Shown: positions 1 through 64,000 of the stretch, piece after piece | Layout of the letters: each line of letters opens with the position of its first letter | How positions within the stretch are numbered: position 1 is the first letter of the stretch | Source: a virus | Taxonomy: Duplodnaviria > Caudoviricetes | Virus record (IMG/VR): IMGVR_UViG_3300032312_001822 | Span: 26,596-90,595 of that record | DNA: 64,000 nucleotides | Reading direction: 5' to 3' (one strand) | The notes under the pieces: model-generated | What the model was told of the DNA's origin: nothing | The model's input: only the letters and a program-made list of their open reading frames with translations | The model's database searches: none | Position numbers and translations under genes: made by a program

Positions 1-2
1 CC

Positions 3-872
3 TTAATAGTAGAAGATTCACCATATGGTTTATTAGCTGCTTCTCGTAGTAAAGCTTCTGTAATGAGAGTTGGCTCTCCAAAAGATGTTACTTATAATAA
101 TATACATAAACACTTAAACCAAACTAAAATGAATTTAACACCAAAATGGAAGGATGATAAATTAAATGTTTTGATTCCAATGGCTGGAGCTGGTTCTAGA
201 TTTGAACAAGCTGGTTATACGTTTCCTAAACCTTTAATTGAAGTAAAAGGAAAACCTATGATCCAGGTAGTAGTTGAAAATCTAAACTTAGATGCTAATT
301 ATATCTATGTTGTACAAAAATCTCATAGAGAAAAATATAACCTAGACACTCTACTTAATCTAATTACACCCGGATGTAAAATTGTAGAAACTGATGGGTT
401 AACTGAGGGAGCGGCTTGTACTGCTTTATTAGCTAAAGAGTATATTGATAATGATAGTCCATTATTTTTTGCTAACTCAGATCAATTTGTAGAATGGGAT
501 TCAAATGAGTTTATGTATAAGATGCAAGAAACTAATACTGATGGAGGTATAGTTACATTTACTGCTACTCATCCTAAATGGTCATTTGCTAAAATAGATG
601 ATAATGGATTAGTGACTGAAGTAGCTGAAAAGAATCCAATTTCAGATATTGCTACAGTAGGTTATTATTATTGGAAGAATGGTTCAGATTTTGTTAAATA
701 CGCTGAACAAATGATTGATAAAAATATTAGAGTAAATAATGAATTTTATGTTTGTCCTGTATTTAATCAAGCAATTAAAGATTGTAAACAAATTAGAACA
801 TTTAATGTTAAGGGAATGTGGGGTCTAGGAACCCCAGAAGATTTAAAAAATTACTTAGAAAATTATAAATAA
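3..872 (+). CDS. HAD phosphatase-nucleotidyltransferase (sugar-phosphate NTP transferase) fusion, 5'-truncated by the window edge
   Basis: The frame is open from base 3 (LIVEDSPYGLLAASRS, a HAD motif-IV-like EDS..G..AA) upstream of the track ATG at 63. It then reads IPMAGAGSRF..PKPLI, ANSDQ and GLGTPEDL, typical of NTP_transferase. Confidence 0.85.
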   Translation, partial: LIVEDSPYGLLAASRSKASVMRVGSPKDVTYNNIHKHLNQTKMNLTPKWKDDKLNVLIPMAGAGSRFEQAGYTFPKPLIEVKGKPMIQVVVENLNLDANYIYVVQKSHREKYNLDTLLNLITPGCKIVETDGLTEGAACTALLAKEYIDNDSPLFFANSDQFVEWDSNEFMYKMQETNTDGGIVTFTATHPKWSFAKIDDNGLVTEVAEKNPISDIATVGYYYWKNGSDFVKYAEQMIDKNIRVNNEFYVCPVFNQAIKDCKQIRTFNVKGMWGLGTPEDLKNYLENYK

Positions 873-874
873 AT

Positions 875-1492
875 ATGGAATATAGTTGGTATTATTCACA
901 ATGGCAAAATGCTAGATTAGAATTTATTATGTCAAAATACTCACCTGATTTTTTTAAAGGAAAATATATATTAGAATTAGGAGCGTGTAATGCATTTTTT
1001 AGTAATTATTTTAAATCTTTAGGCGCAAAAGTATTAGCGATAGAAGGTAGAGAAGAGAATATTCAAAAAATTAAAGAACAATATCCTGAGTTAGAAGTTC
1101 AACAGGCTGATTTAGACTCACCTAACTGGAGTTGGGGGAAATTTGATATTATTATCAATTTTGGATTATATTATCATTTGGAAAAATTTCATAAGGAACA
1201 TTTAAAAAACTGTATTGATAATTGTGATTTAATGTTTTTTGAAAGTGTAATATATGATAGTAATGAATCTGAAATTTATTTTAGAGAAGAGGAAGGATAT
1301 GATCAATCTTTAACGTTATTGGGGGGTACACCCTCAACATCATATGTAGAAAATATTTTTAAAAATTCTAATAAAGATTATAAGATCTTTAAAAATAAAG
1401 AATTAAATGGTGAATTTCATCACTATGATTGGGAAGATAAAAATACAAAAATACTAGATCCTTTTTCTAGAAGATTTTGGATAGTCCAATAA
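875..1492 (+). CDS. Class I SAM-dependent methyltransferase
   Basis: Motif I ILELGACNA, acidic IEGREE, FDIIINFGLYYHL. Confidence 0.8.
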   Translation: MEYSWYYSQWQNARLEFIMSKYSPDFFKGKYILELGACNAFFSNYFKSLGAKVLAIEGREENIQKIKEQYPELEVQQADLDSPNWSWGKFDIIINFGLYYHLEKFHKEHLKNCIDNCDLMFFESVIYDSNESEIYFREEEGYDQSLTLLGGTPSTSYVENIFKNSNKDYKIFKNKELNGEFHHYDWEDKNTKILDPFSRRFWIVQ

Positions 1493-1504
1493 TTTATATT
1501 TAAC

Positions 1505-2200
1505 ATGTTATCAGAAACTACAATATTACTTCAAGGAAAAATAGATCCTCTAGTTTATAGTTTTTACTTAAAACATTACAAGAACACTCCAATTGTAGTT
1601 TCAACTTGGGAAGATACTACATTAGATGATACACTTATAAATGAATATACTTTACTTATAAAGAATAAATATCCTTCAACTAATGGTAAGCAGAATGTTT
1701 GTTTGCAACTACTATCTACCTTAAATGGATTAAATCATATCAAAACTAAGTATCTTATAAAAATTAGAGGTGATGAAATGTATTCAAATTTAGAATATAT
1801 AAAATCTCTACTAGTACAGAATGATAAATTAATCTATACTACTCCTATATTTTTTAGAAAATGGAATGAATCCCCCTACCATATAAGTGATCATTTAATA
1901 GCTGGGTTGACATCTAATATATTTAATATGTTCAACTCAGCACATTTTAATTATTATTCAAATCTTTATGAGTATAATGACACAGTTGAAGTATTATTAG
2001 GAAAATCATATATAGATTTTTGTGAAAATACAATATTAGATTTTAATGACAGTAATATACAATACATGAAAAAATACTACTCTATATTAAATTTAGAGGA
2101 ATTAAAACCTTATAAAGTTGTAGCTAACGCTTTTAATAAGGTATGGTACAATAATTTCAATGATGATTGGAGTATTTTTAATATATCCCAAATAGTTTAA
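1505..2200 (+). CDS. WavE-like LPS/glycan biosynthesis protein
   Basis: ILLQG..., IVVSTW, NVCLQLLSTLNGL, YLIKIRGD, SDHL pattern recalled for the WavE family. Confidence 0.55.
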   Translation: MLSETTILLQGKIDPLVYSFYLKHYKNTPIVVSTWEDTTLDDTLINEYTLLIKNKYPSTNGKQNVCLQLLSTLNGLNHIKTKYLIKIRGDEMYSNLEYIKSLLVQNDKLIYTTPIFFRKWNESPYHISDHLIAGLTSNIFNMFNSAHFNYYSNLYEYNDTVEVLLGKSYIDFCENTILDFNDSNIQYMKKYYSILNLEELKPYKVVANAFNKVWYNNFNDDWSIFNISQIV

Positions 2201-2204
2201 AAAT

Positions 2205-3065
2205 ATGAATACAGTTATATTTACCACCCACACCACATTAGATTTAAAACATGCTGATTATAGTTTAAAATCTTTATTAGCGTTACAAAATACTGATATT
2301 ATATGGGATAATTTTGTTATATATAATACTCATGAACATGAGTTATCTAATGATGATTTAATTGAACTTATCTTTAAATATGATAAGAAAAACTATATTC
2401 AGGAGATATCAATTTTCCCTTACAACCCAGAACATAATAAGAAAAACTTACTTCAAGATATTCGTAATTGGTATGATATAGGTTTATCTTTAAATCTTCA
2501 ACATACACCTGGTAAAGTTCTTTGGTTAAAATCTGATTATTGTGTTTCAAACAATTTTAATCAAGTATTTTTAGAACATAAGAATAATAATTTTATGTGG
2601 TCATTACCTACTTTAGGGGCTAAACAAAAAATATCTTATGATAATGTCTTAACTAAACTTAACTTACCAGAATTTACTCCTTCAGATTTTGAAACATATT
2701 ATAGAGGAGGAGACAATCCAAATAACACTTTACCAAACCAAGAGATCTCACCTAATGGAGAAATGGATTATCATCCATCTATAAGCTATGTATCTCATAA
2801 TTATGTTCATGATTTTAATTTACATGTTATATCAAATGATACTTTAGAGATGGGTAGAGAAATAGCATTCCATCCTCAAGTATTTGATATGAATTCAACT
2901 TGGGGTGGGCCACATAATTTATTTTATGGTTTAAAACAAAATGGAGTATATTTTAGTGGTGAATACAGAGCTTATGGTATTCATATGTTTCATGAAATAA
3001 TTTCTGAAAATAGATTAGAGGACCGAGGAGATGATCGTAAATTATATATAGGAGAAAAATACTAA
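2205..3065 (+). CDS. Hypothetical protein, possibly glycosyltransferase-like
   Basis: 286-aa ORF inside the GT cluster; VLWLKSDY and IHMFH are weakly GT-A-like. Confidence 0.4.
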   Translation: MNTVIFTTHTTLDLKHADYSLKSLLALQNTDIIWDNFVIYNTHEHELSNDDLIELIFKYDKKNYIQEISIFPYNPEHNKKNLLQDIRNWYDIGLSLNLQHTPGKVLWLKSDYCVSNNFNQVFLEHKNNNFMWSLPTLGAKQKISYDNVLTKLNLPEFTPSDFETYYRGGDNPNNTLPNQEISPNGEMDYHPSISYVSHNYVHDFNLHVISNDTLEMGREIAFHPQVFDMNSTWGGPHNLFYGLKQNGVYFSGEYRAYGIHMFHEIISENRLEDRGDDRKLYIGEKY

Positions 3066-3068
3066 ATT

Positions 3069-3506
3069 ATGATATTAATTTCACACAGAGGAAACATAAA
3101 CGGAAAAATTCCAGGAAAAGAAAATAATCCTGAATATATTGATAAAGCTATTTCTTTAGGATATGAAGTTGAGGTTGATGTTTGGGGGGCTGATGATATT
3201 TTTTTATTAGGACATGATGAACCTCAATATGGTGTAAGTCAACTTTGGCTAAGTCAAAGATCACAATCTCTTTGGATACATTGTAAAACTATAGAGACTA
3301 TGGAATGGTTTAACACTATTGGTGGGTTTAATTATTTTTGGCATGAAGAAGATACAGTAACATTAACATCTAAAGGATTTATTTGGGCTTATCCAGGTAA
3401 ACAACCTATAAAACGATCAATAGCAGTAATGCCTGAAATTTATAATGATGATGTGACACAATGTATAGGAATTTGTAGTGATTATATAGAAAATTATAAA
3501 AAATGA
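3069..3506 (+). CDS. Small GDPD/PI-PLC-like phosphodiesterase
   Basis: ISHRGN...EN...EVEVDVW...LGHD...WIHCK catalytic pattern. Confidence 0.65.
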   Translation: MILISHRGNINGKIPGKENNPEYIDKAISLGYEVEVDVWGADDIFLLGHDEPQYGVSQLWLSQRSQSLWIHCKTIETMEWFNTIGGFNYFWHEEDTVTLTSKGFIWAYPGKQPIKRSIAVMPEIYNDDVTQCIGICSDYIENYKK

Positions 3507-4216
3507 AAATAGCAATTTGTATAAGTGGCCAGCCTAGAAATTTTAAACAAAGTTATGAAAGTTTAAAAACTTATTTTTTAGATAAATACGATTGTGATGT
3601 TTATTTTCATACTTGGGAAACTGATAATTTTGAGTCTACTAATTTTGGGTTTGGTAACCATCAATATAATCTTAATAAAAACAATTATAAAGAATTAATT
3701 GATTTATACCAGCCTAAAAAATATATTTTAGAACAACCTATAACATTTGATGCTAGTGATTATAAATGCCCTATATGGAGACAACCATTAAATAATACAT
3801 TAAGCATGTTCTATTCAATATATAAATCATTCCAGCTAATTAAAGGTGAATATGATTTAATTGTTAGAACTAGATTTGATATAGATTATTCAAAATTTAA
3901 TTTGGAGTTCCCAAAAGAAGGTATTATATTACCTGAATGGAACACTGATATAAGAGTTAAACATAGAGGTTACTATGATGTGTTTGCTTTAGGCAAACAA
4001 GAAGATATGATAGTTTACTCACAAGTGTTTTCAAATGTTATATCATATGTGACTAATGATGAAGAGATACTCAACCATCTCTCAGGTGGCTGGCCGGGTC
4101 AAGATTCACCATTAAGAAATGAATATTTACTTAAATGGCATCTAATAAAAAATAATATTAAAGTAATAGAATTACCTACATTAGAAAATAAAGCTGATGT
4201 AGGGTTAATAAGATAA
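3503..4216 (+). CDS. Putative glycosyltransferase (KIAICISGQPR family)
   Basis: MKIAICISGQPR, DVYFHTW, SMFYSI, IVRTRFD. Confidence 0.55.
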   Translation: MKIAICISGQPRNFKQSYESLKTYFLDKYDCDVYFHTWETDNFESTNFGFGNHQYNLNKNNYKELIDLYQPKKYILEQPITFDASDYKCPIWRQPLNNTLSMFYSIYKSFQLIKGEYDLIVRTRFDIDYSKFNLEFPKEGIILPEWNTDIRVKHRGYYDVFALGKQEDMIVYSQVFSNVISYVTNDEEILNHLSGGWPGQDSPLRNEYLLKWHLIKNNIKVIELPTLENKADVGLIR

Positions 4217-4217
4217 T

Positions 4218-5132
4218 ATGAAAGGAATTATAACTATATTTGCTTTACCACAAGAATTAGAGGATTTAGCTTTAACATTATACAACCTAAAAAGAAACTC
4301 AATATACTTAGATCCTGACACTCAATATAAAATAGACATAACAATGTGTCTATCAGATGATTTGACAGATTGGGGTAAAACTAAATTGCCTAAAGAATAT
4401 ATTCAAGAAAGGACTACTGAATTAGTTACTAAATTTTTAGATTGGTGTGAATGGAATTTAATGTGGGGACATGAAGAAAATATTTTAGGATGTGTTTCTC
4501 AAAGAAGATATAGTCTTGAAAATAATCCAAATGCTGATTTCTTTATTTGGCTAGATTGTGATTTTATATTTAAAGATACTACTTTAAGTTATATGACCCA
4601 AGCATATAAGACTATTAAAGAATCAAATACTAATTTATTTATACTTACACCTCAATTTGTAAAACAATGGGATAACACCTGGGATGTACTTGTTAATAAA
4701 TCATTTCTAAATCATCCTATAGATTATGAATTAATAGCTGATGTTTATAAGGATACTTTACCTGATATAGGTGAAGTAGAAGTAAAAACTATTCCTAACT
4801 TTAAATTTGCAGGTGGTTGGTTTACTCTAATTTCTAAAGACTTATTAAGTAGAACAGGAATACCTGAATCTTTAGGTCACTATGGTTTAGAAGATACTTA
4901 TGTAACTGAATGCTGTAATATATTAAGACGTAATAATGAAAATATATATCAATTTATATTAGAAAATCATATAATAGGTGAAAGTTATACTCACAGGCCT
5001 AATGAAACTGTAAAAAAATATATATCAAGTATAAGTAAAAAAGATGAGTTTACTAAAATAGCTCACACAAATTTTCCAATTGAAATAAATAAATTTTATG
5101 AAAGAAGTAACAGTAGTACTAACAGCTTGTAA
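4218..5132 (+). CDS. GT-A fold glycosyltransferase
   Basis: FFIWLDCD DxD motif, GGWFTLIS, YGLEDT. Confidence 0.6.
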   Translation: MKGIITIFALPQELEDLALTLYNLKRNSIYLDPDTQYKIDITMCLSDDLTDWGKTKLPKEYIQERTTELVTKFLDWCEWNLMWGHEENILGCVSQRRYSLENNPNADFFIWLDCDFIFKDTTLSYMTQAYKTIKESNTNLFILTPQFVKQWDNTWDVLVNKSFLNHPIDYELIADVYKDTLPDIGEVEVKTIPNFKFAGGWFTLISKDLLSRTGIPESLGHYGLEDTYVTECCNILRRNNENIYQFILENHIIGESYTHRPNETVKKYISSISKKDEFTKIAHTNFPIEINKFYERSNSSTNSL

Positions 5133-5787
5133 CAGAGCAGATTTATTAGAACAAACTTTAGATAGTTTTTTCAAAATGAATACTTATCCCCTTAAACGTT
5201 TTATTATTATTGATGATGGAATGAATTTTGGGTGTAATGATTTTATTAAAGACAAATATGATTTTCCTATAGAAGTTATTTATAACGATCCTAAATTATT
5301 TCAAATCAAATCTATAGATTATGCTTATTCTTTAGTAGACACTGAATATATCTTTCATATGGAAGAAGATTGGTTATTTTTAAAGAAAGGATTTATTGAA
5401 GATTCAATGAAAGTATTAGAAGAGGATCCAAACATATTACAAGTATGGTTAAGAGGAATTGATGACACTACTGCTCCTCATCCATGGGAAAATGATGTAT
5501 ATGAGATAGATGGATTACAATGTGTCCTTCTTAAATACACAGGTATTTGGAATGGATTTAGTCTCAACCCAGGATTAAAAAGATTATCAGATTGGAAAAA
5601 ATTACCTAATGGGTATGAGGGATGTGATAGAATAACACCTGCAGAACAGAGTGGAGGAGTTACTCTTGAATGTGATATTTCAGTTGAGTATGCTAAACAA
5701 GGAATGATTGCTATGAGATTTTTAGAAACATATATTACTCATATTGGTTGGGATAGACATATAATAGATGGAGTTAATGGAAAATAA
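5098..5787 (+). CDS. Glycosyltransferase family 2
   Basis: VTVVLTACNR..LL..TLDSF, IIIDDG, YIFHMEEDW. Confidence 0.75.
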   Translation: MKEVTVVLTACNRADLLEQTLDSFFKMNTYPLKRFIIIDDGMNFGCNDFIKDKYDFPIEVIYNDPKLFQIKSIDYAYSLVDTEYIFHMEEDWLFLKKGFIEDSMKVLEEDPNILQVWLRGIDDTTAPHPWENDVYEIDGLQCVLLKYTGIWNGFSLNPGLKRLSDWKKLPNGYEGCDRITPAEQSGGVTLECDISVEYAKQGMIAMRFLETYITHIGWDRHIIDGVNGK

Positions 5788-6982
5788 TATACCTAAATTT
5801 ACATTTTGTATTACCTCTAAAAATAATTTGAGGTATTTAAAACACGCTGTTTACTATATTAAACAAAACTCAGCTGTTGAACATGATATTTTAGTATTCA
5901 TAGATGCAGACAATGATGGAACTGAAAAATGGTGTACTGAAAATAATATCAAGTATATTAAAAATTCATCTACAGAGTTATTTGGAATAGGTAATGCTTA
6001 TAATTTATTAGTTGAGAAATCTGAAACTGATTTTGTAGTAATATATCATGCTGATATGATTATGGGTAAGGGGTTTGATACCGCTCTATACAAAAATTGG
6101 AAGCCTAAAACAGTAATATCAGCCACTAGAATTGAACCCCCACTACATCCATCAGACCCTGCTAAAATTGTTTTAGATTTGGGATTATGGCCTGAAACTG
6201 ATATTAAAGATGGATTTAAGGTAAATGAATTTAATACATTTGTAGAACAAAATAAAAAAGATTTAATTACAAATGGTATTTTTGCTCCTTGGTTAATACA
6301 TAAAGATGATTTTAATAATGTAGGAGGACACGATCCTATTATGAAGTCACACAGTGAAGATAGAGACTTATTTAATAGATTTTTATTAAACGGGTACAAA
6401 TTAATTCAGAGTTGGGAGGCATTAGTTTATCATTTAACTTGTAGAGGAGGTCAATTTGAACATGCAAGTGAAACTAAAGATTTAACTCATAAATCAGATG
6501 AGTGGAATAATTTAGCTTATAACCAAACTAGAGAATTTATTAGAAAATGGGGAACACAACCTAAATATGATGAATTTCAACATCCTATTATAGCTCCTAA
6601 ATATAATATAGCATTTGTAGTTAAAAGTTGTAATTCACAAGCATTAGAAACATTTGAACCATGGTGTGATAGAATTTATATTGATGATGAAATGGGAGTA
6701 TTATTTGCTTCATATTATGAAAATGGTCATAAAAACACCTCATATGATTTAAAAAAGAGGATATTAAATACTAAATATAATGACCCCCAAGGAGAGAATG
6801 ATATAATAGTGGAGTTTGATATGAAACAATTTACACAACAGTCTTATAATATTATACAACAACTACCAGAAATTATAAAAGAAAGTGGTGAAGTAGGTTC
6901 ATTTGAATTAGATATATTTAAAATAATAATTAATAATTTAGCTGAGTATCAAAATGATTTAATATATCTTAAAAATAACTAA
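5768..6982 (+). CDS. Glycosyltransferase family 2 with C-terminal extension
   Basis: ILVFIDADNDGT, YHADM, VGGHD..SEDRD, VYHLTCRG. Confidence 0.8.
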   Translation: MELMENNIPKFTFCITSKNNLRYLKHAVYYIKQNSAVEHDILVFIDADNDGTEKWCTENNIKYIKNSSTELFGIGNAYNLLVEKSETDFVVIYHADMIMGKGFDTALYKNWKPKTVISATRIEPPLHPSDPAKIVLDLGLWPETDIKDGFKVNEFNTFVEQNKKDLITNGIFAPWLIHKDDFNNVGGHDPIMKSHSEDRDLFNRFLLNGYKLIQSWEALVYHLTCRGGQFEHASETKDLTHKSDEWNNLAYNQTREFIRKWGTQPKYDEFQHPIIAPKYNIAFVVKSCNSQALETFEPWCDRIYIDDEMGVLFASYYENGHKNTSYDLKKRILNTKYNDPQGENDIIVEFDMKQFTQQSYNIIQQLPEIIKESGEVGSFELDIFKIIINNLAEYQNDLIYLKNN

Positions 6983-7003
6983 TATTTATACTAAAATAAA
7001 ACT

Positions 7004-7426
7004 ATGGCTTATAAATTAAAAGAATTCTTCTTAGGTGAAGATTTACTTAAAGAAGAAGGAGAATTAAATTACAACGCTACCTTTAATGGTGAAAAATTTA
7101 AAGTGGTAGTTGATGTAAATAAAAATCCAAGTAAAAAAGGTATTAAAGTTAAATTCTTCCCTGTTAATCAAGAGGGTATGGTAATTTCTAACTTAACACC
7201 TGAAGAAATTGATACATTACAAAACAGTTTAGCAACTACTATATCTAAAAAATTCATTAATTATGGTTTAGAATTTGATAGAGATACAGACGCTCCAGAT
7301 AAACAAGCAGCTAATTTTCAAATACCATTAGACTCAGTATTTACATTTATTAGAGATAAAGTATTAGGTAGCACACCTGAAAACGATCCAGAAGAAGAAG
7401 TTCCGGCAGATGAAGAAAACTCCTAA
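7004..7426 (+). CDS. Hypothetical late protein with N-terminal LLKE motif
   Basis: ORF track; preceded by ATATTTATA (6982-6990); begins MAYKLKEFFLGEDLLKEE. Confidence 0.75.
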   Translation: MAYKLKEFFLGEDLLKEEGELNYNATFNGEKFKVVVDVNKNPSKKGIKVKFFPVNQEGMVISNLTPEEIDTLQNSLATTISKKFINYGLEFDRDTDAPDKQAANFQIPLDSVFTFIRDKVLGSTPENDPEEEVPADEENS

Positions 7427-7718
7427 TATAGTATTTATAGATTATAGCTTAAGGGGTATCATGGATACCCTTTTTGCCCCTAAAATACAAAAGTTATTAT
7501 TTGAAAATGTTTTTACAAGTATAAAAAGTGCTTTAAAGACTAAAAAGAAAGAGGTTATTATATGTGATATCACTCAAGTAGAAACTAGTATATTAATACC
7601 TAAAACTCATTGGGTTCATGCTTTAAAATCAGTTTTAGAATATTATGTTAGAGTTGAAGACTACTCAATGTGTACTCAAGTTAATAAACTGATTAAAGAT
7701 ATAGAAGATGGACGATGA
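7410..7718 (+). CDS. Hypothetical protein with C-terminal UVR-like motif
   Basis: ALKSVLEYYVRVEDYSMCTQVNKLI; paralogous to 10445-10759. Confidence 0.6.
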   Translation: MKKTPNIVFIDYSLRGIMDTLFAPKIQKLLFENVFTSIKSALKTKKKEVIICDITQVETSILIPKTHWVHALKSVLEYYVRVEDYSMCTQVNKLIKDIEDGR

Positions 7719-8136
7719 ATTAAAACATAACTTAGAAGCCGGATTCAATAAATTATTTAACTCCCCAGTTATAATAAGAAAGAAAAAACGTGATCAGGCT
7801 CTAAAGAAAAAGGCGTTATTCATATCTTTAATAACCCAATACGAAATTTCTCTTAACAAATCAGTTAAATTGCAAGAAGAATTTGCTATTGATTTATTTG
7901 ACTATGAAGGGTCATATTATGAAGTTATAGACAAGTTAATGTTGTTAATGTGGGGTGGTGATGTTTATGAAATAATAACTTACTATTTATATGAAAGACT
8001 TAATTTAGATGGTAGTTTAAATAGTATAATTGAAACTAATGAAGAAGGAGTAGAAACTGAAGTGTTCTTAAAAACTTCTGAGGAGTTATATAATTACTTA
8101 CTAAAAATTAATCCTATTTTCTTAAACGAAAAATAA
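7708..8136 (+). CDS. Hypothetical protein
   Basis: 142-aa ORF, translationally coupled to its neighbours. Confidence 0.7.
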   Translation: MDDELKHNLEAGFNKLFNSPVIIRKKKRDQALKKKALFISLITQYEISLNKSVKLQEEFAIDLFDYEGSYYEVIDKLMLLMWGGDVYEIITYYLYERLNLDGSLNSIIETNEEGVETEVFLKTSEELYNYLLKINPIFLNEK

Positions 8137-8141
8137 GTTAT

Positions 8142-8795
8142 ATGGCTAGAGCAGCTAAAATATTCTCTAAGGATGATTTACTTAGAGCAATGAAGGTGAC
8201 TAAAAGTGTTAGAGCAGCAGCTCGTTACTTAAATTGTTCATATCAGCATCTTAAACCATATATGAAATCTTATAGGTTAGATGATAATGACATTAACTCC
8301 CCTACTCTATTTGAAACTCATAAAAACCAAGTTGGTAAAGGTATTCCTAAATTCTTAACTAACCATGGTAAGGGACCTGACTTACAAAAACTATTATCAG
8401 GTGAATTATACACTGAATCATATAGTATAGATAAATTTAAGCAACGTCTAATAACTGAGGCTATATTACCTGAAGAATGTTCATGTTGTGGGTTTAAAGA
8501 ACAACGAGTATCAGATTATAGAGTACCATTATTATTAAGTTTTAAAGATTATAATAAACGTAATTGGAAAAAAGATAATATAGAATTCTTATGTTACAAC
8601 TGTTATTTCTTAACTATTGGAGACATATTTTCAGCTAAACAAATTCAGGGTATAGAAGATTATAAAGACGTTCCTAAAATACAAGAGGTAAAATGGGAAA
8701 TGGATGATAACACTTATGAACATTTTAAATCATTAGGATTAATAGGTAATGATGAAATTAATGAGGATGATGATTTAGTATCTTATAATAGATAG
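8142..8795 (+). CDS. HTH plus degenerate HNH zinc-finger protein
   Basis: Fis-like HTH (SVRAAARYLNCSY); CSCC...DNIEFLCYNCY with the catalytic His positions replaced. Confidence 0.65.
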   Translation: MARAAKIFSKDDLLRAMKVTKSVRAAARYLNCSYQHLKPYMKSYRLDDNDINSPTLFETHKNQVGKGIPKFLTNHGKGPDLQKLLSGELYTESYSIDKFKQRLITEAILPEECSCCGFKEQRVSDYRVPLLLSFKDYNKRNWKKDNIEFLCYNCYFLTIGDIFSAKQIQGIEDYKDVPKIQEVKWEMDDNTYEHFKSLGLIGNDEINEDDDLVSYNR

Positions 8796-8852
8796 TTTTG
8801 GCTATCTAATATTTCTTTTATATATTTATAGCATATAAATTAAAACATAAAA

Positions 8853-9296
8853 ATGGAAAATACATTCAACTTAAAAAAATTCCTAGCTGAAGGAAAATTA
8901 ACTGAAAATGTAACTGATTTAGTAGTTACTTATTATAAAGATAAAGATAACTATGGTGAAAAAGGTCTAGCTGATGGTTTTCACACAGAAGATGGAAAAA
9001 AAGTAAAATATATTGTTGGATACGATGATATGGATGAAATGGATGATATAGGATACATTTATTCAAAAAGTGGTGCAGATATTGAAACAGATTATACTGA
9101 AGATGATTTAGATGATGCTTTTATGAACTCATTAAATGAAGTTAAAAAAGTAGTAAATGAAGGAACATATAACTTTACACCTGAAGAAATAGAAATATTA
9201 AAAAATGGTTTAGGTTGGATACTTGAATACCAAGAAGGTGTTGCTTCTGATGAGTATATTAACGCTGTTAAAGAATTAGAAGTAAAATTAGGATAA
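8853..9296 (+). CDS. Acidic hypothetical protein with capsid-targeting-like N-terminus
   Basis: MENTFNLKKFLAEGKLTE, internal LNE/VNE; ATATTTATA at 8822-8830. Confidence 0.7.
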   Translation: MENTFNLKKFLAEGKLTENVTDLVVTYYKDKDNYGEKGLADGFHTEDGKKVKYIVGYDDMDEMDDIGYIYSKSGADIETDYTEDDLDDAFMNSLNEVKKVVNEGTYNFTPEEIEILKNGLGWILEYQEGVASDEYINAVKELEVKLG

Positions 9297-9322
9297 AATC
9301 CTCACCCACTATATAAAAAATG

Positions 9323-9352
9323 TTTGGCTCCCGTAGGGAGCCTTCATATATT
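9323..9352 (+). promoter_or_regulatory. Early promoter, Bacteroidetes sigma-A type (representative of the copies outside the main array)
   Basis: (T/C)TTG/TTAG-N19-20-TATATT with a conserved GGCT..TTC(G/A) core. The -33 box starts at 8797, 9323, 10028, 11709, 13664, 23056, 24954, 47055, 60159, 61541 and 63862, each just upstream of an ORF start. Confidence 0.85.
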
Positions 9353-9372
9353 TAAGTATTAAAATAAAAGTT

Positions 9373-9795
9373 ATGTTATACCAAGTATCAAATGAATGGA
9401 AATGTGGGTTTATGGAAGATTTTATAGCCTACTCTAAAGGTGGTTATACAATAGATTCACCCCAAACTAAAATATCTATTGTAAAAGTATTCAAATACAA
9501 AATTGAATCAAGACAAACACCTGGTATAGCTAACATAAAAGGTAAAAAATTTATAACACCAGGTTGGATACCATGTCATCCAAACACTGAGTTGAGTGAT
9601 ATTACTTGGATACAAAAAGTATCAAAACAAGAACAAGTAAAGGAAATTGATACATGGAGATTCAAATCATCAAGTGGTGATGGTGAGTATGTTACTAAAC
9701 GAAATGGTTTTAAATATACTTGTAACTGTCCTGGGTTTTGGAGAGCTAAAGATAGAGAATGTAAGCATATTAAAGAAGTAAAATCATATAAGTAA
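9373..9795 (+). CDS. SWIM zinc-finger protein
   Basis: YTCNCPGF....RECKHI. Confidence 0.75.
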   Translation: MLYQVSNEWKCGFMEDFIAYSKGGYTIDSPQTKISIVKVFKYKIESRQTPGIANIKGKKFITPGWIPCHPNTELSDITWIQKVSKQEQVKEIDTWRFKSSSGDGEYVTKRNGFKYTCNCPGFWRAKDRECKHIKEVKSYK

Positions 9796-9800
9796 TATTT

Positions 9801-10031
9801 ATGAGTATGATAACAACTGAGTACATACATAAATTTATTGACCATACTATTATAAAGTATGTTCCTGAAGGTATAGATCCTATATTACATGTTAATGCTA
9901 GAGTTGAAATTAGATCTGTTATAATGAAATTATTAAAAAACAATCAATTACCTCTAAAGTTATCTTTAATTAAATTAGTTATTATAGATTATAAAGAGAT
10001 ACTTCATGCTAAATATTCTGTATTAAATTAG
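9801..10031 (+). CDS. Hypothetical protein
   Basis: 76-aa ORF. Confidence 0.55.
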   Translation: MSMITTEYIHKFIDHTIIKYVPEGIDPILHVNARVEIRSVIMKLLKNNQLPLKLSLIKLVIIDYKEILHAKYSVLN

Positions 10032-10081
10032 GCTCCCCAAATTTGATTTCGTATATTAAGGTATAATTAAAATTAAATGTT

Positions 10082-10444
10082 ATGACTAAAGCACCAAATA
10101 GAGGAAGACCAACTGAAAATGATACTCCAATACTTCAGTACACTCAGAATTTTAAAGAATATACAGGTGAAACATTTACTTGGAATTGGGACAAAACTCG
10201 ATTCCCAAATGGACCATTAAATGTTGAAATTAAAGATCCACAATGGAGTACTTTTGATAGACTAGAAAATAAATTAGCATCATTGTTATCTCAATATGAA
10301 GTAAAAGGTAATGAACGTAAAAAACGAATTACTAAAACTGATAAATTAGAAATAGAAGCATTAGAAAGTGAAATAAATGAAATATGGTATGGTTTCTATC
10401 CTGAAGACAGGCCTAAAGTAAGAAAAAACGCTAAACTTAAATAG
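10082..10444 (+). CDS. Hypothetical early protein
   Basis: Own early promoter at 10028, GTTATG start. Confidence 0.75.
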   Translation: MTKAPNRGRPTENDTPILQYTQNFKEYTGETFTWNWDKTRFPNGPLNVEIKDPQWSTFDRLENKLASLLSQYEVKGNERKKRITKTDKLEIEALESEINEIWYGFYPEDRPKVRKNAKLK

Positions 10445-10759
10445 ATGAAGGCTAAACAACTTAAATTTAGAGACTTAGATGAACTAATGGAGTTCAATGA
10501 ACAACAAGCTCGTGACATACACCTTCATACTTTTAAATTCTTAAGATATGAATGGAATAAGAATAAAAAGTTTAGTGATATAGATCTTTTCAATATAGAC
10601 TTTGAAGGTGATATAGAATTTGATAATATAGTCTTAACTATTTACTCCACAGAGTGGATTAAGGCTTTAGAATTAGGATTAGAATATTTTGTAGAACAAG
10701 AAGAATACGAGACATGCTCTCAAATTAGAAATTTATTAATTAAAATTAAAAAGAAATGA
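10445..10759 (+). CDS. Hypothetical protein with C-terminal UVR-like motif
   Basis: ALELGLEYFVEQEEYETCSQIRNLL. Confidence 0.6.
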   Translation: MKAKQLKFRDLDELMEFNEQQARDIHLHTFKFLRYEWNKNKKFSDIDLFNIDFEGDIEFDNIVLTIYSTEWIKALELGLEYFVEQEEYETCSQIRNLLIKIKKK

Positions 10760-10962
10760 GTTATTTTCAAGCAACAGTAGAAATCCTTGACATGAGTGAA
10801 AAAGGTAAACAAACAAAAAACAGAGAGTTATATTTAGTAGATGCTGTTTCGGTAACAGATGCAGAAGTTAAAGTAACAAAAATGTTTGAAGATGAAGGTT
10901 CACAAGTAGATTTTCAAGTAAAAAGTGTTAGAGAAACAAAGATTTTACAAGTAATTGAATAA
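10756..10962 (+). CDS. DUF4494-like protein (Bacteroidetes family)
   Basis: G-K-x-x-K...E-x-YLVDAVSVTDAE-x-K pattern matches DUF4494 as recalled. Confidence 0.7.
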   Translation: MSYFQATVEILDMSEKGKQTKNRELYLVDAVSVTDAEVKVTKMFEDEGSQVDFQVKSVRETKILQVIE

Positions 10963-11010
10963 AAGCTTTTTGAAGCACACCCCATCCTTAGATACATATA
11001 TACGCCACAA

Positions 11011-11220
11011 ATGAATTACCTTTATAAACATAATGATAAATTATATTTGGTGCTTAGAAACATGCCCGAACATAATTTTAAAAATAAGGATGGGTCTTTT
11101 AATATGGAGGTTTTAAGGGCATGGCGCGATCATTTAGGTGGCGACCATGTCTTAAAACAACATGACAGATTTTTAATAGTAGAAACAATACAAGAAATAG
11201 AATATGAAACAAGTAATTAG
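11011..11220 (+). CDS. Hypothetical protein
   Basis: 69-aa ORF overlapping the thioredoxin start. Confidence 0.6.
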   Translation: MNYLYKHNDKLYLVLRNMPEHNFKNKDGSFNMEVLRAWRDHLGGDHVLKQHDRFLIVETIQEIEYETSN

Positions 11221-11455
11221 ATTTACAGCCGCTTGGTGCGGCCCATGTAAAGTATATGCCCCAACATTTGAAAGAGTGGCTAATGAGGTATCAGGAGTAC
11301 AATTTGAAACAGTAGATGTTGATTCAACAGATCCAAGAATAACTGAAATGGGTATTAGAGGAGTACCAACAACTGTGGTTTTAGAAAACGGTCAGGTTGT
11401 TAAAAAACAATCTGGGAATATGGGAGCAGAACAGTTGAAACAACTTATTGGATAA
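11204..11455 (+). CDS. Thioredoxin
   Basis: FTAAWCGPCK active site, GIRGVPT. Confidence 0.92.
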   Translation: MKQVIRFTAAWCGPCKVYAPTFERVANEVSGVQFETVDVDSTDPRITEMGIRGVPTTVVLENGQVVKKQSGNMGAEQLKQLIG

Positions 11456-11702
11456 AATTCATATGAATAAGATACAAGAAATTTTTACAGCATGGGCTAT
11501 AGCATTTGACCCAACACAAGAACAATCTGAATTAGCAAGTGAAAGAATTCAAATTTGTAATGAATGTGAATTTAAAAATACCATTCCTATCATACATTGT
11601 GGTGAGTGTGGGTGTGCTTTAAAAGCTAAAATATTTTCACCTGTTAAAGGAGCTTGTCCTAAGAGTAAATGGGATGAAGTTGATAATAAATTCTTACCGT
11701 AG
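11448..11702 (+). CDS. Cys-rich zinc-binding hypothetical protein
   Basis: RIQICNEC...CGECGC..KAK...CPKSKW. Confidence 0.7.
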   Translation: MDKIHMNKIQEIFTAWAIAFDPTQEQSELASERIQICNECEFKNTIPIIHCGECGCALKAKIFSPVKGACPKSKWDEVDNKFLP

Positions 11703-11762
11703 GAAATGTTTGGAAAACTAGAAAACACTTCGTATATTAAGGTATAAATAAAAATAAAAGTT

Positions 11763-12878
11763 ATGATATTACCAATTTTATATAAGCGTTCAAATAGTAA
11801 AGAACATATCAACCAATGGCAAATTGAAGTTGAAGGAAATAAATTTAGAACTACAACTGGGTTTGTAGGTATGAAGATGTTTACAGGTGATTGGACTGAA
11901 TGTACTCCCAAAAATATAGGTAAAAAGAATTCAACAACAGCTGAAGAACAAGCCTTATTTGAAGCTAATGCACTTCATACTAAACGTAAAGATTTAGGTT
12001 ATTGGGAAGATATAAATGACTGTGATAAGAAAGTATTCTTTCAACCTATGTTAGCTCAAGACTATGATAAGAGAAAAGACAAAATTAAATTTCCTATACT
12101 TTCTCAACCTAAATTAGATGGTATCAGATGTATTATTAAATCAGATGGTATGTGGACAAGAAATGGTAAAGAGATTATATCCGCACCTCACATATATGAA
12201 TATTTAAAACATATCTTTGATAATCAACCCGACTTAGTATTAGACGGTGAATTATATACTTCAGATAGAGATGTTGATTTTAATACTATTATTTCATGTG
12301 TTAGAAAAACAAAACCCACACAAGCTGATTTAGAAATGTCAGCTAAATATATTGAGTTTTGGGCTTATGATTTATATGATGGTGAAGATTTAACCTATGA
12401 AGATAGAAGAAATTTATTAAAAGAGTTAGAAAGTAGATATAATGTTTATTATCCTTTATACAGAGTAGTTACAACTTATCAATTGCCTGATGAAAAACAT
12501 GTTATGGAACAACTTCAACATTACATTGAACAAGGTTTTGAAGGCCAAATATTAAGAGATCCAAATACACCTTATGAAAATAAAAGATCAAATGGTTTAT
12601 TAAAACATAAAACATTTTTTGATGAGGAGTTTGATATCATTGGTTACGCTGAGGGTGTAGGTAAATTTTCAGGTAAATTAGCAACTTTAAAAGTAGATGT
12701 TAATGGGATTCAAGTTGATTGTACTATAAATGGTACAATGAGTTATTTAGAAGAATTATTTGAAATTAAAGATAGTTTAATAGGTAAAAAAGCAACTGTA
12801 AAATATTTTGAGAAAACAACTGATAATTCATTACGTTTTCCAAAAGTGATTCAAATTGATAGAAACAGTTATGAATAG
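11763..12878 (+). CDS. ATP-dependent DNA ligase
   Basis: QPMLA, QPKLDGIRC (motif I), LDGELY, FEGQILR, KRSNGLLKHK, LRFP. Confidence 0.95.
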   Translation: MILPILYKRSNSKEHINQWQIEVEGNKFRTTTGFVGMKMFTGDWTECTPKNIGKKNSTTAEEQALFEANALHTKRKDLGYWEDINDCDKKVFFQPMLAQDYDKRKDKIKFPILSQPKLDGIRCIIKSDGMWTRNGKEIISAPHIYEYLKHIFDNQPDLVLDGELYTSDRDVDFNTIISCVRKTKPTQADLEMSAKYIEFWAYDLYDGEDLTYEDRRNLLKELESRYNVYYPLYRVVTTYQLPDEKHVMEQLQHYIEQGFEGQILRDPNTPYENKRSNGLLKHKTFFDEEFDIIGYAEGVGKFSGKLATLKVDVNGIQVDCTINGTMSYLEELFEIKDSLIGKKATVKYFEKTTDNSLRFPKVIQIDRNSYE

Positions 12879-12881
12879 AAG

Positions 12882-13499
12882 ATGAAATTAGCAATAGGAT
12901 TATTTGGAATACATTATATAAATGAATTGAATCATTGGATGGGTTGGAGAAATGGAGTAGATTATAGAAAAACTTACACTAACCAATCTAATTTAATATA
13001 CTCTAAATTCCAAACTAAATATTATTCAGCTACTTATTATTCTGATATTGAAAATGAATTATTATCTAATTATAATTTTTCTAATATCTTATTTAAAGAA
13101 GTAGATAATTCATCTTCAAATCCCTTAATAAAAAGGAATACTATTTTTAAAAACACAGTTAAATTGATATTGGATAATGATAAAGATTCTGATTTAATTC
13201 TTCTAACAAGATATGATTTAGAGTTTAAAGGAGGATTTGATTTATTTAATATTGATTATAATAAAATAAATTTCCTTTGTGGAAATAGAAGTGGTAATGA
13301 TTCTGATTTAGTAGATGATAATTTTTATATAATCCCAAAATCTCTTTTAAAATATTTTTATGAAACCATAAATGAAGCACCTGAAAATGTTTCATCTCAT
13401 TTATATCATAAGTTATTTGAAGATTATAATTTTATGATAAATGAATGGTACTACAGTCATGAAAATCCTTTTTATGAAATAACAAGAATTAAATTATGA
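12882..13499 (+). CDS. Putative glycosyltransferase-like protein, distant paralog of 3503-4216
   Basis: MKLAIGLFG..., LILLTRYDL, DDNFYI. Confidence 0.45.
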   Translation: MKLAIGLFGIHYINELNHWMGWRNGVDYRKTYTNQSNLIYSKFQTKYYSATYYSDIENELLSNYNFSNILFKEVDNSSSNPLIKRNTIFKNTVKLILDNDKDSDLILLTRYDLEFKGGFDLFNIDYNKINFLCGNRSGNDSDLVDDNFYIIPKSLLKYFYETINEAPENVSSHLYHKLFEDYNFMINEWYYSHENPFYEITRIKL

Positions 13500-13702
13500 G
13501 TAGAAAACCTTATAGAAGATTTTATTGTGAAGATACATCTCCTACATTAAAATCAATAAGAACCGTCAAGAATCATGGTAAAATTAGGACAATAAATGAT
13601 TTAACTTACGAGCAAATAGGGGATGATATGCTGTATTGTTTTAAAACCTCTCGCGTTGTTAAACTTGGCTCTCTAGAATTGGATTCGTATATTAAGACAT
13701 AA
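13496..13702 (+). CDS. Hypothetical protein (the C-terminus may only run through the next promoter)
   Basis: ORF track; its last codons overlap the promoter at 13664. Confidence 0.45.
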   Translation: MSRKPYRRFYCEDTSPTLKSIRTVKNHGKIRTINDLTYEQIGDDMLYCFKTSRVVKLGSLELDSYIKT

Positions 13703-13718
13703 TTAAAATATAAAAATT

Positions 13719-13913
13719 ATGAGTAAAGAATTAAGTGAATTAAGTATAGATGAAATTAATAATAAATTAATTGAAAACTATAAAACTCAAGTTGAGATTT
13801 TAAAATCAATGGTGGCTGATAGAGATAAATTAATTTCTATGTATGAAAAACAATTACTAATTCAGGATAAACATATTGATGAAATTAATAAAATTATAAA
13901 ATCAAATTTATAA
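13719..13913 (+). CDS. Coiled-coil hypothetical protein
   Basis: Own early promoter; heptad-like sequence. Confidence 0.65.
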   Translation: MSKELSELSIDEINNKLIENYKTQVEILKSMVADRDKLISMYEKQLLIQDKHIDEINKIIKSNL

Positions 13914-13917
13914 TAAG

Positions 13918-14196
13918 ATGGAGAAAACAGGCAATCTTGAAAAACTAACTTATGACTTTAATACAGCCTCTAATTTAGAAGTTTGGATGCCTAATTTAGA
14001 TGGGTGGTATAGAGTTACAAGTAGAGAATTCAGAAGTTTTAATGGTAAGAGGAGAATTAATGGAGAAGAATATAAAGGAGTTGTATTCCATTATGGAACT
14101 AATAAAAGAGCTAACAAGTCATTAGTAGAAGCTAATAAAATAGCAAGTCATAATTACAAAAGTGTTAGGAGACCCGGAGATCAATTAGTATATTAA
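13918..14196 (+). CDS. Hypothetical protein
   Basis: 92-aa ORF. Confidence 0.65.
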   Translation: MEKTGNLEKLTYDFNTASNLEVWMPNLDGWYRVTSREFRSFNGKRRINGEEYKGVVFHYGTNKRANKSLVEANKIASHNYKSVRRPGDQLVY

Positions 14197-14218
14197 ATTA
14201 AATAAAAAATAAATATAA

Positions 14219-14416
14219 ATGGAGAAATTAGGAGCAATATTAACAGCAGTAGCATTATTAGCATTAGGTGCAATTGTATTAGCATGGCCTGTGCAATTAT
14301 TATGGAACTATTCACTTGTGGGGGCAGTAGATGGAATAAATCCAATTACATTTTGGCAAGCATTAGGAATTAATTTCTTATTCGGAATATTATTTAAAAA
14401 TTCAAGTTCAAAATAA
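14219..14416 (+). CDS. Small membrane protein
   Basis: Two hydrophobic segments; ITFWQALGINFLFGILFK. Confidence 0.7.
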   Translation: MEKLGAILTAVALLALGAIVLAWPVQLLWNYSLVGAVDGINPITFWQALGINFLFGILFKNSSSK

Positions 14417-14592
14417 TGAGTTACTATCAAGTTATATTAAAATCAGGAAAAGCACACCCGTCTCTTTATAAAACTATACCTAATGCCATTAAAAATGTAG
14501 GAGTAGAGAATATAAAGGAGATTAAAGAAATTAGATCGGAGTTAGTAGATGCTAAATACGAAGAACCAACAGGAACATCAAATATAGAATAA
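14416..14592 (+). CDS. Small hypothetical protein (58 aa, not in ORF track)
   Basis: Hand-translated MSYYQVILKSGKAHPSLYKTIPNAIKNVG...; TAATG coupling to the previous gene. Confidence 0.55.
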   Translation: MSYYQVILKSGKAHPSLYKTIPNAIKNVGVENIKEIKEIRSELVDAKYEEPTGTSNIE

Positions 14593-14593
14593 T

Positions 14594-14734
14594 ATGAGCA
14601 AAAACAGCGCCAAAACAAACTACGAACAATTAATTCAGTGGTTACCAACATTAGGACAACCTAAAGTAAAAAAAGAACAACAGTCAACTAAATTTAGTAA
14701 AGCTGATCATTACAAGAGTAAAGGGGTTAAGTAA
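14594..14734 (+). CDS. Small basic hypothetical protein (46 aa, not in ORF track)
   Basis: Hand-translated MSKNSAKTNYEQLIQWLPTLGQPKVKKEQQSTKFSKADHYKSKGVK. Confidence 0.55.
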   Translation: MSKNSAKTNYEQLIQWLPTLGQPKVKKEQQSTKFSKADHYKSKGVK

Positions 14735-14784
14735 GTTTTGCTTTTCAAATATCTTTTCGTATATTTAGGTATAAATGAAATGAA

Positions 14785-14961
14785 ATGAAAACTGTACAAT
14801 TTACCTTACAAGAAAGATGGGCTGCTTCAAAGCATATGGTTCAAAAATCTAAAAAAACTTACACTAGAAAAGATAAACATAAAAACAAGGACCATAAAGG
14901 TCCTTCTTTTATTGTAATGTTTGGCTCTCCGGGGTATGCTTCGTATATTAAATCATATTAA
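14785..14961 (+). CDS. ArfA/BrfA-like alternative ribosome-rescue peptide (58 aa as read to the stop; not in ORF track)
   Basis: MKTVQFTLQERWAASKHMVQKSKKTYTRKDKHKNKDHKGPSF...; KSKKxYxRKxKHK motif; own promoter at 14737; internal terminator. Confidence 0.6.
   Translation: MKTVQFTLQERWAASKHMVQKSKKTYTRKDKHKNKDHKGPSFIVMFGSPGYASYIKSY
14887..14912 (+). terminator. Intrinsic terminator inside the ArfA-like ORF
   Basis: AAGGACC-ataaa-GGTCCTT followed by CTTTTAT. Confidence 0.7.
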
Positions 14962-14980
14962 TAATTAAAAATAAAATGTT

Positions 14981-15718
14981 ATGACAAATCAAGAAACACA
15001 ATTAGAATTAGATTTCGGAATGTTAACAGTTGCTCAACAGGAGCGTGTTGACTCATTTATTCAAAACCAAAAAAATATTATTCAAAATAATATTAAAAAT
15101 AGTAATGCTATTGAAATATTATTAAATGAAGGTGGTTTTATTAAAGGTGTTGATTATGAAAACACTATTAAAACTAAAATTGTAACAGAAGTAAAAGAAT
15201 TTTATTGTGATGGTAATTTTAAAACTGATATTACTTATGAAACAGTAGATGGTAATATTTCAATTTTATATAAAAAATATGATTCTAGAGAAAATAAAAT
15301 TGTAACTCAAAAATCATATGTTGGTAAAGAATTAAATAAACTTCAATGTAGTTCTATCACCCCACAATATAGAGCTTACAAACCGAAATCATTATATGAA
15401 AAACTATTAGAAAATAATAGTAAAGCTCAAAATGAGTATGATAGTGCTAATCGTGAAAAAGCTGTTATTAATTATACTATTGAAAAATACAAAAATTTAT
15501 TTCCAAAAGCTGAAATTACAGTAGGTAAAGATTACTATAAAAATTATAGAAGTAATTATATTGAATTTCCAATTGTAATGGTTAAATTTGAAAGTGGTTC
15601 ATACATTAGCTTCAGAATGGGTTTTAAAATTGATGAAGAAGTTGTTTATAAAAAACATGATGCAGTTGCTTCTCAATTAAGCCCAATTGAAATATTAAAT
15701 ATTTTTAACCAACAATAA
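14981..15718 (+). CDS. Hypothetical early protein
   Basis: 245 aa; promoter at 14920; GTTATG start. Confidence 0.8.
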   Translation: MTNQETQLELDFGMLTVAQQERVDSFIQNQKNIIQNNIKNSNAIEILLNEGGFIKGVDYENTIKTKIVTEVKEFYCDGNFKTDITYETVDGNISILYKKYDSRENKIVTQKSYVGKELNKLQCSSITPQYRAYKPKSLYEKLLENNSKAQNEYDSANREKAVINYTIEKYKNLFPKAEITVGKDYYKNYRSNYIEFPIVMVKFESGSYISFRMGFKIDEEVVYKKHDAVASQLSPIEILNIFNQQ

Positions 15719-15779
15719 AGTTTGGCTCCCCTAAATTAAATTCGTATATTAAAGTATAATAATAAAAAATATAAATGTT

Positions 15780-15935
15780 ATGACACAAGTAGAAGAAGTA
15801 GTTAAAATTATTGAAAAAAATAAAAATTTAAAAACCAATGAACTAATTTGGTTACCAGAAGTAAAAAAATATAATTTACCAACTTCTACCATTTTAGTAT
15901 TAATAGAGGAAGTAAGAAAAAGTGACTTAAAGTAA
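15780..15935 (+). CDS. Small early protein (51 aa, not in track)
   Basis: MTQVEEVVKIIEKNK...; promoter at 15721; GTTATG start. Confidence 0.65.
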   Translation: MTQVEEVVKIIEKNKNLKTNELIWLPEVKKYNLPTSTILVLIEEVRKSDLK

Positions 15936-15996
15936 AGTTTGGCTCCCCTAAATTGATTTCGTATATTAAAGTATAATAATAAAAAATATAAATGTT

Positions 15997-16797
15997 ATGA
16001 CACAGTTAAAAAAATTATCAAGAGAGGAGTTAAAATCATTAGCACCTCAAGTATTCAATCATCAAGTTAGTTCTAAGTTAACTGACAAGTATGTTCACAT
16101 TCCAACTGATACTATAGTTGAAGATATGGAAAAGTTAGGTTGGTTCCCATATCAAGTGAAAACAGTTAAGGCTAGAAAATCATCAGGCGCAATGGGTAAA
16201 CACTTAATTCAGTTTTTTAATCCTGAAATTGTTATTAATAATGAAGCAGGTGAAGCTGATTTATTCCCAAATTTATTATTAATTAATTCACATGACGGTT
16301 CTACTTCAGTAAGATTTGAAATGGGAGTATTCAGATTAGTATGTGAAAATGGTTTAGTAATTAAATCAAAAGATTTTGGAGGTTTCAAAATGAGACATAT
16401 GGGTTATAATTTTGAAGATTTAAGAACCCATATTAGTTCTTTAGTTAAAACATTACCTGATGTAGTTGATAATTTGAATAAATTCTCTCAAGTAATTATG
16501 ACACCTGAGCAACAAAATGAATTTGCAAATAAGGCAATTGAAGCTAGGTTTAATGAAGAAAAAACATTACCTCAAAGTGAAATTGATTATTTATTAACAC
16601 CTGAACGTAAAGAAGATAAAGGTGACAATTTATGGGTTGTACTAAATCGTGTACAAGAAAAATTAACTCAAGGGGGTTTTGGTTATTTAAACGCCAAGGG
16701 TAAATTAAGAAAAACAAGAGCTGTTAAAAACTTTACAATGGATACTGAAATGAATATGAAGTTATGGGAAATTGCTGAAGAGTATTTAGTTAACTAA
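15997..16797 (+). CDS. DUF932/DUF945-family protein
   Basis: APQVF..S.KY.HIPT, LLLINSHDGS, GVFRLVCENGL, LWVVLNRVQE. Confidence 0.85.
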   Translation: MTQLKKLSREELKSLAPQVFNHQVSSKLTDKYVHIPTDTIVEDMEKLGWFPYQVKTVKARKSSGAMGKHLIQFFNPEIVINNEAGEADLFPNLLLINSHDGSTSVRFEMGVFRLVCENGLVIKSKDFGGFKMRHMGYNFEDLRTHISSLVKTLPDVVDNLNKFSQVIMTPEQQNEFANKAIEARFNEEKTLPQSEIDYLLTPERKEDKGDNLWVVLNRVQEKLTQGGFGYLNAKGKLRKTRAVKNFTMDTEMNMKLWEIAEEYLVN

Positions 16798-16858
16798 AAT
16801 TAAGGGGAGCTTGGCTCCCCTAATATAAAATCGTATATTAAGTTAAATAAGATAAAAA

Positions 16859-17017
16859 ATGGAAATAATTGTATTACAATTTTCTTTATGTGGGTTAAAT
16901 TTATTCGCGGCCAAAGCAACAAAAGATAGAGGTAGAAACCCAGCTTTTAGTTACTTTGTAGCAGGAATGACTTTTGGTTTTGGGGTTGCAAGATTAATTG
17001 AATTACTATTAAAATAA
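16859..17017 (+). CDS. Small membrane protein (52 aa, not in track)
   Basis: MEIIVLQFSLCGLNLFAAK...FSYFVAGMTFGFGVARLIELLLK; promoter at 16810. Confidence 0.6.
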   Translation: MEIIVLQFSLCGLNLFAAKATKDRGRNPAFSYFVAGMTFGFGVARLIELLLK

Positions 17018-17022
17018 ATAAG

Positions 17023-17211
17023 ATGACATTAACCCCAATTCAAAAATTAAGAGAAGATATTAGAAGCTTTGATTCAGGTTTGTACTTAGGAGTATTATCT
17101 TTATTAGTTGAAGCAGAAGGTCAAGAGAAAGTATTCTTGGAAAAAGTTTATAACGAACCCAAAACAACTGAGTTTGAAGAATATTATAAACAGTTTGGAA
17201 AACCTAAATAG
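17023..17211 (+). CDS. Hypothetical early protein
   Basis: 62-aa ORF. Confidence 0.55.
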   Translation: MTLTPIQKLREDIRSFDSGLYLGVLSLLVEAEGQEKVFLEKVYNEPKTTEFEEYYKQFGKPK

Positions 17212-17251
17212 GATTCGTATATTAAAGTATAATAATTAAAAATAGAGAGTT

Positions 17252-17440
17252 ATGATATTACAAGTAATTAATACTAAAAAGGAAAAGTTCAATCAAATTA
17301 GAACAACTAAAGAAAATTTATTTGCTGATTTAAAATTTCAAGGTTGGCATGTACAAGATTGCAAAATAAGTGAATTAAAAGAAGAATTAGTTCACACATT
17401 GTACAGAAGTGCAGATGGTAAAAACACTAGTACAAGATAA
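17252..17440 (+). CDS. Hypothetical early protein
   Basis: Promoter at 17194; GTTATG start. Confidence 0.7.
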   Translation: MILQVINTKKEKFNQIRTTKENLFADLKFQGWHVQDCKISELKEELVHTLYRSADGKNTSTR

Positions 17441-17448
17441 AAACAAAG

Positions 17449-17550
17449 AGTCAGGAGTCCATTGGTTGGAAGCACCTCCCCAAGGTTAAGTAACATTAAG
17501 GCTGACTTTTAATGGCAAAGCTGGAGTAGGTTCAAATCCTACCCTGACTT
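17449..17550 (+). ncRNA. tRNA-like RNA (degenerate or atypical tRNA)
   Basis: Perfect 7-bp acceptor stem AGTCAGG/CCTGACT; T-arm GTAGG-TTCAAAT-CCTAC; D-arm TCC-ATTGGTT-GGA; weak anticodon arm; 37-nt extra arm; no encoded CCA. Confidence 0.65.
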
Positions 17551-17551
17551 C

Positions 17552-17589
17552 TAATAAATGCCTCATAACCATTTATTATTTTTAATTAT
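17552..17589 (+). ncRNA. Anti-start-codon hairpin, copy 1
   Basis: TAATAAATG-cctcataac-CATTTATTA followed by TTTTTAATTAT; reverse complement of the early leader. Confidence 0.6.
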
Positions 17590-17597
17590 CGAAAAAG

Positions 17598-17623
17598 AGC
17601 CTAACAGAAATGTTAGGCTTTTT
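17598..17623 (+). terminator. Intrinsic terminator overlapping the next promoter
   Basis: AGCCTAACA-gaaa-TGTTAGGCT followed by TTTT. Confidence 0.8.
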
Positions 17624-17668
17624 GGGTTTAACTTCGTATATTAGGGCATAATTAAAAATTAATATGTT

Positions 17669-17944
17669 ATGAAAAACGAGAAAGTAGGTTACAGTAGAGA
17701 AGCAATGATTAAGTTTCTAAAAATTGAAGGTGTTTATGTTATTGGAACAACTGAAGAATTTTCAGGTCAAGAAGGTGGAATTTGGGTTGGGGGTGAAGAA
17801 ATGGATGATTTATTTGAATATTATAATAATAGTTCTAAATTCACATTTGGAGTAGAGAAAAAATTAAACGAAGCTGTTAATAAAAGAGGGTGGTGGTTTA
17901 GTTGGAATGATCCGGGTACAATGATGGTGTGGCCAATTAATTAA
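17669..17944 (+). CDS. Hypothetical early protein
   Basis: Promoter at 17613; GTTATG start. Confidence 0.75.
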   Translation: MKNEKVGYSREAMIKFLKIEGVYVIGTTEEFSGQEGGIWVGGEEMDDLFEYYNNSSKFTFGVEKKLNEAVNKRGWWFSWNDPGTMMVWPIN

Positions 17945-18001
17945 AATTTGGCCCCCCTAAATTGAATTCGTATATTAAAGTATAATTAAAAATTAAATGT
18001 T

Positions 18002-18214
18002 ATGAAAATTATTAAAGTTACAAGTTTATCTGATAAAAAATCAGTTTATCTAAATGTTGAAGCCATAGGACACTTTTACACAGTGCCTGAAAAAAGAGAT
18101 TATGGTAGAGTTGAAAAAGTAGAACATACTAGAATTGGAGTTACAACCCACAATAATGGAGGGTTTGAAATAACTGAAACCCCTGAAATGTTAATTAAAC
18201 TAATTAATAATTAA
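18002..18214 (+). CDS. Hypothetical early protein
   Basis: Promoter at 17947; GTTATG start. Confidence 0.75.
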   Translation: MKIIKVTSLSDKKSVYLNVEAIGHFYTVPEKRDYGRVEKVEHTRIGVTTHNNGGFEITETPEMLIKLINN

Positions 18215-18270
18215 TTGGCTTCTAAATATTAAATTCGTATATTATAGTATAATTAAAAATATAAAAAGTT

Positions 18271-19026
18271 ATGAAAAACATTGAAACATTAAATCAGGAA
18301 ATTGTAAAGTTAGAAGAACAAAAAACAAATTTCTTAAATTTAGAACAAGATTTAAAAGATGCAAGATCTAATATCTATGTTAGAGAACAACAAGCATTGA
18401 GTGATTCTTTATTACCATTTTTTGAAAATTTTAAATATGGTGTTAATATTGAAGTTAAAAGAGACTCTATTTATTTTAAAACTGATCACCCTGATTACAC
18501 TTATCAAAAAGAATTATTTAGTATTTATTTAAGAGAAAGATACTCAAGTGAGGGTAAAAAATATGATGGGGCTGATTTATCTTATTACACAACTTCTACT
18601 AAAGGAGAAAATACTTGGGAGTTAAAAAGATTACAATTATTAGGAAGAGTAGCTGAAATTTTAGAAGACCAACAAGGACTTATTGTTGATACAGCTAATG
18701 ATGTTTCAAATAAATTCAAAGAAGAATTTAATGAAGTTTATGGTAAAATGGGTGTTGTTGGAAATTCTATTAGAGACTTAAATAACCAAATTAGAGAAAT
18801 CCAAAAACAAGTAAAAAGAATTGAATTATTTGGAGAAGGAATCCAATTTGAAAAATCAAGATGCATTACTTTGAAACATAATTATGAACCAAGAGTTGTA
18901 TCTTTAAAATTAATTGAAGTTTCTAAATCAGGTAAAAAAGCAACTGCTGTATTTGAGTGGGAGAAAGGAAGAGAATCAAGAGAAGAAGGTGTAAATGTTG
19001 AAAAAATCATTTACCAAGTTATATAA
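18271..19026 (+). CDS. Hypothetical early protein with coiled-coil segments
   Basis: 251 aa; promoter at 18214. Confidence 0.8.
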   Translation: MKNIETLNQEIVKLEEQKTNFLNLEQDLKDARSNIYVREQQALSDSLLPFFENFKYGVNIEVKRDSIYFKTDHPDYTYQKELFSIYLRERYSSEGKKYDGADLSYYTTSTKGENTWELKRLQLLGRVAEILEDQQGLIVDTANDVSNKFKEEFNEVYGKMGVVGNSIRDLNNQIREIQKQVKRIELFGEGIQFEKSRCITLKHNYEPRVVSLKLIEVSKSGKKATAVFEWEKGRESREEGVNVEKIIYQVI

Positions 19027-19057
19027 GTGCCTCATAACCACTTATTATTTTAATTAT
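19023..19057 (+). ncRNA. Anti-start-codon hairpin, copy 2
   Basis: ATAAGTG-cctcataac-CACTTAT followed by TATTTTAATTAT; the A-T pair of copy 1 is G-C here. Confidence 0.6.
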
Positions 19058-19065
19058 ATTTTGTT

Positions 19066-19088
19066 AAAGCTCCTTATTAAGGGGCTTT
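19066..19088 (+). terminator. Terminator-like hairpin overlapping the next promoter
   Basis: AAAGCTCCTT-att-AAGGGGCTTT. Confidence 0.6.
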
Positions 19089-19141
19089 GGCTTTCTAAAT
19101 TATAATTCGTATATTTAAGTATAATTAAAAAATAAAATGTT

Positions 19142-19378
19142 ATGATGAGTTTTAAATTGCAAGATGAAGCAAATGGGTCTTTTAAAATATTTGATTTAAG
19201 ACAAGCTATAGGTAGAGAATTTAGTGATAATCACTCTCCAACTTTAAGGAGTAAATTATTAGAAGTAAGTGATTGTGGGAATGTTTGTACTGTAATTAGT
19301 GTAGAAGCCTATAATAAACAAGGGGGTAAAGTAAGTAAACAACCTTCTTATTTAACTTGGAATGCCTTATTTTATTAA
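19142..19378 (+). CDS. Hypothetical early protein
   Basis: Promoter at 19086; GTTATG start. Confidence 0.7.
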   Translation: MMSFKLQDEANGSFKIFDLRQAIGREFSDNHSPTLRSKLLEVSDCGNVCTVISVEAYNKQGGKVSKQPSYLTWNALFY

Positions 19379-19435
19379 AATTTGGCTTTTATAGGTCAGC
19401 TTCGTATATTAAAGTATAATTAAAAATTAAATGTT

Positions 19436-19561
19436 ATGAAAAAAATAGTATTGTTAGGAGTTATTTATTGGGAAGTAGAAATTGGAGGGGTAACTCATAT
19501 GTCATTCAACCCTCAAGAATTAGTTGTAAAAATGGCCTCAATGGGTTTAAGTTTAAATTAA
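19436..19561 (+). CDS. Small early protein (41 aa, not in track)
   Basis: MKKIVLLGVIYWEVEIGG...; promoter at 19381. Confidence 0.55.
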   Translation: MKKIVLLGVIYWEVEIGGVTHMSFNPQELVVKMASMGLSLN

Positions 19562-19573
19562 AAATATAAAGTT

Positions 19574-19792
19574 ATGAGTTTACATTCAGTTTACATATGT
19601 GAAGATTTTGAAATTGGTAATGGTATTTTAACTATTTGGGATGCCAAAGAAGTAGCTAAGGTAAAAGATATAGATGGTTTTAATAGAATTAATGAAATTC
19701 TAATTTCTGAAACGGGAGTATTACCTAATGGAATTATATGTCCTAATTTATTTCATAATTCTGGATTTTTTGATATTATACTTTTTGAATAA
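19574..19792 (+). CDS. Hypothetical early protein
   Basis: AAAGTTATG start. Confidence 0.65.
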   Translation: MSLHSVYICEDFEIGNGILTIWDAKEVAKVKDIDGFNRINEILISETGVLPNGIICPNLFHNSGFFDIILFE

Positions 19793-19849
19793 TATTTGGC
19801 TTTTATAAGTCAGCTTCGTATATTAGGGTATAATTAAAAATATAAAGTT

Positions 19850-20152
19850 ATGACAAAGAAAGAAAGATTAAGATTAAATACAGTTCATGTAATTGAAATG
19901 GTACAAAAGAATTTTGAAGTAAGTACTGATTTTTGTGATGATGAAGGTCATGGTTATTTTACTTTTGGGGTAATGAAAGATGGAGTAGAATACTTATTTG
20001 ATTTAAGTAGAAGAGATTTTAGTGTTATTATCCATAAAATAAGAGGTGAAAAAGATTATGAAATTGGAGCTGATTTGGAGGCTGAATTAGAAAGATTTAT
20101 TTTCTTAGAATTAGAAATTTCAAACGCCCGTATTGATAATATGATTAAATAA
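19850..20152 (+). CDS. Hypothetical early protein
   Basis: Promoter at 19795. Confidence 0.75.
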   Translation: MTKKERLRLNTVHVIEMVQKNFEVSTDFCDDEGHGYFTFGVMKDGVEYLFDLSRRDFSVIIHKIRGEKDYEIGADLEAELERFIFLELEISNARIDNMIK

Positions 20153-20217
20153 TATAATTTGGCTTTATTAAATTAAATTCGTATATTATAGTATAATAAT
20201 TAAAAATATAAAATGTT

Positions 20218-20583
20218 ATGGCAACAAGATCAAGAATCGGAATCGAAAATGAAAATGGTACAATTAGTTCAATTTATTGTCATGGGGATGGTTACCCAGA
20301 TGGTGTAGGGGCAACTTTAGAAGAACATTACTCCAATAGACAAAAATTAAGAATGTTAATCAATTTAGGTGACATTAGTATTTTAGGAGAACATGTAGCA
20401 ACAATGGATGAACACTCTTTTGATAATAGAAAAGAAGGTGTTACAGTAGCTTACCATAGAGATAGAGGTGAAGAAAAACGAGAAGCAAGAGAAGATAGCT
20501 CATTAGATTCATTTTTAAAATCCGGATATGAACAATATGGTTATGTTTATACTAAGGATGAAAAATGGGTAATGTTTGAATAA
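20218..20583 (+). CDS. Conserved phage early protein (MATRSRIG...YCHxDGYP family)
   Basis: Family motif recognised; promoter at 20158. Confidence 0.8.
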   Translation: MATRSRIGIENENGTISSIYCHGDGYPDGVGATLEEHYSNRQKLRMLINLGDISILGEHVATMDEHSFDNRKEGVTVAYHRDRGEEKREAREDSSLDSFLKSGYEQYGYVYTKDEKWVMFE

Positions 20584-20589
20584 TAAAAA

Positions 20590-20610
20590 GGGGCTTCGGC
20601 CCCCATATTA
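20590..20610 (+). terminator. Terminator-like hairpin
   Basis: GGGGC-ttcg-GCCCC with an AU-rich tail. Confidence 0.7.
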
Positions 20611-20665
20611 TTTGGCTCCTATATATATATTTCGTATATTATAGTATAATTAAAAATATAGAGTT

Positions 20666-20839
20666 ATGACACAAGAAGAAATGAATACCGAAAATGCTTT
20701 AGTAAATGAGAAATATGAAGTGATTAGAAAATTAGATGCTTACTTACATATTGAGTCTTTTAATAGAACTAAATTAACAAGTGAAATGTTAAAGGAGTTA
20801 AGAGGTAAAATTGACGAAATGTTATTATCCGATTTTTAA
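20666..20839 (+). CDS. Small early protein (57 aa, not in track)
   Basis: MTQEEMNTENALVNEKY...; promoter at 20611. Confidence 0.65.
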   Translation: MTQEEMNTENALVNEKYEVIRKLDAYLHIESFNRTKLTSEMLKELRGKIDEMLLSDF

Positions 20840-20898
20840 TATTTGGCTTTTAAGATTATTATTCGTATATTAAGGTATAATTAAAAAGATAAATTGTT

Positions 20899-21120
20899 AT
20901 GAAAGTAAAAGATTTAATTAAGTTTTTAAGTGAACAAGATCAAAATTTAGAAGTAGTTATTAAATATATTGATCCTTCAAATTGGAATTATGAATTACCT
21001 TTAAGAGCTCAAGATGTTTATGTGGACGAAGTATTTGAGGTGGATGAAGCTAATTTAGAAGAGGGTCAATCTATTGAATCAGGGGATGAGTGTTTGGTAA
21101 TTGAATTAAGTTTTGAATAA
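20899..21120 (+). CDS. Acidic early protein
   Basis: MKVKDLIKFLSEQDQNLEVVI; promoter at 20842. Confidence 0.75.
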   Translation: MKVKDLIKFLSEQDQNLEVVIKYIDPSNWNYELPLRAQDVYVDEVFEVDEANLEEGQSIESGDECLVIELSFE

Positions 21121-21126
21121 CATATT

Positions 21127-21231
21127 ATGAAAGAGAAATTATATATTGTTGATGGATTTGAAATATGGGCGGATAGTGAAGCCGGGGCTATTGAAAAATA
21201 TAGATTATGGTGTTTACCATGTTGGGATTAA
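21127..21231 (+). CDS. Tiny ORF (34 aa, not in track)
   Basis: MKEKLYIVDGFEIWADSEAGAIEKYRLWCLPCWD. Confidence 0.45.
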   Translation: MKEKLYIVDGFEIWADSEAGAIEKYRLWCLPCWD

Positions 21232-21291
21232 TATTTGGCTTTTAAAATTATATTTCGTATATTATAGTATAATAATTAAAAATAATATGTT

Positions 21292-21468
21292 ATGGAAAGT
21301 AGATTTGGTATTGAATTAGAGGTATTAGAAAAAGCATTACAAAATATGATCAGTGAAGGTTATATGGGTAAAGATGATACAATTGAAGATTTAGAAGATT
21401 TAGCTTATACATCTTGTGAAGGATTAGCTTGGTACGCCAAATCTAAAATATATGATTGGGCAAATTAA
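21292..21468 (+). CDS. Small acidic early protein (58 aa, not in track)
   Basis: MESRFGIELEVLEKALQ...; promoter at 21234. Confidence 0.65.
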   Translation: MESRFGIELEVLEKALQNMISEGYMGKDDTIEDLEDLAYTSCEGLAWYAKSKIYDWAN

Positions 21469-21527
21469 TATTTGGCCTTTAAAAATATTATTCGTATATT
21501 AAGGTATAATTAAAAAGATAAATTGTT

Positions 21528-21695
21528 ATGGAAAATCAAGTTACAGAATTAGAGTTAATGTTCATTAGGTTAGAAAGATTAGAATTACAATTAGTGGAAA
21601 ACGATGTAATAGAAGATGGAGACATGATAAGTGAAGCATTGGGTGAATTGAAAGAGAGATTGTATGACAAAATAAGAGAAGTGAGCAACGAATAA
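21528..21695 (+). CDS. Small acidic early protein (55 aa, not in track)
   Basis: MENQVTELELMFIRLERLE...; promoter at 21471. Confidence 0.65.
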   Translation: MENQVTELELMFIRLERLELQLVENDVIEDGDMISEALGELKERLYDKIREVSNE

Positions 21696-21705
21696 AATTC
21701 AGTAT

Positions 21706-21813
21706 ATGAAACCAATAATATTCTATCATACGGAGAAAGAGACATGGGTAAAAGTAGATGAAATACTCACCGGGGAAACGATCATTTCCTCACCCGTTTC
21801 ACCCCTCACATAA
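21706..21813 (+). CDS. Tiny ORF (35 aa)
   Basis: MKPIIFYHTEKETWVKVDEILTGE... Confidence 0.35.
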   Translation: MKPIIFYHTEKETWVKVDEILTGETIISSPVSPLT

Positions 21814-22160
21814 TGTGACAAATTGGAATTAATATACCCTAACAAGTAATGGGATATGGATATTGGGATATAGGGATAGTATAGTATGTGGAAAATAGAT
21901 TATATGGGATGTGGAGATACTAGGGCAGGGTACGTGACTTCATTGAGGTGGAAGGCCAAGCCTTACTCGAACAGAGGAGTATATACCTTACCCTAAATAA
22001 TGTTTTAAAACGCTGATTATACCCTGAAAAATAAATGTTAAAATGTTTGGCTTAGTTAAAAAGGTTTTATAAATTAAATTAAAAAAGGGTTTTAAACGCT
22101 GCCATGTTGTGAACCTAAAGTAGACGCGGCCCCACTCCCCCGGGGCCCCTACTTAAATTT
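21814..22160. other. Non-coding G-skewed/GC-rich tract
   Basis: GGGATA-like repeats at 21851, 21865, 21873 and 21906; GTTTTAAA(A)CGCTG at 22002 and 22089; GGCCCC-N8-GGGGCC hairpin at 22128-22147. Confidence 0.6.
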
Positions 22161-22219
22161 TGTTTGGCTATTGGAAAATTGCTTCGTATATTATAGCATA
22201 ATTAAAAAAATAAAACGTT

Positions 22220-22507
22220 ATGACAAAGCAAGAATTTTTATCGGGTAAGTGTTTTACAATTGGGGCTCCGACTTATAAGGGTGCTAACACCTATAGCTAT
22301 TATAAAAGTGATAGGAATGAGGGTTGTATAATGAGACAATCAAGATCATCATTAGACAATAGAATAGTATTAAATGATTATGAGTGTAACGCTCCAACAG
22401 TGGGGTCAAAATCGTTTACTGGATTTACTTACGTAATGAAAAAGAAAGTAGTGGTTAAATACAGGTTTGAGGACCTAATATTGTTTGAGGAAACTGTAGG
22501 GGAGTAA
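22220..22507 (+). CDS. Hypothetical early protein
   Basis: Promoter at 22163; GTTATG start. Confidence 0.7.
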   Translation: MTKQEFLSGKCFTIGAPTYKGANTYSYYKSDRNEGCIMRQSRSSLDNRIVLNDYECNAPTVGSKSFTGFTYVMKKKVVVKYRFEDLILFEETVGE

Positions 22508-22541
22508 ATCCCCTGCATAGTTATAGAGAAAATCTATAGCA

Positions 22542-22775
22542 ATGAACATAACTAAACAACTAAGTGGGTTAAGCACCCGTCTAAACGAATTACTTGAGGA
22601 TATGGACCGAATAATGGACTATATCGATAATGACGAATTATATAACGAGATAGACAATAATGTCAAATCTCAGCTGGAAAACGCAGTTACGCACCTAGAT
22701 ATCGCAGTTGACGACCTTAATGACGGAATGTATGAAGATACGCCCGTGGACGAAGAAGATTTAGATTGGGATTAG
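22542..22775 (+). CDS. Highly acidic small protein
   Basis: 77 aa, Asp/Glu-rich, helical; locally more C/G-ending codons. Confidence 0.6.
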   Translation: MNITKQLSGLSTRLNELLEDMDRIMDYIDNDELYNEIDNNVKSQLENAVTHLDIAVDDLNDGMYEDTPVDEEDLDWD

Positions 22776-23116
22776 AAAAGAATGATTTTGTATCCTTACA
22801 GTTCGGACCCGTTCGGTAATGGATTAAAAACGTATAGCCACGCGTCGTTGCTGTCCATCGACGGATCCGCGGGATCACAGGACAAGATTATGGTGATAAG
22901 AGATCGAAAACACTCTTTACCCAACCCCCTTGTATATACAAATATATATGAGTTTCAAATAACCCCTTTGATATAAGATTCATAAGGGTTAAAAAAAGAG
23001 ATCTTAAAAAGATTTTACCAAATAAAAAAGTATATACAAAATAAATGGGGAGTGGTTTGGCTTCCCAATTTCTGTTTCGTATATTGTTACATAATAATAA
23101 TAAAAACAAATAGGTT

Positions 23117-23782
23117 ATGTTAAAATTAAAAAATCTTTTCTTAGTAATTCTTTTAGGAATTAGTTTTATCTCATGTACTCCAGAAGACATAAGAGATAAT
23201 TGCCCATGTGTAGATGGAAATTGTGACGCATCATTTTATATAGATGTAATACAAAATCCAGGTTCGTATCAAGATGCTCAGGGTGTATGGCATGTTAAAT
23301 GGTCAGGTTTACATTACTTTAGAATTAAAGGTCAAACAGATCAATTAGATCCAGAGTATGTAGTAAATGGAGTGCCATTAATTGAAACGGGTTATGATTC
23401 AAATTTCTTTTACACACCATCAGGTATTACATGGACGTTTCCATTATATTCATATTTAGGAGTTTTTTCCAATAATAACTTAACAAATCCAATTCCAATA
23501 GGTAATGGTACATATACTTTACCTCAAATAGTAGGTGACACTAGTGTTTCTAATTTAGCCGGGTATGAGATTAACAGGTACTTCAACTTTAATCACCCGG
23601 CTGCGAAAACAATGCTCCAAACTTACTCTAAATACAATTATAATCCAGTTCAACAAATGCCTTTTCATCAGGGTATGATTGGTAAAACAGCTGATATATA
23701 CATTCGAGTTTTATTTAATTCTGATTTTTCGGGTCCCACTCAGGAGCGTTTATATAAATTAACTGTTAAATTTGAGCAATAA
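23117..23782 (+). CDS. Putative lipoprotein
   Basis: Signal MLKLKNLFLVILLGISFIS-C with lipobox; early promoter at 23056. Confidence 0.75.
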   Translation: MLKLKNLFLVILLGISFISCTPEDIRDNCPCVDGNCDASFYIDVIQNPGSYQDAQGVWHVKWSGLHYFRIKGQTDQLDPEYVVNGVPLIETGYDSNFFYTPSGITWTFPLYSYLGVFSNNNLTNPIPIGNGTYTLPQIVGDTSVSNLAGYEINRYFNFNHPAAKTMLQTYSKYNYNPVQQMPFHQGMIGKTADIYIRVLFNSDFSGPTQERLYKLTVKFEQ

Positions 23783-24408
23783 TGTCTGAGGTAATTTCAA
23801 TTCATAAAGCACTTATATTAGAAGCTCGTTCTGATATAGAGATTTACGCTACTAATAGAGTTTCATCTCCTCTAAATAAACTTCCTAATTTTAGTATTTG
23901 GAAAAACAATTGGGATGAATTAGCTTCACGTTACCATAAAATTCCTTCTCATAAATTAGCTTCATTTGTTAATTTTGATTATACTATTGAATATAAATTT
24001 AAAGAGGAAGGTGAGGAAGGTACTGTTTCTTGGGTATATATGTATGGCAAGACGCGTGCGGGTAGGGAACAGCTTGATCGTTCTTTTACTAAAGGAAAAT
24101 ATGTATACGTATTAACCAATATAGCTTACCCCGGAGTTTGCAAAATAGGAAAAGCTGTTAATCCACAAGAAAGAATAAAACAAATTAATAACGCAGGAGT
24201 GGTTTCCGAATGGGAGCTAAAGTATGCCTTACCTGTTAGTGATGATTTTTTAGTTGAAAATTTAGTTCATCAAGAATTAGCTACTTTAAGATTAAGTTCA
24301 CATCAAGGTTCATCTAGAGAGTTTTTTTCTGTAAGTTTAGAAGAAGCAATTTCTACTATAGAGAAAATGGGTTTTGAGTTTAGTACCAACCCACCAATTT
24401 ATTATTAA
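23782..24408 (+). CDS. GIY-YIG nuclease, T5orf172 type
   Basis: YVYVLTN..YPGVCKIGKAVNPQERIKQIN; E..VH; REFF. Confidence 0.85.
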   Translation: MSEVISIHKALILEARSDIEIYATNRVSSPLNKLPNFSIWKNNWDELASRYHKIPSHKLASFVNFDYTIEYKFKEEGEEGTVSWVYMYGKTRAGREQLDRSFTKGKYVYVLTNIAYPGVCKIGKAVNPQERIKQINNAGVVSEWELKYALPVSDDFLVENLVHQELATLRLSSHQGSSREFFSVSLEEAISTIEKMGFEFSTNPPIYY

Positions 24409-24424
24409 TTAAAAACTTATTATT

Positions 24425-24634
24425 ATGTTAGAATTTATTTTAATTTTACTTTTTACTTTTTTAAAATTTTATTTAATTTTAGGATGTATTTTTACTTTAT
24501 TCGCAGGATTATTTGCTTTTGCAACTAAAACTGAAAATGAATTCACTACTGGAGAGATATTTACTGTTATTTTTATTTACCCTATTGTAATTTATTATTT
24601 ATTAAACCCAGAAAAAAATGATTATGAGCAATAA
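24425..24634 (+). CDS. Small membrane protein
   Basis: Two hydrophobic helices. Confidence 0.6.
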   Translation: MLEFILILLFTFLKFYLILGCIFTLFAGLFAFATKTENEFTTGEIFTVIFIYPIVIYYLLNPEKNDYEQ

Positions 24635-24926
24635 TTTTGAGAATTTTTTAATTTCCCAAATGGAAGAAGTTATGAATTCATTTACTTCTAATCTAGAAGG
24701 AATTCTTGAAGGTGAAAATGAAATTCCACAAAATCAAAAAGAAGATATTTTAAAAGACTTATTAGATATAGTAGAAACTATTTCTCCTTATCAAGGTGTA
24801 TTAGGACCACAATTAAAGGATAAAATCAACTATATTAAACACTTATTAGACACTTCAAACGATATACATGAGGGTGAAGAGCACCCACTTAATACCACAT
24901 CTTTATCAGATATTCAAGAAAATTAA
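24618..24926 (+). CDS. Acidic hypothetical protein
   Basis: 102-aa ORF. Confidence 0.6.
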   Translation: MIMSNNFENFLISQMEEVMNSFTSNLEGILEGENEIPQNQKEDILKDLLDIVETISPYQGVLGPQLKDKINYIKHLLDTSNDIHEGEEHPLNTTSLSDIQEN

Positions 24927-25029
24927 CCTCTTTTGAAGACTTCACACAAAAGGCTTGGCTTGCAGTTTTTAATTTATTATATTAGGAGCACGGAAGAAGA
25001 TAAAACTATAATATATAAAAGATAGAAAA

Positions 25030-25338
25030 ATGAGAAAATGGGAAATGGTAGTATATGGCATCGAGGGTTGTGATTATTGCCGCGAATTAAAGAATGGATT
25101 AGGGGTAATGAACATCCCTTTCACTTACATCAATATCTCAGACAACGATGAGTTGGGAGATAAAATAGAGGATATATATAAATGTCCTGTTTACCCTATG
25201 GTTTCTCTTAGACAAGATAAAATACCTCAGCAAATAGCTTGGCTACCCGGAACTTCTTTATTACATTCCACGTCAATTCGAGTTTTCGATACAATCAATC
25301 AGTTATTAATTAATATTAAAGAAACATATGACAATTAA
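25030..25338 (+). CDS. Glutaredoxin-like protein
   Basis: VVYGIEGCDYC, IPFTYINI, cis-Pro loop VYPMV. Confidence 0.8.
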   Translation: MRKWEMVVYGIEGCDYCRELKNGLGVMNIPFTYINISDNDELGDKIEDIYKCPVYPMVSLRQDKIPQQIAWLPGTSLLHSTSIRVFDTINQLLINIKETYDN

Positions 25339-26095
25339 ATTATCAGCAGATCAAATATCAGCTAATTGGGATTTATTTATATCTAATATAGATACTTATA
25401 TCTCAGAACCAAGACGTTCACAACTTAAGACTTTCTACACTAAGTATCAAGAACGTATTATGATGATGCCAGCATCTAATAAAAAAGAATATCATTCAGC
25501 ATTCCCAGGAGGATATGTGGATCATGTTAATCGTGTAGTTTTAGGTGCAAGAAAATTGCATTCTTTATGGACAGAAATGGGTTGTGATACTTCAACTTAC
25601 ACTTTAGAAGAATTAGTATTCTCAGCTATTAACCATGATTTAGGTAAAATGGGAGATGATGAGAATGAAGCTTACATACCACAGACAGACGCGTGGAGAA
25701 AGGATAAATTAGGTGAAGACTACATGTTTAATACTAAGTTAGCATTTGCGTCGGTTCCTGATAGATCGCTGTTTTTACTTATGTCTAACGATATTAAATA
25801 TACTTTTAATGAAATGATCGCTATTCAAACTCATGATGGTTTATATGATGAAGGTAATAAAAAATATCTTATGGGTTATATGCCAGAATTAAAACCAAGA
25901 ACTGCTTTACCTTATATCTTACATCAAGCTGATATGATGGCGGCGCGTATTGAATGGGAAACTGATTATTTACCTAAATTTAAAGGAGATAAAAAAGTAG
26001 AAGTAAAATTACAACCTGCTAATAAATTTTCTATTAAAGCTCCTAAATTATCAAATCCTGACGCTCCTTTTGCTAATCTTTTAAACAATATATAA
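25328..26095 (+). CDS. HD-domain phosphohydrolase (YhaM-like)
   Basis: YHSAFPGGYVDH...NHDLGK...THDG...LHQAD. Confidence 0.85.
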   Translation: MTIKLSADQISANWDLFISNIDTYISEPRRSQLKTFYTKYQERIMMMPASNKKEYHSAFPGGYVDHVNRVVLGARKLHSLWTEMGCDTSTYTLEELVFSAINHDLGKMGDDENEAYIPQTDAWRKDKLGEDYMFNTKLAFASVPDRSLFLLMSNDIKYTFNEMIAIQTHDGLYDEGNKKYLMGYMPELKPRTALPYILHQADMMAARIEWETDYLPKFKGDKKVEVKLQPANKFSIKAPKLSNPDAPFANLLNNI

Positions 26096-26096
26096 T

Positions 26097-26378
26097 ATGG
26101 AAACAATTATTTTAATTAACGTAATAGTAATACTTGTTGGTGTAATAGGCTATATAATTTGGAATTTAATGAAGAAAGTTGAAAAACTTGAATCAATGAT
26201 TGATGTACAAGAAAGATATATAACTGATTTTTATGAATTAGTTAAACAATCTGAATTGAAAATTAAAGAAATTGATTCAAAACAGTTATTTCAATCAGAT
26301 GATGAGGTAGGTTTCTTCTTTAATAATTTAAAAACAATACAAGAGGCTTTATCTGATTATATCAAATTTATAAAATAA
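26097..26378 (+). CDS. Membrane-anchored coiled-coil protein
   Basis: N-terminal TM helix followed by heptads. Confidence 0.7.
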   Translation: METIILINVIVILVGVIGYIIWNLMKKVEKLESMIDVQERYITDFYELVKQSELKIKEIDSKQLFQSDDEVGFFFNNLKTIQEALSDYIKFIK

Positions 26379-26379
26379 C

Positions 26380-27180
26380 ATGGAAGTATTAAGTTCAGAA
26401 ATTAAGATACTTCATGTCCCTCAAGAAGAAACAGAAGTACAATATACTAAAAAAGGTACAGTAAGGAAAAGAAAGCCTAAAACTAAAAAAATGTATTTCA
26501 CTCAGGACACTGAGGACGCAATTGTAGAGTATTTAACCGCCACAGATCATTACACCCGAAATAAGATTTATAATGAAAGAATAAAATATGCTTTTCATAA
26601 ATTAACAGAAAATATAATTCACACTTTTAAATTTTATTATACAGAAGTAGAAACAATAGCTGAGCTTCAACATGAAGTTACAGCCTTTCTCCTTGAAAAA
26701 CTGCATCTCTATAATCAATCCAAAGGTAAAGCTTATTCTTATTTTGGTACTATTGCTAAACGTTATTTAATTCTTTATAATAATAAGAATTATGAGAAGC
26801 TAAAAGGTAAAGCTGGTGTAGACGCTATTGATGAAGATAAAACAATTGTAATCAATATTTTAAACTCTTCTACACCTACAGATGATCCTTTAGTTAGTGA
26901 GAATTATTTTATAGAACAGTTTATTAAATATATGGATATTCATTTATTTAGAATATTCCCTGATAAAGAAGATGCTAAGACAACTGACGCTATTATGGAG
27001 TTATTTAAACGAAGAGAAGATTTAGACATTTTTAATAAGAAAGGAATTTACATTTATATTAGAGAGATGACTAATCAAGATACTCCTCAAATAACTAAAG
27101 TAATAAAAAGTTTAAAGAAAGTATATCTTAGATTATTAAACCAATACCTAGATTATGGTTATGTTGGGTTAAACTATTAA
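26380..27180 (+). CDS. Phage-encoded sigma factor, T4 gp55-like late sigma
   Basis: Region-2-like LQHEVTAFLLEKLHLYNQSKGKAYSYFGTIAKRYLI, comparable to the gp55 AFSYFT.I motif. Confidence 0.7.
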   Translation: MEVLSSEIKILHVPQEETEVQYTKKGTVRKRKPKTKKMYFTQDTEDAIVEYLTATDHYTRNKIYNERIKYAFHKLTENIIHTFKFYYTEVETIAELQHEVTAFLLEKLHLYNQSKGKAYSYFGTIAKRYLILYNNKNYEKLKGKAGVDAIDEDKTIVINILNSSTPTDDPLVSENYFIEQFIKYMDIHLFRIFPDKEDAKTTDAIMELFKRREDLDIFNKKGIYIYIREMTNQDTPQITKVIKSLKKVYLRLLNQYLDYGYVGLNY

Positions 27181-27198
27181 GAAATTTTTATTTAATTT

Positions 27199-27207
27199 AT
27201 ATTTATA
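27199..27207 (+). promoter_or_regulatory. Putative late promoter ATATTTATA (representative)
   Basis: Copies at 6982, 8822, 27199, 30401, 33203, 40404, 46296, 48973 and 53500, each ending 3-22 nt upstream of a structural or L/I-x-E gene start. Confidence 0.75.
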
Positions 27208-27220
27208 ATAAAAATATATC

Positions 27221-27598
27221 ATGGATTTTAATACCATAACACTCTTTGGTAAGAAGACTTTTGCAGATTTACTAAAAGAGATACATACTAATTCCTCTAA
27301 TAAGGAAAAAGAAATTAGAAATTTAATAGACAATTTAAAACCATTCATCAACTCAGCTGGTGACGCGGTTATTATTGTCCCTTTAATTAAGGATTACTTA
27401 GATGTATCTGTAAAGAATGATGACTTACTAATTAAAATGGCAGGTATTGTACAACGTGCAATGAATTCTAATCAAGGATCAGATGATTTATTATTATCAG
27501 ATTCAGATAAAGAAATGTTATTCCAGTCAATGAATGAGTTAGATGCTCAAGTAAAAGAAGAATTACCTAAAATAGAAAATGAGCAGTTTATATCCTAG
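27221..27598 (+). CDS. Conserved hypothetical late protein
   Basis: First gene after a late motif; VPLIKDYLDVSVKNDDLLIK. Confidence 0.75.
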   Translation: MDFNTITLFGKKTFADLLKEIHTNSSNKEKEIRNLIDNLKPFINSAGDAVIIVPLIKDYLDVSVKNDDLLIKMAGIVQRAMNSNQGSDDLLLSDSDKEMLFQSMNELDAQVKEELPKIENEQFIS

Positions 27599-28502
27599 TT
27601 TACAAACCACTGTATCTAGTAATTCTAAAGGAGGAGGAAGTAGTGGTAATACTTTTTTCTTTGCTAGAGTTAATGATATTTTATTATCAACTAATACTGT
27701 AACTGAAAATTTTTTTAATGATGCAGGTGGTTGGTCAGGGTTAGGTTCTATTAAGTTTACTCAATTAGGAACTACTACTGATGATGATAAACCCTCTCAA
27801 TTAATTGCAAAACCACTTTTTACTAATATAATACAATATCCTATTTTACAAGAAATTGTATTAATTTTACAAGCACCTTCTGATGGTTTAAATTCTGACC
27901 CTCAATCTAAAACTTATTATTATTTAACTACTATAGGTTTATGGAATAGTATTCACCATAATGCTTTCCCTGATATACTTAATTTTAATAAAAAAATTAA
28001 TAAAAAGAATGATAATTCTATTCAGCAAGTAGAAGAAGGTAGTACAACATCAACCTCTCCTAATACTGATGTTTTAAAATTTGGTAATTCTTTTAAAGAA
28101 AAATCAGGTATTAGAACATTACTTCCAGAAGAGGGAGATATTATGGTTGAAGGAAGATGGGGACAATCTATTAGATTTTCATCAACAACAGCTAAGAAAT
28201 TACCAACTAATTCATGGAGTGCTCAGGGTGAATTAGGATCACCTATTACTATTATACGTAATGGGCAAACTAAAGAGCAAAACACCTCAGCACCATGGGT
28301 TCCAATTTACGAAGATATTAATAAAGATGGATCCTCAATTTATATGTCATCAGGTCAAGATATACCTTTAGAACTTGCTTCTAAAAATTTAAAATCTTTT
28401 GATATAACTGTAGGAGCAGCATTTAATTCTGCATTACAAATTCCTGATCCGTTTTTCCCATCACCTGATATTTCACCTAAACAAGCAGATAATCTTAAAT
28501 AA
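27579..28502 (+). CDS. Putative baseplate hub/spike N-terminal (gp5/VgrG OB-fold-like) protein
   Basis: ARVNDI..GSIKF..YPILQEIV; GDIMVEGRWGQSIRFS; located in the baseplate module. Confidence 0.5.
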   Translation: MSSLYPSLQTTVSSNSKGGGSSGNTFFFARVNDILLSTNTVTENFFNDAGGWSGLGSIKFTQLGTTTDDDKPSQLIAKPLFTNIIQYPILQEIVLILQAPSDGLNSDPQSKTYYYLTTIGLWNSIHHNAFPDILNFNKKINKKNDNSIQQVEEGSTTSTSPNTDVLKFGNSFKEKSGIRTLLPEEGDIMVEGRWGQSIRFSSTTAKKLPTNSWSAQGELGSPITIIRNGQTKEQNTSAPWVPIYEDINKDGSSIYMSSGQDIPLELASKNLKSFDITVGAAFNSALQIPDPFFPSPDISPKQADNLK

Positions 28503-28921
28503 TGGCAGACTACAAACCAGACTTTCCTTACTTAGGAGAACAAATAATAATAAATTCAGGTAGAGTTATTCTTAATTCTAAGGATGATTCTGTGTTTTTA
28601 TTTGGTAAAAAAGCTATAGGTTTTTCATCAGCGGGTACTATTAATTTTGATGCTGATGAGGCAGTTATAGTTAATGCCCCTGAAATTTATTTAGGTTTAG
28701 GTGCTACAGAACCTTTAGTTAAAGGTACTCAATTAACTATAATGTTAGATGATATATTAGATGCTTTAAGAGTTTTAGCGGCTCAATTAGATGGTACTCA
28801 AGATAGTAATGGAGTATTTTTAACTAATATAATAACAGCTAGTGATAGTTTAAGTAAATCTGTAGGTAGAATTAAATCTCGATTAAAAGATATAACCTCT
28901 AATCAAAATTACACTGTATAA
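28502..28921 (+). CDS. Putative baseplate spike C-terminal-like protein
   Basis: Beta-helix-like IIINSGRVILNSK...INFDA; EPLVKG. Confidence 0.5.
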   Translation: MADYKPDFPYLGEQIIINSGRVILNSKDDSVFLFGKKAIGFSSAGTINFDADEAVIVNAPEIYLGLGATEPLVKGTQLTIMLDDILDALRVLAAQLDGTQDSNGVFLTNIITASDSLSKSVGRIKSRLKDITSNQNYTV

Positions 28922-30381
28922 TGGCTATACCAACCGGGTTATCTGATATTTTAACTAAAACAGCTCCTAAGCGTATAAATGACGCTGTGGAGAAGATATT
29001 AGATATCCTAAATAAAGTTAATGAGGCTGTCAGAAAAATTAATGAGATAGATTTTTGTAACCCTTTAGGATATATTTTAACTAAAGCTTTACCTCCAGGA
29101 GGAGTTTTAGAAAATAAAATGTTAAAATATGCTAAATCTGTAACAGATTTTATAAATAAACAAGAAGAAAAATTAGATCCTTTTAAAAGAGAAAATGAAA
29201 CTGAAGAACAATATAAAACTAGATTATTATCATATCAAGCATCAATTGAAGAGATAAGAGTATCTTTAGAAGAAATTATACCTCCCCCAGATTTAGTAGA
29301 AATATTTCCAGGTGGAGAAGGTTTAGTACAAACTATTAATCAAATTAATTCAGTTTTAACCTCTACAAGTAATACTCTTGATGCTAAAGTTGATCCTAAA
29401 CAGACTATTTTAAATCAAATATCTTTTATTAAATCTTTTGCTGATAAATTAAGACCTTTTATGAGTCCTATTAATATAGCTACTTTAGCTATAGGAGATC
29501 AAGCTGAGGAGTTAAATAAAAAATTAAGAGATTTTATTAGACCTGAACGATTTGCTTCAAGTGTAGCTTTTATTATAAGACAAGTAAAAGCTATAGATAA
29601 AGCTATTTTGCAAATTCAAAAAATGGTTCAATTAATTAATACTATTTTAAAGGTAATAAATATTCTTATAAAAATCTTTAAATTTGTATGTAAAATATTA
29701 AAAATAGCTCCTATACCTGTAGCTGTTGGTGGTGGTGGTTCTCCTGTTATAGCAGTAACAACAGGTTCATTAACTTCAAAAGCAGATAGAGTGGCGAAAT
29801 TCCAAGCTGATATTGATGATTATGGTAAAGTAATTAGAATGATATCTAATTTTTTAAGTAAAAGTATAATTCTTCAAATACAAAGAATAAGAAAAGAAAT
29901 TATAAGATTATTAACAGGTTTAAATATTTTATATAAAAATCTTTTAGCATGTCCATATACAAATGATCCTTTATTAGAGCAAAGTTTACAAAGTGCTATC
30001 TCTTCTCTAGAAAATAATTTAACTACTTTAGATAATTTATTTCCTACAGCTAAAACAGATACTCTTTTACCTTCATTATATGGAGGATATGAAATTGATA
30101 TTATTAAAGAAGAAGTTGTTGACGCTGGAATAAAATTATTACGAAGAAGAGTAATAGTTGCTGATCAAAGAGGAATTACAGTTTATGAAGGTACACCTAC
30201 TTTTGCTTCTGATGATCAGGTTTTAATAAAAGAAGGTCAATATCAAGTAGATAAATTAGGAAATGTAGGTACTAGTGATGAAGGTAACTCTGCTCCTACT
30301 AATCAACAAATAATAGATGATATGAATGAATTAGGATTCAACCCAGATAATGTCACTGTTACTCCTGATGACATAGATTAA
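28921..30381 (+). CDS. Helical virion-associated hypothetical protein
   Basis: 486 aa with a long amphipathic/hydrophobic stretch; in the structural operon. Confidence 0.6.
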   Translation: MAIPTGLSDILTKTAPKRINDAVEKILDILNKVNEAVRKINEIDFCNPLGYILTKALPPGGVLENKMLKYAKSVTDFINKQEEKLDPFKRENETEEQYKTRLLSYQASIEEIRVSLEEIIPPPDLVEIFPGGEGLVQTINQINSVLTSTSNTLDAKVDPKQTILNQISFIKSFADKLRPFMSPINIATLAIGDQAEELNKKLRDFIRPERFASSVAFIIRQVKAIDKAILQIQKMVQLINTILKVINILIKIFKFVCKILKIAPIPVAVGGGGSPVIAVTTGSLTSKADRVAKFQADIDDYGKVIRMISNFLSKSIILQIQRIRKEIIRLLTGLNILYKNLLACPYTNDPLLEQSLQSAISSLENNLTTLDNLFPTAKTDTLLPSLYGGYEIDIIKEEVVDAGIKLLRRRVIVADQRGITVYEGTPTFASDDQVLIKEGQYQVDKLGNVGTSDEGNSAPTNQQIIDDMNELGFNPDNVTVTPDDID

Positions 30382-30412
30382 AAACAAGTTGTATTATTAA
30401 ATATTTATAATT

Positions 30413-30892
30413 ATGAATTTAGAAGCTTTAAGAAAATTAATCAGAGAAGAAATGAGAACTGTAATTAGGGAGGAACTAAAAGGTATCCTTACTGAAGCGG
30501 TAGTCATAGCAAGTACACCTGAAATAAAATCTCAAGTTCAAAACTTTAAACCTCATGTTAAAACTGAGTCTACTTACAAACCTAAATTTTCAGAAATTTT
30601 AGCTGAAAAGAAAACTCCTGTATCTACTGGAAATCCAATATTTGATTTATTAAATGAAACTGCAAACGAAGGTGAATGGAGATCTATAAACGGTGGTTAT
30701 AACGCGCAAGATGCTGTAAGTTGGGTTGGTGGAATGCCAGGTATGGGAGGTATGAATACTCCTGTAGTATCATCGGTAGATCAAATGATATCAAAACATG
30801 CCCCTGTGCATGATATCAATGATGTAAGAATAGATGCTGTACCTGATTTTACAGGATTAATGGGTAAATTAAAAGAAAACGGTAAATTATAA
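30413..30892 (+). CDS. Hypothetical late protein with LIRE/VIRE/ILTE N-terminus
   Basis: Late motif at 30401. Confidence 0.7.
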   Translation: MNLEALRKLIREEMRTVIREELKGILTEAVVIASTPEIKSQVQNFKPHVKTESTYKPKFSEILAEKKTPVSTGNPIFDLLNETANEGEWRSINGGYNAQDAVSWVGGMPGMGGMNTPVVSSVDQMISKHAPVHDINDVRIDAVPDFTGLMGKLKENGKL

Positions 30893-31302
30893 TGGCTTAT
30901 AATGTAATTAATATTAATCCTTTAGACTTACAACCTAGTAAAGGTGTAGGTATTAAAGTACCATTTGATGGTCCTACAGGATTAAATATAACTTACACTA
31001 CTAAAGATGCTGTTAAATCTAATATTTTAAATTTCTTTCTAACAGGTAAAAGAGAAAGACTAATGAATCCTAATATGGGAGCGGGTATTAGAGAACAACT
31101 ATTTGAACAAATTACAAATAATACCGCAGAAAATTTAGAAGACATTATAAAATTTGGTTTAGGTGATTATTTCCCTCAAATTCAATTAAATGATTTGAAT
31201 GTTAATGCTTCACCTGATCAAAATTTAATACAAATTTATTTTAGTTATTCAATAAAGAATACTAATATGCAAGACGAAATTACAATAAATTTCAATAATT
31301 AA
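30892..31302 (+). CDS. Baseplate wedge protein, gp25/GPW-like
   Basis: VKSNILNFFLTGKRERLMNPNMGAGI..LFE. Confidence 0.88.
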   Translation: MAYNVININPLDLQPSKGVGIKVPFDGPTGLNITYTTKDAVKSNILNFFLTGKRERLMNPNMGAGIREQLFEQITNNTAENLEDIIKFGLGDYFPQIQLNDLNVNASPDQNLIQIYFSYSIKNTNMQDEITINFNN

Positions 31303-31304
31303 TA

Positions 31305-33185
31305 ATGGCTAATTCAAAGACCGTACAATACTTAAATAAAGATTTTGATAGTTTAAAAGCTCAATTAATAAATTTTGCTCAAACTTACTATCCAAATACT
31401 TATAATGATTTTAATGAGGCTTCACCTGGTATGATGCTTATTGAAATGGCATCTTATGTAGGGGATGTTTTATCATTTTATATTGATAATCAAATACAAG
31501 AGAATTTTCTTCAATTTGCTAAACAAAGAAAAAATTTATTAGCTCAAGCTTACACTTTTGGTTACCAACCTAAGGTAACTAAAGCTGCTTCTGTATTATT
31601 ATCAGTTTATCAAGTAGTACCTTCAACTATAGCCTCAGGTCAATATGAACCTGATTTTAATTATGCTTTAATTTTAGAAGAAGGAGGTAAAGTATCATCA
31701 AATTTAGATTCTAATGTTCAATTCTTTATAAATGAAAAATTAGACTTTTCAAGATCTACACCTGGCTCTGAAACAGAAATCTCAGTTTATTCTACTGATG
31801 TTTTTCAGAATCCTCAATTTTATTTATTAAAGAAAACAGTTAAAGCATCAGCAGGAACTTTAACCTCTACTAGTATAACATTTGGTAATCCTGAGCGTTT
31901 TCCTACAGTAGATATTATTGACACTAATATTATTGAAATAGTTAGTGTAGTTGATTCTAATAATAATAAATGGTATGAGGTACCTTATTTAGCTCAAGAT
32001 ACAATTTTTGAACCTACAGCTAATATAGCTCAAAATGATCCTAATTTATCTCAATATAATGAGACTGTACCTTATTTATTAAAATTAAAAAAAGTACCTA
32101 GAAGATTTGTAACTAGATTTAAAGCTAATAACCAAATGCAAATGCAATTTGGACCTGGGGTTTCATCAGGAGCAGATGAAGAAATTATTCCTAATTCAGA
32201 TAATATAGGTTTAGGATTACCTTATGGGGTAAATAAAATGACAACTGCGTTTGATCCTTCAAACTTCTTATATACTCAAACTTATGGAATAGCACCTTCA
32301 AATACTACTTTAACTGTAAATTATTTAAAAGGTGGGGGAGCAACTTCAAACGCCCCTGTAGGTACATTAACTCAAAATTCAGGTGTCACTACTACATTTA
32401 ATGGTAATAATATAGATACTACTTTATCTAATACAGTTTTAGCTTCTTTAGCTTTTAATAATGAAGATGCTGCTAACGGTGGAGGAGATGGAGATACAAA
32501 TGAGCAAATAAGACAAAACGCTTTATCATCATATCCTACTCAATTAAGAACTGTAACTAAAGATGATTATATTATTAGAGCTTTATCTTTACCTTCAAAA
32601 TTTGGAGTAGTTTCAAAAGCTTATATAAATCAAGATATTAGTATCCAAAATAATTTCACAACAGATTTAATGGCTACTCAAAATTATAATGCTATTTCAT
32701 TATATATTTTATCCAGAGATAATGATAATAAATTAATAGTACCTAATAATGCTTTAAAACAAAATCTAAAAACTTATCTTTCTCAATATAGAATGATAAC
32801 TGATGCTGTTAATATAAATAATGCTTTTATTATTAATATTGGAGTAAATTTTGAAATTATAGTTAGACCTAATTATAATAATAGATTAGTATTAAATAAT
32901 TGTTTAACAGCGTTACAATCATATTTCCAAATAGATAAATGGCAAATAAACCAACCTATAATTTTACCAGAAATTTATAGTAATCTAGATCAAATTGAAG
33001 GAGTTCAAACTGTACAAAAAGTAGAAATTGTAAATAAAGCCGGAAGTAATACTAATTATTCACCATATTCATATGATATTAAAGGAGCTACAATTAATAA
33101 TATAGTTTATCCATCATTAGATCCAAGTATTTTTGAAGTTAAATTTCCTACAACAGACATACAAGGTAGAGTAGTTACTTTTTAA
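31305..33185 (+). CDS. Baseplate wedge subunit, T4 gp6/baseplate J-like
   Basis: DFDSLKAQLI..YNDF..SPGMMLIE..AYVGDVLSFY; ANGGGD.DT.EQIR; RTVTKDDY. Confidence 0.9.
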   Translation: MANSKTVQYLNKDFDSLKAQLINFAQTYYPNTYNDFNEASPGMMLIEMASYVGDVLSFYIDNQIQENFLQFAKQRKNLLAQAYTFGYQPKVTKAASVLLSVYQVVPSTIASGQYEPDFNYALILEEGGKVSSNLDSNVQFFINEKLDFSRSTPGSETEISVYSTDVFQNPQFYLLKKTVKASAGTLTSTSITFGNPERFPTVDIIDTNIIEIVSVVDSNNNKWYEVPYLAQDTIFEPTANIAQNDPNLSQYNETVPYLLKLKKVPRRFVTRFKANNQMQMQFGPGVSSGADEEIIPNSDNIGLGLPYGVNKMTTAFDPSNFLYTQTYGIAPSNTTLTVNYLKGGGATSNAPVGTLTQNSGVTTTFNGNNIDTTLSNTVLASLAFNNEDAANGGGDGDTNEQIRQNALSSYPTQLRTVTKDDYIIRALSLPSKFGVVSKAYINQDISIQNNFTTDLMATQNYNAISLYILSRDNDNKLIVPNNALKQNLKTYLSQYRMITDAVNINNAFIINIGVNFEIIVRPNYNNRLVLNNCLTALQSYFQIDKWQINQPIILPEIYSNLDQIEGVQTVQKVEIVNKAGSNTNYSPYSYDIKGATINNIVYPSLDPSIFEVKFPTTDIQGRVVTF

Positions 33186-33226
33186 AGAAATTAATTTAAT
33201 GTATATTTATAATATATATTAGATTT

Positions 33227-34258
33227 ATGGCTATTTACAAAATATTTCCTGAAAAAGACACTTTCATTTCTCACTATCGCCCTACTCAAAACTTTGGTAG
33301 AGATGAAGTATTAGAAATTTCAAATGAAACTGAATTAACCTCATTACATGCTGATAAGACTAGAGCTTTAATACAATTCCCTACATCTCAAATATCAGAT
33401 GTTATTACTAATAAAGTAAGTGGTAGTTTTGTATCTTATCTAAGATTATTTCTAGCTACAGCTTATACTCCTTCAGATTATACAATATTAGCTTATCCAA
33501 TTTCAAGAAGTTGGGAAATGGGATTAGGTAGATCTACTGATGATCCTATTAGTACTCTTGGATGTACTTGGAACGCCGCTGCTCAATCTTCAAGTTGGAC
33601 CACTGCTGGTGGAGATTATTTGCAAAATATATCTTCGTCTCAAAATTTTAATTATATATCTAGTAAGGATGTTAACATGAATGTTAGCAACATAGTTCTA
33701 GGTTGGAATTCAAGTTCATTTCAAAATTATGGTATTTTATTAAAACAAAGTAGTAGTATAGAAGGAACTGATAATCCTCTTATCACTAAATTCTTTTCAA
33801 TGGATACCCATACTATTTATCCTCCTCAATTAGAATTTAGGTGGGATGATAGTTTATATAATACTACTTTAACACAAATAACATCTTCAGATTTTATATC
33901 TACTATATCTAATAATAAAACAGAATTTGAAGAAAATACAATTTATAAATTTAGAATTAAAGCCAGAGATAGATTCCCAGCTAGATCATTTTCAACAGTA
34001 TCAGTTTATTTAACTACAAAAGCTTTACCATCAACAACATATTGGGCTTTAAAAGATGTTAAAACAGAAGAAATAGTAATTGATTTTGATACTACTTATA
34101 CTAAAGTAAGTTGTGATAATACTAGTAATTATTTTAAATTATATATGGATGGTTTAGAACCTGAAAGATATTATCAAATTATATATAAAACTATATTATC
34201 AAGTGGTGAAACTGTAGTTATAGATGATCCATCAAATTATTTTAAAATAGTTAGATAA
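33227..34258 (+). CDS. Virion protein with DNRLRE/CBM96-like domain
   Basis: KDTFI..P..NFG...RALIQF...WE.G...TWN...W.T.GGD...NYG.LLK...F.S.D..P.LE. Confidence 0.7.
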   Translation: MAIYKIFPEKDTFISHYRPTQNFGRDEVLEISNETELTSLHADKTRALIQFPTSQISDVITNKVSGSFVSYLRLFLATAYTPSDYTILAYPISRSWEMGLGRSTDDPISTLGCTWNAAAQSSSWTTAGGDYLQNISSSQNFNYISSKDVNMNVSNIVLGWNSSSFQNYGILLKQSSSIEGTDNPLITKFFSMDTHTIYPPQLEFRWDDSLYNTTLTQITSSDFISTISNNKTEFEENTIYKFRIKARDRFPARSFSTVSVYLTTKALPSTTYWALKDVKTEEIVIDFDTTYTKVSCDNTSNYFKLYMDGLEPERYYQIIYKTILSSGETVVIDDPSNYFKIVR

Positions 34259-34593
34259 TGGCTGAATCAATTCAATTAAATAAAACAGTCTATGGTAAAA
34301 TTACATATCCTAATGTAATTAATACTCAATTTACTCAATTAGTAGGTGCAAATCCTGCTGATGGTCCTGTTCCTATTACTATAGAAGAATTTTTTCAAGC
34401 CTACAATGATTTATTTTTTGAAATTCCTATTGATGGAGAATTTAATTCTCATTTAGAATTAATAAAAAGAAGTACAGAATATGTTGGTGTTACTCAAACA
34501 CCAGATGAAATTGATGCTTTACTAACAGAAATAAATCAATTAAGATTAGAAAATCTTAGATTAAATCAACAATTAGATGAATTAAATTCATAA
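34258..34593 (+). CDS. Small structural hypothetical protein
   Basis: C-terminal coiled coil; in the structural operon. Confidence 0.7.
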   Translation: MAESIQLNKTVYGKITYPNVINTQFTQLVGANPADGPVPITIEEFFQAYNDLFFEIPIDGEFNSHLELIKRSTEYVGVTQTPDEIDALLTEINQLRLENLRLNQQLDELNS

Positions 34594-34602
34594 TAAAAAT
34601 AA

Positions 34603-37600
34603 ATGGAAATAACTAATATATCAAGTCTAGATAGAAATACTTTTGTAAATCAAGACTATAATCCTAAAGATGAAATCCTACTAAATGCTCTAGAAGTAAA
34701 TAGTGAGTTTGGTAATCCTGGGGATACAATAGAAATCCATATTATAGGCCCAAATGATGAGGTTATAGAGTCTGTTTATGATTTTGGAAATTACACAATA
34801 ACAAATACTCTTCAAGACACTTCTTTATATAATCAAATAGAATTAGACCCTAAATCAGATTTGGAGTCATTTGGTTATTTCTCAGGACAATATGATGTTA
34901 ATTATAATTTTTATAGACAATTATTTTTAAGTTCATACACTTCTAATTACTATATATCAGAAATATCATCAGATAGAACTGAAATAAAAATTAGTAATAA
35001 TGATATATCTTATACTAATTTAGGTCAAAATTACTTAAATTATGTGGCTACCAGAAATTCAAGAAATTTTTATTCAGATTTTATTTTAAATTTTGGAAGT
35101 AATGATACATACATAGCTGTTAATGTAGCCTTAGATAATGTTAATACTACTATTCCAAGTTTATATATTAAATTATATGAACCACTCCCAGCTGAGATTG
35201 CTTTAAAAGATACTTTATGGTTAGTAGAATCTATATCTGAACCTTATTCATTTAGAGTAAATACAGATTTTATAGCTGAAGATATTAATACTACTGTTCC
35301 TTTAAAAGGACCAAATATTAATATTGATTTAAATGATAAGATTAATTTAACTACACCCTATTTAAATTTATCTAATTTATTAACTAATTCTTCTACTTCA
35401 TCTTATCAACAATTACAATCTTGGTTAGATGAAAAAAGTATAGAGATAACAGTTGATTATACTGATTTTCCTAATTTTGTTCACTTCTCATCCGCTGTTG
35501 AAAGATTAGACAATTTTAAATATAAATTAACTCAAATTCAATCTTTACAATCAGATATAAATGCTTTAAATTCTATAAATCCTTTAACAGGTCCAACTTA
35601 TATTAATAGTAATAAAGCTATTTTACAAACTAAATTAGATACTCTTATCCAAAAATTAGATGGATATGAATATTACTTATATTATGAAACTGGCTCAAAA
35701 GCTTGGCCTAAAACTAATAATGTAAAACCTTATATTAACGCTGGAGTAAATGATCCTCAAGCTAGAACATGGTTTGGTAGTACTGATGAAAGTTCAAATT
35801 ATTATGGGGGAGAAATATTATCTGCTTCTAATTTTGATGCTTCTAATAGAGATTATATTTGGAATAATCTACCAGATTATATTAAAGCTGATTCTCAAAA
35901 TTCTAATTTAGAGTTATTTACATCAATGTTAGGTCAGCATTATGATTATATTTGGACTTATATTAAAGATATAACTGATATTCAAATTGCAGATAATAGA
36001 ATTGATTTTGGTATTTCAAAAGATTTAGTAGCTGATACTTTAAGAAGTTTTGGTATTAAATTATATACTAACTCTAGAAATCAAGATGATATTTATTCTT
36101 CTTTATTAGGAATAAATGCTGAAGGTAGTTTTTTACCTTCAACCGGATCTTATTTAATTAATAATTATGTAACTGCATCTCAATATACTATCCCTGACAA
36201 TGATATTGTAAAAGAAACATATAAAAGGATTTATCACAACATGCCTTATTTACTTAAGACTCGTGGTACAAGAGCAGGGTTACGCGCATTAATCAACTGT
36301 TTTGGTATTCCTGAAACAATCTTAAAAGTAAGAGAATTTGGTGGTTTAGATAAAGATTCAAATAATGTAACTACATTTTATGAAAAATTCGCTTATGGAT
36401 TTAATACTAATGGTAGTTCATCTTTATCAATACCTTGGTTACCTTTAAATTCACAATTTCTAGATACTACTTATAGAGATATAGTACCTGATACTTTAGA
36501 ATTTAGATTTAAAACACCTGGTATACCAGATGTAAGTCATTATTCTCAATCATTATTTTATGTAACTTCTCCAACAGAAGGATTACAATTTGGTATTCAA
36601 TTATTATACCCTTCAGGAACTAACACTTCTTATAATACTACTGAGTTAAATGAAGCTTACTCTAAGTACGGAGAATTAAGATTCTTCTTATCAGGTTCAC
36701 AAGGATACGCTAAAACTTCTCCTTTATATTTACCTTTCTTTAATGGAGATTGGTGGAATATAAAATTAAATAGAGAAACAGGAAGTTTAAGATTAAACCA
36801 AACTGGTTCAGATAACACCTATACTTTATCTACTAAAAATTCTATATATAATGGATATAATGGAATTAGTGTAGGTTTTGAAGGTTCTACTTCTTTATTT
36901 ATATCAGGTTCAACATCTTCTTCATATAATAGAGCATGGAGTAATTATACTACATTTGATGTTTCCCAACCATATGGATATGATTCACCTTTAGCTTTAT
37001 ATGATTTTGATTTTGTACTTTATGATGATAATACAATTGTACCTCCATATTTTGGTTATTTAGGAGGAGATGGTACCCATAATTCACCTTTAGCTCCTAA
37101 TAATATTTTTAGTGGTTCATTTCAAGAATTTAGATATTGGATAGGTAATTTAGAAAATACATCATTTAATGATCATACTTTACATCCACGTTCTATAGTA
37201 GGTAATAATACTTCAGCTTCATATTCTGAATTAAGTTTTAGATTACCTTTAGGAAATGAATTAGATAATAATTTAACTGAGTTTTTAACTTCAGCTCACC
37301 CTACAATAGCAGGTAGTCAAATAACATCTTCATTCTTATTTGAATCAGGAAGTACTTCTGTAGTATTATCAACAGCAAAAATAAATAATTTAGCATCAGC
37401 TTCATATGAGACTACTGTTTATAACGCATTAATAAACACTCCTAATATAGGAGCAACAACTGAAGTAGATGATAAAGTAAGAATAATTGAATCTAATTTA
37501 ATACCAGGAGATGTTTTAACTCCTTATATTAGTATTCAAAAACCTGGAAATATTCCTTATACAAATGATTTATCAATTGTAGATATATCTTTGTCTCCTC

Positions 37601-40386
37601 AAGATTCTATTAATGAAGATATAATCGCCCAATTAGGAACTTTTAATATTGATGATTATATAGGTGATCCTAGATTAGCATCTTTACCATCATATCCTGA
37701 ATTAACTGAATTAAGAAATTTTTACTTTCAAAAATATTCTAAATCACAAAATATATTTGATTTAATAAAACTTTTATCTTATTTTGATAATTCATTATTT
37801 AAAATGATAAAGGATTTTGTTCCTGCTAAATCTAACCTTTCAACAGGTTTAACTATTAAACCTCATATTTTAGAAAGAAATAAAATATCTAAACATGAAC
37901 CTACACTTACTTTTGTTGATTATAGTGGGTCTATAGAAACAGCTTTTATATTAGGTTCTAATGGATTAGATTTAGATTTAAATACAGATTATACTGAAAT
38001 TATAACTGATGATTTAATTCCACCATTCTCTTTTAACCATACTGATAGAAGAGAATTATTTACAGGAGAATTAGGAGGATCAGAATTAGAAGTATATTAC
38101 CCTCCTAGTAGAAGTATTGTTTATGAAAATAATAAATTAGACATATCAGCATCTATAGCTATTGCTAATAGATTTTCAGAATTACCTTTTCAACCTACAT
38201 TAAATAATGTATTAAATTCTAGAACAACTAATAACTACTTAGATGTAGATTATTCTTCTAATCCAAATACCCCAGTTAATATAGATTTTTTAAGTGCTAG
38301 TTTAGCTTTAAGTTTAAGAACAAATGCTTATCCATTTTTAAATGCTACTGTACAAGATAGTAATTACACATTAAAGAGACATATTCAACCTAGATATGAA
38401 GGAAGTAGATTATTTGGTCAAAAATATAATATTTACTCTTCTAATGATATATCTTATGGTTCAGACCCTGTAATAAATTTCAATTCAGTAAAATTTGCTT
38501 ATTTTGATTCAATTACTTCTCAATCTGTAACTTTTAATGGTAGAAGTAATGCTAATATAAAATATTTAATTGATAGTGCTTCAAATATTGTTGAATTAAC
38601 AGAAGCTAATCAAAACTTATTTGATGTGCAAAGTATTTTTAATAAAACTAAAGTTAATATAGCTTTAGATAATACAAAATTTCCTTCAAATCAAAAATCT
38701 TTAAATGGTTTAAAACCAATTTATGCTGGTGGTTTTAGGTATGAACCTATATTACAAAATTATTCCAATTTAAATTCAATTCATAGTGGTTTAGAATTTT
38801 TATTTACAGATGATATAACAGTTCCTAACCCTATTGCTGGTAGTCAAGTTACAGCTAGTATAAACCCAGGTTTTACCTTAGGACAACCTTTTTTAACAAC
38901 TCCTTTAATTAGCACATCACCACAAACACTTACTAGTCCCTTACAGACTACAATTAATTCATCAATAAGTTTCCCAGTAACTAGAACTACTCCTTCTGAT
39001 GTAGAAGTTAGACAACGAGTAACAGGAAATATAACTATAACAATGAAATTATCACCTCCAAATAATGAACCTGTAATATTATATACAGGTTTAAATGGTA
39101 CTGGAGCTGAGTATAGAGTTGAAGCTCTTGGTGAGATTTCTGCTTGGGGTACCCCTACTACTAATGCTGGTTCGGTTAACATAAATGATCAAATTGGAAG
39201 TATGAGAATTCCTGCGGGTAAAAGAGCAGCTATAGGGGATCCACGTGGGGGTTCAACAGGATGGCGAGTTGGACCTATTCTTGTAAGTGGTCCAAATTGT
39301 CCTTTATGCCCTGGTAATCCAAGAGGATATGATAATTTATCAATAGCTATAGTAGATTGTGATACAATTTTTTCAACATCATCAGTTCAAAATACTTATC
39401 AAACTACCTTAACAAATTTAGTGAGTGTAAATAAAGCTACAGGTACATACGCTATAACTGATGTTGATTCCTTAATAGTTACAGCTACTTTTCCATTTGA
39501 AGGTTTAGTAATATTACCTATTGGAGAGCCTGGTGGTAATATTCTATTAAAAAATTTAAATGAAATTGTAGGTAATATAAATCAAACATTTACATTCACT
39601 ACAGTTGCTGGGAGAACTAATCCTAAATTTACAACAGCTCCTACAACTGTAATTTCTCCTTCTACTATAGGTAGTACATATTACTTTACTCAAGCTCCAG
39701 CTCAAATATATGTCACAGGTTCATTTGATTATGGATTCTTATCAGGCTCAGGAGCTAATGCTAGTAGTTCAAATAACTGGTATTTTGAAAGAGGAAATAA
39801 AACAGAATCAGGTAGTCAATTTTTATTATTGACAGCCTCATATGATTTATCTAAATTATATTATAACCATTATGTTCCTGGAGGACCATATTATGGTAAT
39901 CAATTTATTCAAGTTTTACCTTCTCAATCTTTAGAATTAGGTTACCAAAATATAACAGAATATTTTAATCCTAAAAAAGGAGATTTAGTTAGATTTTATA
40001 ACCATGATAGTGAAAAATTTCCATTTGCTTCAATATTTGAAAGAGAAATAACAAATATTATTCCACCATTACAAACAATAGGTACTGGATCTAATAATAC
40101 CGGTTCATATCAAGGTAGATTAATATTTGAAGTATCAGCGGATAATCTTAATACAAATATTCCTAACCAAGCATGTTCAAATGATCCTCAAGGTGACACA
40201 ATAGGTAAAATATTAAATTTTATAATTTTATCTAAAATTCCTGATGAAACTAATATTGTGATAAGCCATGAAAAAAATCCTGGATTAACTTCAACAGGAA
40301 TATTATATACAGAAGATATTAATCTTAATTTAAAAAATGAAGCAGGTAATATAATTAAAGAATTAAAATCACAAAACTTAATTTAA
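34603..40386 (+). CDS. Giant baseplate/tail-associated structural protein (1927 aa)
   Basis: RIYHNMPYLLKTRGTRAGLRALINCFGIP wedge-like motif; LamG-like SGSFQEFRYW; Ser/Thr-rich variable C-terminal half. Confidence 0.75.
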   Translation: MEITNISSLDRNTFVNQDYNPKDEILLNALEVNSEFGNPGDTIEIHIIGPNDEVIESVYDFGNYTITNTLQDTSLYNQIELDPKSDLESFGYFSGQYDVNYNFYRQLFLSSYTSNYYISEISSDRTEIKISNNDISYTNLGQNYLNYVATRNSRNFYSDFILNFGSNDTYIAVNVALDNVNTTIPSLYIKLYEPLPAEIALKDTLWLVESISEPYSFRVNTDFIAEDINTTVPLKGPNINIDLNDKINLTTPYLNLSNLLTNSSTSSYQQLQSWLDEKSIEITVDYTDFPNFVHFSSAVERLDNFKYKLTQIQSLQSDINALNSINPLTGPTYINSNKAILQTKLDTLIQKLDGYEYYLYYETGSKAWPKTNNVKPYINAGVNDPQARTWFGSTDESSNYYGGEILSASNFDASNRDYIWNNLPDYIKADSQNSNLELFTSMLGQHYDYIWTYIKDITDIQIADNRIDFGISKDLVADTLRSFGIKLYTNSRNQDDIYSSLLGINAEGSFLPSTGSYLINNYVTASQYTIPDNDIVKETYKRIYHNMPYLLKTRGTRAGLRALINCFGIPETILKVREFGGLDKDSNNVTTFYEKFAYGFNTNGSSSLSIPWLPLNSQFLDTTYRDIVPDTLEFRFKTPGIPDVSHYSQSLFYVTSPTEGLQFGIQLLYPSGTNTSYNTTELNEAYSKYGELRFFLSGSQGYAKTSPLYLPFFNGDWWNIKLNRETGSLRLNQTGSDNTYTLSTKNSIYNGYNGISVGFEGSTSLFISGSTSSSYNRAWSNYTTFDVSQPYGYDSPLALYDFDFVLYDDNTIVPPYFGYLGGDGTHNSPLAPNNIFSGSFQEFRYWIGNLENTSFNDHTLHPRSIVGNNTSASYSELSFRLPLGNELDNNLTEFLTSAHPTIAGSQITSSFLFESGSTSVVLSTAKINNLASASYETTVYNALINTPNIGATTEVDDKVRIIESNLIPGDVLTPYISIQKPGNIPYTNDLSIVDISLSPQDSINEDIIAQLGTFNIDDYIGDPRLASLPSYPELTELRNFYFQKYSKSQNIFDLIKLLSYFDNSLFKMIKDFVPAKSNLSTGLTIKPHILERNKISKHEPTLTFVDYSGSIETAFILGSNGLDLDLNTDYTEIITDDLIPPFSFNHTDRRELFTGELGGSELEVYYPPSRSIVYENNKLDISASIAIANRFSELPFQPTLNNVLNSRTTNNYLDVDYSSNPNTPVNIDFLSASLALSLRTNAYPFLNATVQDSNYTLKRHIQPRYEGSRLFGQKYNIYSSNDISYGSDPVINFNSVKFAYFDSITSQSVTFNGRSNANIKYLIDSASNIVELTEANQNLFDVQSIFNKTKVNIALDNTKFPSNQKSLNGLKPIYAGGFRYEPILQNYSNLNSIHSGLEFLFTDDITVPNPIAGSQVTASINPGFTLGQPFLTTPLISTSPQTLTSPLQTTINSSISFPVTRTTPSDVEVRQRVTGNITITMKLSPPNNEPVILYTGLNGTGAEYRVEALGEISAWGTPTTNAGSVNINDQIGSMRIPAGKRAAIGDPRGGSTGWRVGPILVSGPNCPLCPGNPRGYDNLSIAIVDCDTIFSTSSVQNTYQTTLTNLVSVNKATGTYAITDVDSLIVTATFPFEGLVILPIGEPGGNILLKNLNEIVGNINQTFTFTTVAGRTNPKFTTAPTTVISPSTIGSTYYFTQAPAQIYVTGSFDYGFLSGSGANASSSNNWYFERGNKTESGSQFLLLTASYDLSKLYYNHYVPGGPYYGNQFIQVLPSQSLELGYQNITEYFNPKKGDLVRFYNHDSEKFPFASIFEREITNIIPPLQTIGTGSNNTGSYQGRLIFEVSADNLNTNIPNQACSNDPQGDTIGKILNFIILSKIPDETNIVISHEKNPGLTSTGILYTEDINLNLKNEAGNIIKELKSQNLI

Positions 40387-40434
40387 AGAAATAAAAAATA
40401 CATATATTTATAATTAGTAATTACAAAACATACA

Positions 40435-41094
40435 ATGGGATACTTAAATAATACCACAGTAACTATAGACGCTATTCTTACTAAAAAAGGACGTGAATTA
40501 TTAGCTAAAAATGATGGTTCATTCAGAATCACTCAATTTTCATTATCTGATGATGAGATAGATTATACTTTATATAATCCTTATCACCCATCAGGATCAG
40601 CTTTTTATGGTGAAGCTATTGAAGCTATGCCTATATTAGAAGCATTTCCTGATGAGACTCAAATCATGAAGTATAAACTTTTAACATTACCAAGAGGTAC
40701 TGCTAAATTACCTGTACTAGATGTAGGTTATACTACTATAACATTACGTCAAGGTGCTTCACTTGCAATTACTCCTCAAACATTAAATTATTTAGGAGCA
40801 TCAACAGCATTTGAATCTTCAGGATACACAGCTACTATTGGTGATTCAAGATTAATGTCTACATTTAATGGTGTAGGTATTAATACAACTGAAGCTACTA
40901 CCTTAAATTCAACAACTACAATTGGAACTAATGTTTCAAGAACTGTAATAGGGGCTACTATAAATTTAACAGCAACTACTGTTAACACATTATTTGGTAC
41001 AAGAAATTCTTTAACAACTACTTTAACCATAACAGGTAGAGATTCAGGAGCAAGATTAACAATCCCAGTAACTATAACTAAAGTAACTAGTTAA
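40435..41094 (+). CDS. Conserved structural protein (baseplate/tail-fibre collar-like)
   Basis: DAILTKKGRELLA...ITQFSLSDDEIDY; late motif at 40404. Confidence 0.7.
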   Translation: MGYLNNTTVTIDAILTKKGRELLAKNDGSFRITQFSLSDDEIDYTLYNPYHPSGSAFYGEAIEAMPILEAFPDETQIMKYKLLTLPRGTAKLPVLDVGYTTITLRQGASLAITPQTLNYLGASTAFESSGYTATIGDSRLMSTFNGVGINTTEATTLNSTTTIGTNVSRTVIGATINLTATTVNTLFGTRNSLTTTLTITGRDSGARLTIPVTITKVTS

Positions 41095-41106
41095 TAAAAT
41101 AAAAAC

Positions 41107-42147
41107 ATGAGCTATATACCTTTTAATGCTGACGATTTTGTAGTAAGTGCTGATTCAATTACTTCAACCTTATGGAGTAATAATGCATCTACTTTAACAT
41201 CATTTTTTACAGCTTCAGTAACAATAATTAATAATGCATACTTACCTGTATATGCTGTAAATCCAACTTCAAATACAACAGCTTTACCTCAATTTTCTTT
41301 AGCTTACGGTCAAGTAAATGGAACAGGTTCAGCTCCTATTAACCCTGCGGTAACTGGTTCATCACCTACAAGAATTACTTATGGTCAATTTAGAACATTA
41401 ATTAATGGGGATGAAAATACTAATTTTAATTTTGGAACTGGTAATACAAATTCACCTGATCTTTATGTAATAAATGTTAATAGAGCTAATTATAAAGAAA
41501 AATTATTCTTAGGAACATTTAATTTATGGTTATCCGGGTCAGATGGTACTAATCAATCTTTAATTAAATTAACAGATAATAGTATCTCAACTACAACTGT
41601 AAATTATTGTGATGCTGGTAGAGTATTTGATATTGTAAGTGGTTCTAATGGAGTTACCACAACTTCAAACTTCTCAGGAATAACTGCTGGTTATACTATA
41701 TCAGGTTCATATGGTAAATACTTACCAGATGTTGGATTAATTTTATTGAATCCTAGAGCTTTATCTTTATCTGCTAGTCAAGGTGGTATTGGTTTAACTC
41801 CTGATACAGGATTAACTTCAAATGCTTTATTTAATACTAATAGAGGATTACATAGAGCTATGAGTTTAGGAGCTAATTTTCAATTAAATAGTGAAGAAAC
41901 TATAACATCTGATTATATATTTGTTAGAATTAAAAATAATGATTTTAATTATACTACTAACCCATCTATGATAAGTGGTAGTGGAGAATTTTACTACCCA
42001 TCATTAGTTGAAAATCCTCAAACTTTTATTACAACAGTAGGGATGTATAATGATAATAATGAATTATTAGCTGTTGCTAAACTATCAAAACCTCTTGTAA
42101 AGGATTTTACAAAAGAAGCTCTTGTTAGAGTAAAATTAGACTTTTAA
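41107..42147 (+). CDS. Baseplate/tail-fibre anchor-like structural protein
   Basis: C-terminal FNYTTNPS...ITTVGMYNDNNELLAVAKLSKP. Confidence 0.7.
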   Translation: MSYIPFNADDFVVSADSITSTLWSNNASTLTSFFTASVTIINNAYLPVYAVNPTSNTTALPQFSLAYGQVNGTGSAPINPAVTGSSPTRITYGQFRTLINGDENTNFNFGTGNTNSPDLYVINVNRANYKEKLFLGTFNLWLSGSDGTNQSLIKLTDNSISTTTVNYCDAGRVFDIVSGSNGVTTTSNFSGITAGYTISGSYGKYLPDVGLILLNPRALSLSASQGGIGLTPDTGLTSNALFNTNRGLHRAMSLGANFQLNSEETITSDYIFVRIKNNDFNYTTNPSMISGSGEFYYPSLVENPQTFITTVGMYNDNNELLAVAKLSKPLVKDFTKEALVRVKLDF

Positions 42148-42150
42148 TGA

Positions 42151-44577
42151 ATGAGTTTTTCTTACAAAACATTAAGTTCAAATGATATAACGTTAACCTC
42201 CTATATCGCTAACAAGCAATGGGAGGTTACCAATAGTACTTTGTCTCAAAATGGTGTTACGATTTATATAGGTGAAAATTTACCTGTATCAAGAACATAT
42301 CCTTTTGACCCTATCAATGACCTTCAAACTTCTAATGATGAATATAGAAGGTTAGTATTTGATTCTATAAAACATTTATTTTTCAAAAATTATACATCAG
42401 GTTCATTAACTGGTGAATTTTTTCATTCATCTTCTTATTTTAATTATGAACAAAATACTTTAGCTTCAGGATCAGGAGTATCTACTTTTAGAAATATTTC
42501 TACTATTACTGGTAGTAATATCCCTATTCTATATGATACAGATGATGAATATGATAATAATGCTACATTTGATGCAGATAGAGGAGGAAAAGTAATTATA
42601 GTTTCTATAGACCAAAATGTATACGGATCAGGATTAAATCCCAATTCAGTTTTTATTTCCGGTTCAGGATATTATTTAAGAGATGATGGTGAAGGAAATT
42701 TATATAATTGGAGAAATGAAGGAAATTATGCTAAATATTCATCAGCTATTTATGATCAAGACATTTATTTAGAATTAGTAGGTAATGGTTTACAATTAGA
42801 ATATGTTGGGAATGTATTTTATTCTCATGGTTTAATTGTAATAACAGACGAAGATTATCTATGTGTATTTGGAGCCCCTCCAGGTGCAGTAAATGATTAC
42901 TTTTCATATTTTAATATGAATAATCCTGGAGCACTTGATATTTTGGGTAATGATATTTGTGATTGTGGGGTTTTAATAAATTCTTCTTTTGCAACCTCAT
43001 CTGTACCAGGTTACATCTTTCCTAACTTTACTTATAATAATGGATTAATCAATATAATTCAAGATCAAGCTAGTGTAATACCTGGAGATTATAGTATAGG
43101 TTATACAATAGTAAACTCATCAGGATTAATAAGTAATACAGGTTCAATAAATTTAACTATAACATCTGAACCTCTAGTAATACAAAATATTATTTCCTCA
43201 TCAGTTTGTTTTGGTACTGCCTCTTTATTACCTGTTACTTTCTCAATAAATTACGGTGTACCTTATTATAGTTACTCATTAGATAATGGAACTACTTATA
43301 CTGGTGTTAATAAATTATTTAATGTAACTGTTAGTGGAAGTATATCATCTTCACTTAATAATACTATTTATGTTAAGGATTATTTAGGAGAAATAATTAC
43401 AGCTTCATTCTCAACAATGTATCCTGCTATAACTTCAAGTACTGTTATTACAAAATTACCTTGTTCAAATATTGCAACTGATGGTATTATAACAGTTTCA
43501 AGTAGTACAGCTACATCCGCTTCTATAGATGGGGGACCATACTTTGTGTTACCTAAACAATTTACAGGTCTTAGTACAGGTTCACATACTATTATTTATA
43601 GAAATAATTTTGGATGTACAACTAGTTCAATTTATAATTTACCAATATATCCTCCATTAACTGCTAGTGTGACTATGAGTCATGTTAATTGTTATGGTAG
43701 TTCAACAGGACAAATAAATATAAATTTAAGTAATATTATAGATAATTTACTTATAGATTTTATTGATCCAACAGGTAGTTTTATACTTAATGATGTCCCT
43801 GTAACTTCAAGTGCTTTAGTATTTTCAAATTTAGCAACAGGAAGTTGGACAGCTTCTATATTTACTAATGATATATATGGTTGTCAAAATTATAATAATG
43901 TACTTACTATAACAAGTTCAACTCCAATTACTTTTACAACTACTGCCTCTTATATAAATTCATGTTCAAATCAAATCATATTTGATGTCACTGGTGGTTT
44001 AGGTGGTTACACTTATTTTGCTCAAGAAAATGATACACAACAATCATATTTATCAACAGGTTCAACACTTTCAACTTTTAGTTTAAATGGAGGTATATTT
44101 ACAGTATATGTTCAAGATACTGGATCATGTATATCAAGTTTTAAAACTCAAGAAGTTTATGGTAGAAGATATATTTATAGTGGTTCATATTGTGATACAG
44201 GATCAATTCCAACAACAACAACTACAACTGCTTATTCACCTTCTACAACAACTACAACAACCACTGTAGCTCCATTTGTAGGATATACTTATATTCTAAG
44301 TGATTTAGGATATTTTAACCCATCAAGTGCTTGTACTTTACCTGAAAACTACATAAATGTATATAGAGATGAGCCAATAATAGCAATTGGAAATATAATA
44401 TATAATAATGAAGCGTGTACTATACCAAAAACAGATGGAGGAAGTCTTTGGTGGTATGTTACAGACCCATATGGTAGTATTAATCAATCAATTCAAATAA
44501 ATAATTCAGGAGTAATTATAGCTATTAGTAATTGTATAATAAAACCTCCAATAGGTAATTTATCTATTGAACCTTAA
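42151..44577 (+). CDS. Structural protein with four SprB-like repeats and a Thr-rich linker (candidate receptor-binding protein)
   Basis: N-terminal GNVFYSHGLIVIT module; repeats such as PLTASVTMSHVNCYGSSTGQI..FSNLATGSW..GC; TTTTTT..TTTTTTT. Confidence 0.7.
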   Translation: MSFSYKTLSSNDITLTSYIANKQWEVTNSTLSQNGVTIYIGENLPVSRTYPFDPINDLQTSNDEYRRLVFDSIKHLFFKNYTSGSLTGEFFHSSSYFNYEQNTLASGSGVSTFRNISTITGSNIPILYDTDDEYDNNATFDADRGGKVIIVSIDQNVYGSGLNPNSVFISGSGYYLRDDGEGNLYNWRNEGNYAKYSSAIYDQDIYLELVGNGLQLEYVGNVFYSHGLIVITDEDYLCVFGAPPGAVNDYFSYFNMNNPGALDILGNDICDCGVLINSSFATSSVPGYIFPNFTYNNGLINIIQDQASVIPGDYSIGYTIVNSSGLISNTGSINLTITSEPLVIQNIISSSVCFGTASLLPVTFSINYGVPYYSYSLDNGTTYTGVNKLFNVTVSGSISSSLNNTIYVKDYLGEIITASFSTMYPAITSSTVITKLPCSNIATDGIITVSSSTATSASIDGGPYFVLPKQFTGLSTGSHTIIYRNNFGCTTSSIYNLPIYPPLTASVTMSHVNCYGSSTGQININLSNIIDNLLIDFIDPTGSFILNDVPVTSSALVFSNLATGSWTASIFTNDIYGCQNYNNVLTITSSTPITFTTTASYINSCSNQIIFDVTGGLGGYTYFAQENDTQQSYLSTGSTLSTFSLNGGIFTVYVQDTGSCISSFKTQEVYGRRYIYSGSYCDTGSIPTTTTTTAYSPSTTTTTTTVAPFVGYTYILSDLGYFNPSSACTLPENYINVYRDEPIIAIGNIIYNNEACTIPKTDGGSLWWYVTDPYGSINQSIQINNSGVIIAISNCIIKPPIGNLSIEP

Positions 44578-44590
44578 TAAATAAAATAAA

Positions 44591-45649
44591 ATGCCAAATA
44601 ACGGATACATATCAAGTTCAGGAATAGATCAAGTATTTACAACTGGTCCCTACGCGGGATCTATTGTAACATCTAGTTATTCTAGTGGTAGTACTTTATT
44701 AGGTCCTACAGTTACATTTTATCAACCTTTTATATCTGAATCAAGAGATGTTATAGTCCCTTGTACTGATCCTAGTGGTAATTATCCTATTTTTCAAAGA
44801 TGGTTTTATGATCCAATTAATTGTCCTATAGGAGATTGCTTTCCACCTACTATTACAAGTACTGCTGTTAGAAATTGTAATAGAGAGGATGATTATAGAT
44901 ATTGGCTATTTTTTAATTCAGGATCAACTAATGCTTTATATTCAACTATTGAGTATAGTACAACACTTGATTTTTCATCTAACACAGGTTCATTAGTAGT
45001 TACTAATTCATTAGCTAATTACACTTCATCTCTTAATATAGGAAATTTACCTTTATTACCACTTAAAACTACTCCTGTATATTTTAGAGTATTTAATAGT
45101 TGTAGTTTAGGAGGAACATCATCTTATAGTTCTATAGCGTCAGCTTCATGTCAATTAATACCTCCTCCGTCAACTTCACCTTTTACAGTGAGATTAAAAA
45201 ATAGTATGTTAGGTTCAAATAATACTTTATATTATACTCATGAAGGAGTTGAATATGCTTTATTTGGAGGAGCTACAGTTAATTTAGTTATGTTAACTCT
45301 AAATACATTGAATATTCCTTTTAGAACTTTAAGACCTGAAGGGGATGTAAGAACAATAATATGTTCAGGCTCATCTCCTGCTTTTAATGGTTCTGTAACT
45401 ACTCAATTAAATGATAATACTCTAACTTATTACGGTGATAATGTTTATCAATCAGTTAATACTTACATTTCTAATGTATATTATAATTCAGAAGGAACAC
45501 CAGATGCTTCTGTAACTATTGATAGATCTTTATGGAGTGGAACAGGATTATTAGAAATAAACTTCACAGATTTTGTACCATCTGATAATGTAAATCCTTG
45601 GTATTATATTAACCAAGATATAGGTATTGATGGTGGAGGATCAAATTAA
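44591..45649 (+). CDS. Beta-rich virion/fibre-associated protein (FnIII-like segment)
   Basis: PPTITST..EYSTTLDF..VYFRV; Ser/Thr/Cys-rich. Confidence 0.5.
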   Translation: MPNNGYISSSGIDQVFTTGPYAGSIVTSSYSSGSTLLGPTVTFYQPFISESRDVIVPCTDPSGNYPIFQRWFYDPINCPIGDCFPPTITSTAVRNCNREDDYRYWLFFNSGSTNALYSTIEYSTTLDFSSNTGSLVVTNSLANYTSSLNIGNLPLLPLKTTPVYFRVFNSCSLGGTSSYSSIASASCQLIPPPSTSPFTVRLKNSMLGSNNTLYYTHEGVEYALFGGATVNLVMLTLNTLNIPFRTLRPEGDVRTIICSGSSPAFNGSVTTQLNDNTLTYYGDNVYQSVNTYISNVYYNSEGTPDASVTIDRSLWSGTGLLEINFTDFVPSDNVNPWYYINQDIGIDGGGSN

Positions 45650-45660
45650 ATAAAATAAAA

Positions 45661-46305
45661 ATGTCAGTTTTCGCTAAACCTTATAATCCCTCAAAGTATT
45701 TTTCTTACCAACGAGGTAAAATTATTACTGAACAACCTTGGAAACGTCCCACTTACTCTAAAGTGAAAGAATTTTTATTAGAAATTCAAAACACTTCAGA
45801 TATAATGAAAGATTATGATTTACATCTTTTAGGAGGAATATTATGGGACTTTAATAAAACTTGGGATGTAGATATTAATTTAATGGGTAATCCTACCTCT
45901 TATATAGTTTTAGAAGATTACATGCATTACATGTATGATATAGCTTTAAATAAATATAATTTATTAGTAGATATAGCTTGGGCTAACACAAAACCTGAAG
46001 ATATTATTTATACTCCTAATTATGATTTCACTCTAGATAATGAATTTTTAAGTATAGGATATATAAAAAAACAAATAGGAGATGAATTTGAAGAAGTAAA
46101 TTTAAGTGATAGACCTAATTATACTTTATGTGGTGATTATTTAGTTAAAGGTAATTGGAAACATAAACCTATGAAAGAATCCTTTATTGAAAAAGTAAAA
46201 AATAATCCTAATCCTATAACTAAAGTAACTTTTCCTGTCAAAGAATTTTTAGAAAATGATGAAGAGTATTTCTTAAAAAATACTAATAGACCTCAATATT
46301 TATAA
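45661..46305 (+). CDS. Pol-beta superfamily nucleotidyltransferase-like protein
   Basis: LHLLGG-x8-WDVDI matches hG[GS]-x-DhD; third Asp candidate in LLVDI. Confidence 0.55.
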   Translation: MSVFAKPYNPSKYFSYQRGKIITEQPWKRPTYSKVKEFLLEIQNTSDIMKDYDLHLLGGILWDFNKTWDVDINLMGNPTSYIVLEDYMHYMYDIALNKYNLLVDIAWANTKPEDIIYTPNYDFTLDNEFLSIGYIKKQIGDEFEEVNLSDRPNYTLCGDYLVKGNWKHKPMKESFIEKVKNNPNPITKVTFPVKEFLENDEEYFLKNTNRPQYL

Positions 46306-46309
46306 TAAG

Positions 46310-46615
46310 ATGGCCGCAATAACACAAGACATAAACGCTGTATTAGGATTCAAAAATGAGTATATCATTTATGAAAACGAGGTACGTTGTAAAATAGGAG
46401 AAAATGAATTTAACATGTCTCATAATCCTACTTTAACATTTGATAATTCAGGTTCATTAAAACCATTTGCTACAGGTTCAGATTTTGCTCCTTATGTTAC
46501 AACTGTAGGACTATATAATGGTTCAAATGAATTATTAGCAGTAGCTAAATTAGCTAAACCCTTACCCCTATCAGCTACCGCTGATACAACAATAGTGATA
46601 AGATACGATTTTTAA
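46310..46615 (+). CDS. Stand-alone C-terminal baseplate module (paralog of the 41107 C-terminus)
   Basis: EFNMSHNPT...VTTVGLYNGSNELLAVAKLAKP; late motif at 46296. Confidence 0.75.
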   Translation: MAAITQDINAVLGFKNEYIIYENEVRCKIGENEFNMSHNPTLTFDNSGSLKPFATGSDFAPYVTTVGLYNGSNELLAVAKLAKPLPLSATADTTIVIRYDF

Positions 46616-46625
46616 AAACAAAATT

Positions 46626-47072
46626 ATGTGGTTATATAAAGGAAAAGAAATAAAAGAATTATCAGACATGCCCGAAAACATATTCGGGTTTATTTATGTA
46701 GTGACTCATACTCCTACAGGAAGAAAATACTTAGGTAAAAAACAATTAATGTCTGTGCAGAGAAAAGCTTTAGGTAAAAAGGAATTAGCCTTAATTACTG
46801 ATGGTAGAGCTAGTAAAAAGAAAACTGTAATTAAAGAATCAGATTGGAAAACTTATCATGGTTCACATGCTGAAATAAAACAATTAATAAAAGACAAAAA
46901 ACATTTGGAATTTACAAGAGAGATACTTACATTTGTACCTACTAAAAAACTCCTTACTTATTACGAGACTAAATATCTTTTTATAAATGAAGTTTTAGAA
47001 ACTCAAAATGAGTATATAAATGACAACATTCTTGGAAAGTTTTTTAAGAAAGACTTTGCTCCCCAAAAATAA
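46626..47072 (+). CDS. GIY-YIG family nuclease (T4-like phage type)
   Basis: FGFIYVVTHTPTGRKYLGKK; ESDWKTYHGS; YINDNI. Confidence 0.8.
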   Translation: MWLYKGKEIKELSDMPENIFGFIYVVTHTPTGRKYLGKKQLMSVQRKALGKKELALITDGRASKKKTVIKESDWKTYHGSHAEIKQLIKDKKHLEFTREILTFVPTKKLLTYYETKYLFINEVLETQNEYINDNILGKFFKKDFAPQK

Positions 47073-47100
47073 TTCATTATATTAAATAAAAATAAACTCT

Positions 47101-47256
47101 ATGAAACGCTACGGTCTATTTACCAAGAATTCAAATGAAGCTATTAACAACATACCTTCACGAAGTATAGAAGAAGCTAAATCATTCTTTATAGCTAAGA
47201 AAAAATTAACTGCAGATCAATTTGATAATTTATTTGAAGTTAGATTAGTAAATTAA
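47101..47256 (+). CDS. Small hypothetical protein (51 aa, not in track)
   Basis: MKRYGLFTKNSNEAINN...; promoter at 47055. Confidence 0.6.
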   Translation: MKRYGLFTKNSNEAINNIPSRSIEEAKSFFIAKKKLTADQFDNLFEVRLVN

Positions 47257-47272
47257 AAAATCAAAATAGGTT

Positions 47273-48208
47273 ATGGTAAATGGGATTTTATTAGGTTTAG
47301 TACAATCAGTACTAGGAAAGGGGCATGTTACTTCAAAAGGTAATTATGCCTTCCAATGTCCTGTCTGCAACCATAGAAAACCTAAATTAGAAGTTAATTT
47401 AATTCCAACTACTAAAAATGAAAATCCTTGGCATTGTTGGGCGTGTGATGTTAAAGGTAAATCTTTATCTTCTTTATTTAAAGTAATTAAAGTTGATGGA
47501 AGTAAATATTCTGAATTAAATTCTATATTAGGTACAACATATAAAACTGATAGAGTTGAAAATGAAAAACCTGTAGAATTGCCTAAAGAGTATAAACCCT
47601 TATTTAACCTTAATAAATCAGATATTATAGCTAGACACGCTTTAGCTTATATTAAGTATAGAGGAATCACTTCAGAAGACATATTAAAATATCAAATAGG
47701 CTACTGTGAATCAGGCCAATACTCGAATAAAATTATAATTCCCAATTATTCCGCGGATGGTAAACTTAATTACTTTATAGCGCGTTCTTTTGAAAAAGAT
47801 CCTACTAGAAAGTATGACGCTCCATCCGCTGATAAAAATGCTATAATAGGCTTTGAAAATTTAATTAATTGGGACTTACCTATCATATTATGTGAAGGCG
47901 CATTTGATGCCATTGCTATTAAAAGAAATGCTATACCATTATATGGTAAAACTTTATCAAAAGCTTTAACTAAAAAATTATTAACAAATAGTGTTAAAAA
48001 TATTTACTTAGCTTTAGACAGTGATGCTTTAAAAAGTACACTTAAAATTGCCGGAGATCTACTCCAATCAGGAAAAGAATTGCATGTTATAAAATTAGAA
48101 GGTAAAGATCCATCAGATATGGGTTTCGCTCATTTTACAACTTTAGTGCAACAAGCTGAACAATTTACTTTTTCTGATCTATTTCAACTTAAATTAGAAG
48201 TAAACTAA
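47273..48208 (+). CDS. DNA primase (zinc finger + TOPRIM)
   Basis: FQCPVCNH..WHCWAC; IILCEGAFDA; LALDSDA; KDPSD. Confidence 0.93.
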   Translation: MVNGILLGLVQSVLGKGHVTSKGNYAFQCPVCNHRKPKLEVNLIPTTKNENPWHCWACDVKGKSLSSLFKVIKVDGSKYSELNSILGTTYKTDRVENEKPVELPKEYKPLFNLNKSDIIARHALAYIKYRGITSEDILKYQIGYCESGQYSNKIIIPNYSADGKLNYFIARSFEKDPTRKYDAPSADKNAIIGFENLINWDLPIILCEGAFDAIAIKRNAIPLYGKTLSKALTKKLLTNSVKNIYLALDSDALKSTLKIAGDLLQSGKELHVIKLEGKDPSDMGFAHFTTLVQQAEQFTFSDLFQLKLEVN

Positions 48209-48972
48209 TGAAAAAATCTTACGACAGAATTTTACAGATCTCAGATGACCATAAACAGATTACATTACCTGACTCAAGGTTTTATAGACGTAATGGAAAT
48301 TATTATCCTTCAGTAACACATGTTTTATCTTGTTACCCAAAAGGTCCTCATTTTGAAGATTGGTTAAAGAAGGTAGGTTACGCATCAGAATATATTGTAA
48401 AAAAAGCAGCAGAAGAAGGAACTCAAACTCATAACCTGTGTGAAGATTACTTAAATGGAGAAGAATGTTCATTCTTAAACCAATATGGTAATCCTGCTTA
48501 CTCACCTCATGTTTGGCAAATGTTTTTAAACTTTGTTAATTTTTGGGAAACTGTTAAACCTACATTAATTGAAACTGAAGTTCATTTATTTTCTGATAAA
48601 TTAAAAGTAGCGGGTACCTGTGATTTAATTGTTGAAATTAATGGTGAGTTATGGGTTATAGATTTAAAAACATCTAACCATTTACAAACAACATATGACT
48701 TACAAACAGCTGTTTATGGTCAATGTTATGAAGAATGTTTTGGTAAGAAAATAGACCGTTACGGTATATTGTGGTTAAAATCAAGATCTAGAGGTGAAGA
48801 TAAAGCTGGTAAAAAATTAAAAGGTAAAAATTGGGAAGTAGTTGAATCTGAAAGAACACAACAACAAAACCTAGACATTTTTATGAATGTTAAAGCATTA
48901 TTTGATTTAGAGAATCCATCTCCTAAACCTCATATATTAACATTAAGAACTACAGTTAAAAGGGAAGTATAA
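48208..48972 (+). CDS. PD-(D/E)xK exonuclease (RecB/Cas4-like phage exonuclease)
   Basis: YPSVTHVL, GTQTHNLCE, ETEV, AGTCDL, IDLKTS. Confidence 0.88.
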   Translation: MKKSYDRILQISDDHKQITLPDSRFYRRNGNYYPSVTHVLSCYPKGPHFEDWLKKVGYASEYIVKKAAEEGTQTHNLCEDYLNGEECSFLNQYGNPAYSPHVWQMFLNFVNFWETVKPTLIETEVHLFSDKLKVAGTCDLIVEINGELWVIDLKTSNHLQTTYDLQTAVYGQCYEECFGKKIDRYGILWLKSRSRGEDKAGKKLKGKNWEVVESERTQQQNLDIFMNVKALFDLENPSPKPHILTLRTTVKREV

Positions 48973-48995
48973 ATATTTATATTAATAATGTACTT

Positions 48996-49748
48996 ATGAT
49001 CAAATTATCAACACTTTTAAAAGAAATTACAAGTAAGCCAAAAGCCATATTTTTAGCTGGCCCTGCTGGTAGTGGGAAAACTTATATTTCAAAACAATTA
49101 ATCCCTTCTTCATTAAAAGTTATCAATTCAGATGACACTTATGAGGAACTTTTAAAAGCAAGTGGTATTGGTCTAAAACAAAAAGATTTTACACCTGATC
49201 AATTATCTCAAGCAGCTAAATTACAGGCACAAGCTAGAAAAACTACTCAAGATACTCTAGCTAAATCTATTGAAGATAAAAATAATATTGTTATTGATGG
49301 TACAGGTGCTGCTTCAGGACCTGTATTAAAGAAAAAGCGACAACTAGAAGACTTAGGGTATGAGACATTAATGTTAATGGTTTATGTCTCTCCTTTAACT
49401 TCACTTGAACGTAATGCTCAACGTGATAGAAGTTTAATGCCAGGTATTGTTTTACGTACATGGAGAGATGTTAATAAGAATATTGACACTTATAGACAAG
49501 CATTTGGTAATGATTTTATATTACTAGATAATAATCCAGAAAATACTAATAAAGGATTCTCAAATGAATTAATAGCTCCTTACATTCAAGATTCAGCCGC
49601 TGTAGGTAAACCAAAAACACCTGAAGAAATGGCTAAATCTAAAGCTGAAAAAGATGCTTTAAATCAAGATATTGAATCAATGGTAAAAACTTTACCTAAA
49701 TTTGATGATATAAGTTCTGCTAAATCTAAAATACAAAATTTTATATAA
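48996..49748 (+). CDS. P-loop kinase (zeta-toxin/AAA_33-like) with MIKL..LLKE leader
   Basis: AIFLAGPAGSGKT, INSDD, IVIDGTG, SLERNAQRDR. Confidence 0.8.
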   Translation: MIKLSTLLKEITSKPKAIFLAGPAGSGKTYISKQLIPSSLKVINSDDTYEELLKASGIGLKQKDFTPDQLSQAAKLQAQARKTTQDTLAKSIEDKNNIVIDGTGAASGPVLKKKRQLEDLGYETLMLMVYVSPLTSLERNAQRDRSLMPGIVLRTWRDVNKNIDTYRQAFGNDFILLDNNPENTNKGFSNELIAPYIQDSAAVGKPKTPEEMAKSKAEKDALNQDIESMVKTLPKFDDISSAKSKIQNFI

Positions 49749-51388
49749 TGAATATAGGTGAAGAAATAGTATCACAATTATTAGAAGAGTCAACTCCTAT
49801 AATAGCTTTATACCCAGGTAAATTCAAACCACCCCATGCTGGTCATTTTGATGTGGTTACTAAAGCCGCTGAAATAGCGGATAAAGTTATTGTGATAATG
49901 TCTCAAGGTTCTAAAGATGAATTTACAGCTGAGGATTCAATGAAAGTTTGGAGACTATATGAAGATCTTTTACCAGGTAATGTTCAAATATTAATATCAG
50001 GTAAATCATCACCTGTAAGTGAAGTGTTTGATATTATAAAAGATAAAGCAACAGATTTTATTGTACTATATGGTAAGGGTGAAGAAAGTAGATATAGAGC
50101 TATAGAAAAAGATCCTAATACTTACTCTAATGTTAAAATAGTAGATGCAGGTACTTTTGAAAGTTTAAACGCTACTGATTTAAGAACAGCTATTAGAAAT
50201 AAAGATTTAGAAGATATTCAAAAATTCTTACCTAAGGGTATTGATGCTAAAAAGGTATTAGATGTTTACACTCAGAAAGAATTTAAACCTGGTCCTATAT
50301 TACATGAGTCATTTACTCCTCAAAAAGCACCTTTAATGAAGAAATTTGTTGAGTATGCTTGTAATGAATTAAGTATTAGTGAACCTAAAATTAATATTAT
50401 AAACTCACCAACATACTCTCAAGAAAATCATAGTTTTGGAGGTTATATACCTTCAGAAGAAAAAATACTTGTAGTAGTACATAACAGAAACATGGCTGAT
50501 ATTTTAAGAACATTAGCACATGAATTAGTTCACCATCATCAGAAATTAAATGGAGATGAATTAGATGGAGAAGATGGATCTGAAACTGAAAATGAAGCTA
50601 ACGCTAAGGCAGGAGTTATAATGAGAAAATTTGGACGTGAAAATCCTGAAATATTTGAAAATGAATTAAAGGAAATGATGTATCCTCCATATAAAGCTAA
50701 TATGGTTGGAAAAACAAGATATAAAGCTTCTGATACTTTTACTAATGATCCTAAAGTTGCTATTAAAAAAGGATATTTAGAACAAAATATGGTTGAAGCT
50801 GATCCAAAAACTGGTACAGGTAAAAAACCAAAAGGATCAGGACGTCGTTTATATACTGATGAAGATCCTAAAGATACTGTGTCTATTAAGTTTAAAACTA
50901 AAGAAGATATAGTTGATACTTTAAATAAAGATTCATTTAAATCTAAACCTCATAACCGTCAATCACAAATTATTAATGTTATTCATCAACGTGTTAGAGC
51001 TGCTTATAGTAAAGCTAAAGATCCTGAAGTAAAATCTCGTTTAAAACGTGCTTTAGATTATATTGAAAGACGTAAAGAGACATCTAAAAAGAAAACAGAA
51101 CGTTTAAATAAAATAAAGGAAACATCAGATCCTCAATCAGGTAAATCAGCTCCTTATGGTTCAGGATTTGCCCCAGTTAAAGAATTAGTAACAGATACAG
51201 AAATAATTTGTGATAATTGTGGATGGGAATGGAAAATAGTAGATGGAGGAGATGATCTTTATATCTGCCATAAGTGTGGTAATGATAATACCCCAGAACA
51301 GCTAAATGAAAAATGTTGGCCTGGATATACTAAAAAAGGTATGAAAACCATGTTTGGTAAAAAATATCCTAATTGTGTTAAAAAATAA
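49748..51388 (+). CDS. Modular protein: HxGH nucleotidyltransferase + HExxH zincin-like domain + small basic and Zn-ribbon modules
   Basis: GKFKPPHAGH, LNATDLR; LAHELVHHHQ; CDNCGW..CHKCG; KCWPGY..NCVKK. Confidence 0.75.
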   Translation: MNIGEEIVSQLLEESTPIIALYPGKFKPPHAGHFDVVTKAAEIADKVIVIMSQGSKDEFTAEDSMKVWRLYEDLLPGNVQILISGKSSPVSEVFDIIKDKATDFIVLYGKGEESRYRAIEKDPNTYSNVKIVDAGTFESLNATDLRTAIRNKDLEDIQKFLPKGIDAKKVLDVYTQKEFKPGPILHESFTPQKAPLMKKFVEYACNELSISEPKINIINSPTYSQENHSFGGYIPSEEKILVVVHNRNMADILRTLAHELVHHHQKLNGDELDGEDGSETENEANAKAGVIMRKFGRENPEIFENELKEMMYPPYKANMVGKTRYKASDTFTNDPKVAIKKGYLEQNMVEADPKTGTGKKPKGSGRRLYTDEDPKDTVSIKFKTKEDIVDTLNKDSFKSKPHNRQSQIINVIHQRVRAAYSKAKDPEVKSRLKRALDYIERRKETSKKKTERLNKIKETSDPQSGKSAPYGSGFAPVKELVTDTEIICDNCGWEWKIVDGGDDLYICHKCGNDNTPEQLNEKCWPGYTKKGMKTMFGKKYPNCVKK

Positions 51389-51398
51389 AAAATAACTT

Positions 51399-51728
51399 AT
51401 GATAAAATTAACAAACATATTAACTGAAGTTAAAAAACTAAAAGAAACATTTGAAGAATTTGCTAATATTAGAGGTAAAGGTGCTGCTAAAATAGCATCT
51501 ACAGCAGAAGAAAAAGGTGGATTAGCTTTATTAACTTGGCATCATTTTAAAGTTAAAGCTCCTTACTATAAAAAAGCAGCTGAAGGTAAATTTGATAAAG
51601 AAGTAGCTATAAAAGAATTTGAAAAAACATTAAAAAGTATTTCATTAAATATGACACCAATTGAATTTCAACGTGAGGTTGGTAGATTAGAAGTACTAGG
51701 TGAATTGTTAATAAGAGATAAAAAATGA
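51399..51728 (+). CDS. Hypothetical protein with MIKL..ILTE leader
   Basis: MIKLTNILTEVKKLKE. Confidence 0.7.
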   Translation: MIKLTNILTEVKKLKETFEEFANIRGKGAAKIASTAEEKGGLALLTWHHFKVKAPYYKKAAEGKFDKEVAIKEFEKTLKSISLNMTPIEFQREVGRLEVLGELLIRDKK

Positions 51729-52387
51729 GTTATTTAGTAGCTAATATACCACCTGTAGAGGTTTTTATAAGAAAAGAATTTTTATATGATTTTCAAGCTG
51801 ATGAAAAAGGAAAACTTTTAGGTAAAGGAGAGTTTGAGTCTGCTCATTGGATAACAACAAAATCTATACCTAATCAGGCATTATATTTTGAATCATTTAT
51901 TCATGATTATGGAGCTTTATTTGATAAATTACCTATTCATGCTTTTGTTTGGAAAACTGATATAGATCAAAATAATTTATATCCATTAGATTGGTTACAA
52001 TTATGGGATGGTTTTTCATATAATATATCTGTTATTAAAAAAGAACGATTAAGAAATGCTCGTTGTGAAGTAATTATGAAAGATAAATCAAAAGCTCCAG
52101 GATATTATTTATTTACTATTGATTCATGTTCATCTGATCCAAATGAAGTTGATGTGTCATGGTCTGAAACTCCAAATGAACATAAATCTTTTAATATAAT
52201 TAAATTAGATAATGGTCAATTTGCAGCTCAACCTAATAATAGAATATTATGGAAGCATCAATCACAAACACCATCAACAGATTTAAAAATACCTTATTTT
52301 AGATTTTCAACTAAAACTTGGATATGTGAAAATTCTGATAGATGGACAGCTGCTGGTTCTACTACTTTTACATACTTAAATGAATAA
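51725..52387 (+). CDS. Conserved phage hypothetical protein
   Basis: YLVANIPP..FIRKEFLYD...DKLPIHAF...LDNGQFAAQPNNRI family motif. Confidence 0.75.
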   Translation: MSYLVANIPPVEVFIRKEFLYDFQADEKGKLLGKGEFESAHWITTKSIPNQALYFESFIHDYGALFDKLPIHAFVWKTDIDQNNLYPLDWLQLWDGFSYNISVIKKERLRNARCEVIMKDKSKAPGYYLFTIDSCSSDPNEVDVSWSETPNEHKSFNIIKLDNGQFAAQPNNRILWKHQSQTPSTDLKIPYFRFSTKTWICENSDRWTAAGSTTFTYLNE

Positions 52388-52390
52388 TAA

Positions 52391-52930
52391 ATGATATCAT
52401 TAAATAAATTATTTGAAGAAGAAAAACCAAAATTAAATTACAAAATTTATTGTGATATGGATGGTGTTCTAGCTGATTTTGAAGCTAGATTTGAACATTT
52501 TGCTGGTTTATCACCTGATGCTTACAGAGCTGAAATAGCTAAAAAGTATGGTGAAAAACAAGTAGATAAAATGTTTTGGGACCTTATTGATAAACAAATT
52601 GGAGTAAGATTTTGGAGAGGAATACCTTGGATGCCTGGTGGTAAACAATTATGGGAGTATATTAAACCATACAACCCAACATTACTATCTTCACCTTCAT
52701 GGGATCAATCAAGTAAAATGGGTAAATCATTGTGGATTAAGGATCATATTCCAGGTACTAAAGTTATCTTTAGACAAGCTAAAAACAAACCTGAATTTGC
52801 AGAATCCAATGCTATTCTAATTGATGATAGAGAAGATACTATTTTAAATTGGAAATCTAAAGGAGGTATTGGTATTGTATATAGAACAACTGATCAAGTA
52901 ATAAATGAATTAAAACAATTAGGGTTATAA
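52391..52930 (+). CDS. HAD-family 5'(3')-deoxyribonucleotidase-like protein
   Basis: IYCDMDGVLADF, LSSP, ILIDD; MISLNKLFEE leader. Confidence 0.85.
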   Translation: MISLNKLFEEEKPKLNYKIYCDMDGVLADFEARFEHFAGLSPDAYRAEIAKKYGEKQVDKMFWDLIDKQIGVRFWRGIPWMPGGKQLWEYIKPYNPTLLSSPSWDQSSKMGKSLWIKDHIPGTKVIFRQAKNKPEFAESNAILIDDREDTILNWKSKGGIGIVYRTTDQVINELKQLGL

Positions 52931-53499
52931 TGACACAATTAAACAAACAATTCTCAGAACGTGACGTACAACGTATGCGTAATATTATCACAGGTAATAC
53001 TGCAGATAATACTAGAATTCAAGCCGGTTATAGTAATAAAAAAGTACAACATACTGATGGTGATGTGTGGGAGGAAAACGGCAAAACCTGGACTATACAC
53101 AACGGTATTAAGCAAACTGTCACCAAACATGACGCGTTAAAAGCAATGGTTGAATTCCCACTTACGTGCCCTGAATGCAGTAAGTCTATGAAAAATCATA
53201 CACTAAATAAAAAAATGTATAACATACATAAAATGTGTTCTGATTGTGTAATTGAAATGGAGACCAAGCTTAAAATAAATGGTAAGTATGAGGAGTATGA
53301 AAAAAAGCTATTAAACGCTAATAAAAACACCTCAGCAAATGACGCAGAACAAATGTTTGAAGACTTTATTAATAATCCAACTAGTACATATGTTACTGAA
53401 GATGGGACAATTGAAAGTTGGACAGGCGGAGATATATCACCTGAATTGATAAAAACTGTAAAAGATAACATAAAACGATTAAGAGAAACAGAAATATAA
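52930..53499 (+). CDS. Zinc-finger hypothetical protein
   Basis: GDVWEENGKTWTI; CPEC...CSDC. Confidence 0.7.
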   Translation: MTQLNKQFSERDVQRMRNIITGNTADNTRIQAGYSNKKVQHTDGDVWEENGKTWTIHNGIKQTVTKHDALKAMVEFPLTCPECSKSMKNHTLNKKMYNIHKMCSDCVIEMETKLKINGKYEEYEKKLLNANKNTSANDAEQMFEDFINNPTSTYVTEDGTIESWTGGDISPELIKTVKDNIKRLRETEI

Positions 53500-53522
53500 A
53501 TATTTATATAAAAACTTAAACC

Positions 53523-54122
53523 ATGGCTAAACCAAACTTAAAAAACATCATTAGAGAAAGTATAACAGATTATTTAACTGAATTAAATACTGAGAAAGAA
53601 AATCAAGAAGAAGCATCTAGTGGATATATGGGTTACTCTGAAAAAGTCCTAACTGAAGGTGAATCTGAATTTGAAGATAAAGTAACTAAAGAACAAGGTA
53701 GTATTTTCTTGGTTCGTAAACCAACTAAAGATATGACTGAGGGAGGTATTGTTAATGCTGTCACACTTAAATCTCTTATAGGTGATGAGTATATTGGTGC
53801 TTATCCTACTACTGGTCAAGCAGCAGCTGCTGGTAAAAAAGCTTTAAAAGCTAGAGATGCTAAATTAAAAGAAAATATTGAGGTTGGTAAATCTAAAGTA
53901 GCTGAATTAGAAGCTAAAATTGAAGGTTTAAAAAAGACTATTGAAGATAATTCTACTAGAGCAGTTCACGATCCACAAAGAAGAGGTGAATTAACTGAAA
54001 CTAATGATACTTTATTTGCTCAATTAGAAAAAATTGAAAATGCAGTTGAAAAATTAAAAGGTGCGTTAGAAAAAGAATCTCCTAAAAAAGCTAAAAAAGA
54101 AAAAAAAGAAGATGAAGAGTAA
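53523..54122 (+). CDS. Coiled-coil late protein with IIRE/YLTE/VLTE motifs
   Basis: Late motif at 53500. Confidence 0.7.
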
Positions 54123-56295
54123 TCAGATAAATACTTTTAAATCTCTACTTCATAAACTTATAAAAGAGGAACTTGAATCAGGAGAAGGCGATGAAAAACC
54201 AGCCGGACTAGAGAAAGTTAATTATGATTTAGTATTAGAGCCAGCAGACTTACAGTCTGCTCTATCTGCGTTAGGTGATATTAAAAATTATGGCATCTAC
54301 GCTAACAATTTAAGAGATCCTAAAATTATAACTAAAATATTTGGACCTAGCATTCCAGCTCAAAAAGCAAACACTGCTTGGAGAACTTGGGATGGTTTAA
54401 ATGATGAAGAAAGATTTGCTAAAGCAACTGACATTAGAAATAGAGTACCGGAAGCTTGGAAAGCATTAGAATCTGATTTACAAGGTAAATTTGAAGAGTG
54501 GATGGCTACTGAAGGTGAAGGTTCATTTATTGAATTTATATCTACATTATCTTCTACAGATTTAAGAAATGTAAAAAGTAATGGTTTCTTTGGTTCTAGA
54601 GGAGCTAATTATTACCCAATGAAAACACCTGATAACTTGAAAAAGTATAGTGGTGTTATGACTAAGGACAAAGATTATGTTGTAAGTGGAGATAAAGTTA
54701 TTTTCCCTCAAAAAACTAATCCATTTGAAACTAAAGATTACCTAACTAAAGTATTAAAAACTATAATGGGTAATGCTAAACTTCAATATAACTTAGCTCA
54801 AAAAGAAGCGGATGATCAACCAACAACTACTTCTAATACACAGGGTGCGGTTGAGAAGATTAATTTTGTTAAAACGTTTGATAGTCCTGAATTAGCGAAA
54901 AAATTTATGCGTCTTATACCTAAAGATTTCGCTCCAAAAACTTCAATGGAAGGTACCAAAATAACTGTGTCTGATATTACAGACCCTCAAAAGAAAAACC
55001 TTATGGCAACAGCATTAAAATTTATATCTGATAATACTAAAAAACCAGTTAAAGAATCTCTAACAGGAGGATACCCTCATAAAAGAACATCAGGTGTTGA
55101 TTTTGAAAAAATTGAAATCACTGAACCAATGGATGACAATACTAAAAATCGTTTTATTAAACGTTTTAGAGATGCAGGTTGGGATGCTAAACCTAATAAT
55201 GGTGGTGGTATAACTGCTATTAAAAAAGCAAATATAAAAGAATCATCTAAAAAACCAGTTAAAGAATCAATCAAAGATCAAGTTCATAGATTAATTCAAG
55301 AGGTGTTAGATGAAAAGAAACTAACTGTTAAAGAAAAAAATAAAAAAGAAGATATAGTTAAAAGTTTAAAGAAATCAGGATTCAAAAAAGATGATCCTGC
55401 TCTTTATGCTATTGCAACTGCTAAAGCTAAAAAATTAGCTGAGAAAAAATTCCCTGATTTAACAGGTGATGGTAAAGTAACTAGAGCTGATATCTTAAAA
55501 GGTAGAGGAGTAGACTTTAAAAATGAAGACTTAGATGTAGGTCATCAAGATGATGAACCATCAATGTTAAAAAGTGATGTTTATAGAATAGCTAAAATGG
55601 CTGCTATGTTATACAAACAACTTAATAACTATGATAACATGGGAGAAGTTGATTTTCCTCACTGGTGGCAAGCTAAAATTATTAAAGCATATGATTACTT
55701 ACAAAGTGCTTATGGGTACTTAGATGGTGAAGAAAAAACAGCTGCTATTGATTATATGATGAATGAAAATGAAGAAGGTGATGTAGTAGATACAGTAACA
55801 CTAGATATTCCTTTATTTATCCGTATGTTAGAGTATGCTAAAGAAGATGCTCAAACTGATATGGATTTACATGATGCAGCTGAAAAAGCTATAGCATTAA
55901 ATAAAAGTAAAGAAATGTTATCAATGGAAGATTATAATAGTATAATAGGAGATAATAATGAAGAATTAAATGAAGGTAATTTTGATTCTCAATATTACAA
56001 ACCTTATATTACTAGAGATCCAAACAACCCTAACTTTATAAAAGTATTTATAAAATACCCAGAAGGAGAAGGAACTTTAACTGCTTTAGGGCAAAGAACA
56101 ATGTCAGGTCAAGAAAGAGATTTTGGTGCTAAAAAAGCAATGGATATTGCTCAATTAGTAGCTTATAAATTAGAAGATACTTATAACTTAGAAGATATAG
56201 ATATAACAGATAATGAAAATGGAAAAGTAGTAGTATTTGCTGTATCAGATGATTTTATTAAAACCTCACCTAAATTAGAAGAAAATAAAAAGTAA
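54112..56295 (+). CDS. Modular polyprotein-like protein (727 aa)
   Basis: Domains separated by IKE/VKE/LDE/LNE; includes EF-hand/dockerin-like [21 protein letters not shown] and [12 protein letters not shown] modules. Confidence 0.75.
55037..55268 (+). repeat. 22-bp in-frame direct repeat flanking a 70-codon module
   Basis: CTAAAAAACCAGTTAAAGAATC at 55037-55058 and 55247-55268. Confidence 0.85.
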
Positions 56296-56297
56296 GA

Positions 56298-57143
56298 ATG
56301 AAAATTAATCAAATTAAAGAATTAATTAGAGAAGCAGTTCAAGCTATTTTTGAAGCTGATATACAGTACAACGAAGGAGACAGAGTAGAAATAGACTCAT
56401 CTTACGGTGGGGGTATTGGTACTGTAGTTTTAGCTAAACATCCTTTTTATGCTATTAAATTTGACCAAACAGGTACAACAGATTCATTTCACTTTTCTGA
56501 TCTAAGACCATTTGATGACGCTGAAGAAGAAGAAAAGAATGCTGATATAGATACAGGTCTAAATGAGAATGTATTATTACATGAAGGTATTAAAACTTCA
56601 TCTAATTTAAAATATCACTTAAATAAAAATTTACCATTACATGAAAACATATTCAGATATGGTTCAGATGCTCAATTAGAGTTATTTAGAGAAGCAAGAG
56701 AATTACATGGTAAAGGATTACTTTATTTAAACTCACATGATAGATGGTTAATAGAAAATACTAGTATTGGTGAGTATGGGGAATTTGAAGGTAAATTAGT
56801 TTCATTAGATGTACCTTTTGTTGAAGAAGAAGTTTTAACTGAAGCTGAATATCAAGGTAAAGAAGTACCACTTGGAAAACCAAAACGTGGTGGTTCTAAA
56901 AAATTCTATGTTTATGTTAAAAATCCTAAAACAGGTAAAGTAAAAAAAGTACAATTTGGTGCTGCAGGTGGTGGACAAAATCTATCAGTTAAACTTAGAG
57001 ATCCTAAAGCAAGAAGAGCTTTTGCATCTCGCCAAAACTGCGCTAGAAAAAAAGACAGAACAACACCAGGATACTGGTCTTGTAATATAGGTAGATATTG
57101 GAAATCACTAGGAGGTGGTTCAAACTTTAGCGGATACTGGTAA
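56298..57143 (+). CDS. Modular protein: KOW/SH3-like domain + basic Cys-containing C-terminal domain
   Basis: MKINQIKELIRE; GDRVEI..GIGTVV; KKFYVYV..VQFG..RAFASRQNC..GYWSC. Confidence 0.72.
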   Translation: MKINQIKELIREAVQAIFEADIQYNEGDRVEIDSSYGGGIGTVVLAKHPFYAIKFDQTGTTDSFHFSDLRPFDDAEEEEKNADIDTGLNENVLLHEGIKTSSNLKYHLNKNLPLHENIFRYGSDAQLELFREARELHGKGLLYLNSHDRWLIENTSIGEYGEFEGKLVSLDVPFVEEEVLTEAEYQGKEVPLGKPKRGGSKKFYVYVKNPKTGKVKKVQFGAAGGGQNLSVKLRDPKARRAFASRQNCARKKDRTTPGYWSCNIGRYWKSLGGGSNFSGYW

Positions 57144-57862
57144 TGGATAATTTAAACGAAAAAGAAAAACGTGATAGATGTTTACGTATAGCAGATCGTA
57201 AGTTTGATAAACCATCAGCTTATAAATCAGGTGCTGTAGTTAGATGTCGTCAAGGAGATATATGGAAAGGGATAAAAGAAGTTCTTAATGAACTTTTATC
57301 TGAAGATGAATCACTCCATAAATGGTTTAAACGTTCAGGTCCTAAAGGTAAAGAAGGTGGATGGGTAGACTGTAATGCACCTGATGGTAAAGGAGGATAT
57401 AAATCTTGTGGTAGAAAAAAAGGTGAAAAACGTTCTAAATACCCGGCTTGTAGACCTACTCCTGCTGGATGTAAAAGAAAAGGTAAAGGTAAAACTTGGG
57501 GTAAAACTAAAGAAAATATGATAAAATTAAAAGACTTAATCCTAGAATTAGATTCAGAAAAAATATTCCATATAGAAGGAACTATTATAATTGATAACCA
57601 AAAACGTGATGTTCAGGATATATTATCTGATGTTAGAGCTTTACCTGGTATCACTGTTGTACGTAATGTAGAATTACCACAAGATGCTACTTCTCGTTAC
57701 TTTAGAAGTTCCCTTGAAATTAAAGTAGATCCTTATCCTTACATCAAACAAAATAAATTTGATGGTAAAGCTACACTTGAAGCTGTAGCAAACAATATAA
57801 AAATAATTCCAGGAGTAATAGGATTCAAACAAACCGCTGAACCATACGCATCAGACTTATAA
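57143..57862 (+). CDS. Modular basic/Cys-rich protein with an internal MIKL..LILE segment
   Basis: SAYKSGAVVRCR; LHKWF..WVDC..YPACRP; internal ATG at 57518. Confidence 0.72.
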   Translation: MDNLNEKEKRDRCLRIADRKFDKPSAYKSGAVVRCRQGDIWKGIKEVLNELLSEDESLHKWFKRSGPKGKEGGWVDCNAPDGKGGYKSCGRKKGEKRSKYPACRPTPAGCKRKGKGKTWGKTKENMIKLKDLILELDSEKIFHIEGTIIIDNQKRDVQDILSDVRALPGITVVRNVELPQDATSRYFRSSLEIKVDPYPYIKQNKFDGKATLEAVANNIKIIPGVIGFKQTAEPYASDL

Positions 57863-58125
57863 TGAAACCTTATAAAGAAGTTTTAAATAATAATTCACGT
57901 GTTCGTGAGTTTAAGGTTAATACCCCTAATAAAGAATTTGTTTGGCATAGAGATGAAAAAGATCGCCATGTTACTATTTTAGAAGGGGAAGGTTGGCATT
58001 TTCAACTAGATAATGAATTACCTTTGGAGCTTCGAAAAAAAGATGTTATATTTATACCTAAACAAAAATACCATAGAGTATTAAAAGGCAAAACAGACTT
58101 ACTAATTAAAATAGAAGAAAAATGA
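57862..58125 (+). CDS. Cupin-fold protein
   Basis: WHRD...ILEG.GW...IFIPK..YHRVLKG. Confidence 0.8.
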   Translation: MKPYKEVLNNNSRVREFKVNTPNKEFVWHRDEKDRHVTILEGEGWHFQLDNELPLELRKKDVIFIPKQKYHRVLKGKTDLLIKIEEK

Positions 58126-58535
58126 ACAGAATAAAATTAAAATCTATTGTATCTGAAATTATCAAAGAAATGATTGAAGTCAACCCAGTACATCAAAAAA
58201 TTAATGATAAGTTAATGCAAATAGCTAAACGTGGATTTGAAGCTGAAGAAGAGGAAACATATAAAGGTGATGCTGATAAAGGAAACAAAATTTTAGATAA
58301 AGCTAATCCTGATAATGTAGCTGCTATTTTAAGAGGTGAAAAACCAATGAATGAAGGAGAGGAAAAAGAATATACAGTTGACTATTGGTACAGATTTGGT
58401 AAAGATGGTGATGATAAAGATTATGATGATATTACTGTAAAAGCATCTTCTGAAGAAGAAGCAATTAAAAAAGCTAAAGAAGGAGCTAGAAGAGGTGCTA
58501 TGTCATCATCATTTACAATAAGAAAAGGAAAATAA
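58122..58535 (+). CDS. Small modular protein with IIKE/MIE/MNE motifs
   Basis: MNRIKLKSIVSEIIKE. Confidence 0.7.
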   Translation: MNRIKLKSIVSEIIKEMIEVNPVHQKINDKLMQIAKRGFEAEEEETYKGDADKGNKILDKANPDNVAAILRGEKPMNEGEEKEYTVDYWYRFGKDGDDKDYDDITVKASSEEEAIKKAKEGARRGAMSSSFTIRKGK

Positions 58536-58536
58536 T

Positions 58537-60090
58537 ATGTCTTTAAATATATTAAAAAATTTAATTAAAGAGGGTATTGAAGATTTTGTTTCACAACAAC
58601 AACGTGAAACTATATCTTTTGAAGATAATCCTCTTGAATATATTCTTCAAAAATATCCTTCATTAGATGCTGCTTTAGTAGATTTAATGACAGATCATTA
58701 TAGAGATTATATTACAGGTGTTTATGTAATAGCACCTAGACCTACTACATTTAGAATCTTACTTCACAATGGTCAAGAATTTTATTTAATTTACGGAATA
58801 GAATCTTACACTGCTAAAATATCAGGTAAAAAATATTATTTACTTAACTTAAGTGAAGAACAATTTGCTATTAATGCAATTGCTTCTTTATTAGAATTAG
58901 GTATGCCTCCAGGATCTGAAGGTCCAGGTGAACAAATGGATAATGAAGCTGATATAAAAGGAGGAGAAGAAATACCAACTGAAGAAGTACCAGCTGAAGA
59001 ACCAGCACCTGAAGAAGAATTAAAAGAAACTGAAGAAGTTAAACCTAAATCACCTTTAAGATTTAAAATTATTAAAGAAGGTTTGTCAAAAAAAACTTCT
59101 CTAAATGAAATAACTGAAGCTGAAGAAGGTATTGAAATTCTAAAATCTAAATTAGGATTAACAGATGAAAATTTCTCTAAAATATCAAATAATAGATATA
59201 AATTATTAGTCCCAGGTTCAGAACGTATTGAGTACATTAAAAAAATTCAAGCAATTGAGGATTTTGATTACGATCCAAGCGCTAAAGGTTCATCAATAGG
59301 AGCAATAAAATACAAAAATTCATTTTTTGTTATTAAACCATCAGGAGCTCAAGGTAGAGCTTCAGCAGGTACTGAAAATGAAGATGTATTAGAAAATGAG
59401 ATTAAAAAATATTTAGCATTAGGTGCTAAAAATATTATATTTAAAGCCCCAAATAAATCTTATACAGTACCAAATGCAACTGGAGTAACAGGAGTAGGAT
59501 ATGATGTAGCAGGAGGTAAAAAAGCTGATATTGTTATAACAGGAGCTAAGGGTAATTATCCAATCTCAATTAAAAAAGATAATGCTGGTTTCTGGGAAAG
59601 TGCTGATACTAGATACAAAGAATTAATGACTAAATTAGTAGCTAAAATCAAAAATGGAGATTTTGGTCCTGAATTAGTTTTTAAACCTTTTATTGATAAA
59701 TTAGGTAATGAAAAACCAGGTATAAATACCATGTATAATGGTACTACAGATACTAAAGTATCAGGTGTATTAGTAACAGATTTACCTAATAAAGAAGAAG
59801 AATCAATTATATTTGGTTCAGATAAAGCAGTTGTAATTTACAGAACTTACACTGAAAGTGATTTTAATCAACAAGGAGACAATTTAATTATCACTGTTTC
59901 TAAAATTATAGAAAATTTACAAGATGTAGAAGAATTTGATTTAGAACCTGTATTAAATATCAGACATGATTCAACAAGAAGTGCTACTGGTGGTTTAAGA
60001 GCTACAGTACAACCTAAAAACTTATTGTATAAAGACGGAGCTGTAACAGGTAATAAAATTGAATTATCTTATAACGATATTATATCATAA
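58537..60090 (+). CDS. Modular protein with C-terminal PD-(D/E)xK restriction-endonuclease-like domain
   Basis: GTENED..E...GKKADIVI...PISIKKDNAGFWES; MSLNILKNLIKE leader. Confidence 0.65.
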   Translation: MSLNILKNLIKEGIEDFVSQQQRETISFEDNPLEYILQKYPSLDAALVDLMTDHYRDYITGVYVIAPRPTTFRILLHNGQEFYLIYGIESYTAKISGKKYYLLNLSEEQFAINAIASLLELGMPPGSEGPGEQMDNEADIKGGEEIPTEEVPAEEPAPEEELKETEEVKPKSPLRFKIIKEGLSKKTSLNEITEAEEGIEILKSKLGLTDENFSKISNNRYKLLVPGSERIEYIKKIQAIEDFDYDPSAKGSSIGAIKYKNSFFVIKPSGAQGRASAGTENEDVLENEIKKYLALGAKNIIFKAPNKSYTVPNATGVTGVGYDVAGGKKADIVITGAKGNYPISIKKDNAGFWESADTRYKELMTKLVAKIKNGDFGPELVFKPFIDKLGNEKPGINTMYNGTTDTKVSGVLVTDLPNKEEESIIFGSDKAVVIYRTYTESDFNQQGDNLIITVSKIIENLQDVEEFDLEPVLNIRHDSTRSATGGLRATVQPKNLLYKDGAVTGNKIELSYNDIIS

Positions 60091-60096
60091 CATTTA

Positions 60097-60180
60097 GACT
60101 AGATTCATAGCCTAGTCGCTCGTAAGAGAAAAATTTCATAGAGAGCTGTGACCTCAAGTTTGGAGGTCCAGCTTTCTTTT
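60097..60180 (+). terminator. Three-hairpin intergenic element ending in an intrinsic terminator
   Basis: GACTAG/CTAGTC; CTC-gtaa-GAG; AGCTGtGACCTC/GAGGTCCAGCT followed by TTCTTTT. Confidence 0.7.
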
Positions 60181-60209
60181 ATTATATTATACAGTTAAAT
60201 TTAAGTAAA

Positions 60210-61508
60210 ATGAGTAAACACATTGTAATTGTAGGCGCAGGAGTAGCGGGTATTAATGCTGCTACCAAGTTAGTAGACAATAATTTTGATGGTAAAATTA
60301 CCATTATTGACATGGGTAAAGACCCATATAAAAGATTACCAAGTGAAGTAATGACTGGTATGTTAGGTGCTGGTGGTTGGTCAGATGGTAAATTAACTTA
60401 TCACACTGCTATTGGAGGTCAATTATCTAAATACTGTGGTGAAGATAAAGCAATGGAATTAATGGATCAAGTTATAACTAACTTTAAACGTTTCCATCCT
60501 AAACCTGAAGAAGTACAATGTTCAAACCCAGTTGCTGAACCTGACTTTATTAAACCTCATTTTGGGTTAAGATTATTTCCAGTATGGCATGTTGGAACTG
60601 ATTATTTACATGAGATTGGTAAAAATTGGTATGTATATTTAGTTAATAAAGGTGTTAATTTTATATGGGAATCAAAAGTAACAGATATTGATTTCGAATA
60701 TAATAGCTTAACGTTAGAGGGTTATGCTAATTATTTCCTTAAATATGATGAACTTATATTTGGTGTAGGTAAATCAGGTATTGATTTTGGTAAAAAATTA
60801 GCAGACAAATATGACCTACCAACTGAACCTAAATCAGTACAAATTGGAGTTAGATTTGAAGCTCCACAAAAACACTTTCAAAAATTAATTGATATTTCAT
60901 ATGACTTTAAGTTATATAGAAAATTCGATGATAAAGGAGTATCACTTCGTTCATTCTGTACTAACAATAATGCAGCATATGTTGCAGTAGAAGAAACATA
61001 CGGAAACTATACTTACAATGGTCATGCTAAAAAAGATGAAAAGTATAGAAATGATATGACTAACTTCGGAATTATTATGGAGTTAAATGGTATTGAAAAT
61101 CCATTTGAATGGTCAAGAAACTTAGTTAAAACATTACAAGTTGATGATAAAGGCTTATATTACTCTCCTTCTAGAGTACCATCATATACTTCAGAAGGTG
61201 GATTTGTAGAAGCTACTCAAATTAATGATTTTGTAATGACTGAAGTAAGAGAGACATTTGAAGGATACTTTAAATACATTGATGATTTTATTGATGATAT
61301 GAAAAAAGTATTTCCAACATTAAAAGACGATTGGGGTATGTACATACCTGAAGTAAAATATCTATCTCCTGAGCCACTTGTTGATTATACTAACTTAGCA
61401 TTAACTAGATATCCAAATGTTCACTTTGTAGGTGATGCATTATCTGCTAGAGGTATAACAGTAAGTGGTGCACATGGAATTTATGTAGCAGAAGATTTAT
61501 TAAAATAG
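60210..61508 (+). CDS. FAD-dependent oxidoreductase
   Basis: IVIVGAGVAG, GAGGWSDGKL, IGVRFE, RSFC, FVGD..RGI..SG. Confidence 0.88.
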   Translation: MSKHIVIVGAGVAGINAATKLVDNNFDGKITIIDMGKDPYKRLPSEVMTGMLGAGGWSDGKLTYHTAIGGQLSKYCGEDKAMELMDQVITNFKRFHPKPEEVQCSNPVAEPDFIKPHFGLRLFPVWHVGTDYLHEIGKNWYVYLVNKGVNFIWESKVTDIDFEYNSLTLEGYANYFLKYDELIFGVGKSGIDFGKKLADKYDLPTEPKSVQIGVRFEAPQKHFQKLIDISYDFKLYRKFDDKGVSLRSFCTNNNAAYVAVEETYGNYTYNGHAKKDEKYRNDMTNFGIIMELNGIENPFEWSRNLVKTLQVDDKGLYYSPSRVPSYTSEGGFVEATQINDFVMTEVRETFEGYFKYIDDFIDDMKKVFPTLKDDWGMYIPEVKYLSPEPLVDYTNLALTRYPNVHFVGDALSARGITVSGAHGIYVAEDLLK

Positions 61509-61532
61509 TAAAAAGTATTAAAAACTTTTGAG

Positions 61533-61561
61533 ATGGAGGGCTTGGCCCTCCATTTTTATTT
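61533..61561 (+). terminator. Intrinsic terminator fused to an early promoter
   Basis: ATGGAGGGC-ttg-GCCCTCCAT followed by TTTTATTT; the CTTG -33 box lies at the loop. Confidence 0.85.
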
Positions 61562-61596
61562 TCATATATTATACCATTAAATTAAAAATAAAAGTT

Positions 61597-62781
61597 ATGT
61601 CTAAAAACACAAATCTAGTAGCATTAAATGCTAAAGAATTAAAAGAATTCTTAAATCACATTATTGAAAACAACAGATTCTTACAGGAACAAAGTAAAAC
61701 ACCTGTAGCCATTGAAGTAATTGGTGAATCAGGTATTGGTAAAACATCAGCTATTGTTCAATTAGCAAAAGAATTAGATCTTAATTTTGTTAAATTGAAT
61801 TTATCACAAATTGAAGAAATTGGTGATTTAGTAGGTTTTCCAATTCGTCAGTTTGAAATCCAAAGAAATGAAGAAAGTGAGAAAATTTGGGTTGATGAAA
61901 ATGTATTAGATGAAAAATTCAAACAAGGTTATTACACAACTGGTTTAAATAGAATGGGTTACTGTCCACCTGAATGGATTAGTGGTAAAGAAAAAGGTGG
62001 TATCTTATTATTAGATGACTGGAATAGAGCTGATATGAGGTTCATACAAGCTGTAATGGAGTTAATTGATAGACAACAATATATTAGTTGGTCTTTGCCT
62101 AAAGATTGGCATATCATTCTAACTGCTAATCCTGATAATGGAGATTATTTAGTTTCAAGTATCGATAACGCTCAGAAAACACGATTTATTACTGTTCAAT
62201 TAAAATTTGATACAGAATGTTGGGCTAAATGGGCTGAAGAAAGTCAAATTGATGGTAGATGTATTAACTTCTTATTACTGCATCCTGAACTAGTAACTAA
62301 AGATGTTAACAGTAGAAGTGTCTCAATGTTCTTTAATTCAATTTCTTCAATTAAGAGTTTTGACGATTCATTACCATTAATTCAGATGGTAGGTGAAGGT
62401 TCAGTTGGACCAGAATTTAGTTCTATGTTTACTATGTTTATTAATAATAAACTAGATAAAATGATTTCACCACAACATGTAATAGAACAAGATGAAAAAT
62501 ATGTTTTAAATACATTGAAATCAATTGTAGGTAAAGATGATAGTTACAGAGCTGACTTAGCATCAACTTTATCAACTAGAATTGTTAACTACTTAGATTT
62601 ATTTGCAAAAGAAAATCCAGTAGAAAAAACCGTAGTAGATAGAATTTCTAAAATTGTGAATGAAAAAATATTTGCAAATGATATCTGTTACAATATGGTT
62701 AGATCAATTTACAATAACAATCCAAGTAAATTCAAAACCATGATGATGAATAAAGATTTAGTTCAATATATAATGAAATAA
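61597..62781 (+). CDS. MoxR-type AAA+ ATPase (start revised from 61528 to 61597)
   Basis: GESGIGKT Walker A, LLLDDWNRA Walker B, ILTANP; AAAGTTATG start after the promoter at 61541. Confidence 0.88.
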   Translation: MSKNTNLVALNAKELKEFLNHIIENNRFLQEQSKTPVAIEVIGESGIGKTSAIVQLAKELDLNFVKLNLSQIEEIGDLVGFPIRQFEIQRNEESEKIWVDENVLDEKFKQGYYTTGLNRMGYCPPEWISGKEKGGILLLDDWNRADMRFIQAVMELIDRQQYISWSLPKDWHIILTANPDNGDYLVSSIDNAQKTRFITVQLKFDTECWAKWAEESQIDGRCINFLLLHPELVTKDVNSRSVSMFFNSISSIKSFDDSLPLIQMVGEGSVGPEFSSMFTMFINNKLDKMISPQHVIEQDEKYVLNTLKSIVGKDDSYRADLASTLSTRIVNYLDLFAKENPVEKTVVDRISKIVNEKIFANDICYNMVRSIYNNNPSKFKTMMMNKDLVQYIMK

Positions 62782-62782
62782 T

Positions 62783-63880
62783 ATGGGAGCAATTAAAGCA
62801 AATACTTTCGAACCTTATATTCCTAGTCAATATGATAAAGATACTAGTGTTATTTTATATCATAATTCATATGCCTCAACTGATGTTTTATTATTAACAG
62901 AAAATGAATATAAAAACTTAAATGGGTTAGTAACTAAATTATTAAATAAACCTGTTGATACTACTTTAGGTAAAAAAGTATATTTAGGTAAATTATCAAA
63001 TTTGCCTAGACATAAAATGAAAGACTTTTTTATTGAAAATAAAGTAAGTAAAACATCAAGAGTTGACCAGTCTGATACTATTGTTATACACAAAAGTCAT
63101 TTAGTAGAGTTTGATAAAATGTTTAGTTCAGGGCTAGCTTATAATAAATTAAAAGCTACTAAAATCTATACATTTAAAACTTCTCAAGATAATGATTTTA
63201 TAACTAGATATGCTAGAACTTACAGTATGTCTCAAAGTGATCTTCCATATATTGTTTTAGTTAATGATAATAATAAAAGTAAATTAACACCTAAATTAGT
63301 TAACTTTTTAAGTGATAAAGACAATTATGATGGTTATTATAGAAATCTTTATAGAGAAAAAAATCTAATAGAACTTTATTCTTACTTAGAATACCTTTTG
63401 AAAAATCCTCATGTTAATGTAATATTTGATGAAGATTTAATGGCTCCTCTTAACCAAGAAGGTTTTGAATTAGATGAAGAGTACTTAACTACTTTAGATG
63501 GTATGTTTGAAAGTAAATCACAAGATAATATTAATTTAGCTTTAGAAATGCTTTCAAATGTTAATATTGAAAAACATTCATTAACTATAGCTTTATTTTT
63601 AAATAAACATAAAAAGAAATTTGCTTGGGGTAGTGGATTAAGTATTACTCAAAATAATAGTTTTAAAAGTACTATAAAGTATTTTAAATCTAAAAATATT
63701 AACTTTGAATCTGATTGGAGATCTTTTAGTACTAATTTATATAAATTACATAAAAACAATCCTGAAAATGTAGCTATTTTAAAAGATTTTGTACAACAAA
63801 ATATAAACCAATATTTAAAAGAATTTAATCCTAAAGATTTTATGGAAATTAAATTAGATAGTTTGGCATTCAGGGAATAA
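62783..63880 (+). CDS. Hypothetical protein, possible BRCT-like N-terminal segment
   Basis: 365-aa ORF between the AAA ATPase and the vWA partner. Confidence 0.65.
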   Translation: MGAIKANTFEPYIPSQYDKDTSVILYHNSYASTDVLLLTENEYKNLNGLVTKLLNKPVDTTLGKKVYLGKLSNLPRHKMKDFFIENKVSKTSRVDQSDTIVIHKSHLVEFDKMFSSGLAYNKLKATKIYTFKTSQDNDFITRYARTYSMSQSDLPYIVLVNDNNKSKLTPKLVNFLSDKDNYDGYYRNLYREKNLIELYSYLEYLLKNPHVNVIFDEDLMAPLNQEGFELDEEYLTTLDGMFESKSQDNINLALEMLSNVNIEKHSLTIALFLNKHKKKFAWGSGLSITQNNSFKSTIKYFKSKNINFESDWRSFSTNLYKLHKNNPENVAILKDFVQQNINQYLKEFNPKDFMEIKLDSLAFRE

Positions 63881-63905
63881 TTTCATATATTAAATAAAAA
63901 AGGTT

Positions 63906-64000
63906 ATGACAGATGTATATCAAGAAGTAGCAAAGCAATCCAAATTGCTTATGTTAAAAGAACCATTTTATGGTTTATTTTTAATAGCTCTAAATAAGGA
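63906..64000 (+). CDS. Probable DUF2201/vWA metallopeptidase partner of MoxR, 3'-truncated
   Basis: MTDVYQEVAKQSKLLMLKEPFYGLFLIALNK; promoter at 63862; GGTTATG start. Confidence 0.6.
   Translation, partial: MTDVYQEVAKQSKLLMLKEPFYGLFLIALNK

Follow-up and report, generated by a model that had tools for sequence, protein, structure and literature searches.

A small basic phage protein encoded across an in-frame terminator-like hairpin: a candidate release-factor-dependent ribosome-rescue factor

The Gene and Its Setting

The window analysed, a stretch of 64,000 nucleotides, forms part of a 90.6-kb viral contig from IMG/VR, the closest cultured relative of which is the 160-kb Flavobacterium myovirus vB_FspM_immuto. 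On the + strand it carries an open reading frame (14785–14961) of 58 codons plus a TAA stop codon at 14959–14961, as the preliminary description had reported, and the basic stretch quoted there corresponds to residues 15–34 of the product. The conserved coding core, codons 1–36 (14785–14892, + strand), specifies an extended N-terminal segment, a short helix (residues 8–15) and a basic tail, the last including an ArfA-like basic motif, KSKKTYTRKDKH (residues 21–32; 14845–14880, + strand), that contains the family-invariant Tyr26 and a Lys-His pair. An intrinsic-terminator-like element is located in frame at codons 35–44 (14887–14914, + strand), and the read-through codons that follow it, together with the TAA (14915–14961, + strand), are unconserved and probably lie outside the transcript. 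The contig holds a single copy of the gene, and the product has a homologue in gp147 of immuto, with 75% identity across residues 1–43.

The ORF is a true coding gene under strong purifying selection: comparison of its first 28 codons in 48 unique close relatives gave a mean pS of 0.83, a mean pN of 0.17 and a median dN/dS of 0.10, with 26 of the 28 third positions variable as against 10 of the 28 second positions. A reading of the locus as a small RNA was rejected because the codon-position pattern was of the coding type, the overall fold of the transcript was ordinary (z = −0.95), and the lone match returned by an Rfam scan of the transcript (SraG, E = 0.68) was far under threshold and at chance level. 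The N-terminal 15 residues proved to be the best-conserved part of the protein, the sequence T-x-Q-E-R-W-A-A-S being invariant within the clade. AlphaFold2, run on the family alignment, predicted residues 1–7 as extended and residues 8–15 as a helix, followed by an unstructured basic tail (mean pLDDT 77), a predicted fold that is compatible with the layout of either ArfA or BrfA without discriminating between them.

The gene is served by one member of an extensive promoter array. On the + strand, TCGTATATT occurs 22 times in the interval 10049–23085, compared with 0.64 in shuffled sequence, and alignment of these copies defined a near-identical promoter-leader module, TTTGGCT-N15-TCGTATATT-AnnGTATAAT, followed by an A-rich leader and the start context GTTATG, which is nearly invariant among the 22; every copy sits ahead of one or two small genes. 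The preliminary description had credited the ORF with an early promoter of its own, and a variant copy of the module was indeed located at 14737–14765 (+ strand; TTTG at 14737–14740 and TCGTATATT at 14757–14765). Its further statement that the tail of the ORF crosses the next promoter also held, a module copy at 14920–14949 (+ strand), belonging to the next gene (ATG at 14981), being contained within the last 14 codons. The same type of module was found upstream of the gene in four relatives (L012, L013, L015 and L016). In immuto-type relatives (L009, 2440–2500; L019, 530–590) a conserved TTGGGG-n-ACTACTCTAATGTAGCT element replaces the TCGTATATT module upstream of the gene, and this element may constitute another promoter class.

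The leader of the gene is approximately 10 nt shorter than those of the other cassettes and contains ATGAA three times (14775–14790), thereby creating two overlapping two-codon mini-ORFs (ATG AAA TGA) before the ATG at 14785. Throughout the array gene ends routinely overlap promoters. Two other small ORFs, at 13496–13702 and 17023–17211, likewise continue into the promoter that follows them, in a frame matching that of the ORF under study, and acquire promoter-derived ends in consequence, TTT GGC TCT being translated as F-G-S and TCG TAT ATT AAG as S-Y-I-K: the former ORF terminates in SYIKT and the latter in FGKPK. Elsewhere in the region, 11763–12878 encodes an ATP-dependent DNA ligase that shares about 40% identity with the ligases of large phages, and 15997–16797 a DUF932 protein (E = 2e-25). 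No tRNA genes were detected by ARAGORN across the whole window.

Family and Distribution

A word-indexed search returned 20 protein clusters, and an exhaustive profile search 128 representatives (clusters at 50% identity) of a wider phage family; two scans of IMG/VR, with 177 and 111 confirmed matches, provided 160 loci. The clade to which the window gene belongs is characterised by the core M-K-T-[VI]-Q-x-T-L-Q-E-R-W-A-A-S ... K-K-x-Y-x-R-K-D-K-H-K, and a second clade by the core T-x-Q-E-I ... A-T-R-P-N-V-Y-R-N-K-K-K-Y-T-R-K-x-K-H-K. Members of the second clade mostly have an ordinary stop codon 3–9 codons past the K-H pair, and the hairpin is either absent or present as a terminator after the stop. 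Roughly two in three of the family members sampled had ordinary stops without a hairpin, and the non-stop design described below is therefore dispensable for the function of the protein. A core tree, built on only 33 columns and correspondingly rough, placed every hairpin-bearing gene in one subclade of 48 rows, six of which lacked the hairpin; those hairpin-less members that were read (L010/L011 and L168) stop 6–8 codons beyond the K-H pair.

When 100 members of the wider family were scanned, 66 matched DUF7230 (PF23876) at E values up to 1 (best 4.2e-6), and on this basis the window gene is considered a divergent relative of DUF7230, its own protein scoring 12.2 bits (E = 0.21) and not reaching the cut-off of 27 bits. 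No mention of DUF7230 was found in the literature searched, and its function is unrecorded. It was absent from 14 control genomes, and a survey of 301 Bacteroidota genomes produced one weak match, hence the family is not one that host genomes generally encode. A scan of genome contigs for DUF7230 recovered 15 loci, mostly on MAG contigs of mixed taxonomy, which are likely to represent binned phage DNA. The family is phage-borne; among deposited phages immuto was the sole carrier, and megablast, run with the region as query, matched no deposited phage.

Six loci on Bacteroidales MAG contigs of 0.3–1.6 Mb (L030–L034 and L036) encode chromosomal proteins of approximately 61 residues that end in T-R-P-K-[IV]-Y-K-N-R-K-K-Y-T-R-K-G-K-Q-K. 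The tail motif is that of the phage family, the N-terminal half differs and the stops are ordinary; at L031 the surrounding genes, which encode DUF2461, TPR and YtfJ-like proteins, are of ordinary bacterial type. These proteins may be a host-side relative of the phage family.

The In-Frame Hairpin

The terminator scan located the hairpin AAGGACC-ATAAA-GGTCCTT at 14887–14905, exactly where the preliminary description had placed an in-frame terminator. It occupies codons 35–41 in frame, has a 7-bp stem with four GC pairs (−9.5 kcal/mol) and an ATAAA loop, and is followed by the U-tract CTTTTATTG; the TAA lies 53 nt beyond it, inside the next promoter. It was one of five sites recorded in a 6-kb region for which shuffled sequences gave 1.4 ± 1.4.

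Conservation of the terminator's position in homologues, proposed in the preliminary description as a check, was then assessed gene by gene, with stems detected in each sequence individually in place of column-wise pair counting because a MAFFT alignment of the region gave shifting stem registers. A GC-rich hairpin was retained in 44 of the 49 unique clade genes, starting at ORF nucleotides 99–109 and kept at nucleotides 99–130, with compensatory stem changes: the hairpin-bearing genes had 26 different inner-stem sequences, among them GGACC/GGTCC, GGGC/GCCC, GAGTC/GACTC, GGGGAT/ATCCCC and GAGGAGC/GCTCCTC. The same description had taken homologues with a stop codon before the hairpin as evidence against its reading, and no hairpin-bearing homologue has one. 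Each of the 44 genes with a hairpin has its first in-frame stop downstream of the stem, at a distance of at least 9 nt in 38 and 6–8 nt in six (range 6 to 205 nt), and the tails beyond the hairpin were of unrelated sequence from one relative to another.

Stop triplets were also counted by frame. Over the interval that begins at codon 33 and ends 6 nt beyond the stem, the frame of the ORF contained none and the remaining two frames 4 and 33; in the following 60 nt the three frames contained 85, 61 and 67, the frame of the ORF accounting for the 85. Once 6 nt beyond the stem, stop triplets are as common in one frame as in another, and the reading frame is considered to be protected as far as the terminator and not beyond it. 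As a control, the other terminator-like sites of the same loci were examined: 60 of 64 were outside ORFs, and the remaining four look incidental, whereas the terminators of this gene were within an open frame in 38 of 38 cases. A promoter of the kind that follows the hairpin in the window was missing after the hairpin in 38 of 47 relatives, and the hairpin travels with the gene rather than with the following promoter. With a looser hairpin search, which gave 45 cases in which the stop follows the stem, U-tracts were poor (fewer than five T in nine) in 12.

Since conservation, covariation, frame protection and the terminator control all agree, the genes of the window clade are likely to be designed to produce a message without a stop codon.

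Similarity to ArfA

ArfA (YhdL, PF03889; PDB 5U4I, 5MDV and 5H5U) is an RF2-dependent alternative ribosome-rescue factor of beta- and gammaproteobacteria, in which the RF2-binding segment comprises residues 15–31 and includes a beta-strand with F25. Residues 31–48 occupy the mRNA tunnel (PMC5378476). The ArfA motif given in the preliminary description was compared with the E. coli sequence itself, and alignment of KGKGSYMRKGKH with the window motif KSKKTYTRKDKH showed identity at 7 of 12 positions without gaps.

When the family profile constructed from 100 sequences was searched against all PDB sequences, E. coli ArfA was ranked first (E = 0.028) and six ArfA entries were present within the top seven matches; an 11-sequence profile placed ArfA at ranks 2–5 (E = 0.087). 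The profile alignment, which extends over some 22 residues, superimposed family positions 16–37 on ArfA residues 26–50, with the most conserved family columns, K24, Y26, R28 and K29, falling on K34, Y39, R41 and K42 of ArfA. Shuffling of the whole mature ArfA, of its basic half, or of only the 25 aligned residues (20,000 shuffles per scheme) generated no sequence that reached the real score with the 100-sequence profile (0 of 20,000) and one with the small profile; judged by these shuffles, the match is not an artefact of composition. Comparison by hhalign gave P = 1.5e-4 (probability 52%) against the single E. coli ArfA sequence, 8.7e-4 (23%) against an enterobacterial ArfA alignment, and 2e-3 (14%) against an alignment with three divergent ArfAs, the addition of these diverse sequences thus bringing no better profile-profile score and a lower probability. 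A language-model search, deployed solely as a lead, returned a 46-residue ArfA-domain cluster at a score of 0.89 with 199 of 256 features shared, and DUF7230 at rank 5 with a score of 0.90.

Within the tail of ArfA, the sequence Y-x-R-K-x-K-H and the flanking V-x-K-N-K-K have counterparts in the window protein; KGKGS is absent, its position being taken by K-S-K-K-T. No counterpart of the RF2-binding region of ArfA was found, since the alignments end at ArfA residue 25/26 and family residues 1–15 are dissimilar. The Pfam ArfA model, which scored E. coli ArfA at 89.7 bits as a positive control, matched neither the window protein nor the whole phage contig at E values up to 10, nor, at E values up to 1, a single one of 100 family members. 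Scans of the window protein with Pfam, NCBIfam and PHROG yielded nothing significant, the PHROG matches of the family were all of unknown function, and a bridging search in which a divergent short ArfA was used to link ArfA with the family returned only the query's own cluster.

The profile search against ArfA and BrfA that the preliminary description had called for consequently had a divided outcome: ArfA was the top PDB match, the Pfam ArfA model was silent, and BrfA did not appear. The resemblance to BrfA claimed in that description was not reproduced, no BrfA chain being present among the PDB matches of the protein or of the two family profiles at E values up to 10. The similarity to ArfA is short and of borderline significance. 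Because the defining Pfam model fails, membership of ArfA is not established, and what is proposed below is that the protein works like ArfA and not that it is a member of that family.

One of the loci examined (L201, 140–340) encodes a divergent 38-residue gammaproteobacterial ArfA with an ordinary stop right after K-H-R, and an apparent tRNA gene begins a few bases past that stop (GGGGAGATTAGTTCAGTGG ... GGTTCGATTCCC); processing of the tRNA could truncate the ArfA message.

Proposed Role and Alternatives

The truncation design of arfA and brfA, in which a hairpin, either a terminator or an RNase III site, precedes the stop codon and truncates the mRNA, is present here at the level of sequence. 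To our knowledge, arfA and brfA are the only natural genes with such a design, and both encode rescue factors. The combination of this design with a tail motif of borderline significance leads us to suggest, tentatively, that the gene could well encode an ArfA-, BrfA- or ArfT-like peptide of approximately 36–43 residues that rescues ribosomes with the aid of a release factor and is gated by trans-translation in the host.

In the sequence of events envisaged, transcription would start near 14770 under the control of the early promoter and be stopped near 14912 by the in-frame hairpin and U-tract, thereby generating a message without a stop codon, at the 3' end of which the translating ribosome would stall. 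While the host had spare tmRNA-SmpB capacity the resultant peptide would be tagged and degraded; were trans-translation to become saturated, the peptide would escape. Its basic tail, K-x-K-K-x-Y-x-R-K-x-K-H, would then enter the vacant mRNA tunnel of further non-stop ribosomes, and its N-terminal strand and helix would bring in the host release factor, with consequent hydrolysis of peptidyl-tRNA. The extended residues 1–7 and the predicted helix at residues 8–15 could play the RF2-binding role of ArfA. That transcripts end at the hairpin in vivo, that tmRNA gates expression, and that the peptide binds ribosomes and recruits a release factor are all steps that we infer, and the link to host defences made in the preliminary description is speculation. 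Because the peptide is devoid of a GGQ motif and neither an RF-1 nor a Pth domain was found on the contig, a factor from the host would be required for any release activity. Of 1956 genomes of the FCB group, 1910 carry ssrA and 1426 carry arfB, and arfA is absent from all of them (PMC11633108); given that ssrA is near-universal in the likely host phylum, a stop-less message would meet tmRNA there.

A peptide produced from the same stop-less, tmRNA-gated message might alternatively perform some other ribosome- or RNA-related function in which no release factor is recruited: possible roles include obstructing tmRNA-SmpB, or competing with it, at empty A sites, adjusting translation while the host is being taken over, and binding another RNA. 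The non-stop architecture accords equally well with such a role, the resemblance to ArfA is confined to the tunnel-binding tail, with the N-terminal half that engages RF2 in ArfA being unrelated, and a basic tail could serve to bind other nucleic acids; moreover, the basic tails of SmpB, ArfB, ArfA and BrfA share the same channel and yet have different outcomes (10.1101/465609; PMC6881298). We nevertheless regard this role as rather unlikely. A phage that blocked rescue would leave ribosomes trapped, to the detriment of its own translation, and the strong conservation of the N-terminal 15 residues points to a specific protein partner; the precedent of the two natural genes of this design also favours rescue.

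A second alternative, which we consider distinctly improbable, dispenses with the non-stop message altogether: the gene would encode an ordinary small basic early protein, translated mainly from read-through transcripts that extend to the downstream stop, with the hairpin, which would overlap the end of a compact gene by chance, acting as a leaky terminator or as a stabiliser of the 3' end. The ORFs at 13496–13702 and 17023–17211 provide a local parallel for entry into the next promoter in frame, the stop follows the stem by just 6–8 nt in six relatives, and some of the U-tracts are weak. Protein made mainly by read-through would nonetheless sit uneasily with stops that follow the stem at anything between 6 and 205 nt, with tails that are unconserved, and with a frame that is protected only as far as the terminator. 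The terminators of other genes follow their stops in 60 of 64 cases; the hairpin is, in addition, present in those 38 relatives that have no following promoter, and the hairpin-less clade members that were read stop shortly past the core.

That the ORF is a leader peptide, the translation of which through the hairpin controls termination or read-through into downstream genes as in attenuation, is most improbable: the overlap of ORF and terminator would allow a ribosome close behind the polymerase to prevent the hairpin from forming, but selection on the peptide is strongly purifying, the peptide occurs without the hairpin in most of the family, and in the window the next gene has its own promoter 15 nt past the terminator, leaving little for read-through to regulate.

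To return to ribosome rescue, we know of release-factor-dependent factors from only three narrow bacterial groups; being tiny, such factors are hard to detect by homology. No report of an ArfA-like factor in phages was found in the literature searched. It is possible, and is put forward here with some reserve, that the present micro-protein family, which is found on hundreds of viral contigs and overlaps DUF7230, is the first virus-encoded release-factor-dependent rescue factor, either related to ArfA or convergent with it, and that one clade has independently acquired, or has retained, a stop-less message in the manner of arfA and brfA, such that the factor appears only when host trans-translation is overwhelmed. 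Were this so, viruses would be shown to regulate the stalled-ribosome pool in the course of infection, the release-factor-dependent type of rescue would extend to phages of likely Bacteroidota hosts, which have tmRNA and ArfB and lack ArfA, and a small basic ORF entering a conserved terminator would provide a search rule for further factors. As the cultured relative immuto grows on Flavobacterium sp. LMO8, the hypothesis is directly testable.

Comparison with Known Rescue Factors

The phage peptide resembles ArfA in being a small protein without a GGQ motif, in having a basic C-terminal tail whose pattern, V-x-K-N-K-K ... Y-x-R-K-x-K-H-x-N-[RK], aligns with the part of ArfA that takes in the tunnel residues, and in the predicted end of its mRNA at a hairpin ahead of the stop codon. 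It differs in that the KGKGS loop of ArfA is represented in the family by K-[SN]-K-K-x, or by a three-residue deletion according to HMMER, in the unrelated nature of its N-terminal half relative to the release-factor-binding half of ArfA, in being 10–15 residues shorter, and in being phage-borne, with a likely host phylum in which ArfA is lacking.

BrfA (YqkK) of Bacillus subtilis is translated from a non-stop mRNA over some 62 of its 71 codons, with tmRNA keeping the product at a low level; its intrinsic terminator lies within the ORF, and the tmRNA gating has been proven experimentally (PMC6881298). A terminator inside the ORF is likewise predicted here, from the sequence alone, and the two proteins are alike, as far as the predicted fold goes, in a short N-terminal helix with an extended tail after it, and in the K-H pair within that basic tail; this pair is the one motif common to ArfA and BrfA, and contacts U534 of 16S rRNA (PMC6881298). 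However, no sequence similarity to BrfA was detected, and BrfA is a chromosomal product confined to the Bacillaceae.

ArfT of Francisella tularensis, with 40 residues and a normal stop codon (10.1101/465609), offers a third comparison, being of similar length (approximately 40 residues) with a basic tail and an ordinary stop without truncation control, as in the majority clade of the present family. ArfT differs in carrying the sequence KKGGSTNKK and is known only from Francisella.

Follow-up and report, generated by a model that had tools for sequence, protein, structure and literature searches.

An anti-leader module at the 3' end of early transcripts in a Flavobacterium-type phage and its relatives

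Two short hairpins with the same loop are found in a phage genome fragment, each of them complementary to the leader which its early genes share. Why should a phage carry inverted copies of its own leader, and with which RNA would they pair? A first-pass annotation had interpreted them as small RNAs acting in trans, with the start codon of early mRNAs as their target. It had not considered pairing within the same transcript, which is the thermodynamically dominant prediction. The module probably pairs as RNA with the shared leader and limits the translation of early genes, since relatives keep the same module. The explanation that we prefer, with a probability of roughly 40%, is a plus-strand anti-leader RNA which would occlude the early start region, first of all in cis.

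Early cassettes and the two anti-leader copies

The window which we have analyzed is a stretch of 64,000 nt, part of a 90.6-kb contig. It has 28% GC and corresponds to a Flavobacterium-type phage. Each early gene forms a cassette of its own, whose promoter is of the host type, with -33 and -7 boxes (TTG-N20-TATATT); the TTG lies 20 nt from the TATATT box in 19 of the 23 plus-strand cassettes. Promoters of the host group have -33/-7 boxes of the TTTG/TAnnTTTG type, about 19–20 nt apart, and not TTGACA/TATAAT, while translation initiation in Flavobacterium depends on an unstructured A-rich leader (PMC6847099). Our rule for predicting transcription starts was taken from the same paper. The leader common to the cassettes is ATAATTAAAAAT-N5-8-GTTATG. 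About 24 early genes had been said to start in the GTTATG context, in contrast to the late genes which had been checked. In our count the window has 25 cassette-type starts, 19 of them with GTT directly before ATG, and the four late genes cited have ACT, ATC, ATT and CTT in this position. Cassettes are near-identical inside one genome and different between genomes, which indicates concerted evolution. As in the PeSL arrays of other phages, repeated promoter and terminator modules flank single small ORFs, and gene content varies among relatives at the cassette boundaries.

The first copy of the inverted leader is found in the following context:

17195..17251, + strand: promoter (-33 TTG, 20-nt spacer, -7 TATATT box at 17218) and shared leader of a 62-aa early gene; 5' end of the copy 1 transcript
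17252..17440, + strand: 62-aa early ORF, with an orthologue in L061
17449..17550, + strand: tRNA-like RNA; 7-bp acceptor AGTCAGG/CCTGACT, T arm GTAGG-TTCAAAT-CCTAC, without a canonical anticodon arm and without CCA
17552..17578, + strand: copy 1 hairpin; 9-bp stem TAATAAATG/CATTTATTA (17552-17560 / 17570-17578), 9-nt loop CCTCATAAC (17561-17569)
17579..17589, + strand: anti-leader tail of copy 1, TTTTTAATTAT, complement of ATAATTAAAAA; predicted to be single-stranded
~17593..17627, + strand: intrinsic terminator of copy 1, with an A-tract on its upstream side
17633..17668, + strand: cassette after copy 1; -7 box at 17637 and leader of a 91-aa gene

The second copy overlaps the end of a longer early gene:

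18215..18270, + strand: promoter and leader of the 251-aa gene; predicted 5' end near 18247
18271..19026, + strand: 251-aa early protein; its orthologues and one paralogue carry the anti-leader module at the 3' end
19023..19045, + strand: copy 2 hairpin; 7-bp stem ATAAGTG/CACTTAT (19023-19029 / 19039-19045), loop CCTCATAAC (19030-19038)
19048..19058, + strand: anti-leader tail of copy 2, TTTTAATTATA; predicted to be single-stranded
~19065..19097, + strand: intrinsic terminator of copy 2
19087..19141, + strand: cassette after copy 2; promoter and leader of a 78-aa gene

Both hairpins had been described correctly: The loop is identical, and the stems differ in one pair which is changed on both sides (A-T against G-C). 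In copy 1 this loop is the complement of GTTATGAGG. A TTTT(T)AATTAT tail follows each hairpin, and then an intrinsic terminator. The A-tract upstream of the copy 1 terminator means that it can work in both directions. The cassette which follows has an unusual promoter, with the -33 TTG spaced 12 nt instead of 20. In copy 2, the stop codon TAA of the 251-aa gene (19024-19026) is inside the stem, and the TTTGG tail of the terminator also serves as the -33 box of the next cassette. No usable match for the 251-aa protein was obtained in Pfam, PHROGs, PDB profile and Atlas searches.

Both copies are placed at the 3' end of an early transcript, before a terminator, as had been proposed, but copy 1 follows a tRNA-like RNA and not a coding 3' UTR. 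ARAGORN finds no canonical tRNA at 17449-17550, where a cloverleaf with a 7-nt anticodon loop is missing, and the Rfam tRNA model gives 18.8 bits against a threshold of 29. No Rfam family matches anywhere in the whole window; the 17200–19200 region gives only sub-threshold hits at chance level. The tRNA-like RNAs do have acceptor and T arms, and compensatory changes in the acceptor and T stems are found in relatives. In four loci (copy 1 and the copies in L061, L053 and L007) the element begins 2–3 nt past the 3' end of such an RNA.

The element is the reverse complement of the early leader, as had been claimed, if a 3-nt indel is allowed: Its reverse complement reads ATAATTAAAAAT-AATAAATG-GTTATG and the leader reads ATAATTAAAAAT-N5-GTTATG. 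The -7 box predicts a transcription start, and complementarity stops within 1–4 nt of it. Two blocks of the leader are invariant, and these are matched by the loop and tail, which are exposed; the stem faces the variable spacer of the leader. Complementarity is confined to the generic block, even in cases where the element's own leader is conserved further.

Inverted copies are rare in these genomes. In the 90.6-kb contig, GCCTCATAACCA is found only at the two sites described; a third CCTCATAACC, at 50948, is inside a coding sequence and lacks the tail. The exact leader 12-mer appears 11 times on the plus strand, always in leaders, and once on the minus strand, which is copy 1. The complete genome of phage immuto (160 kb) has 16 leader cores in forward orientation and a single one in reverse, directly 3' of the orthologous gene; in a 150-kb relative there are 12 and one, respectively. 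In the L021 contig, what looked like a reverse leader copy belongs to a coding sequence. When viral contigs were scanned by pattern, the hairpin was detected in two close relatives only; the other matches were chance ones in coding sequences and lacked the tail.

Conservation of the module among relatives

This layout is also found 3' of the orthologous 251-aa gene in about 30 divergent relatives, one of them the cultured phage immuto. In immuto the module is located after gene immuto26A_136, and a paralogue of the 251-aa gene also bears it. The order hairpin, TTTT(T)AATTATTGAT, CGAAGA, terminator is kept in about 30 distinct lineages, with 43–55% protein identity. In these relatives the hairpin also lies over the stop codon, and a single-stranded anti-leader of 14–15 nt, which begins 0–3 nt after the stop, leads to the terminator. 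Terminator sequences and downstream genes vary among the lineages which keep the module; in L022 and L049 a second module with its terminator is found in tandem.

The hairpin is retained with at least five different stem sequences, which include two-sided changes and G-U pairs. The anti-leader follows the leader of each lineage, ATCAATAATTAAAAC in the B/C lineages and ATAATTAAAAAT in this phage. Three of the five changes observed in the anti-leader are A-to-G, which keep G-U pairing with the leader. The leaders of transcripts with variant anti-leaders are canonical and show no compensating changes. The anti-spacer of the element is not tuned to its own leader, so a generic target fits as well as a target in cis. 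In pairing energy, neither the element's own leader nor the downstream one ranks first, and no specific tuning to either of them was seen.

A loop directed against the AUG is limited to lineages with GTTATG leaders, where GTT precedes ATG in 68–86% of the starts, against 17% elsewhere. GTT lineages may form a single clade, so this co-occurrence may correspond to a single evolutionary event. Most relatives have neither feature; in the B/C lineages the element contains no ATG and pairing does not extend to the AUG. The part which is conserved in the whole group is the tail against the 5' leader. The first-pass annotation had placed the seed in the loop, with the start codon as target, and had expected homologues to keep both stem and loop. 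It was right about the stems, which are retained and covary, and about the association between loop and GTTATG, but not about which part is general. Its broader claim is supported by our comparisons and folds: A plus-strand module, conserved among relatives, lies at the 3' end of transcripts, is complementary to the shared leader and has its loop and tail exposed.

The stability of the hairpin differs among lineages. A-type hairpins are weak (-3.5 to -4.2 kcal/mol), and among 195 control gene ends there are 29 which are just as stable (-4 kcal/mol); the plus strand is no more stable than the minus strand. The B/C hairpins reach -9.3 to -13.6 kcal/mol, against -2.1 +/- 2.7 in control gene ends. 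In the five which we have compared by strand, values were -9.8 to -13.6 for the plus strand and -4.5 to -9.0 for the minus strand.

These data bear on the question whether the element has any function as RNA. It might be an inverted cassette remnant, originated by recombination among promoter-leader repeats in a process similar to the PeSL shuffling of T4 (PMC2839356, PMC4122927) and kept similar by gene conversion, or else a DNA site which a leader-binding factor would recognize in either orientation. In fact, the reverse complement of copy 1 is TTCG + ATAATTAAAAAT..GTTATGAGG, that is, a cassette without its 11-nt -7 box, and both the concerted evolution of cassettes and the different gene content at their boundaries agree with such an origin. 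We consider it unlikely. The same site is kept over a protein divergence corresponding to 43–55% identity while the adjoining terminators change, and next to it there is a covarying hairpin with G-U pairs whose plus strand is more stable in the B/C lineages. Besides, A-to-G changes break DNA identity and preserve RNA pairing, and complementarity halts at the predicted transcription start.

The minus strand might also be the functional one, if a promoter and leader in this orientation drove an antisense RNA or a mini-ORF (MRHLL..., 19–26 codons). A sigma-70-type match is found at 19080..19053 (TTAATA-16-TATAAT, 10/12), and ATG AGG CAT/CAC TTA opens short frames in both copies. This match belongs to the TTGACA/TATAAT class, and the host group uses TTTG/TAnnTTTG (PMC6847099). 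Reading the reverse complements by eye, we saw neither -33 nor -7 boxes upstream of the inverted copies, and the minus strand has a terminator-like site just upstream of copy 1; an inverted promoter is therefore unlikely, also in the form which had been named as an alternative, a remnant promoter driving a minus-strand gene. The mini-ORFs have only 4–5 codons in common, followed by unrelated sequence, and in the B/C lineages the element has no ATG. A related suggestion would be an invertible segment, as the 251-aa gene is flanked by leader and anti-leader, which are inverted repeats of each other. No inverted form was observed, since gene and module have the same orientation relative to their flanks in all of the approximately 30 distinct downstream sequences (45 loci), and this candidate was rejected. 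Both minus-strand function and inversion appear highly improbable.

Predicted pairing in cis, in trans and by read-through

The 3' UTR segment is complementary to the 5' leader and start region of the same transcript. When full-length transcripts are folded (three cases, 401–863 nt), the 5' leader pairs with the 3' module with P ~0.9–1 across the paired blocks; these are equilibrium folds of mRNAs of up to ~850 nt, which ignore ribosomes and kinetics. From complementarity, conservation, stem covariation and these folds, we infer that the module is transcribed, pairs in cells and has an effect, which might take place as follows. The module would be a hairpin, a single-stranded anti-leader and an intrinsic terminator at the 3' end of certain early transcripts. 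Its target would be the 5' leader common to the host-sigma-dependent early cassettes of this phage group and, in the present lineage, the hairpin loop would extend complementarity to GUUAUGA, which is the start codon with its context. RNA-RNA pairing would occlude the unstructured initiation region, which has no Shine-Dalgarno sequence. The first and likeliest partner would be the leader of the carrying transcript itself. The resulting 5'-3' closed form would limit translation of its own transcript, and perhaps also be a substrate for RNase III or protect the 5' end. As all early genes have the same leader, released copies of the module could find partners in other early mRNAs, too. There is a counterpoint to action in cis: The copies which follow tRNA-like RNAs would lose their own leader if the tRNA-like RNA is processed.

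A second possibility is a master switch in trans. A stable RNA of ~80 nt would pair with the shared leader of all early mRNAs and cause a delayed global shut-off of early translation, based on RNA only. The small RNA might be cut free by tRNA-like "punctuation" in copy 1 (RNase P and RNase Z recognise the tRNA-like shape), or be left as a protected 3' fragment by mRNA decay or processing in copy 2. The recurrent position of the element after tRNA-like RNAs agrees with this route, and each genome has just one copy or two. When folded in isolation, the modules resemble small RNAs, with a 5' hairpin, a single-stranded linker of ~14–19 nt and the terminator (z scores from -4.0 to -5.6). The predicted accessible seed is complementary to several targets and is kept in relatives. 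The predicted bimolecular energy has a mean of -9.7 kcal/mol over 21 cassette leaders; for other start regions it is -4.0. The match of the exposed loop and tail with invariant leader blocks, the restriction of complementarity to the generic block and the confinement of the anti-AUG loop to GTT lineages also argue for a general target.

Other data point in the opposite direction. The duplexes are AU-rich and all of them modest in energy, and some cassettes pair poorly with the element (-2.6 to -7). Intramolecular pairing should win while the module remains attached, and we noticed no internal promoter upstream of the B-type module in the one sequence which we read by eye (L010). The module has the same promoter class as its ~20–25 targets, so it would need a much greater stability to matter. 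We regard a switch in trans as somewhat less probable than action in cis. If it were true, the GTTATG context of ~20 genes would be held constant because it is the target of a small RNA, which would play the role of the T4 proteins RegA and RegB in a host without Shine-Dalgarno sequences.

The next cassette is a third potential partner. A read-through insulator, of the type found in genes e, soc, 49 and I-TevI of T4, would pair with the next leader and its AUG, and the downstream gene would be translated only from its own promoter. That read-through sequesters the next start site had been suggested before, and as a prediction this is borne out: In the minimum-energy folds of both read-through stretches the element pairs with the next leader and AUG, and terminator and promoter are enclosed between the arms. 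A proximal promoter inside the loop is the topology of T4 e (PMC3014915), and the off-spacing -33 box after copy 1 would also fit. On the other hand, the module accompanies the upstream gene, and downstream genes vary among lineages. An intrinsic terminator between the arms argues against abundant read-through, and there are two of them when modules are in tandem. Pairing in the B/C lineages stops short of the AUG, and there is no clear reason why insulation should be needed at just one or two of ~20 junctions. As the main function of the module, this appears quite unlikely.

Known systems and significance

Such a system is not without precedent. The first-pass annotation knew of no described system like this one, but there are analogues: icaR, hbs, the T4 genes mentioned above and P1 c4. 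In icaR of Staphylococcus aureus, a 3' UTR motif, conserved in relatives, is complementary to the initiation region of the same mRNA, as is the case here; pairing of both UTRs blocks the initiation complex and creates a substrate for RNase III (PMC3868564). That motif is an anti-Shine-Dalgarno UCCCCUG in the long 3' UTR of one bacterial gene. In this phage, whose host does not use Shine-Dalgarno sequences, the motif fits a leader and AUG context common to ~20 genes, is found 0–3 nt from the stop codon and adjoins a terminator. The mRNA of hbs has a long-range duplex of ~14 bp between its extreme 5' leader and its 3' UTR, the length of a B/C-type anti-leader. The hbs duplex does not block initiation; its effect is on cleavage by RNase Y, which it modulates, and on the mRNA, which becomes more stable.

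Early/late control of e, soc, 49 and I-TevI in T4 is achieved by pairing of the start region with an RNA segment upstream; the proximal promoter is located between both arms, and its transcripts have no inhibitory arm (reviewed in PMC3014915). The arms in T4 are gene-specific and belong to one continuous untranslated region without a terminator, whereas here a terminator intervenes and the arm fits any cassette.

The c4 antisense RNA of phages P1 and P7 is processed by RNase P. According to the account of Citron and Schuster (1990) cited in PMC8198154, it is cut from the same transcript class as its target, as we suggest here, and short exposed complementary blocks mask the ribosome binding site. 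As described there, c4 is located upstream of its target and serves lysogenic immunity by controlling a single operon (icd-ant), while the target motif considered here is found on ~20 genes of a virulent-type phage. Another base-pairing RNA, the 3' external transcribed spacer of the E. coli leuZ tRNA, is released between the tRNA and the terminator (Lalaouna 2015, as cited in PMC8166272), a position which matches that of copy 1 and of the copies in L061, L053 and L007. As presented in that citation, the leuZ spacer sponges small RNAs with Hfq; in our case the upstream RNA is a non-canonical tRNA-like RNA and the proposed targets are mRNA leaders. We know of no Hfq in the host phylum.

RegA of T4 represses ~30 early mRNAs globally at AU-rich start regions, and its selected consensus, aaAAUUGUUAUGUAA, resembles the leader found here, AAAAAU..GUUAUGA (PMC3014915). 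RegA is a protein, and neither this contig nor three relatives, two of them 93–100% complete, have a PF01818 match, so a RegA-like repressor was rejected as the reason for GTTATG. T4-type PeSL cassettes are similar in their small early ORFs, flanked by near-identical promoter/stem-loop modules and shuffled at the boundaries; they are described as recombination substrates, and a conserved inverted leader copy without promoter is absent from their description (PMC2839356, PMC4122927).

Bacteroidota initiate translation without Shine-Dalgarno pairing, and knowledge of how their phages regulate genes is scarce. The module may be tested directly, as it is present after immuto26A_136 in a cultured phage and reporter tools exist for Flavobacterium johnsoniae. 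The element repeatedly adjoins a tRNA-like RNA, which suggests how it might be processed; the odd tRNA-like genes of these phages may have the same explanation. If our explanation is true, these phages would have a simple RNA-based way of timing or limiting early expression through the common leader of the whole array, and a repeated regulatory cassette would be able to carry its own antidote.

Early cassettes

The viral contig containing the window (90.6 kb, about 55% complete, 28% GC) has the Flavobacterium phages vB_FspM_immuto as its sole DNA-level relatives among named phages. All the genes concerned are found on the + strand. From about 9 kb to 23 kb in the window, each small ORF has its own promoter-leader module: TT(T)G, a 20-nt gap and TATATT(A), with exact spacing in 19 of 23 cassettes; about 4–5 nt further on comes the leader, formed by (GT)ATAATTAAAAAT, 5–7 variable nt and GTTATG. 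Bacteroidota promoters have -33/-7 boxes, TTTG/TAnnTTTG, and transcription starts 4–5 nt past the -7 box (PMC6847099). Judging from the sequence, the TT(T)G...TATATT(A) part is this promoter, so that TTCGTATATTA would be a promoter box and ATAATTAAAAAT...GTTATG a transcribed leader. Shine-Dalgarno sequences are absent from the cassette leaders, as expected for the phylum, and initiation in Flavobacterium depends on an unstructured leader (PMC6847099). The first-pass annotation had assigned GTTATG to early genes and not to the late genes it checked. This is largely the case: of the window's 25 cassette starts, 19 have GTT directly before ATG and six do not; all four late examples lack it.

Four non-cassette genes, probably late, share ATATTTATA about 10–25 nt upstream of ATG (6975-7003, 27190-27220, 30385-30412, 48965-48995), a possible late promoter motif. 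A recent duplication is suggested by two cassettes (15740-15790 and 15957-16005; 51-aa and 266-aa ORFs) whose 39-nt promoter-leaders are identical and whose ORFs open with the same codons; the longer of the two products (266 aa) belongs to DUF932. The early leader AAAAAU..GUUAUGA (e.g. 14961-14986) is similar to the consensus selected for T4 RegA binding, aaAAUUGUUAUGUAA (PMC3014915); no RegA homologue (PF01818) was found in this contig and three relatives.

The element and its distribution

The features concerned are:
17552-17578, + strand: hairpin of copy 1, with its tail at 17579-17589
19023-19045, + strand: hairpin of copy 2, with its tail at 19048-19058
18271-19026, + strand: gene for a 251-aa protein

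Both hairpins, their identical 9-nt loop, one compensatory stem pair, the tails and the terminators after them are as originally described. The motif occurs twice in the whole contig; a third match resembling the loop lies in coding sequence. The proposed reverse complementarity to the leader is present, interrupted by a 3-nt indel, and the exact leader 12-mer is found on the minus strand only in copy 1. Terminators follow both copies, which the first-pass annotation placed at the 3' ends of early transcripts; copy 1, however, comes after a tRNA-like RNA and not a coding 3' UTR. The window hairpins are weak (-3.5 to -4.2 kcal/mol), their energy alone is unremarkable and shows no strand specificity. 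In the cassette after copy 1 (17620-17645) the distance from TTG to the -7 box is 12 nt and not 20 nt, so the promoter of the 91-aa gene of this cassette may be weak; a close relative (L007) shares the arrangement.

Orthologues of the 251-aa protein, whose gene ends at copy 2, are found in 13 viral and 51 metagenome contigs. Close relatives (84–88% identity) have identical elements. In about 30 distinct lineages (43–55% identity), phage immuto included, the stop codon lies inside a hairpin at the gene end, followed immediately by TTTT(T)AATTATTGAT, then CGAAGA, then a terminator. The reverse complement of this anti-leader is ATCAATAATTAAAA, the invariant 5' block of their own leader GGTATCAATAATTAAAAC; the anti-leader therefore tracks the lineage-specific leader form. 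Complementarity stops at the predicted transcript start. The complete 160-kb immuto genome has one reverse copy versus 16 forward copies, all of the latter in the early array, and a 93%-complete 150-kb relative likewise has a sole reverse copy. Terminators and downstream genes vary among these lineages, so it is the upstream gene that the module accompanies.

A paralogue of this gene in one relative (L036, 4600-5400) also bears the module: It ends in TAG, directly followed by TTTTTAATTATTAAT and a terminator, with no hairpin. In two lineages (L022 3277-3400, L049 1466-1590) a further anti-leader, TTTTTAATTATTGAT, with a different terminator follows the first module in tandem. CGAAGA(A), between anti-leader and terminator, is kept across lineages with differing terminators (all modules of the divergent B/C lineages, e.g. 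L016 3286-3292; window 17590-17597), and might serve as the A-tract of a bidirectional terminator.

The hairpin 5' of the anti-leader is kept with varied stems (TTCAGC/GCTGAA, CTCAGT/GCTGAG, TACCAGC/GTTGGTA, CTGAGAAGG/CCTTCTTAG and both window forms), including two-sided changes and G-U pairs. At -9.3 to -13.6 kcal/mol, versus -2.1 ± 2.7 in control gene ends, the B/C hairpins are strong, and the five tested are stabler on the + than on the - strand. When folded in isolation, the modules (about 80 nt) of five lineages consistently form a hairpin, a single-stranded anti-leader and a terminator (z -4.0 to -5.6). Three of five anti-leader changes are A-to-G, keeping G-U pairs with the leader, the others being a transversion and a deletion; as a sign of RNA pairing this is suggestive only. 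We consider a functionless recombination scar, or a DNA site, improbable.

On the minus strand, read by eye, copy 1 is TTCG + ATAATTAAAAAT + AATAAATG + GTTATGAGG, with no -33 box seen: It is a cassette without the 11 nt holding the -7 box. Copy 2 has a sigma-70-like match, a consensus which differs from that of the host group. On this strand a terminator-like site closely precedes copy 1, and the short frames of both copies have only MRHL in common. The missing -7 box, the non-host consensus, the terminator-like site and these frames make an inverted promoter unlikely; minus-strand expression or inversion is very improbable.

Anti-AUG loop and tRNA-like RNAs

In the B/C lineages only 17% of cassette ATGs follow GTT (n=113 and n=23), and no TCATAAC loop was found. 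Two further GTT-rich lineages (84% and 68%) do have this loop, as AATAAGTG-CTTCATAAC-CGCTTATT with a U-G pair, then TTTTTAATTAT and a terminator. Such co-occurrence fits the original idea of a loop directed against the start codon, but may rest on a single evolutionary event. The copies in these two lineages, copy 1 and its L007 counterpart start 2–3 nt past a tRNA-like RNA.

tRNA-like RNAs whose acceptor and T arms covary
Window, 17449-17550
L061, 3907-4003
L007, 2161-2288
L053, 3756-3822

They have neither a canonical anticodon arm nor CCA; their interior is wholly different between close relatives, their ends and flanks are conserved.

Relatives: tRNA genes, some of them odd, in a variable cluster immediately 5' of the gene for the 251-aa protein
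L022, 2321-2401
L044, 2316-2393
L071, 983-1067
L049, 362-515
L014, 271-343
L035, 1813-1884

ARAGORN predictions in these clusters include a stop tRNA (anticodon tta), one tRNA with a 4-nt and one with a 2-nt anticodon, and tRNAs with A in the first anticodon position.

Predicted pairing with the leader

Any pairing which occupies the leader, within its own transcript, on read-through or in trans, should lower initiation, because Flavobacterium needs it unstructured. When transcripts are folded at full length, from predicted start to terminator, the 5' leader pairs with the 3' module with P of about 0.9–1 over the paired blocks (three of three). Our best reading, tentatively ranked first (probability about 0.4), is that the element would pair with the leader of its own transcript, since this pairing is intramolecular and stoichiometric and agrees with the module's link to a single gene family as well as with its position at the stop codon; icaR and hbs are precedents.

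A trans-acting switch, as first proposed, is possible and ranks second. Predicted pairing averages -9.7 kcal/mol with 21 cassette leaders, versus -4.0 at other start regions, and neither the own nor the next leader is preferred. The module is shaped like a small RNA, its exposed parts match invariant leader blocks, complementarity is confined to the generic block, and the tRNA-like junctions suggest release by RNase P/Z, on the model of the leuZ 3' spacer. Both readings are compatible. In folds of read-through stretches, the element's predicted partner is the following leader with its AUG, in agreement with the suggested sequestration of the next start; insulation against read-through in the manner of T4 e is quite improbable and, like the scar or DNA-site and minus-strand readings, ranks below pairing in cis or in trans. 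Every functional statement on the module is one we infer from sequence.

No Rfam family matches the window, with only sub-threshold matches at 17200-19200, and our literature searches turned up no comparable element described from phages of Bacteroidota. Its proposed mechanism is of kinds already known: pairing between 3' and 5' UTRs, antisense RNAs of phages, and start-site masking that depends on the promoter. What would be new is a generic anti-leader against a repeated early cassette, kept across a phage group and linked to tRNA-like RNAs.

Follow-up and report, generated by a model that had tools for sequence, protein, structure and literature searches.

The stretch of DNA that was analysed (the window; 64,000 nucleotides) belongs to a 90.6-kb viral contig that is 55% complete and in which no bS21 gene was found. 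By protein comparison, its 251-aa and 727-aa proteins match those of the Flavobacterium phages vB_FspM_immuto (Immutovirus; host Flavobacterium sp. LMO8), and by sequence the source of the window is an Immutovirus-like phage, the nearest isolate being Flavobacterium phage immuto_2-6A. Part of the window is occupied by an array of cassettes (Table 1) whose promoters resemble the -33/-7 consensus of Bacteroidota (TTTG / TANNTTTG; PMC6847099), a type of host to which a sigma-70 promoter scan is ill-suited. The predicted start site was placed 3-5 nt past the -7 box, with +1 uncertain by 1-2 nt. These promoter-led cassettes are presumed to be early on the basis of their host-type promoter. Genome-wide, GTTATG starts are found in 21 of 28 promoter-led genes and in 6 of 116 others. 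The first-pass annotation had counted about 24 such starts in the window, and the same total was obtained (23 ORFs, and the ORF at 63906 that runs off the end); it had also reported that late genes lack them, which is true of all four starts that it quoted (7004, 27221, 30413 and 48996). Its claim that all early genes are targeted was too broad, the match being limited to about 75% of promoter-led genes (21/28); the predicted targets are approximately 20 unrelated small-ORF cassettes.

Table 1. Features of the cassette array and of the two anti-leader elements in the window
Feature	Position	Strand	Remarks
Cassette array, ~22 promoter + leader units	9319..23119	+	-33/-7 type promoter, A-rich leader, mostly GTTATG start
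Predicted target starts (examples)	10082, 14981, 15997, 18002, 19142, 19436, 19850, 20218	+	in cassette array
Predicted target starts (further examples)	20666, 20899, 21292, 21528, 22220	+	in cassette array
Promoter + leader (from ~17229) + 62-aa ORF (17252-17440)	17193..17440	+	head of copy 1 transcript
tRNA-like cassette	17449..17550	+	7-bp acceptor stem, T-arm, aberrant anticodon region, no CCA
Copy 1 hairpin	17552..17578	+	9-bp stem, 9-nt loop 17561-17569
Copy 1 tail, single-stranded	17579..17589	+	antisense to leader nt +1 to ~+11
Terminator-like stem after copy 1	17592..17624, core 17598-17619	+	with U-tract
Promoter + leader (from ~18249) + 251-aa ORF (18271-19026)	18213..19026	+	carrier of copy 2
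Copy 2 hairpin	19023..19045	+	7-bp stem, loop 19030-19038 identical to copy 1 loop
Copy 2 anti-leader tail	19046..19057	+	leader complementarity
Terminator-like or 3'-protecting stem after copy 2	19063..19091	+	overlaps next promoter's -33 element

Within the array lie two copies of an element composed of a hairpin and a tail, both of which were confirmed with the stems and the identical 9-nt loop first described. As had been proposed, the copies are complementary to the leader; the match of their reverse complement runs from about +1 to AUG+1 and has two parts, the tail facing +1 to +10 and the loop facing GUUAUGA. The loop core of copy 1, UCAUAAC, is antisense to GUUAUGA at -3 to +4 of the start codon. 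Folding of hairpin plus tail gave z-scores of -3.9 and -2.9 for the two copies against shuffles, and the loop, the putative seed, is unpaired with a predicted probability of 0.95-1.0. Taken by itself, the loop 9-mer shows only modest enrichment (3 matches against 0.49 expected); one of these, at 50948, lies within an ORF and has neither stem nor tail. A detector requiring hairpin, tail and terminator-like stem in this order found exactly these two sites in 9001-24000; elsewhere in the window it found no site, and 30 shuffled versions of the 15-kb region likewise gave none. No Rfam family corresponds to the element; the C4 model (RF01695) gave no gathering-score hit in the window, and the C4 covariance model gave no hit at E up to 5 in 17380-19150. 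The terminators that the first-pass annotation placed after the copies are represented by a terminator-like stem at both, but that of copy 2 may leak because its U-tract is weak. The 3' arm of the stem after copy 1 also constitutes the -33 element of the following promoter. Many cassette promoters have a G+C-rich hairpin lying across their -33 element or spacer (9319-9342, 17598-17619, 19063-19091, 20588-20604), and thus terminator-like stems and promoters have sequence in common.

The two copies had been described as ending early transcripts. Copy 2 does follow an ORF, the stop codon of the 251-aa ORF being located within its 5' arm, but copy 1 begins 1-2 nt past a tRNA-like cassette, itself 3' of the 62-aa ORF, and not at an ORF end. 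This cassette was not called by ARAGORN and scored 18.8 bits with the Rfam tRNA model, below the gathering score of 29; its acceptor and T arms are intact, and it lacks a canonical cloverleaf with a 7-nt anticodon loop. It is possible, as a model, that the cassette is a processing handle that frees copy 1 as a 3' trailer of approximately 75 nt. Neither protein beside the element was informative: the 251-aa protein has no PHROG match and no PDB fold match, the best fold comparison of the 62-aa protein had a Z of 3.5, and neither result is evidence of a new fold. The 62-aa ORF is a frequent but non-obligatory neighbour of the element; an obligatory role as its protein partner was considered and rejected, the element lying 3.4 kb from the 62-aa ORF in L244 and L245, and tblastn found no 62-aa homologues in type II loci (defined below). 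In relatives of the L244 type, the tRNA-like cassette and the element are replaced after the 62-aa ORF by a noncoding stretch of 290 nt that looks structured (L244:8190-8480).

The tRNA-like cassettes of the window (17449-17550) and of related loci (L120:9160-9290; L234:5935-6225; L240:8200-8470; L244:4450-4805; L252:4470-4585) have a common frame of acceptor stem, D-arm and T-arm, with a hypervariable anticodon region that is different in nearly every relative. They occur singly or as two or three in tandem, few are called by ARAGORN, and they are possibly processing handles or decoys.

Relatives were gathered by protein and not by motif, and the conservation count took in 37 distinct related early-region loci, each with at least 8 leaders; the phages form a family of large freshwater Flavobacterium phages in which most presumed early genes begin with one common short leader. 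The element is present in all 37 loci, in 21 only behind the 251-aa gene, in 9 only elsewhere, and in 7 at both kinds of position. Its positions are interchangeable (behind tRNA-like cassettes or ORF ends), always ahead of a terminator-like stem, and since it is located elsewhere in nine loci that have the 251-aa gene, this gene is independent of the element in cis. In a prospective check, loci fetched via the 62-aa protein contained the element in 13 of 14 cases, the fourteenth being truncated upstream, where close relatives have it. The cultured phage immuto_2-6A has 16 sense leaders, no minus-strand leaders, and one type II antisense copy at 72,098, behind immuto26A_136. A scan of GTDB gave 25 matches, none with an anti-leader tail or cassette leaders, so that no cellular or prophage copy was found. 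A search of viral contigs with a short loop-only pattern was abandoned, nearly all its hits being chance matches without stem or tail.

Copies that resemble those of the window (type I; 32 distinct) have the loop YYUCAUAAC, in which the first two bases vary freely and the core changes only to CAUAAU or CAUAGC, both of which retain pairing through G-U; such wobble-compatible changes are weak evidence, because 5 of 7 possible transitions would be tolerated. Within 60 nt upstream of 17 of the 32 there is a T-arm, and the others end an ORF. The 3'-UTR origin first proposed therefore holds for about half of the copies, while the other half are 3' trailers of tRNA-like cassettes. The compensatory stem change noted between the window copies is borne out by relatives, in which pairing is retained and one stem position is G-C, A-U or U-A depending on the genome, L252 having a G-U intermediate; the stem covariation score, which rests on this single covarying pair, was reached by 2 of 500 shuffles, and two genomes (L199 and L201) have a stem mismatch. 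Homologues were expected to keep both stem pairing and a CATAAC loop; the pairing is kept, but the loop is replaced in other clades. In three loci the hairpin and anti-leader tail are in tandem, the second copy having a different loop (L215:6220-6300; L155:1464-1560; L171:1720-1760), and in L171 an additional hairpin is inserted ahead of the tail.

The type of element varies together with the leaders across clades, although this co-variation rests on two or three related clades and is not statistically independent. Leaders with GTTATG make up 62-100% (median 78%) in genomes with CATAAC loops, compared to 0-60% (median 17%) in genomes with other hairpins. In type II genomes, leaders start with ATCAATAATTAAAAC or ATTAATAATTAAAAC and have variable ends, and the element has a different, strongly compensated hairpin and a longer tail that is the exact complement of the first 14-15 leader nt. 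Where leaders start with ATCAATAATTAAAAC, the tail is a perfect complement in 26 of 36 cases, and a G in the type II tail can read both C (189) and U (80) at leader +3. The match ends at the predicted start site: TAGGT precedes 231 of 269 leaders, but only 1 of 33 tails runs on into its complement, AC. In the window's clade, the complement often reaches 2-4 nt upstream of the predicted start site, into the promoter. Type II tails end approximately 10 nt short of the AUG. The type IIa hairpin carries a ACACUUUA loop without a clear target. In the type IIb subclade (GUUGUUA loop), AACAAC is present in 30-60% of leaders, compared to 0-17% in others, and the loop is a 7/7 complement of TAACAAC, located before the ATG of the subclade's own 251-aa family gene. 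In L188, where ATTATG is as frequent as GTTATG, the type I loop is altered to CAUAAU on a long tail, and the element is predicted to prefer the second leader class. What is universal in the element is its tail, complementary to leader nt +1 to +10/15, and the anti-AUG loop is clade-specific; the view of GUUAUG as the shared target thus applies to the loops of GTTATG-rich clades only. The type II hairpin overprints the final 8-10 codons of genes for the 251-aa protein family (IVQHTLAE) with many compensatory changes (L123:10725-10800; L212:10735-10810; immuto_2-6A, ~72,065-72,150), and in L179 it persists behind an earlier stop.

Binding to six fully folded leaders was predicted at -9 to -15 kcal/mol, the duplexes being AU-rich and modest. 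Because the element was chosen for its complementarity, energy comparisons within the window are partly circular, and weight was placed on tests across genomes. In predicted cross-binding, cognate leaders were favoured for all type I elements (-8.7 to -11.8 kcal/mol, other leaders -6.2 to -10.0) and all type II elements (-5.8 to -11.3 kcal/mol, other leaders -4.2 to -5.4). Start regions of Bacteroidota hosts (n=86) are predicted to bind at a mean of -3.8 compared to -9.1 for phage cassettes, so that the phage's own cassettes are the likelier targets. Among all leaders, an element's own and next leaders are not favoured (quantile 0.31-0.56 of predicted binding). When whole transcripts were folded, however, 20-22 nt of the own leader paired with the element and the AUG was buried (P 0.97-1.0), and in read-through folds the next leader was paired (P 0.77-0.99). 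Sequestration of the next cassette's start, which had been suggested, is accordingly predicted, but fold-back on the transcript's own 5' end is predicted equally strongly.

On sequence evidence, the element probably gives rise to an anti-leader RNA that acts in trans to block the translation of early mRNAs and that cannot avoid folding back in cis on the mRNA carrying it. Rather more tentatively, at somewhat less than an even chance, a single self-made antisense RNA would switch down the early class with its stereotyped leader, as an RNA timer of the early-to-late change. We infer the transcription, processing, in vivo pairing, repression and timing of the element from sequence as follows. The module of seed hairpin, single-stranded anti-leader tail and terminator-like stem would be transcribed from an early-type promoter. 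Copy 1 would be released as the 3' trailer of the tRNA-like cassette by tRNA 3' processing (RNase Z acts on CCA-less tRNA precursors), and copy 2 would act from an mRNA 3' end. In trans, the RNA would pair with the stereotyped 5' leader that the host-polymerase-driven, presumably early mRNAs have in common, nucleating at loop or tail and then spreading over the leader from +1 to the AUG; it would also fold back on its own mRNA. The duplex over this interval would block initiation by Bacteroidota ribosomes, because initiation in Flavobacterium depends on an unstructured, A-rich, SD-less start region; in F. johnsoniae, structure in the start region modulates initiation (PMC6847099). The anti-leader RNA would itself be early and probably more stable than mRNA, and would therefore accumulate, with delayed, class-wide damping of early translation.

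That the element acts in cis only, folding on its own 5' leader or on the next cassette in read-through RNA, so that one gene (encoding the 251-aa or the 62-aa protein) would be expressed only in a burst during its transcription, is unlikely. The whole-transcript folds, in which leader-element pairing buries the own AUG, agree with such a function, and type II elements have kept to the 3' end of genes of the 251-aa family despite protein divergence of approximately 50%; the match of the type IIb loop to its carrier gene points the same way, but in IIb genomes AACAAC is frequent in the remaining leaders as well. Nine loci have the 251-aa gene with no adjacent element and the element elsewhere, upstream neighbours vary, own and next leaders bind no better than other leaders, and the 17 of 32 type I copies that trail tRNA-like cassettes (up to three) would be detached from ORFs by processing. 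Changing neighbours, at least one copy per early region, and the middle rank of own and next leaders form a pattern that fits a diffusible RNA, and the predicted cis effects are likely to be side products.

A role in superinfection exclusion or a carrier state, in which the stable RNA would silence the first transcripts of an incoming phage with the same leader type, is quite improbable. Predicted binding is clade-specific, and the c4 heteroimmunity of P1/P7 (PMC12197685) is a precedent; against this, no integrase or repressor is annotated in immuto_2-6A, and self-repression would follow anyway, because the RNA cannot distinguish resident from incoming mRNAs. It is more doubtful still that pairing is non-repressive, the RNA capping the mRNA 5' end against decay or guiding nuclease cuts (e.g. 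by RNase III), which would separate read-through transcripts at each internal promoter. Such functions would suit a universal tail whose end lies near +1, type II tails that stop short of the AUG, and a complement that, in the window's clade, enters promoter sequence found only in read-through RNA. Type I loops, however, cover the AUG itself, the duplexes are short and interrupted, and leader +1 to +15 includes an A-rich stretch near -12/-13 that is tied to Flavobacterium initiation (PMC6847099). The least probable explanation places the element at the DNA level, as an inverted promoter-leader remnant kept by gene conversion, an inverted operator for a phage regulator, or the leader of a minus-strand mini-ORF: the element probably did arise by inversion of a leader, as its sequence suggests, some tails reach promoter positions -1 to -4, and both window copies open minus-strand ORFs (MRHL..., 26 and 19 codons) with a synonymous His codon change, but there is no -7 box upstream on the minus strand, every TTCGTATATT-type box being on the + strand, conversion would be expected to carry this best-conserved promoter box, which is absent, type II elements have no minus-strand ATG, and a compensated stem and fixed order of hairpin, tail and terminator are features of RNA. 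The minus-strand gene that the first-pass annotation had named as an alternative was likewise not upheld, there being no minus-strand promoter and no conserved minus-strand ORF.

Among known systems, c4 RNA is processed from a longer early transcript by tRNA-processing enzymes. Together with the CI RNA of satellite phage P4, it is the closest to the trans-acting anti-leader RNA proposed here; the c4 antisense RNA (P1/P7, RF01695) is likewise phage-encoded and trans-acting, its loop-borne seeds pairing near a ribosome binding site so that translation is blocked (PMC12197685). However, c4 acts on one operon (icd/ant) in the maintenance of lysogeny, whereas the element would act on approximately 20 cassettes through the leader common to them, has in addition a tail directed at the mRNA 5' end, and corresponds to no Rfam family; a c4-type icd/ant antirepressor target is lacking, and no antirepressor is annotated in immuto_2-6A. 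To our knowledge, early-gene shut-off in lytic phages is known mostly through proteins. In T4, the translational repressor RegA and the endonuclease RegB down-regulate many early mRNAs via a shared feature of the initiation region; these are proteins that act on AU-rich AUG regions or on GGAG in the SD, whereas the regulator proposed here is an RNA, and its host initiates without SD sequences. In type I toxin mRNAs (hok, with its fbi-tac, and aapA), a 3' sequence is complementary to the mRNA's own 5' end. Both carrier transcripts of the window are similarly predicted to pair with their own 5' leader and bury the AUG, but the complement of the element suits an entire class of genes, and the module, which changes place between genes and tRNA-like cassettes, is not fixed on one mRNA, the own leader being unfavoured and the element lying away from the gene in 9 loci.

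In Cluster K mycobacteriophages, the SAS/ESAS motif is repeated at the start sites of a subset of genes and has been proposed as a site for an unidentified RNA or protein (PMC3203893); it is unrelated in sequence and host, and no partner RNA has been described, in contrast to the co-varying antisense partner in the genomes considered here, which is of the kind that the SAS proposal would call for. Lambda PreS, OOP and VP882 VpdS are phage small RNAs that act by base pairing (10.1101/2024.10.31.621285). OOP is antisense in cis to a single mRNA, PreS has mostly host mRNAs as its targets and works through Hfq, and none of the three is reported to act on a shared phage leader, unlike the element. 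No description of such an element was found in the literature searched, which did not take in the list of 10,000 viral RNA candidates of PMC10690425. If the proposal is correct, an antisense RNA acting on an entire gene class would add a new layer of regulation, doing with RNA, in a host that initiates without SD sequences, what RegA and RegB do in T4; it would also explain why cassette arrays keep nearly identical leaders as well as promoters. The element is testable because the cultured phage immuto_2-6A, with its host Flavobacterium sp. LMO8, carries the type II form and 16 leaders. The pair of leader and anti-leader could also serve as a small genetic part for silencing genes in Bacteroidota, in which designs that rely on SD sequences fail.

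Several other features of the window were noted. Genes for an ATP-dependent DNA ligase (11763-12878) and a DUF932-family protein (15997-16797) both have GTTATG starts, as do, without the full leader, those for a DNA primase (47273-48208) and an ATPase (61597-62781), to the starts of which predicted binding of copy 1 is weaker (-10.8 and -7.0 kcal/mol, respectively). The cassette array has gaps without ORFs at 21700-22150 (approximately 450 nt) and 22980-23050 (approximately 70 nt), and relatives have gaps at similar places; an Rfam scan of the window found no RNA gene in either gap. The promoter-leader blocks 15716-15800 and 15933-16017 are duplicates, 92% identical, ahead of unrelated ORFs, which suggests that cassettes are shuffled via recombination at repeats. 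Finally, a ATATTTATA motif recurs approximately 5-25 nt 5' of presumed late and structural genes (upstream of 7004, 27221, 30413, 33227, 40435, 46310, 48996 and 53523) and is likely to be a late promoter.
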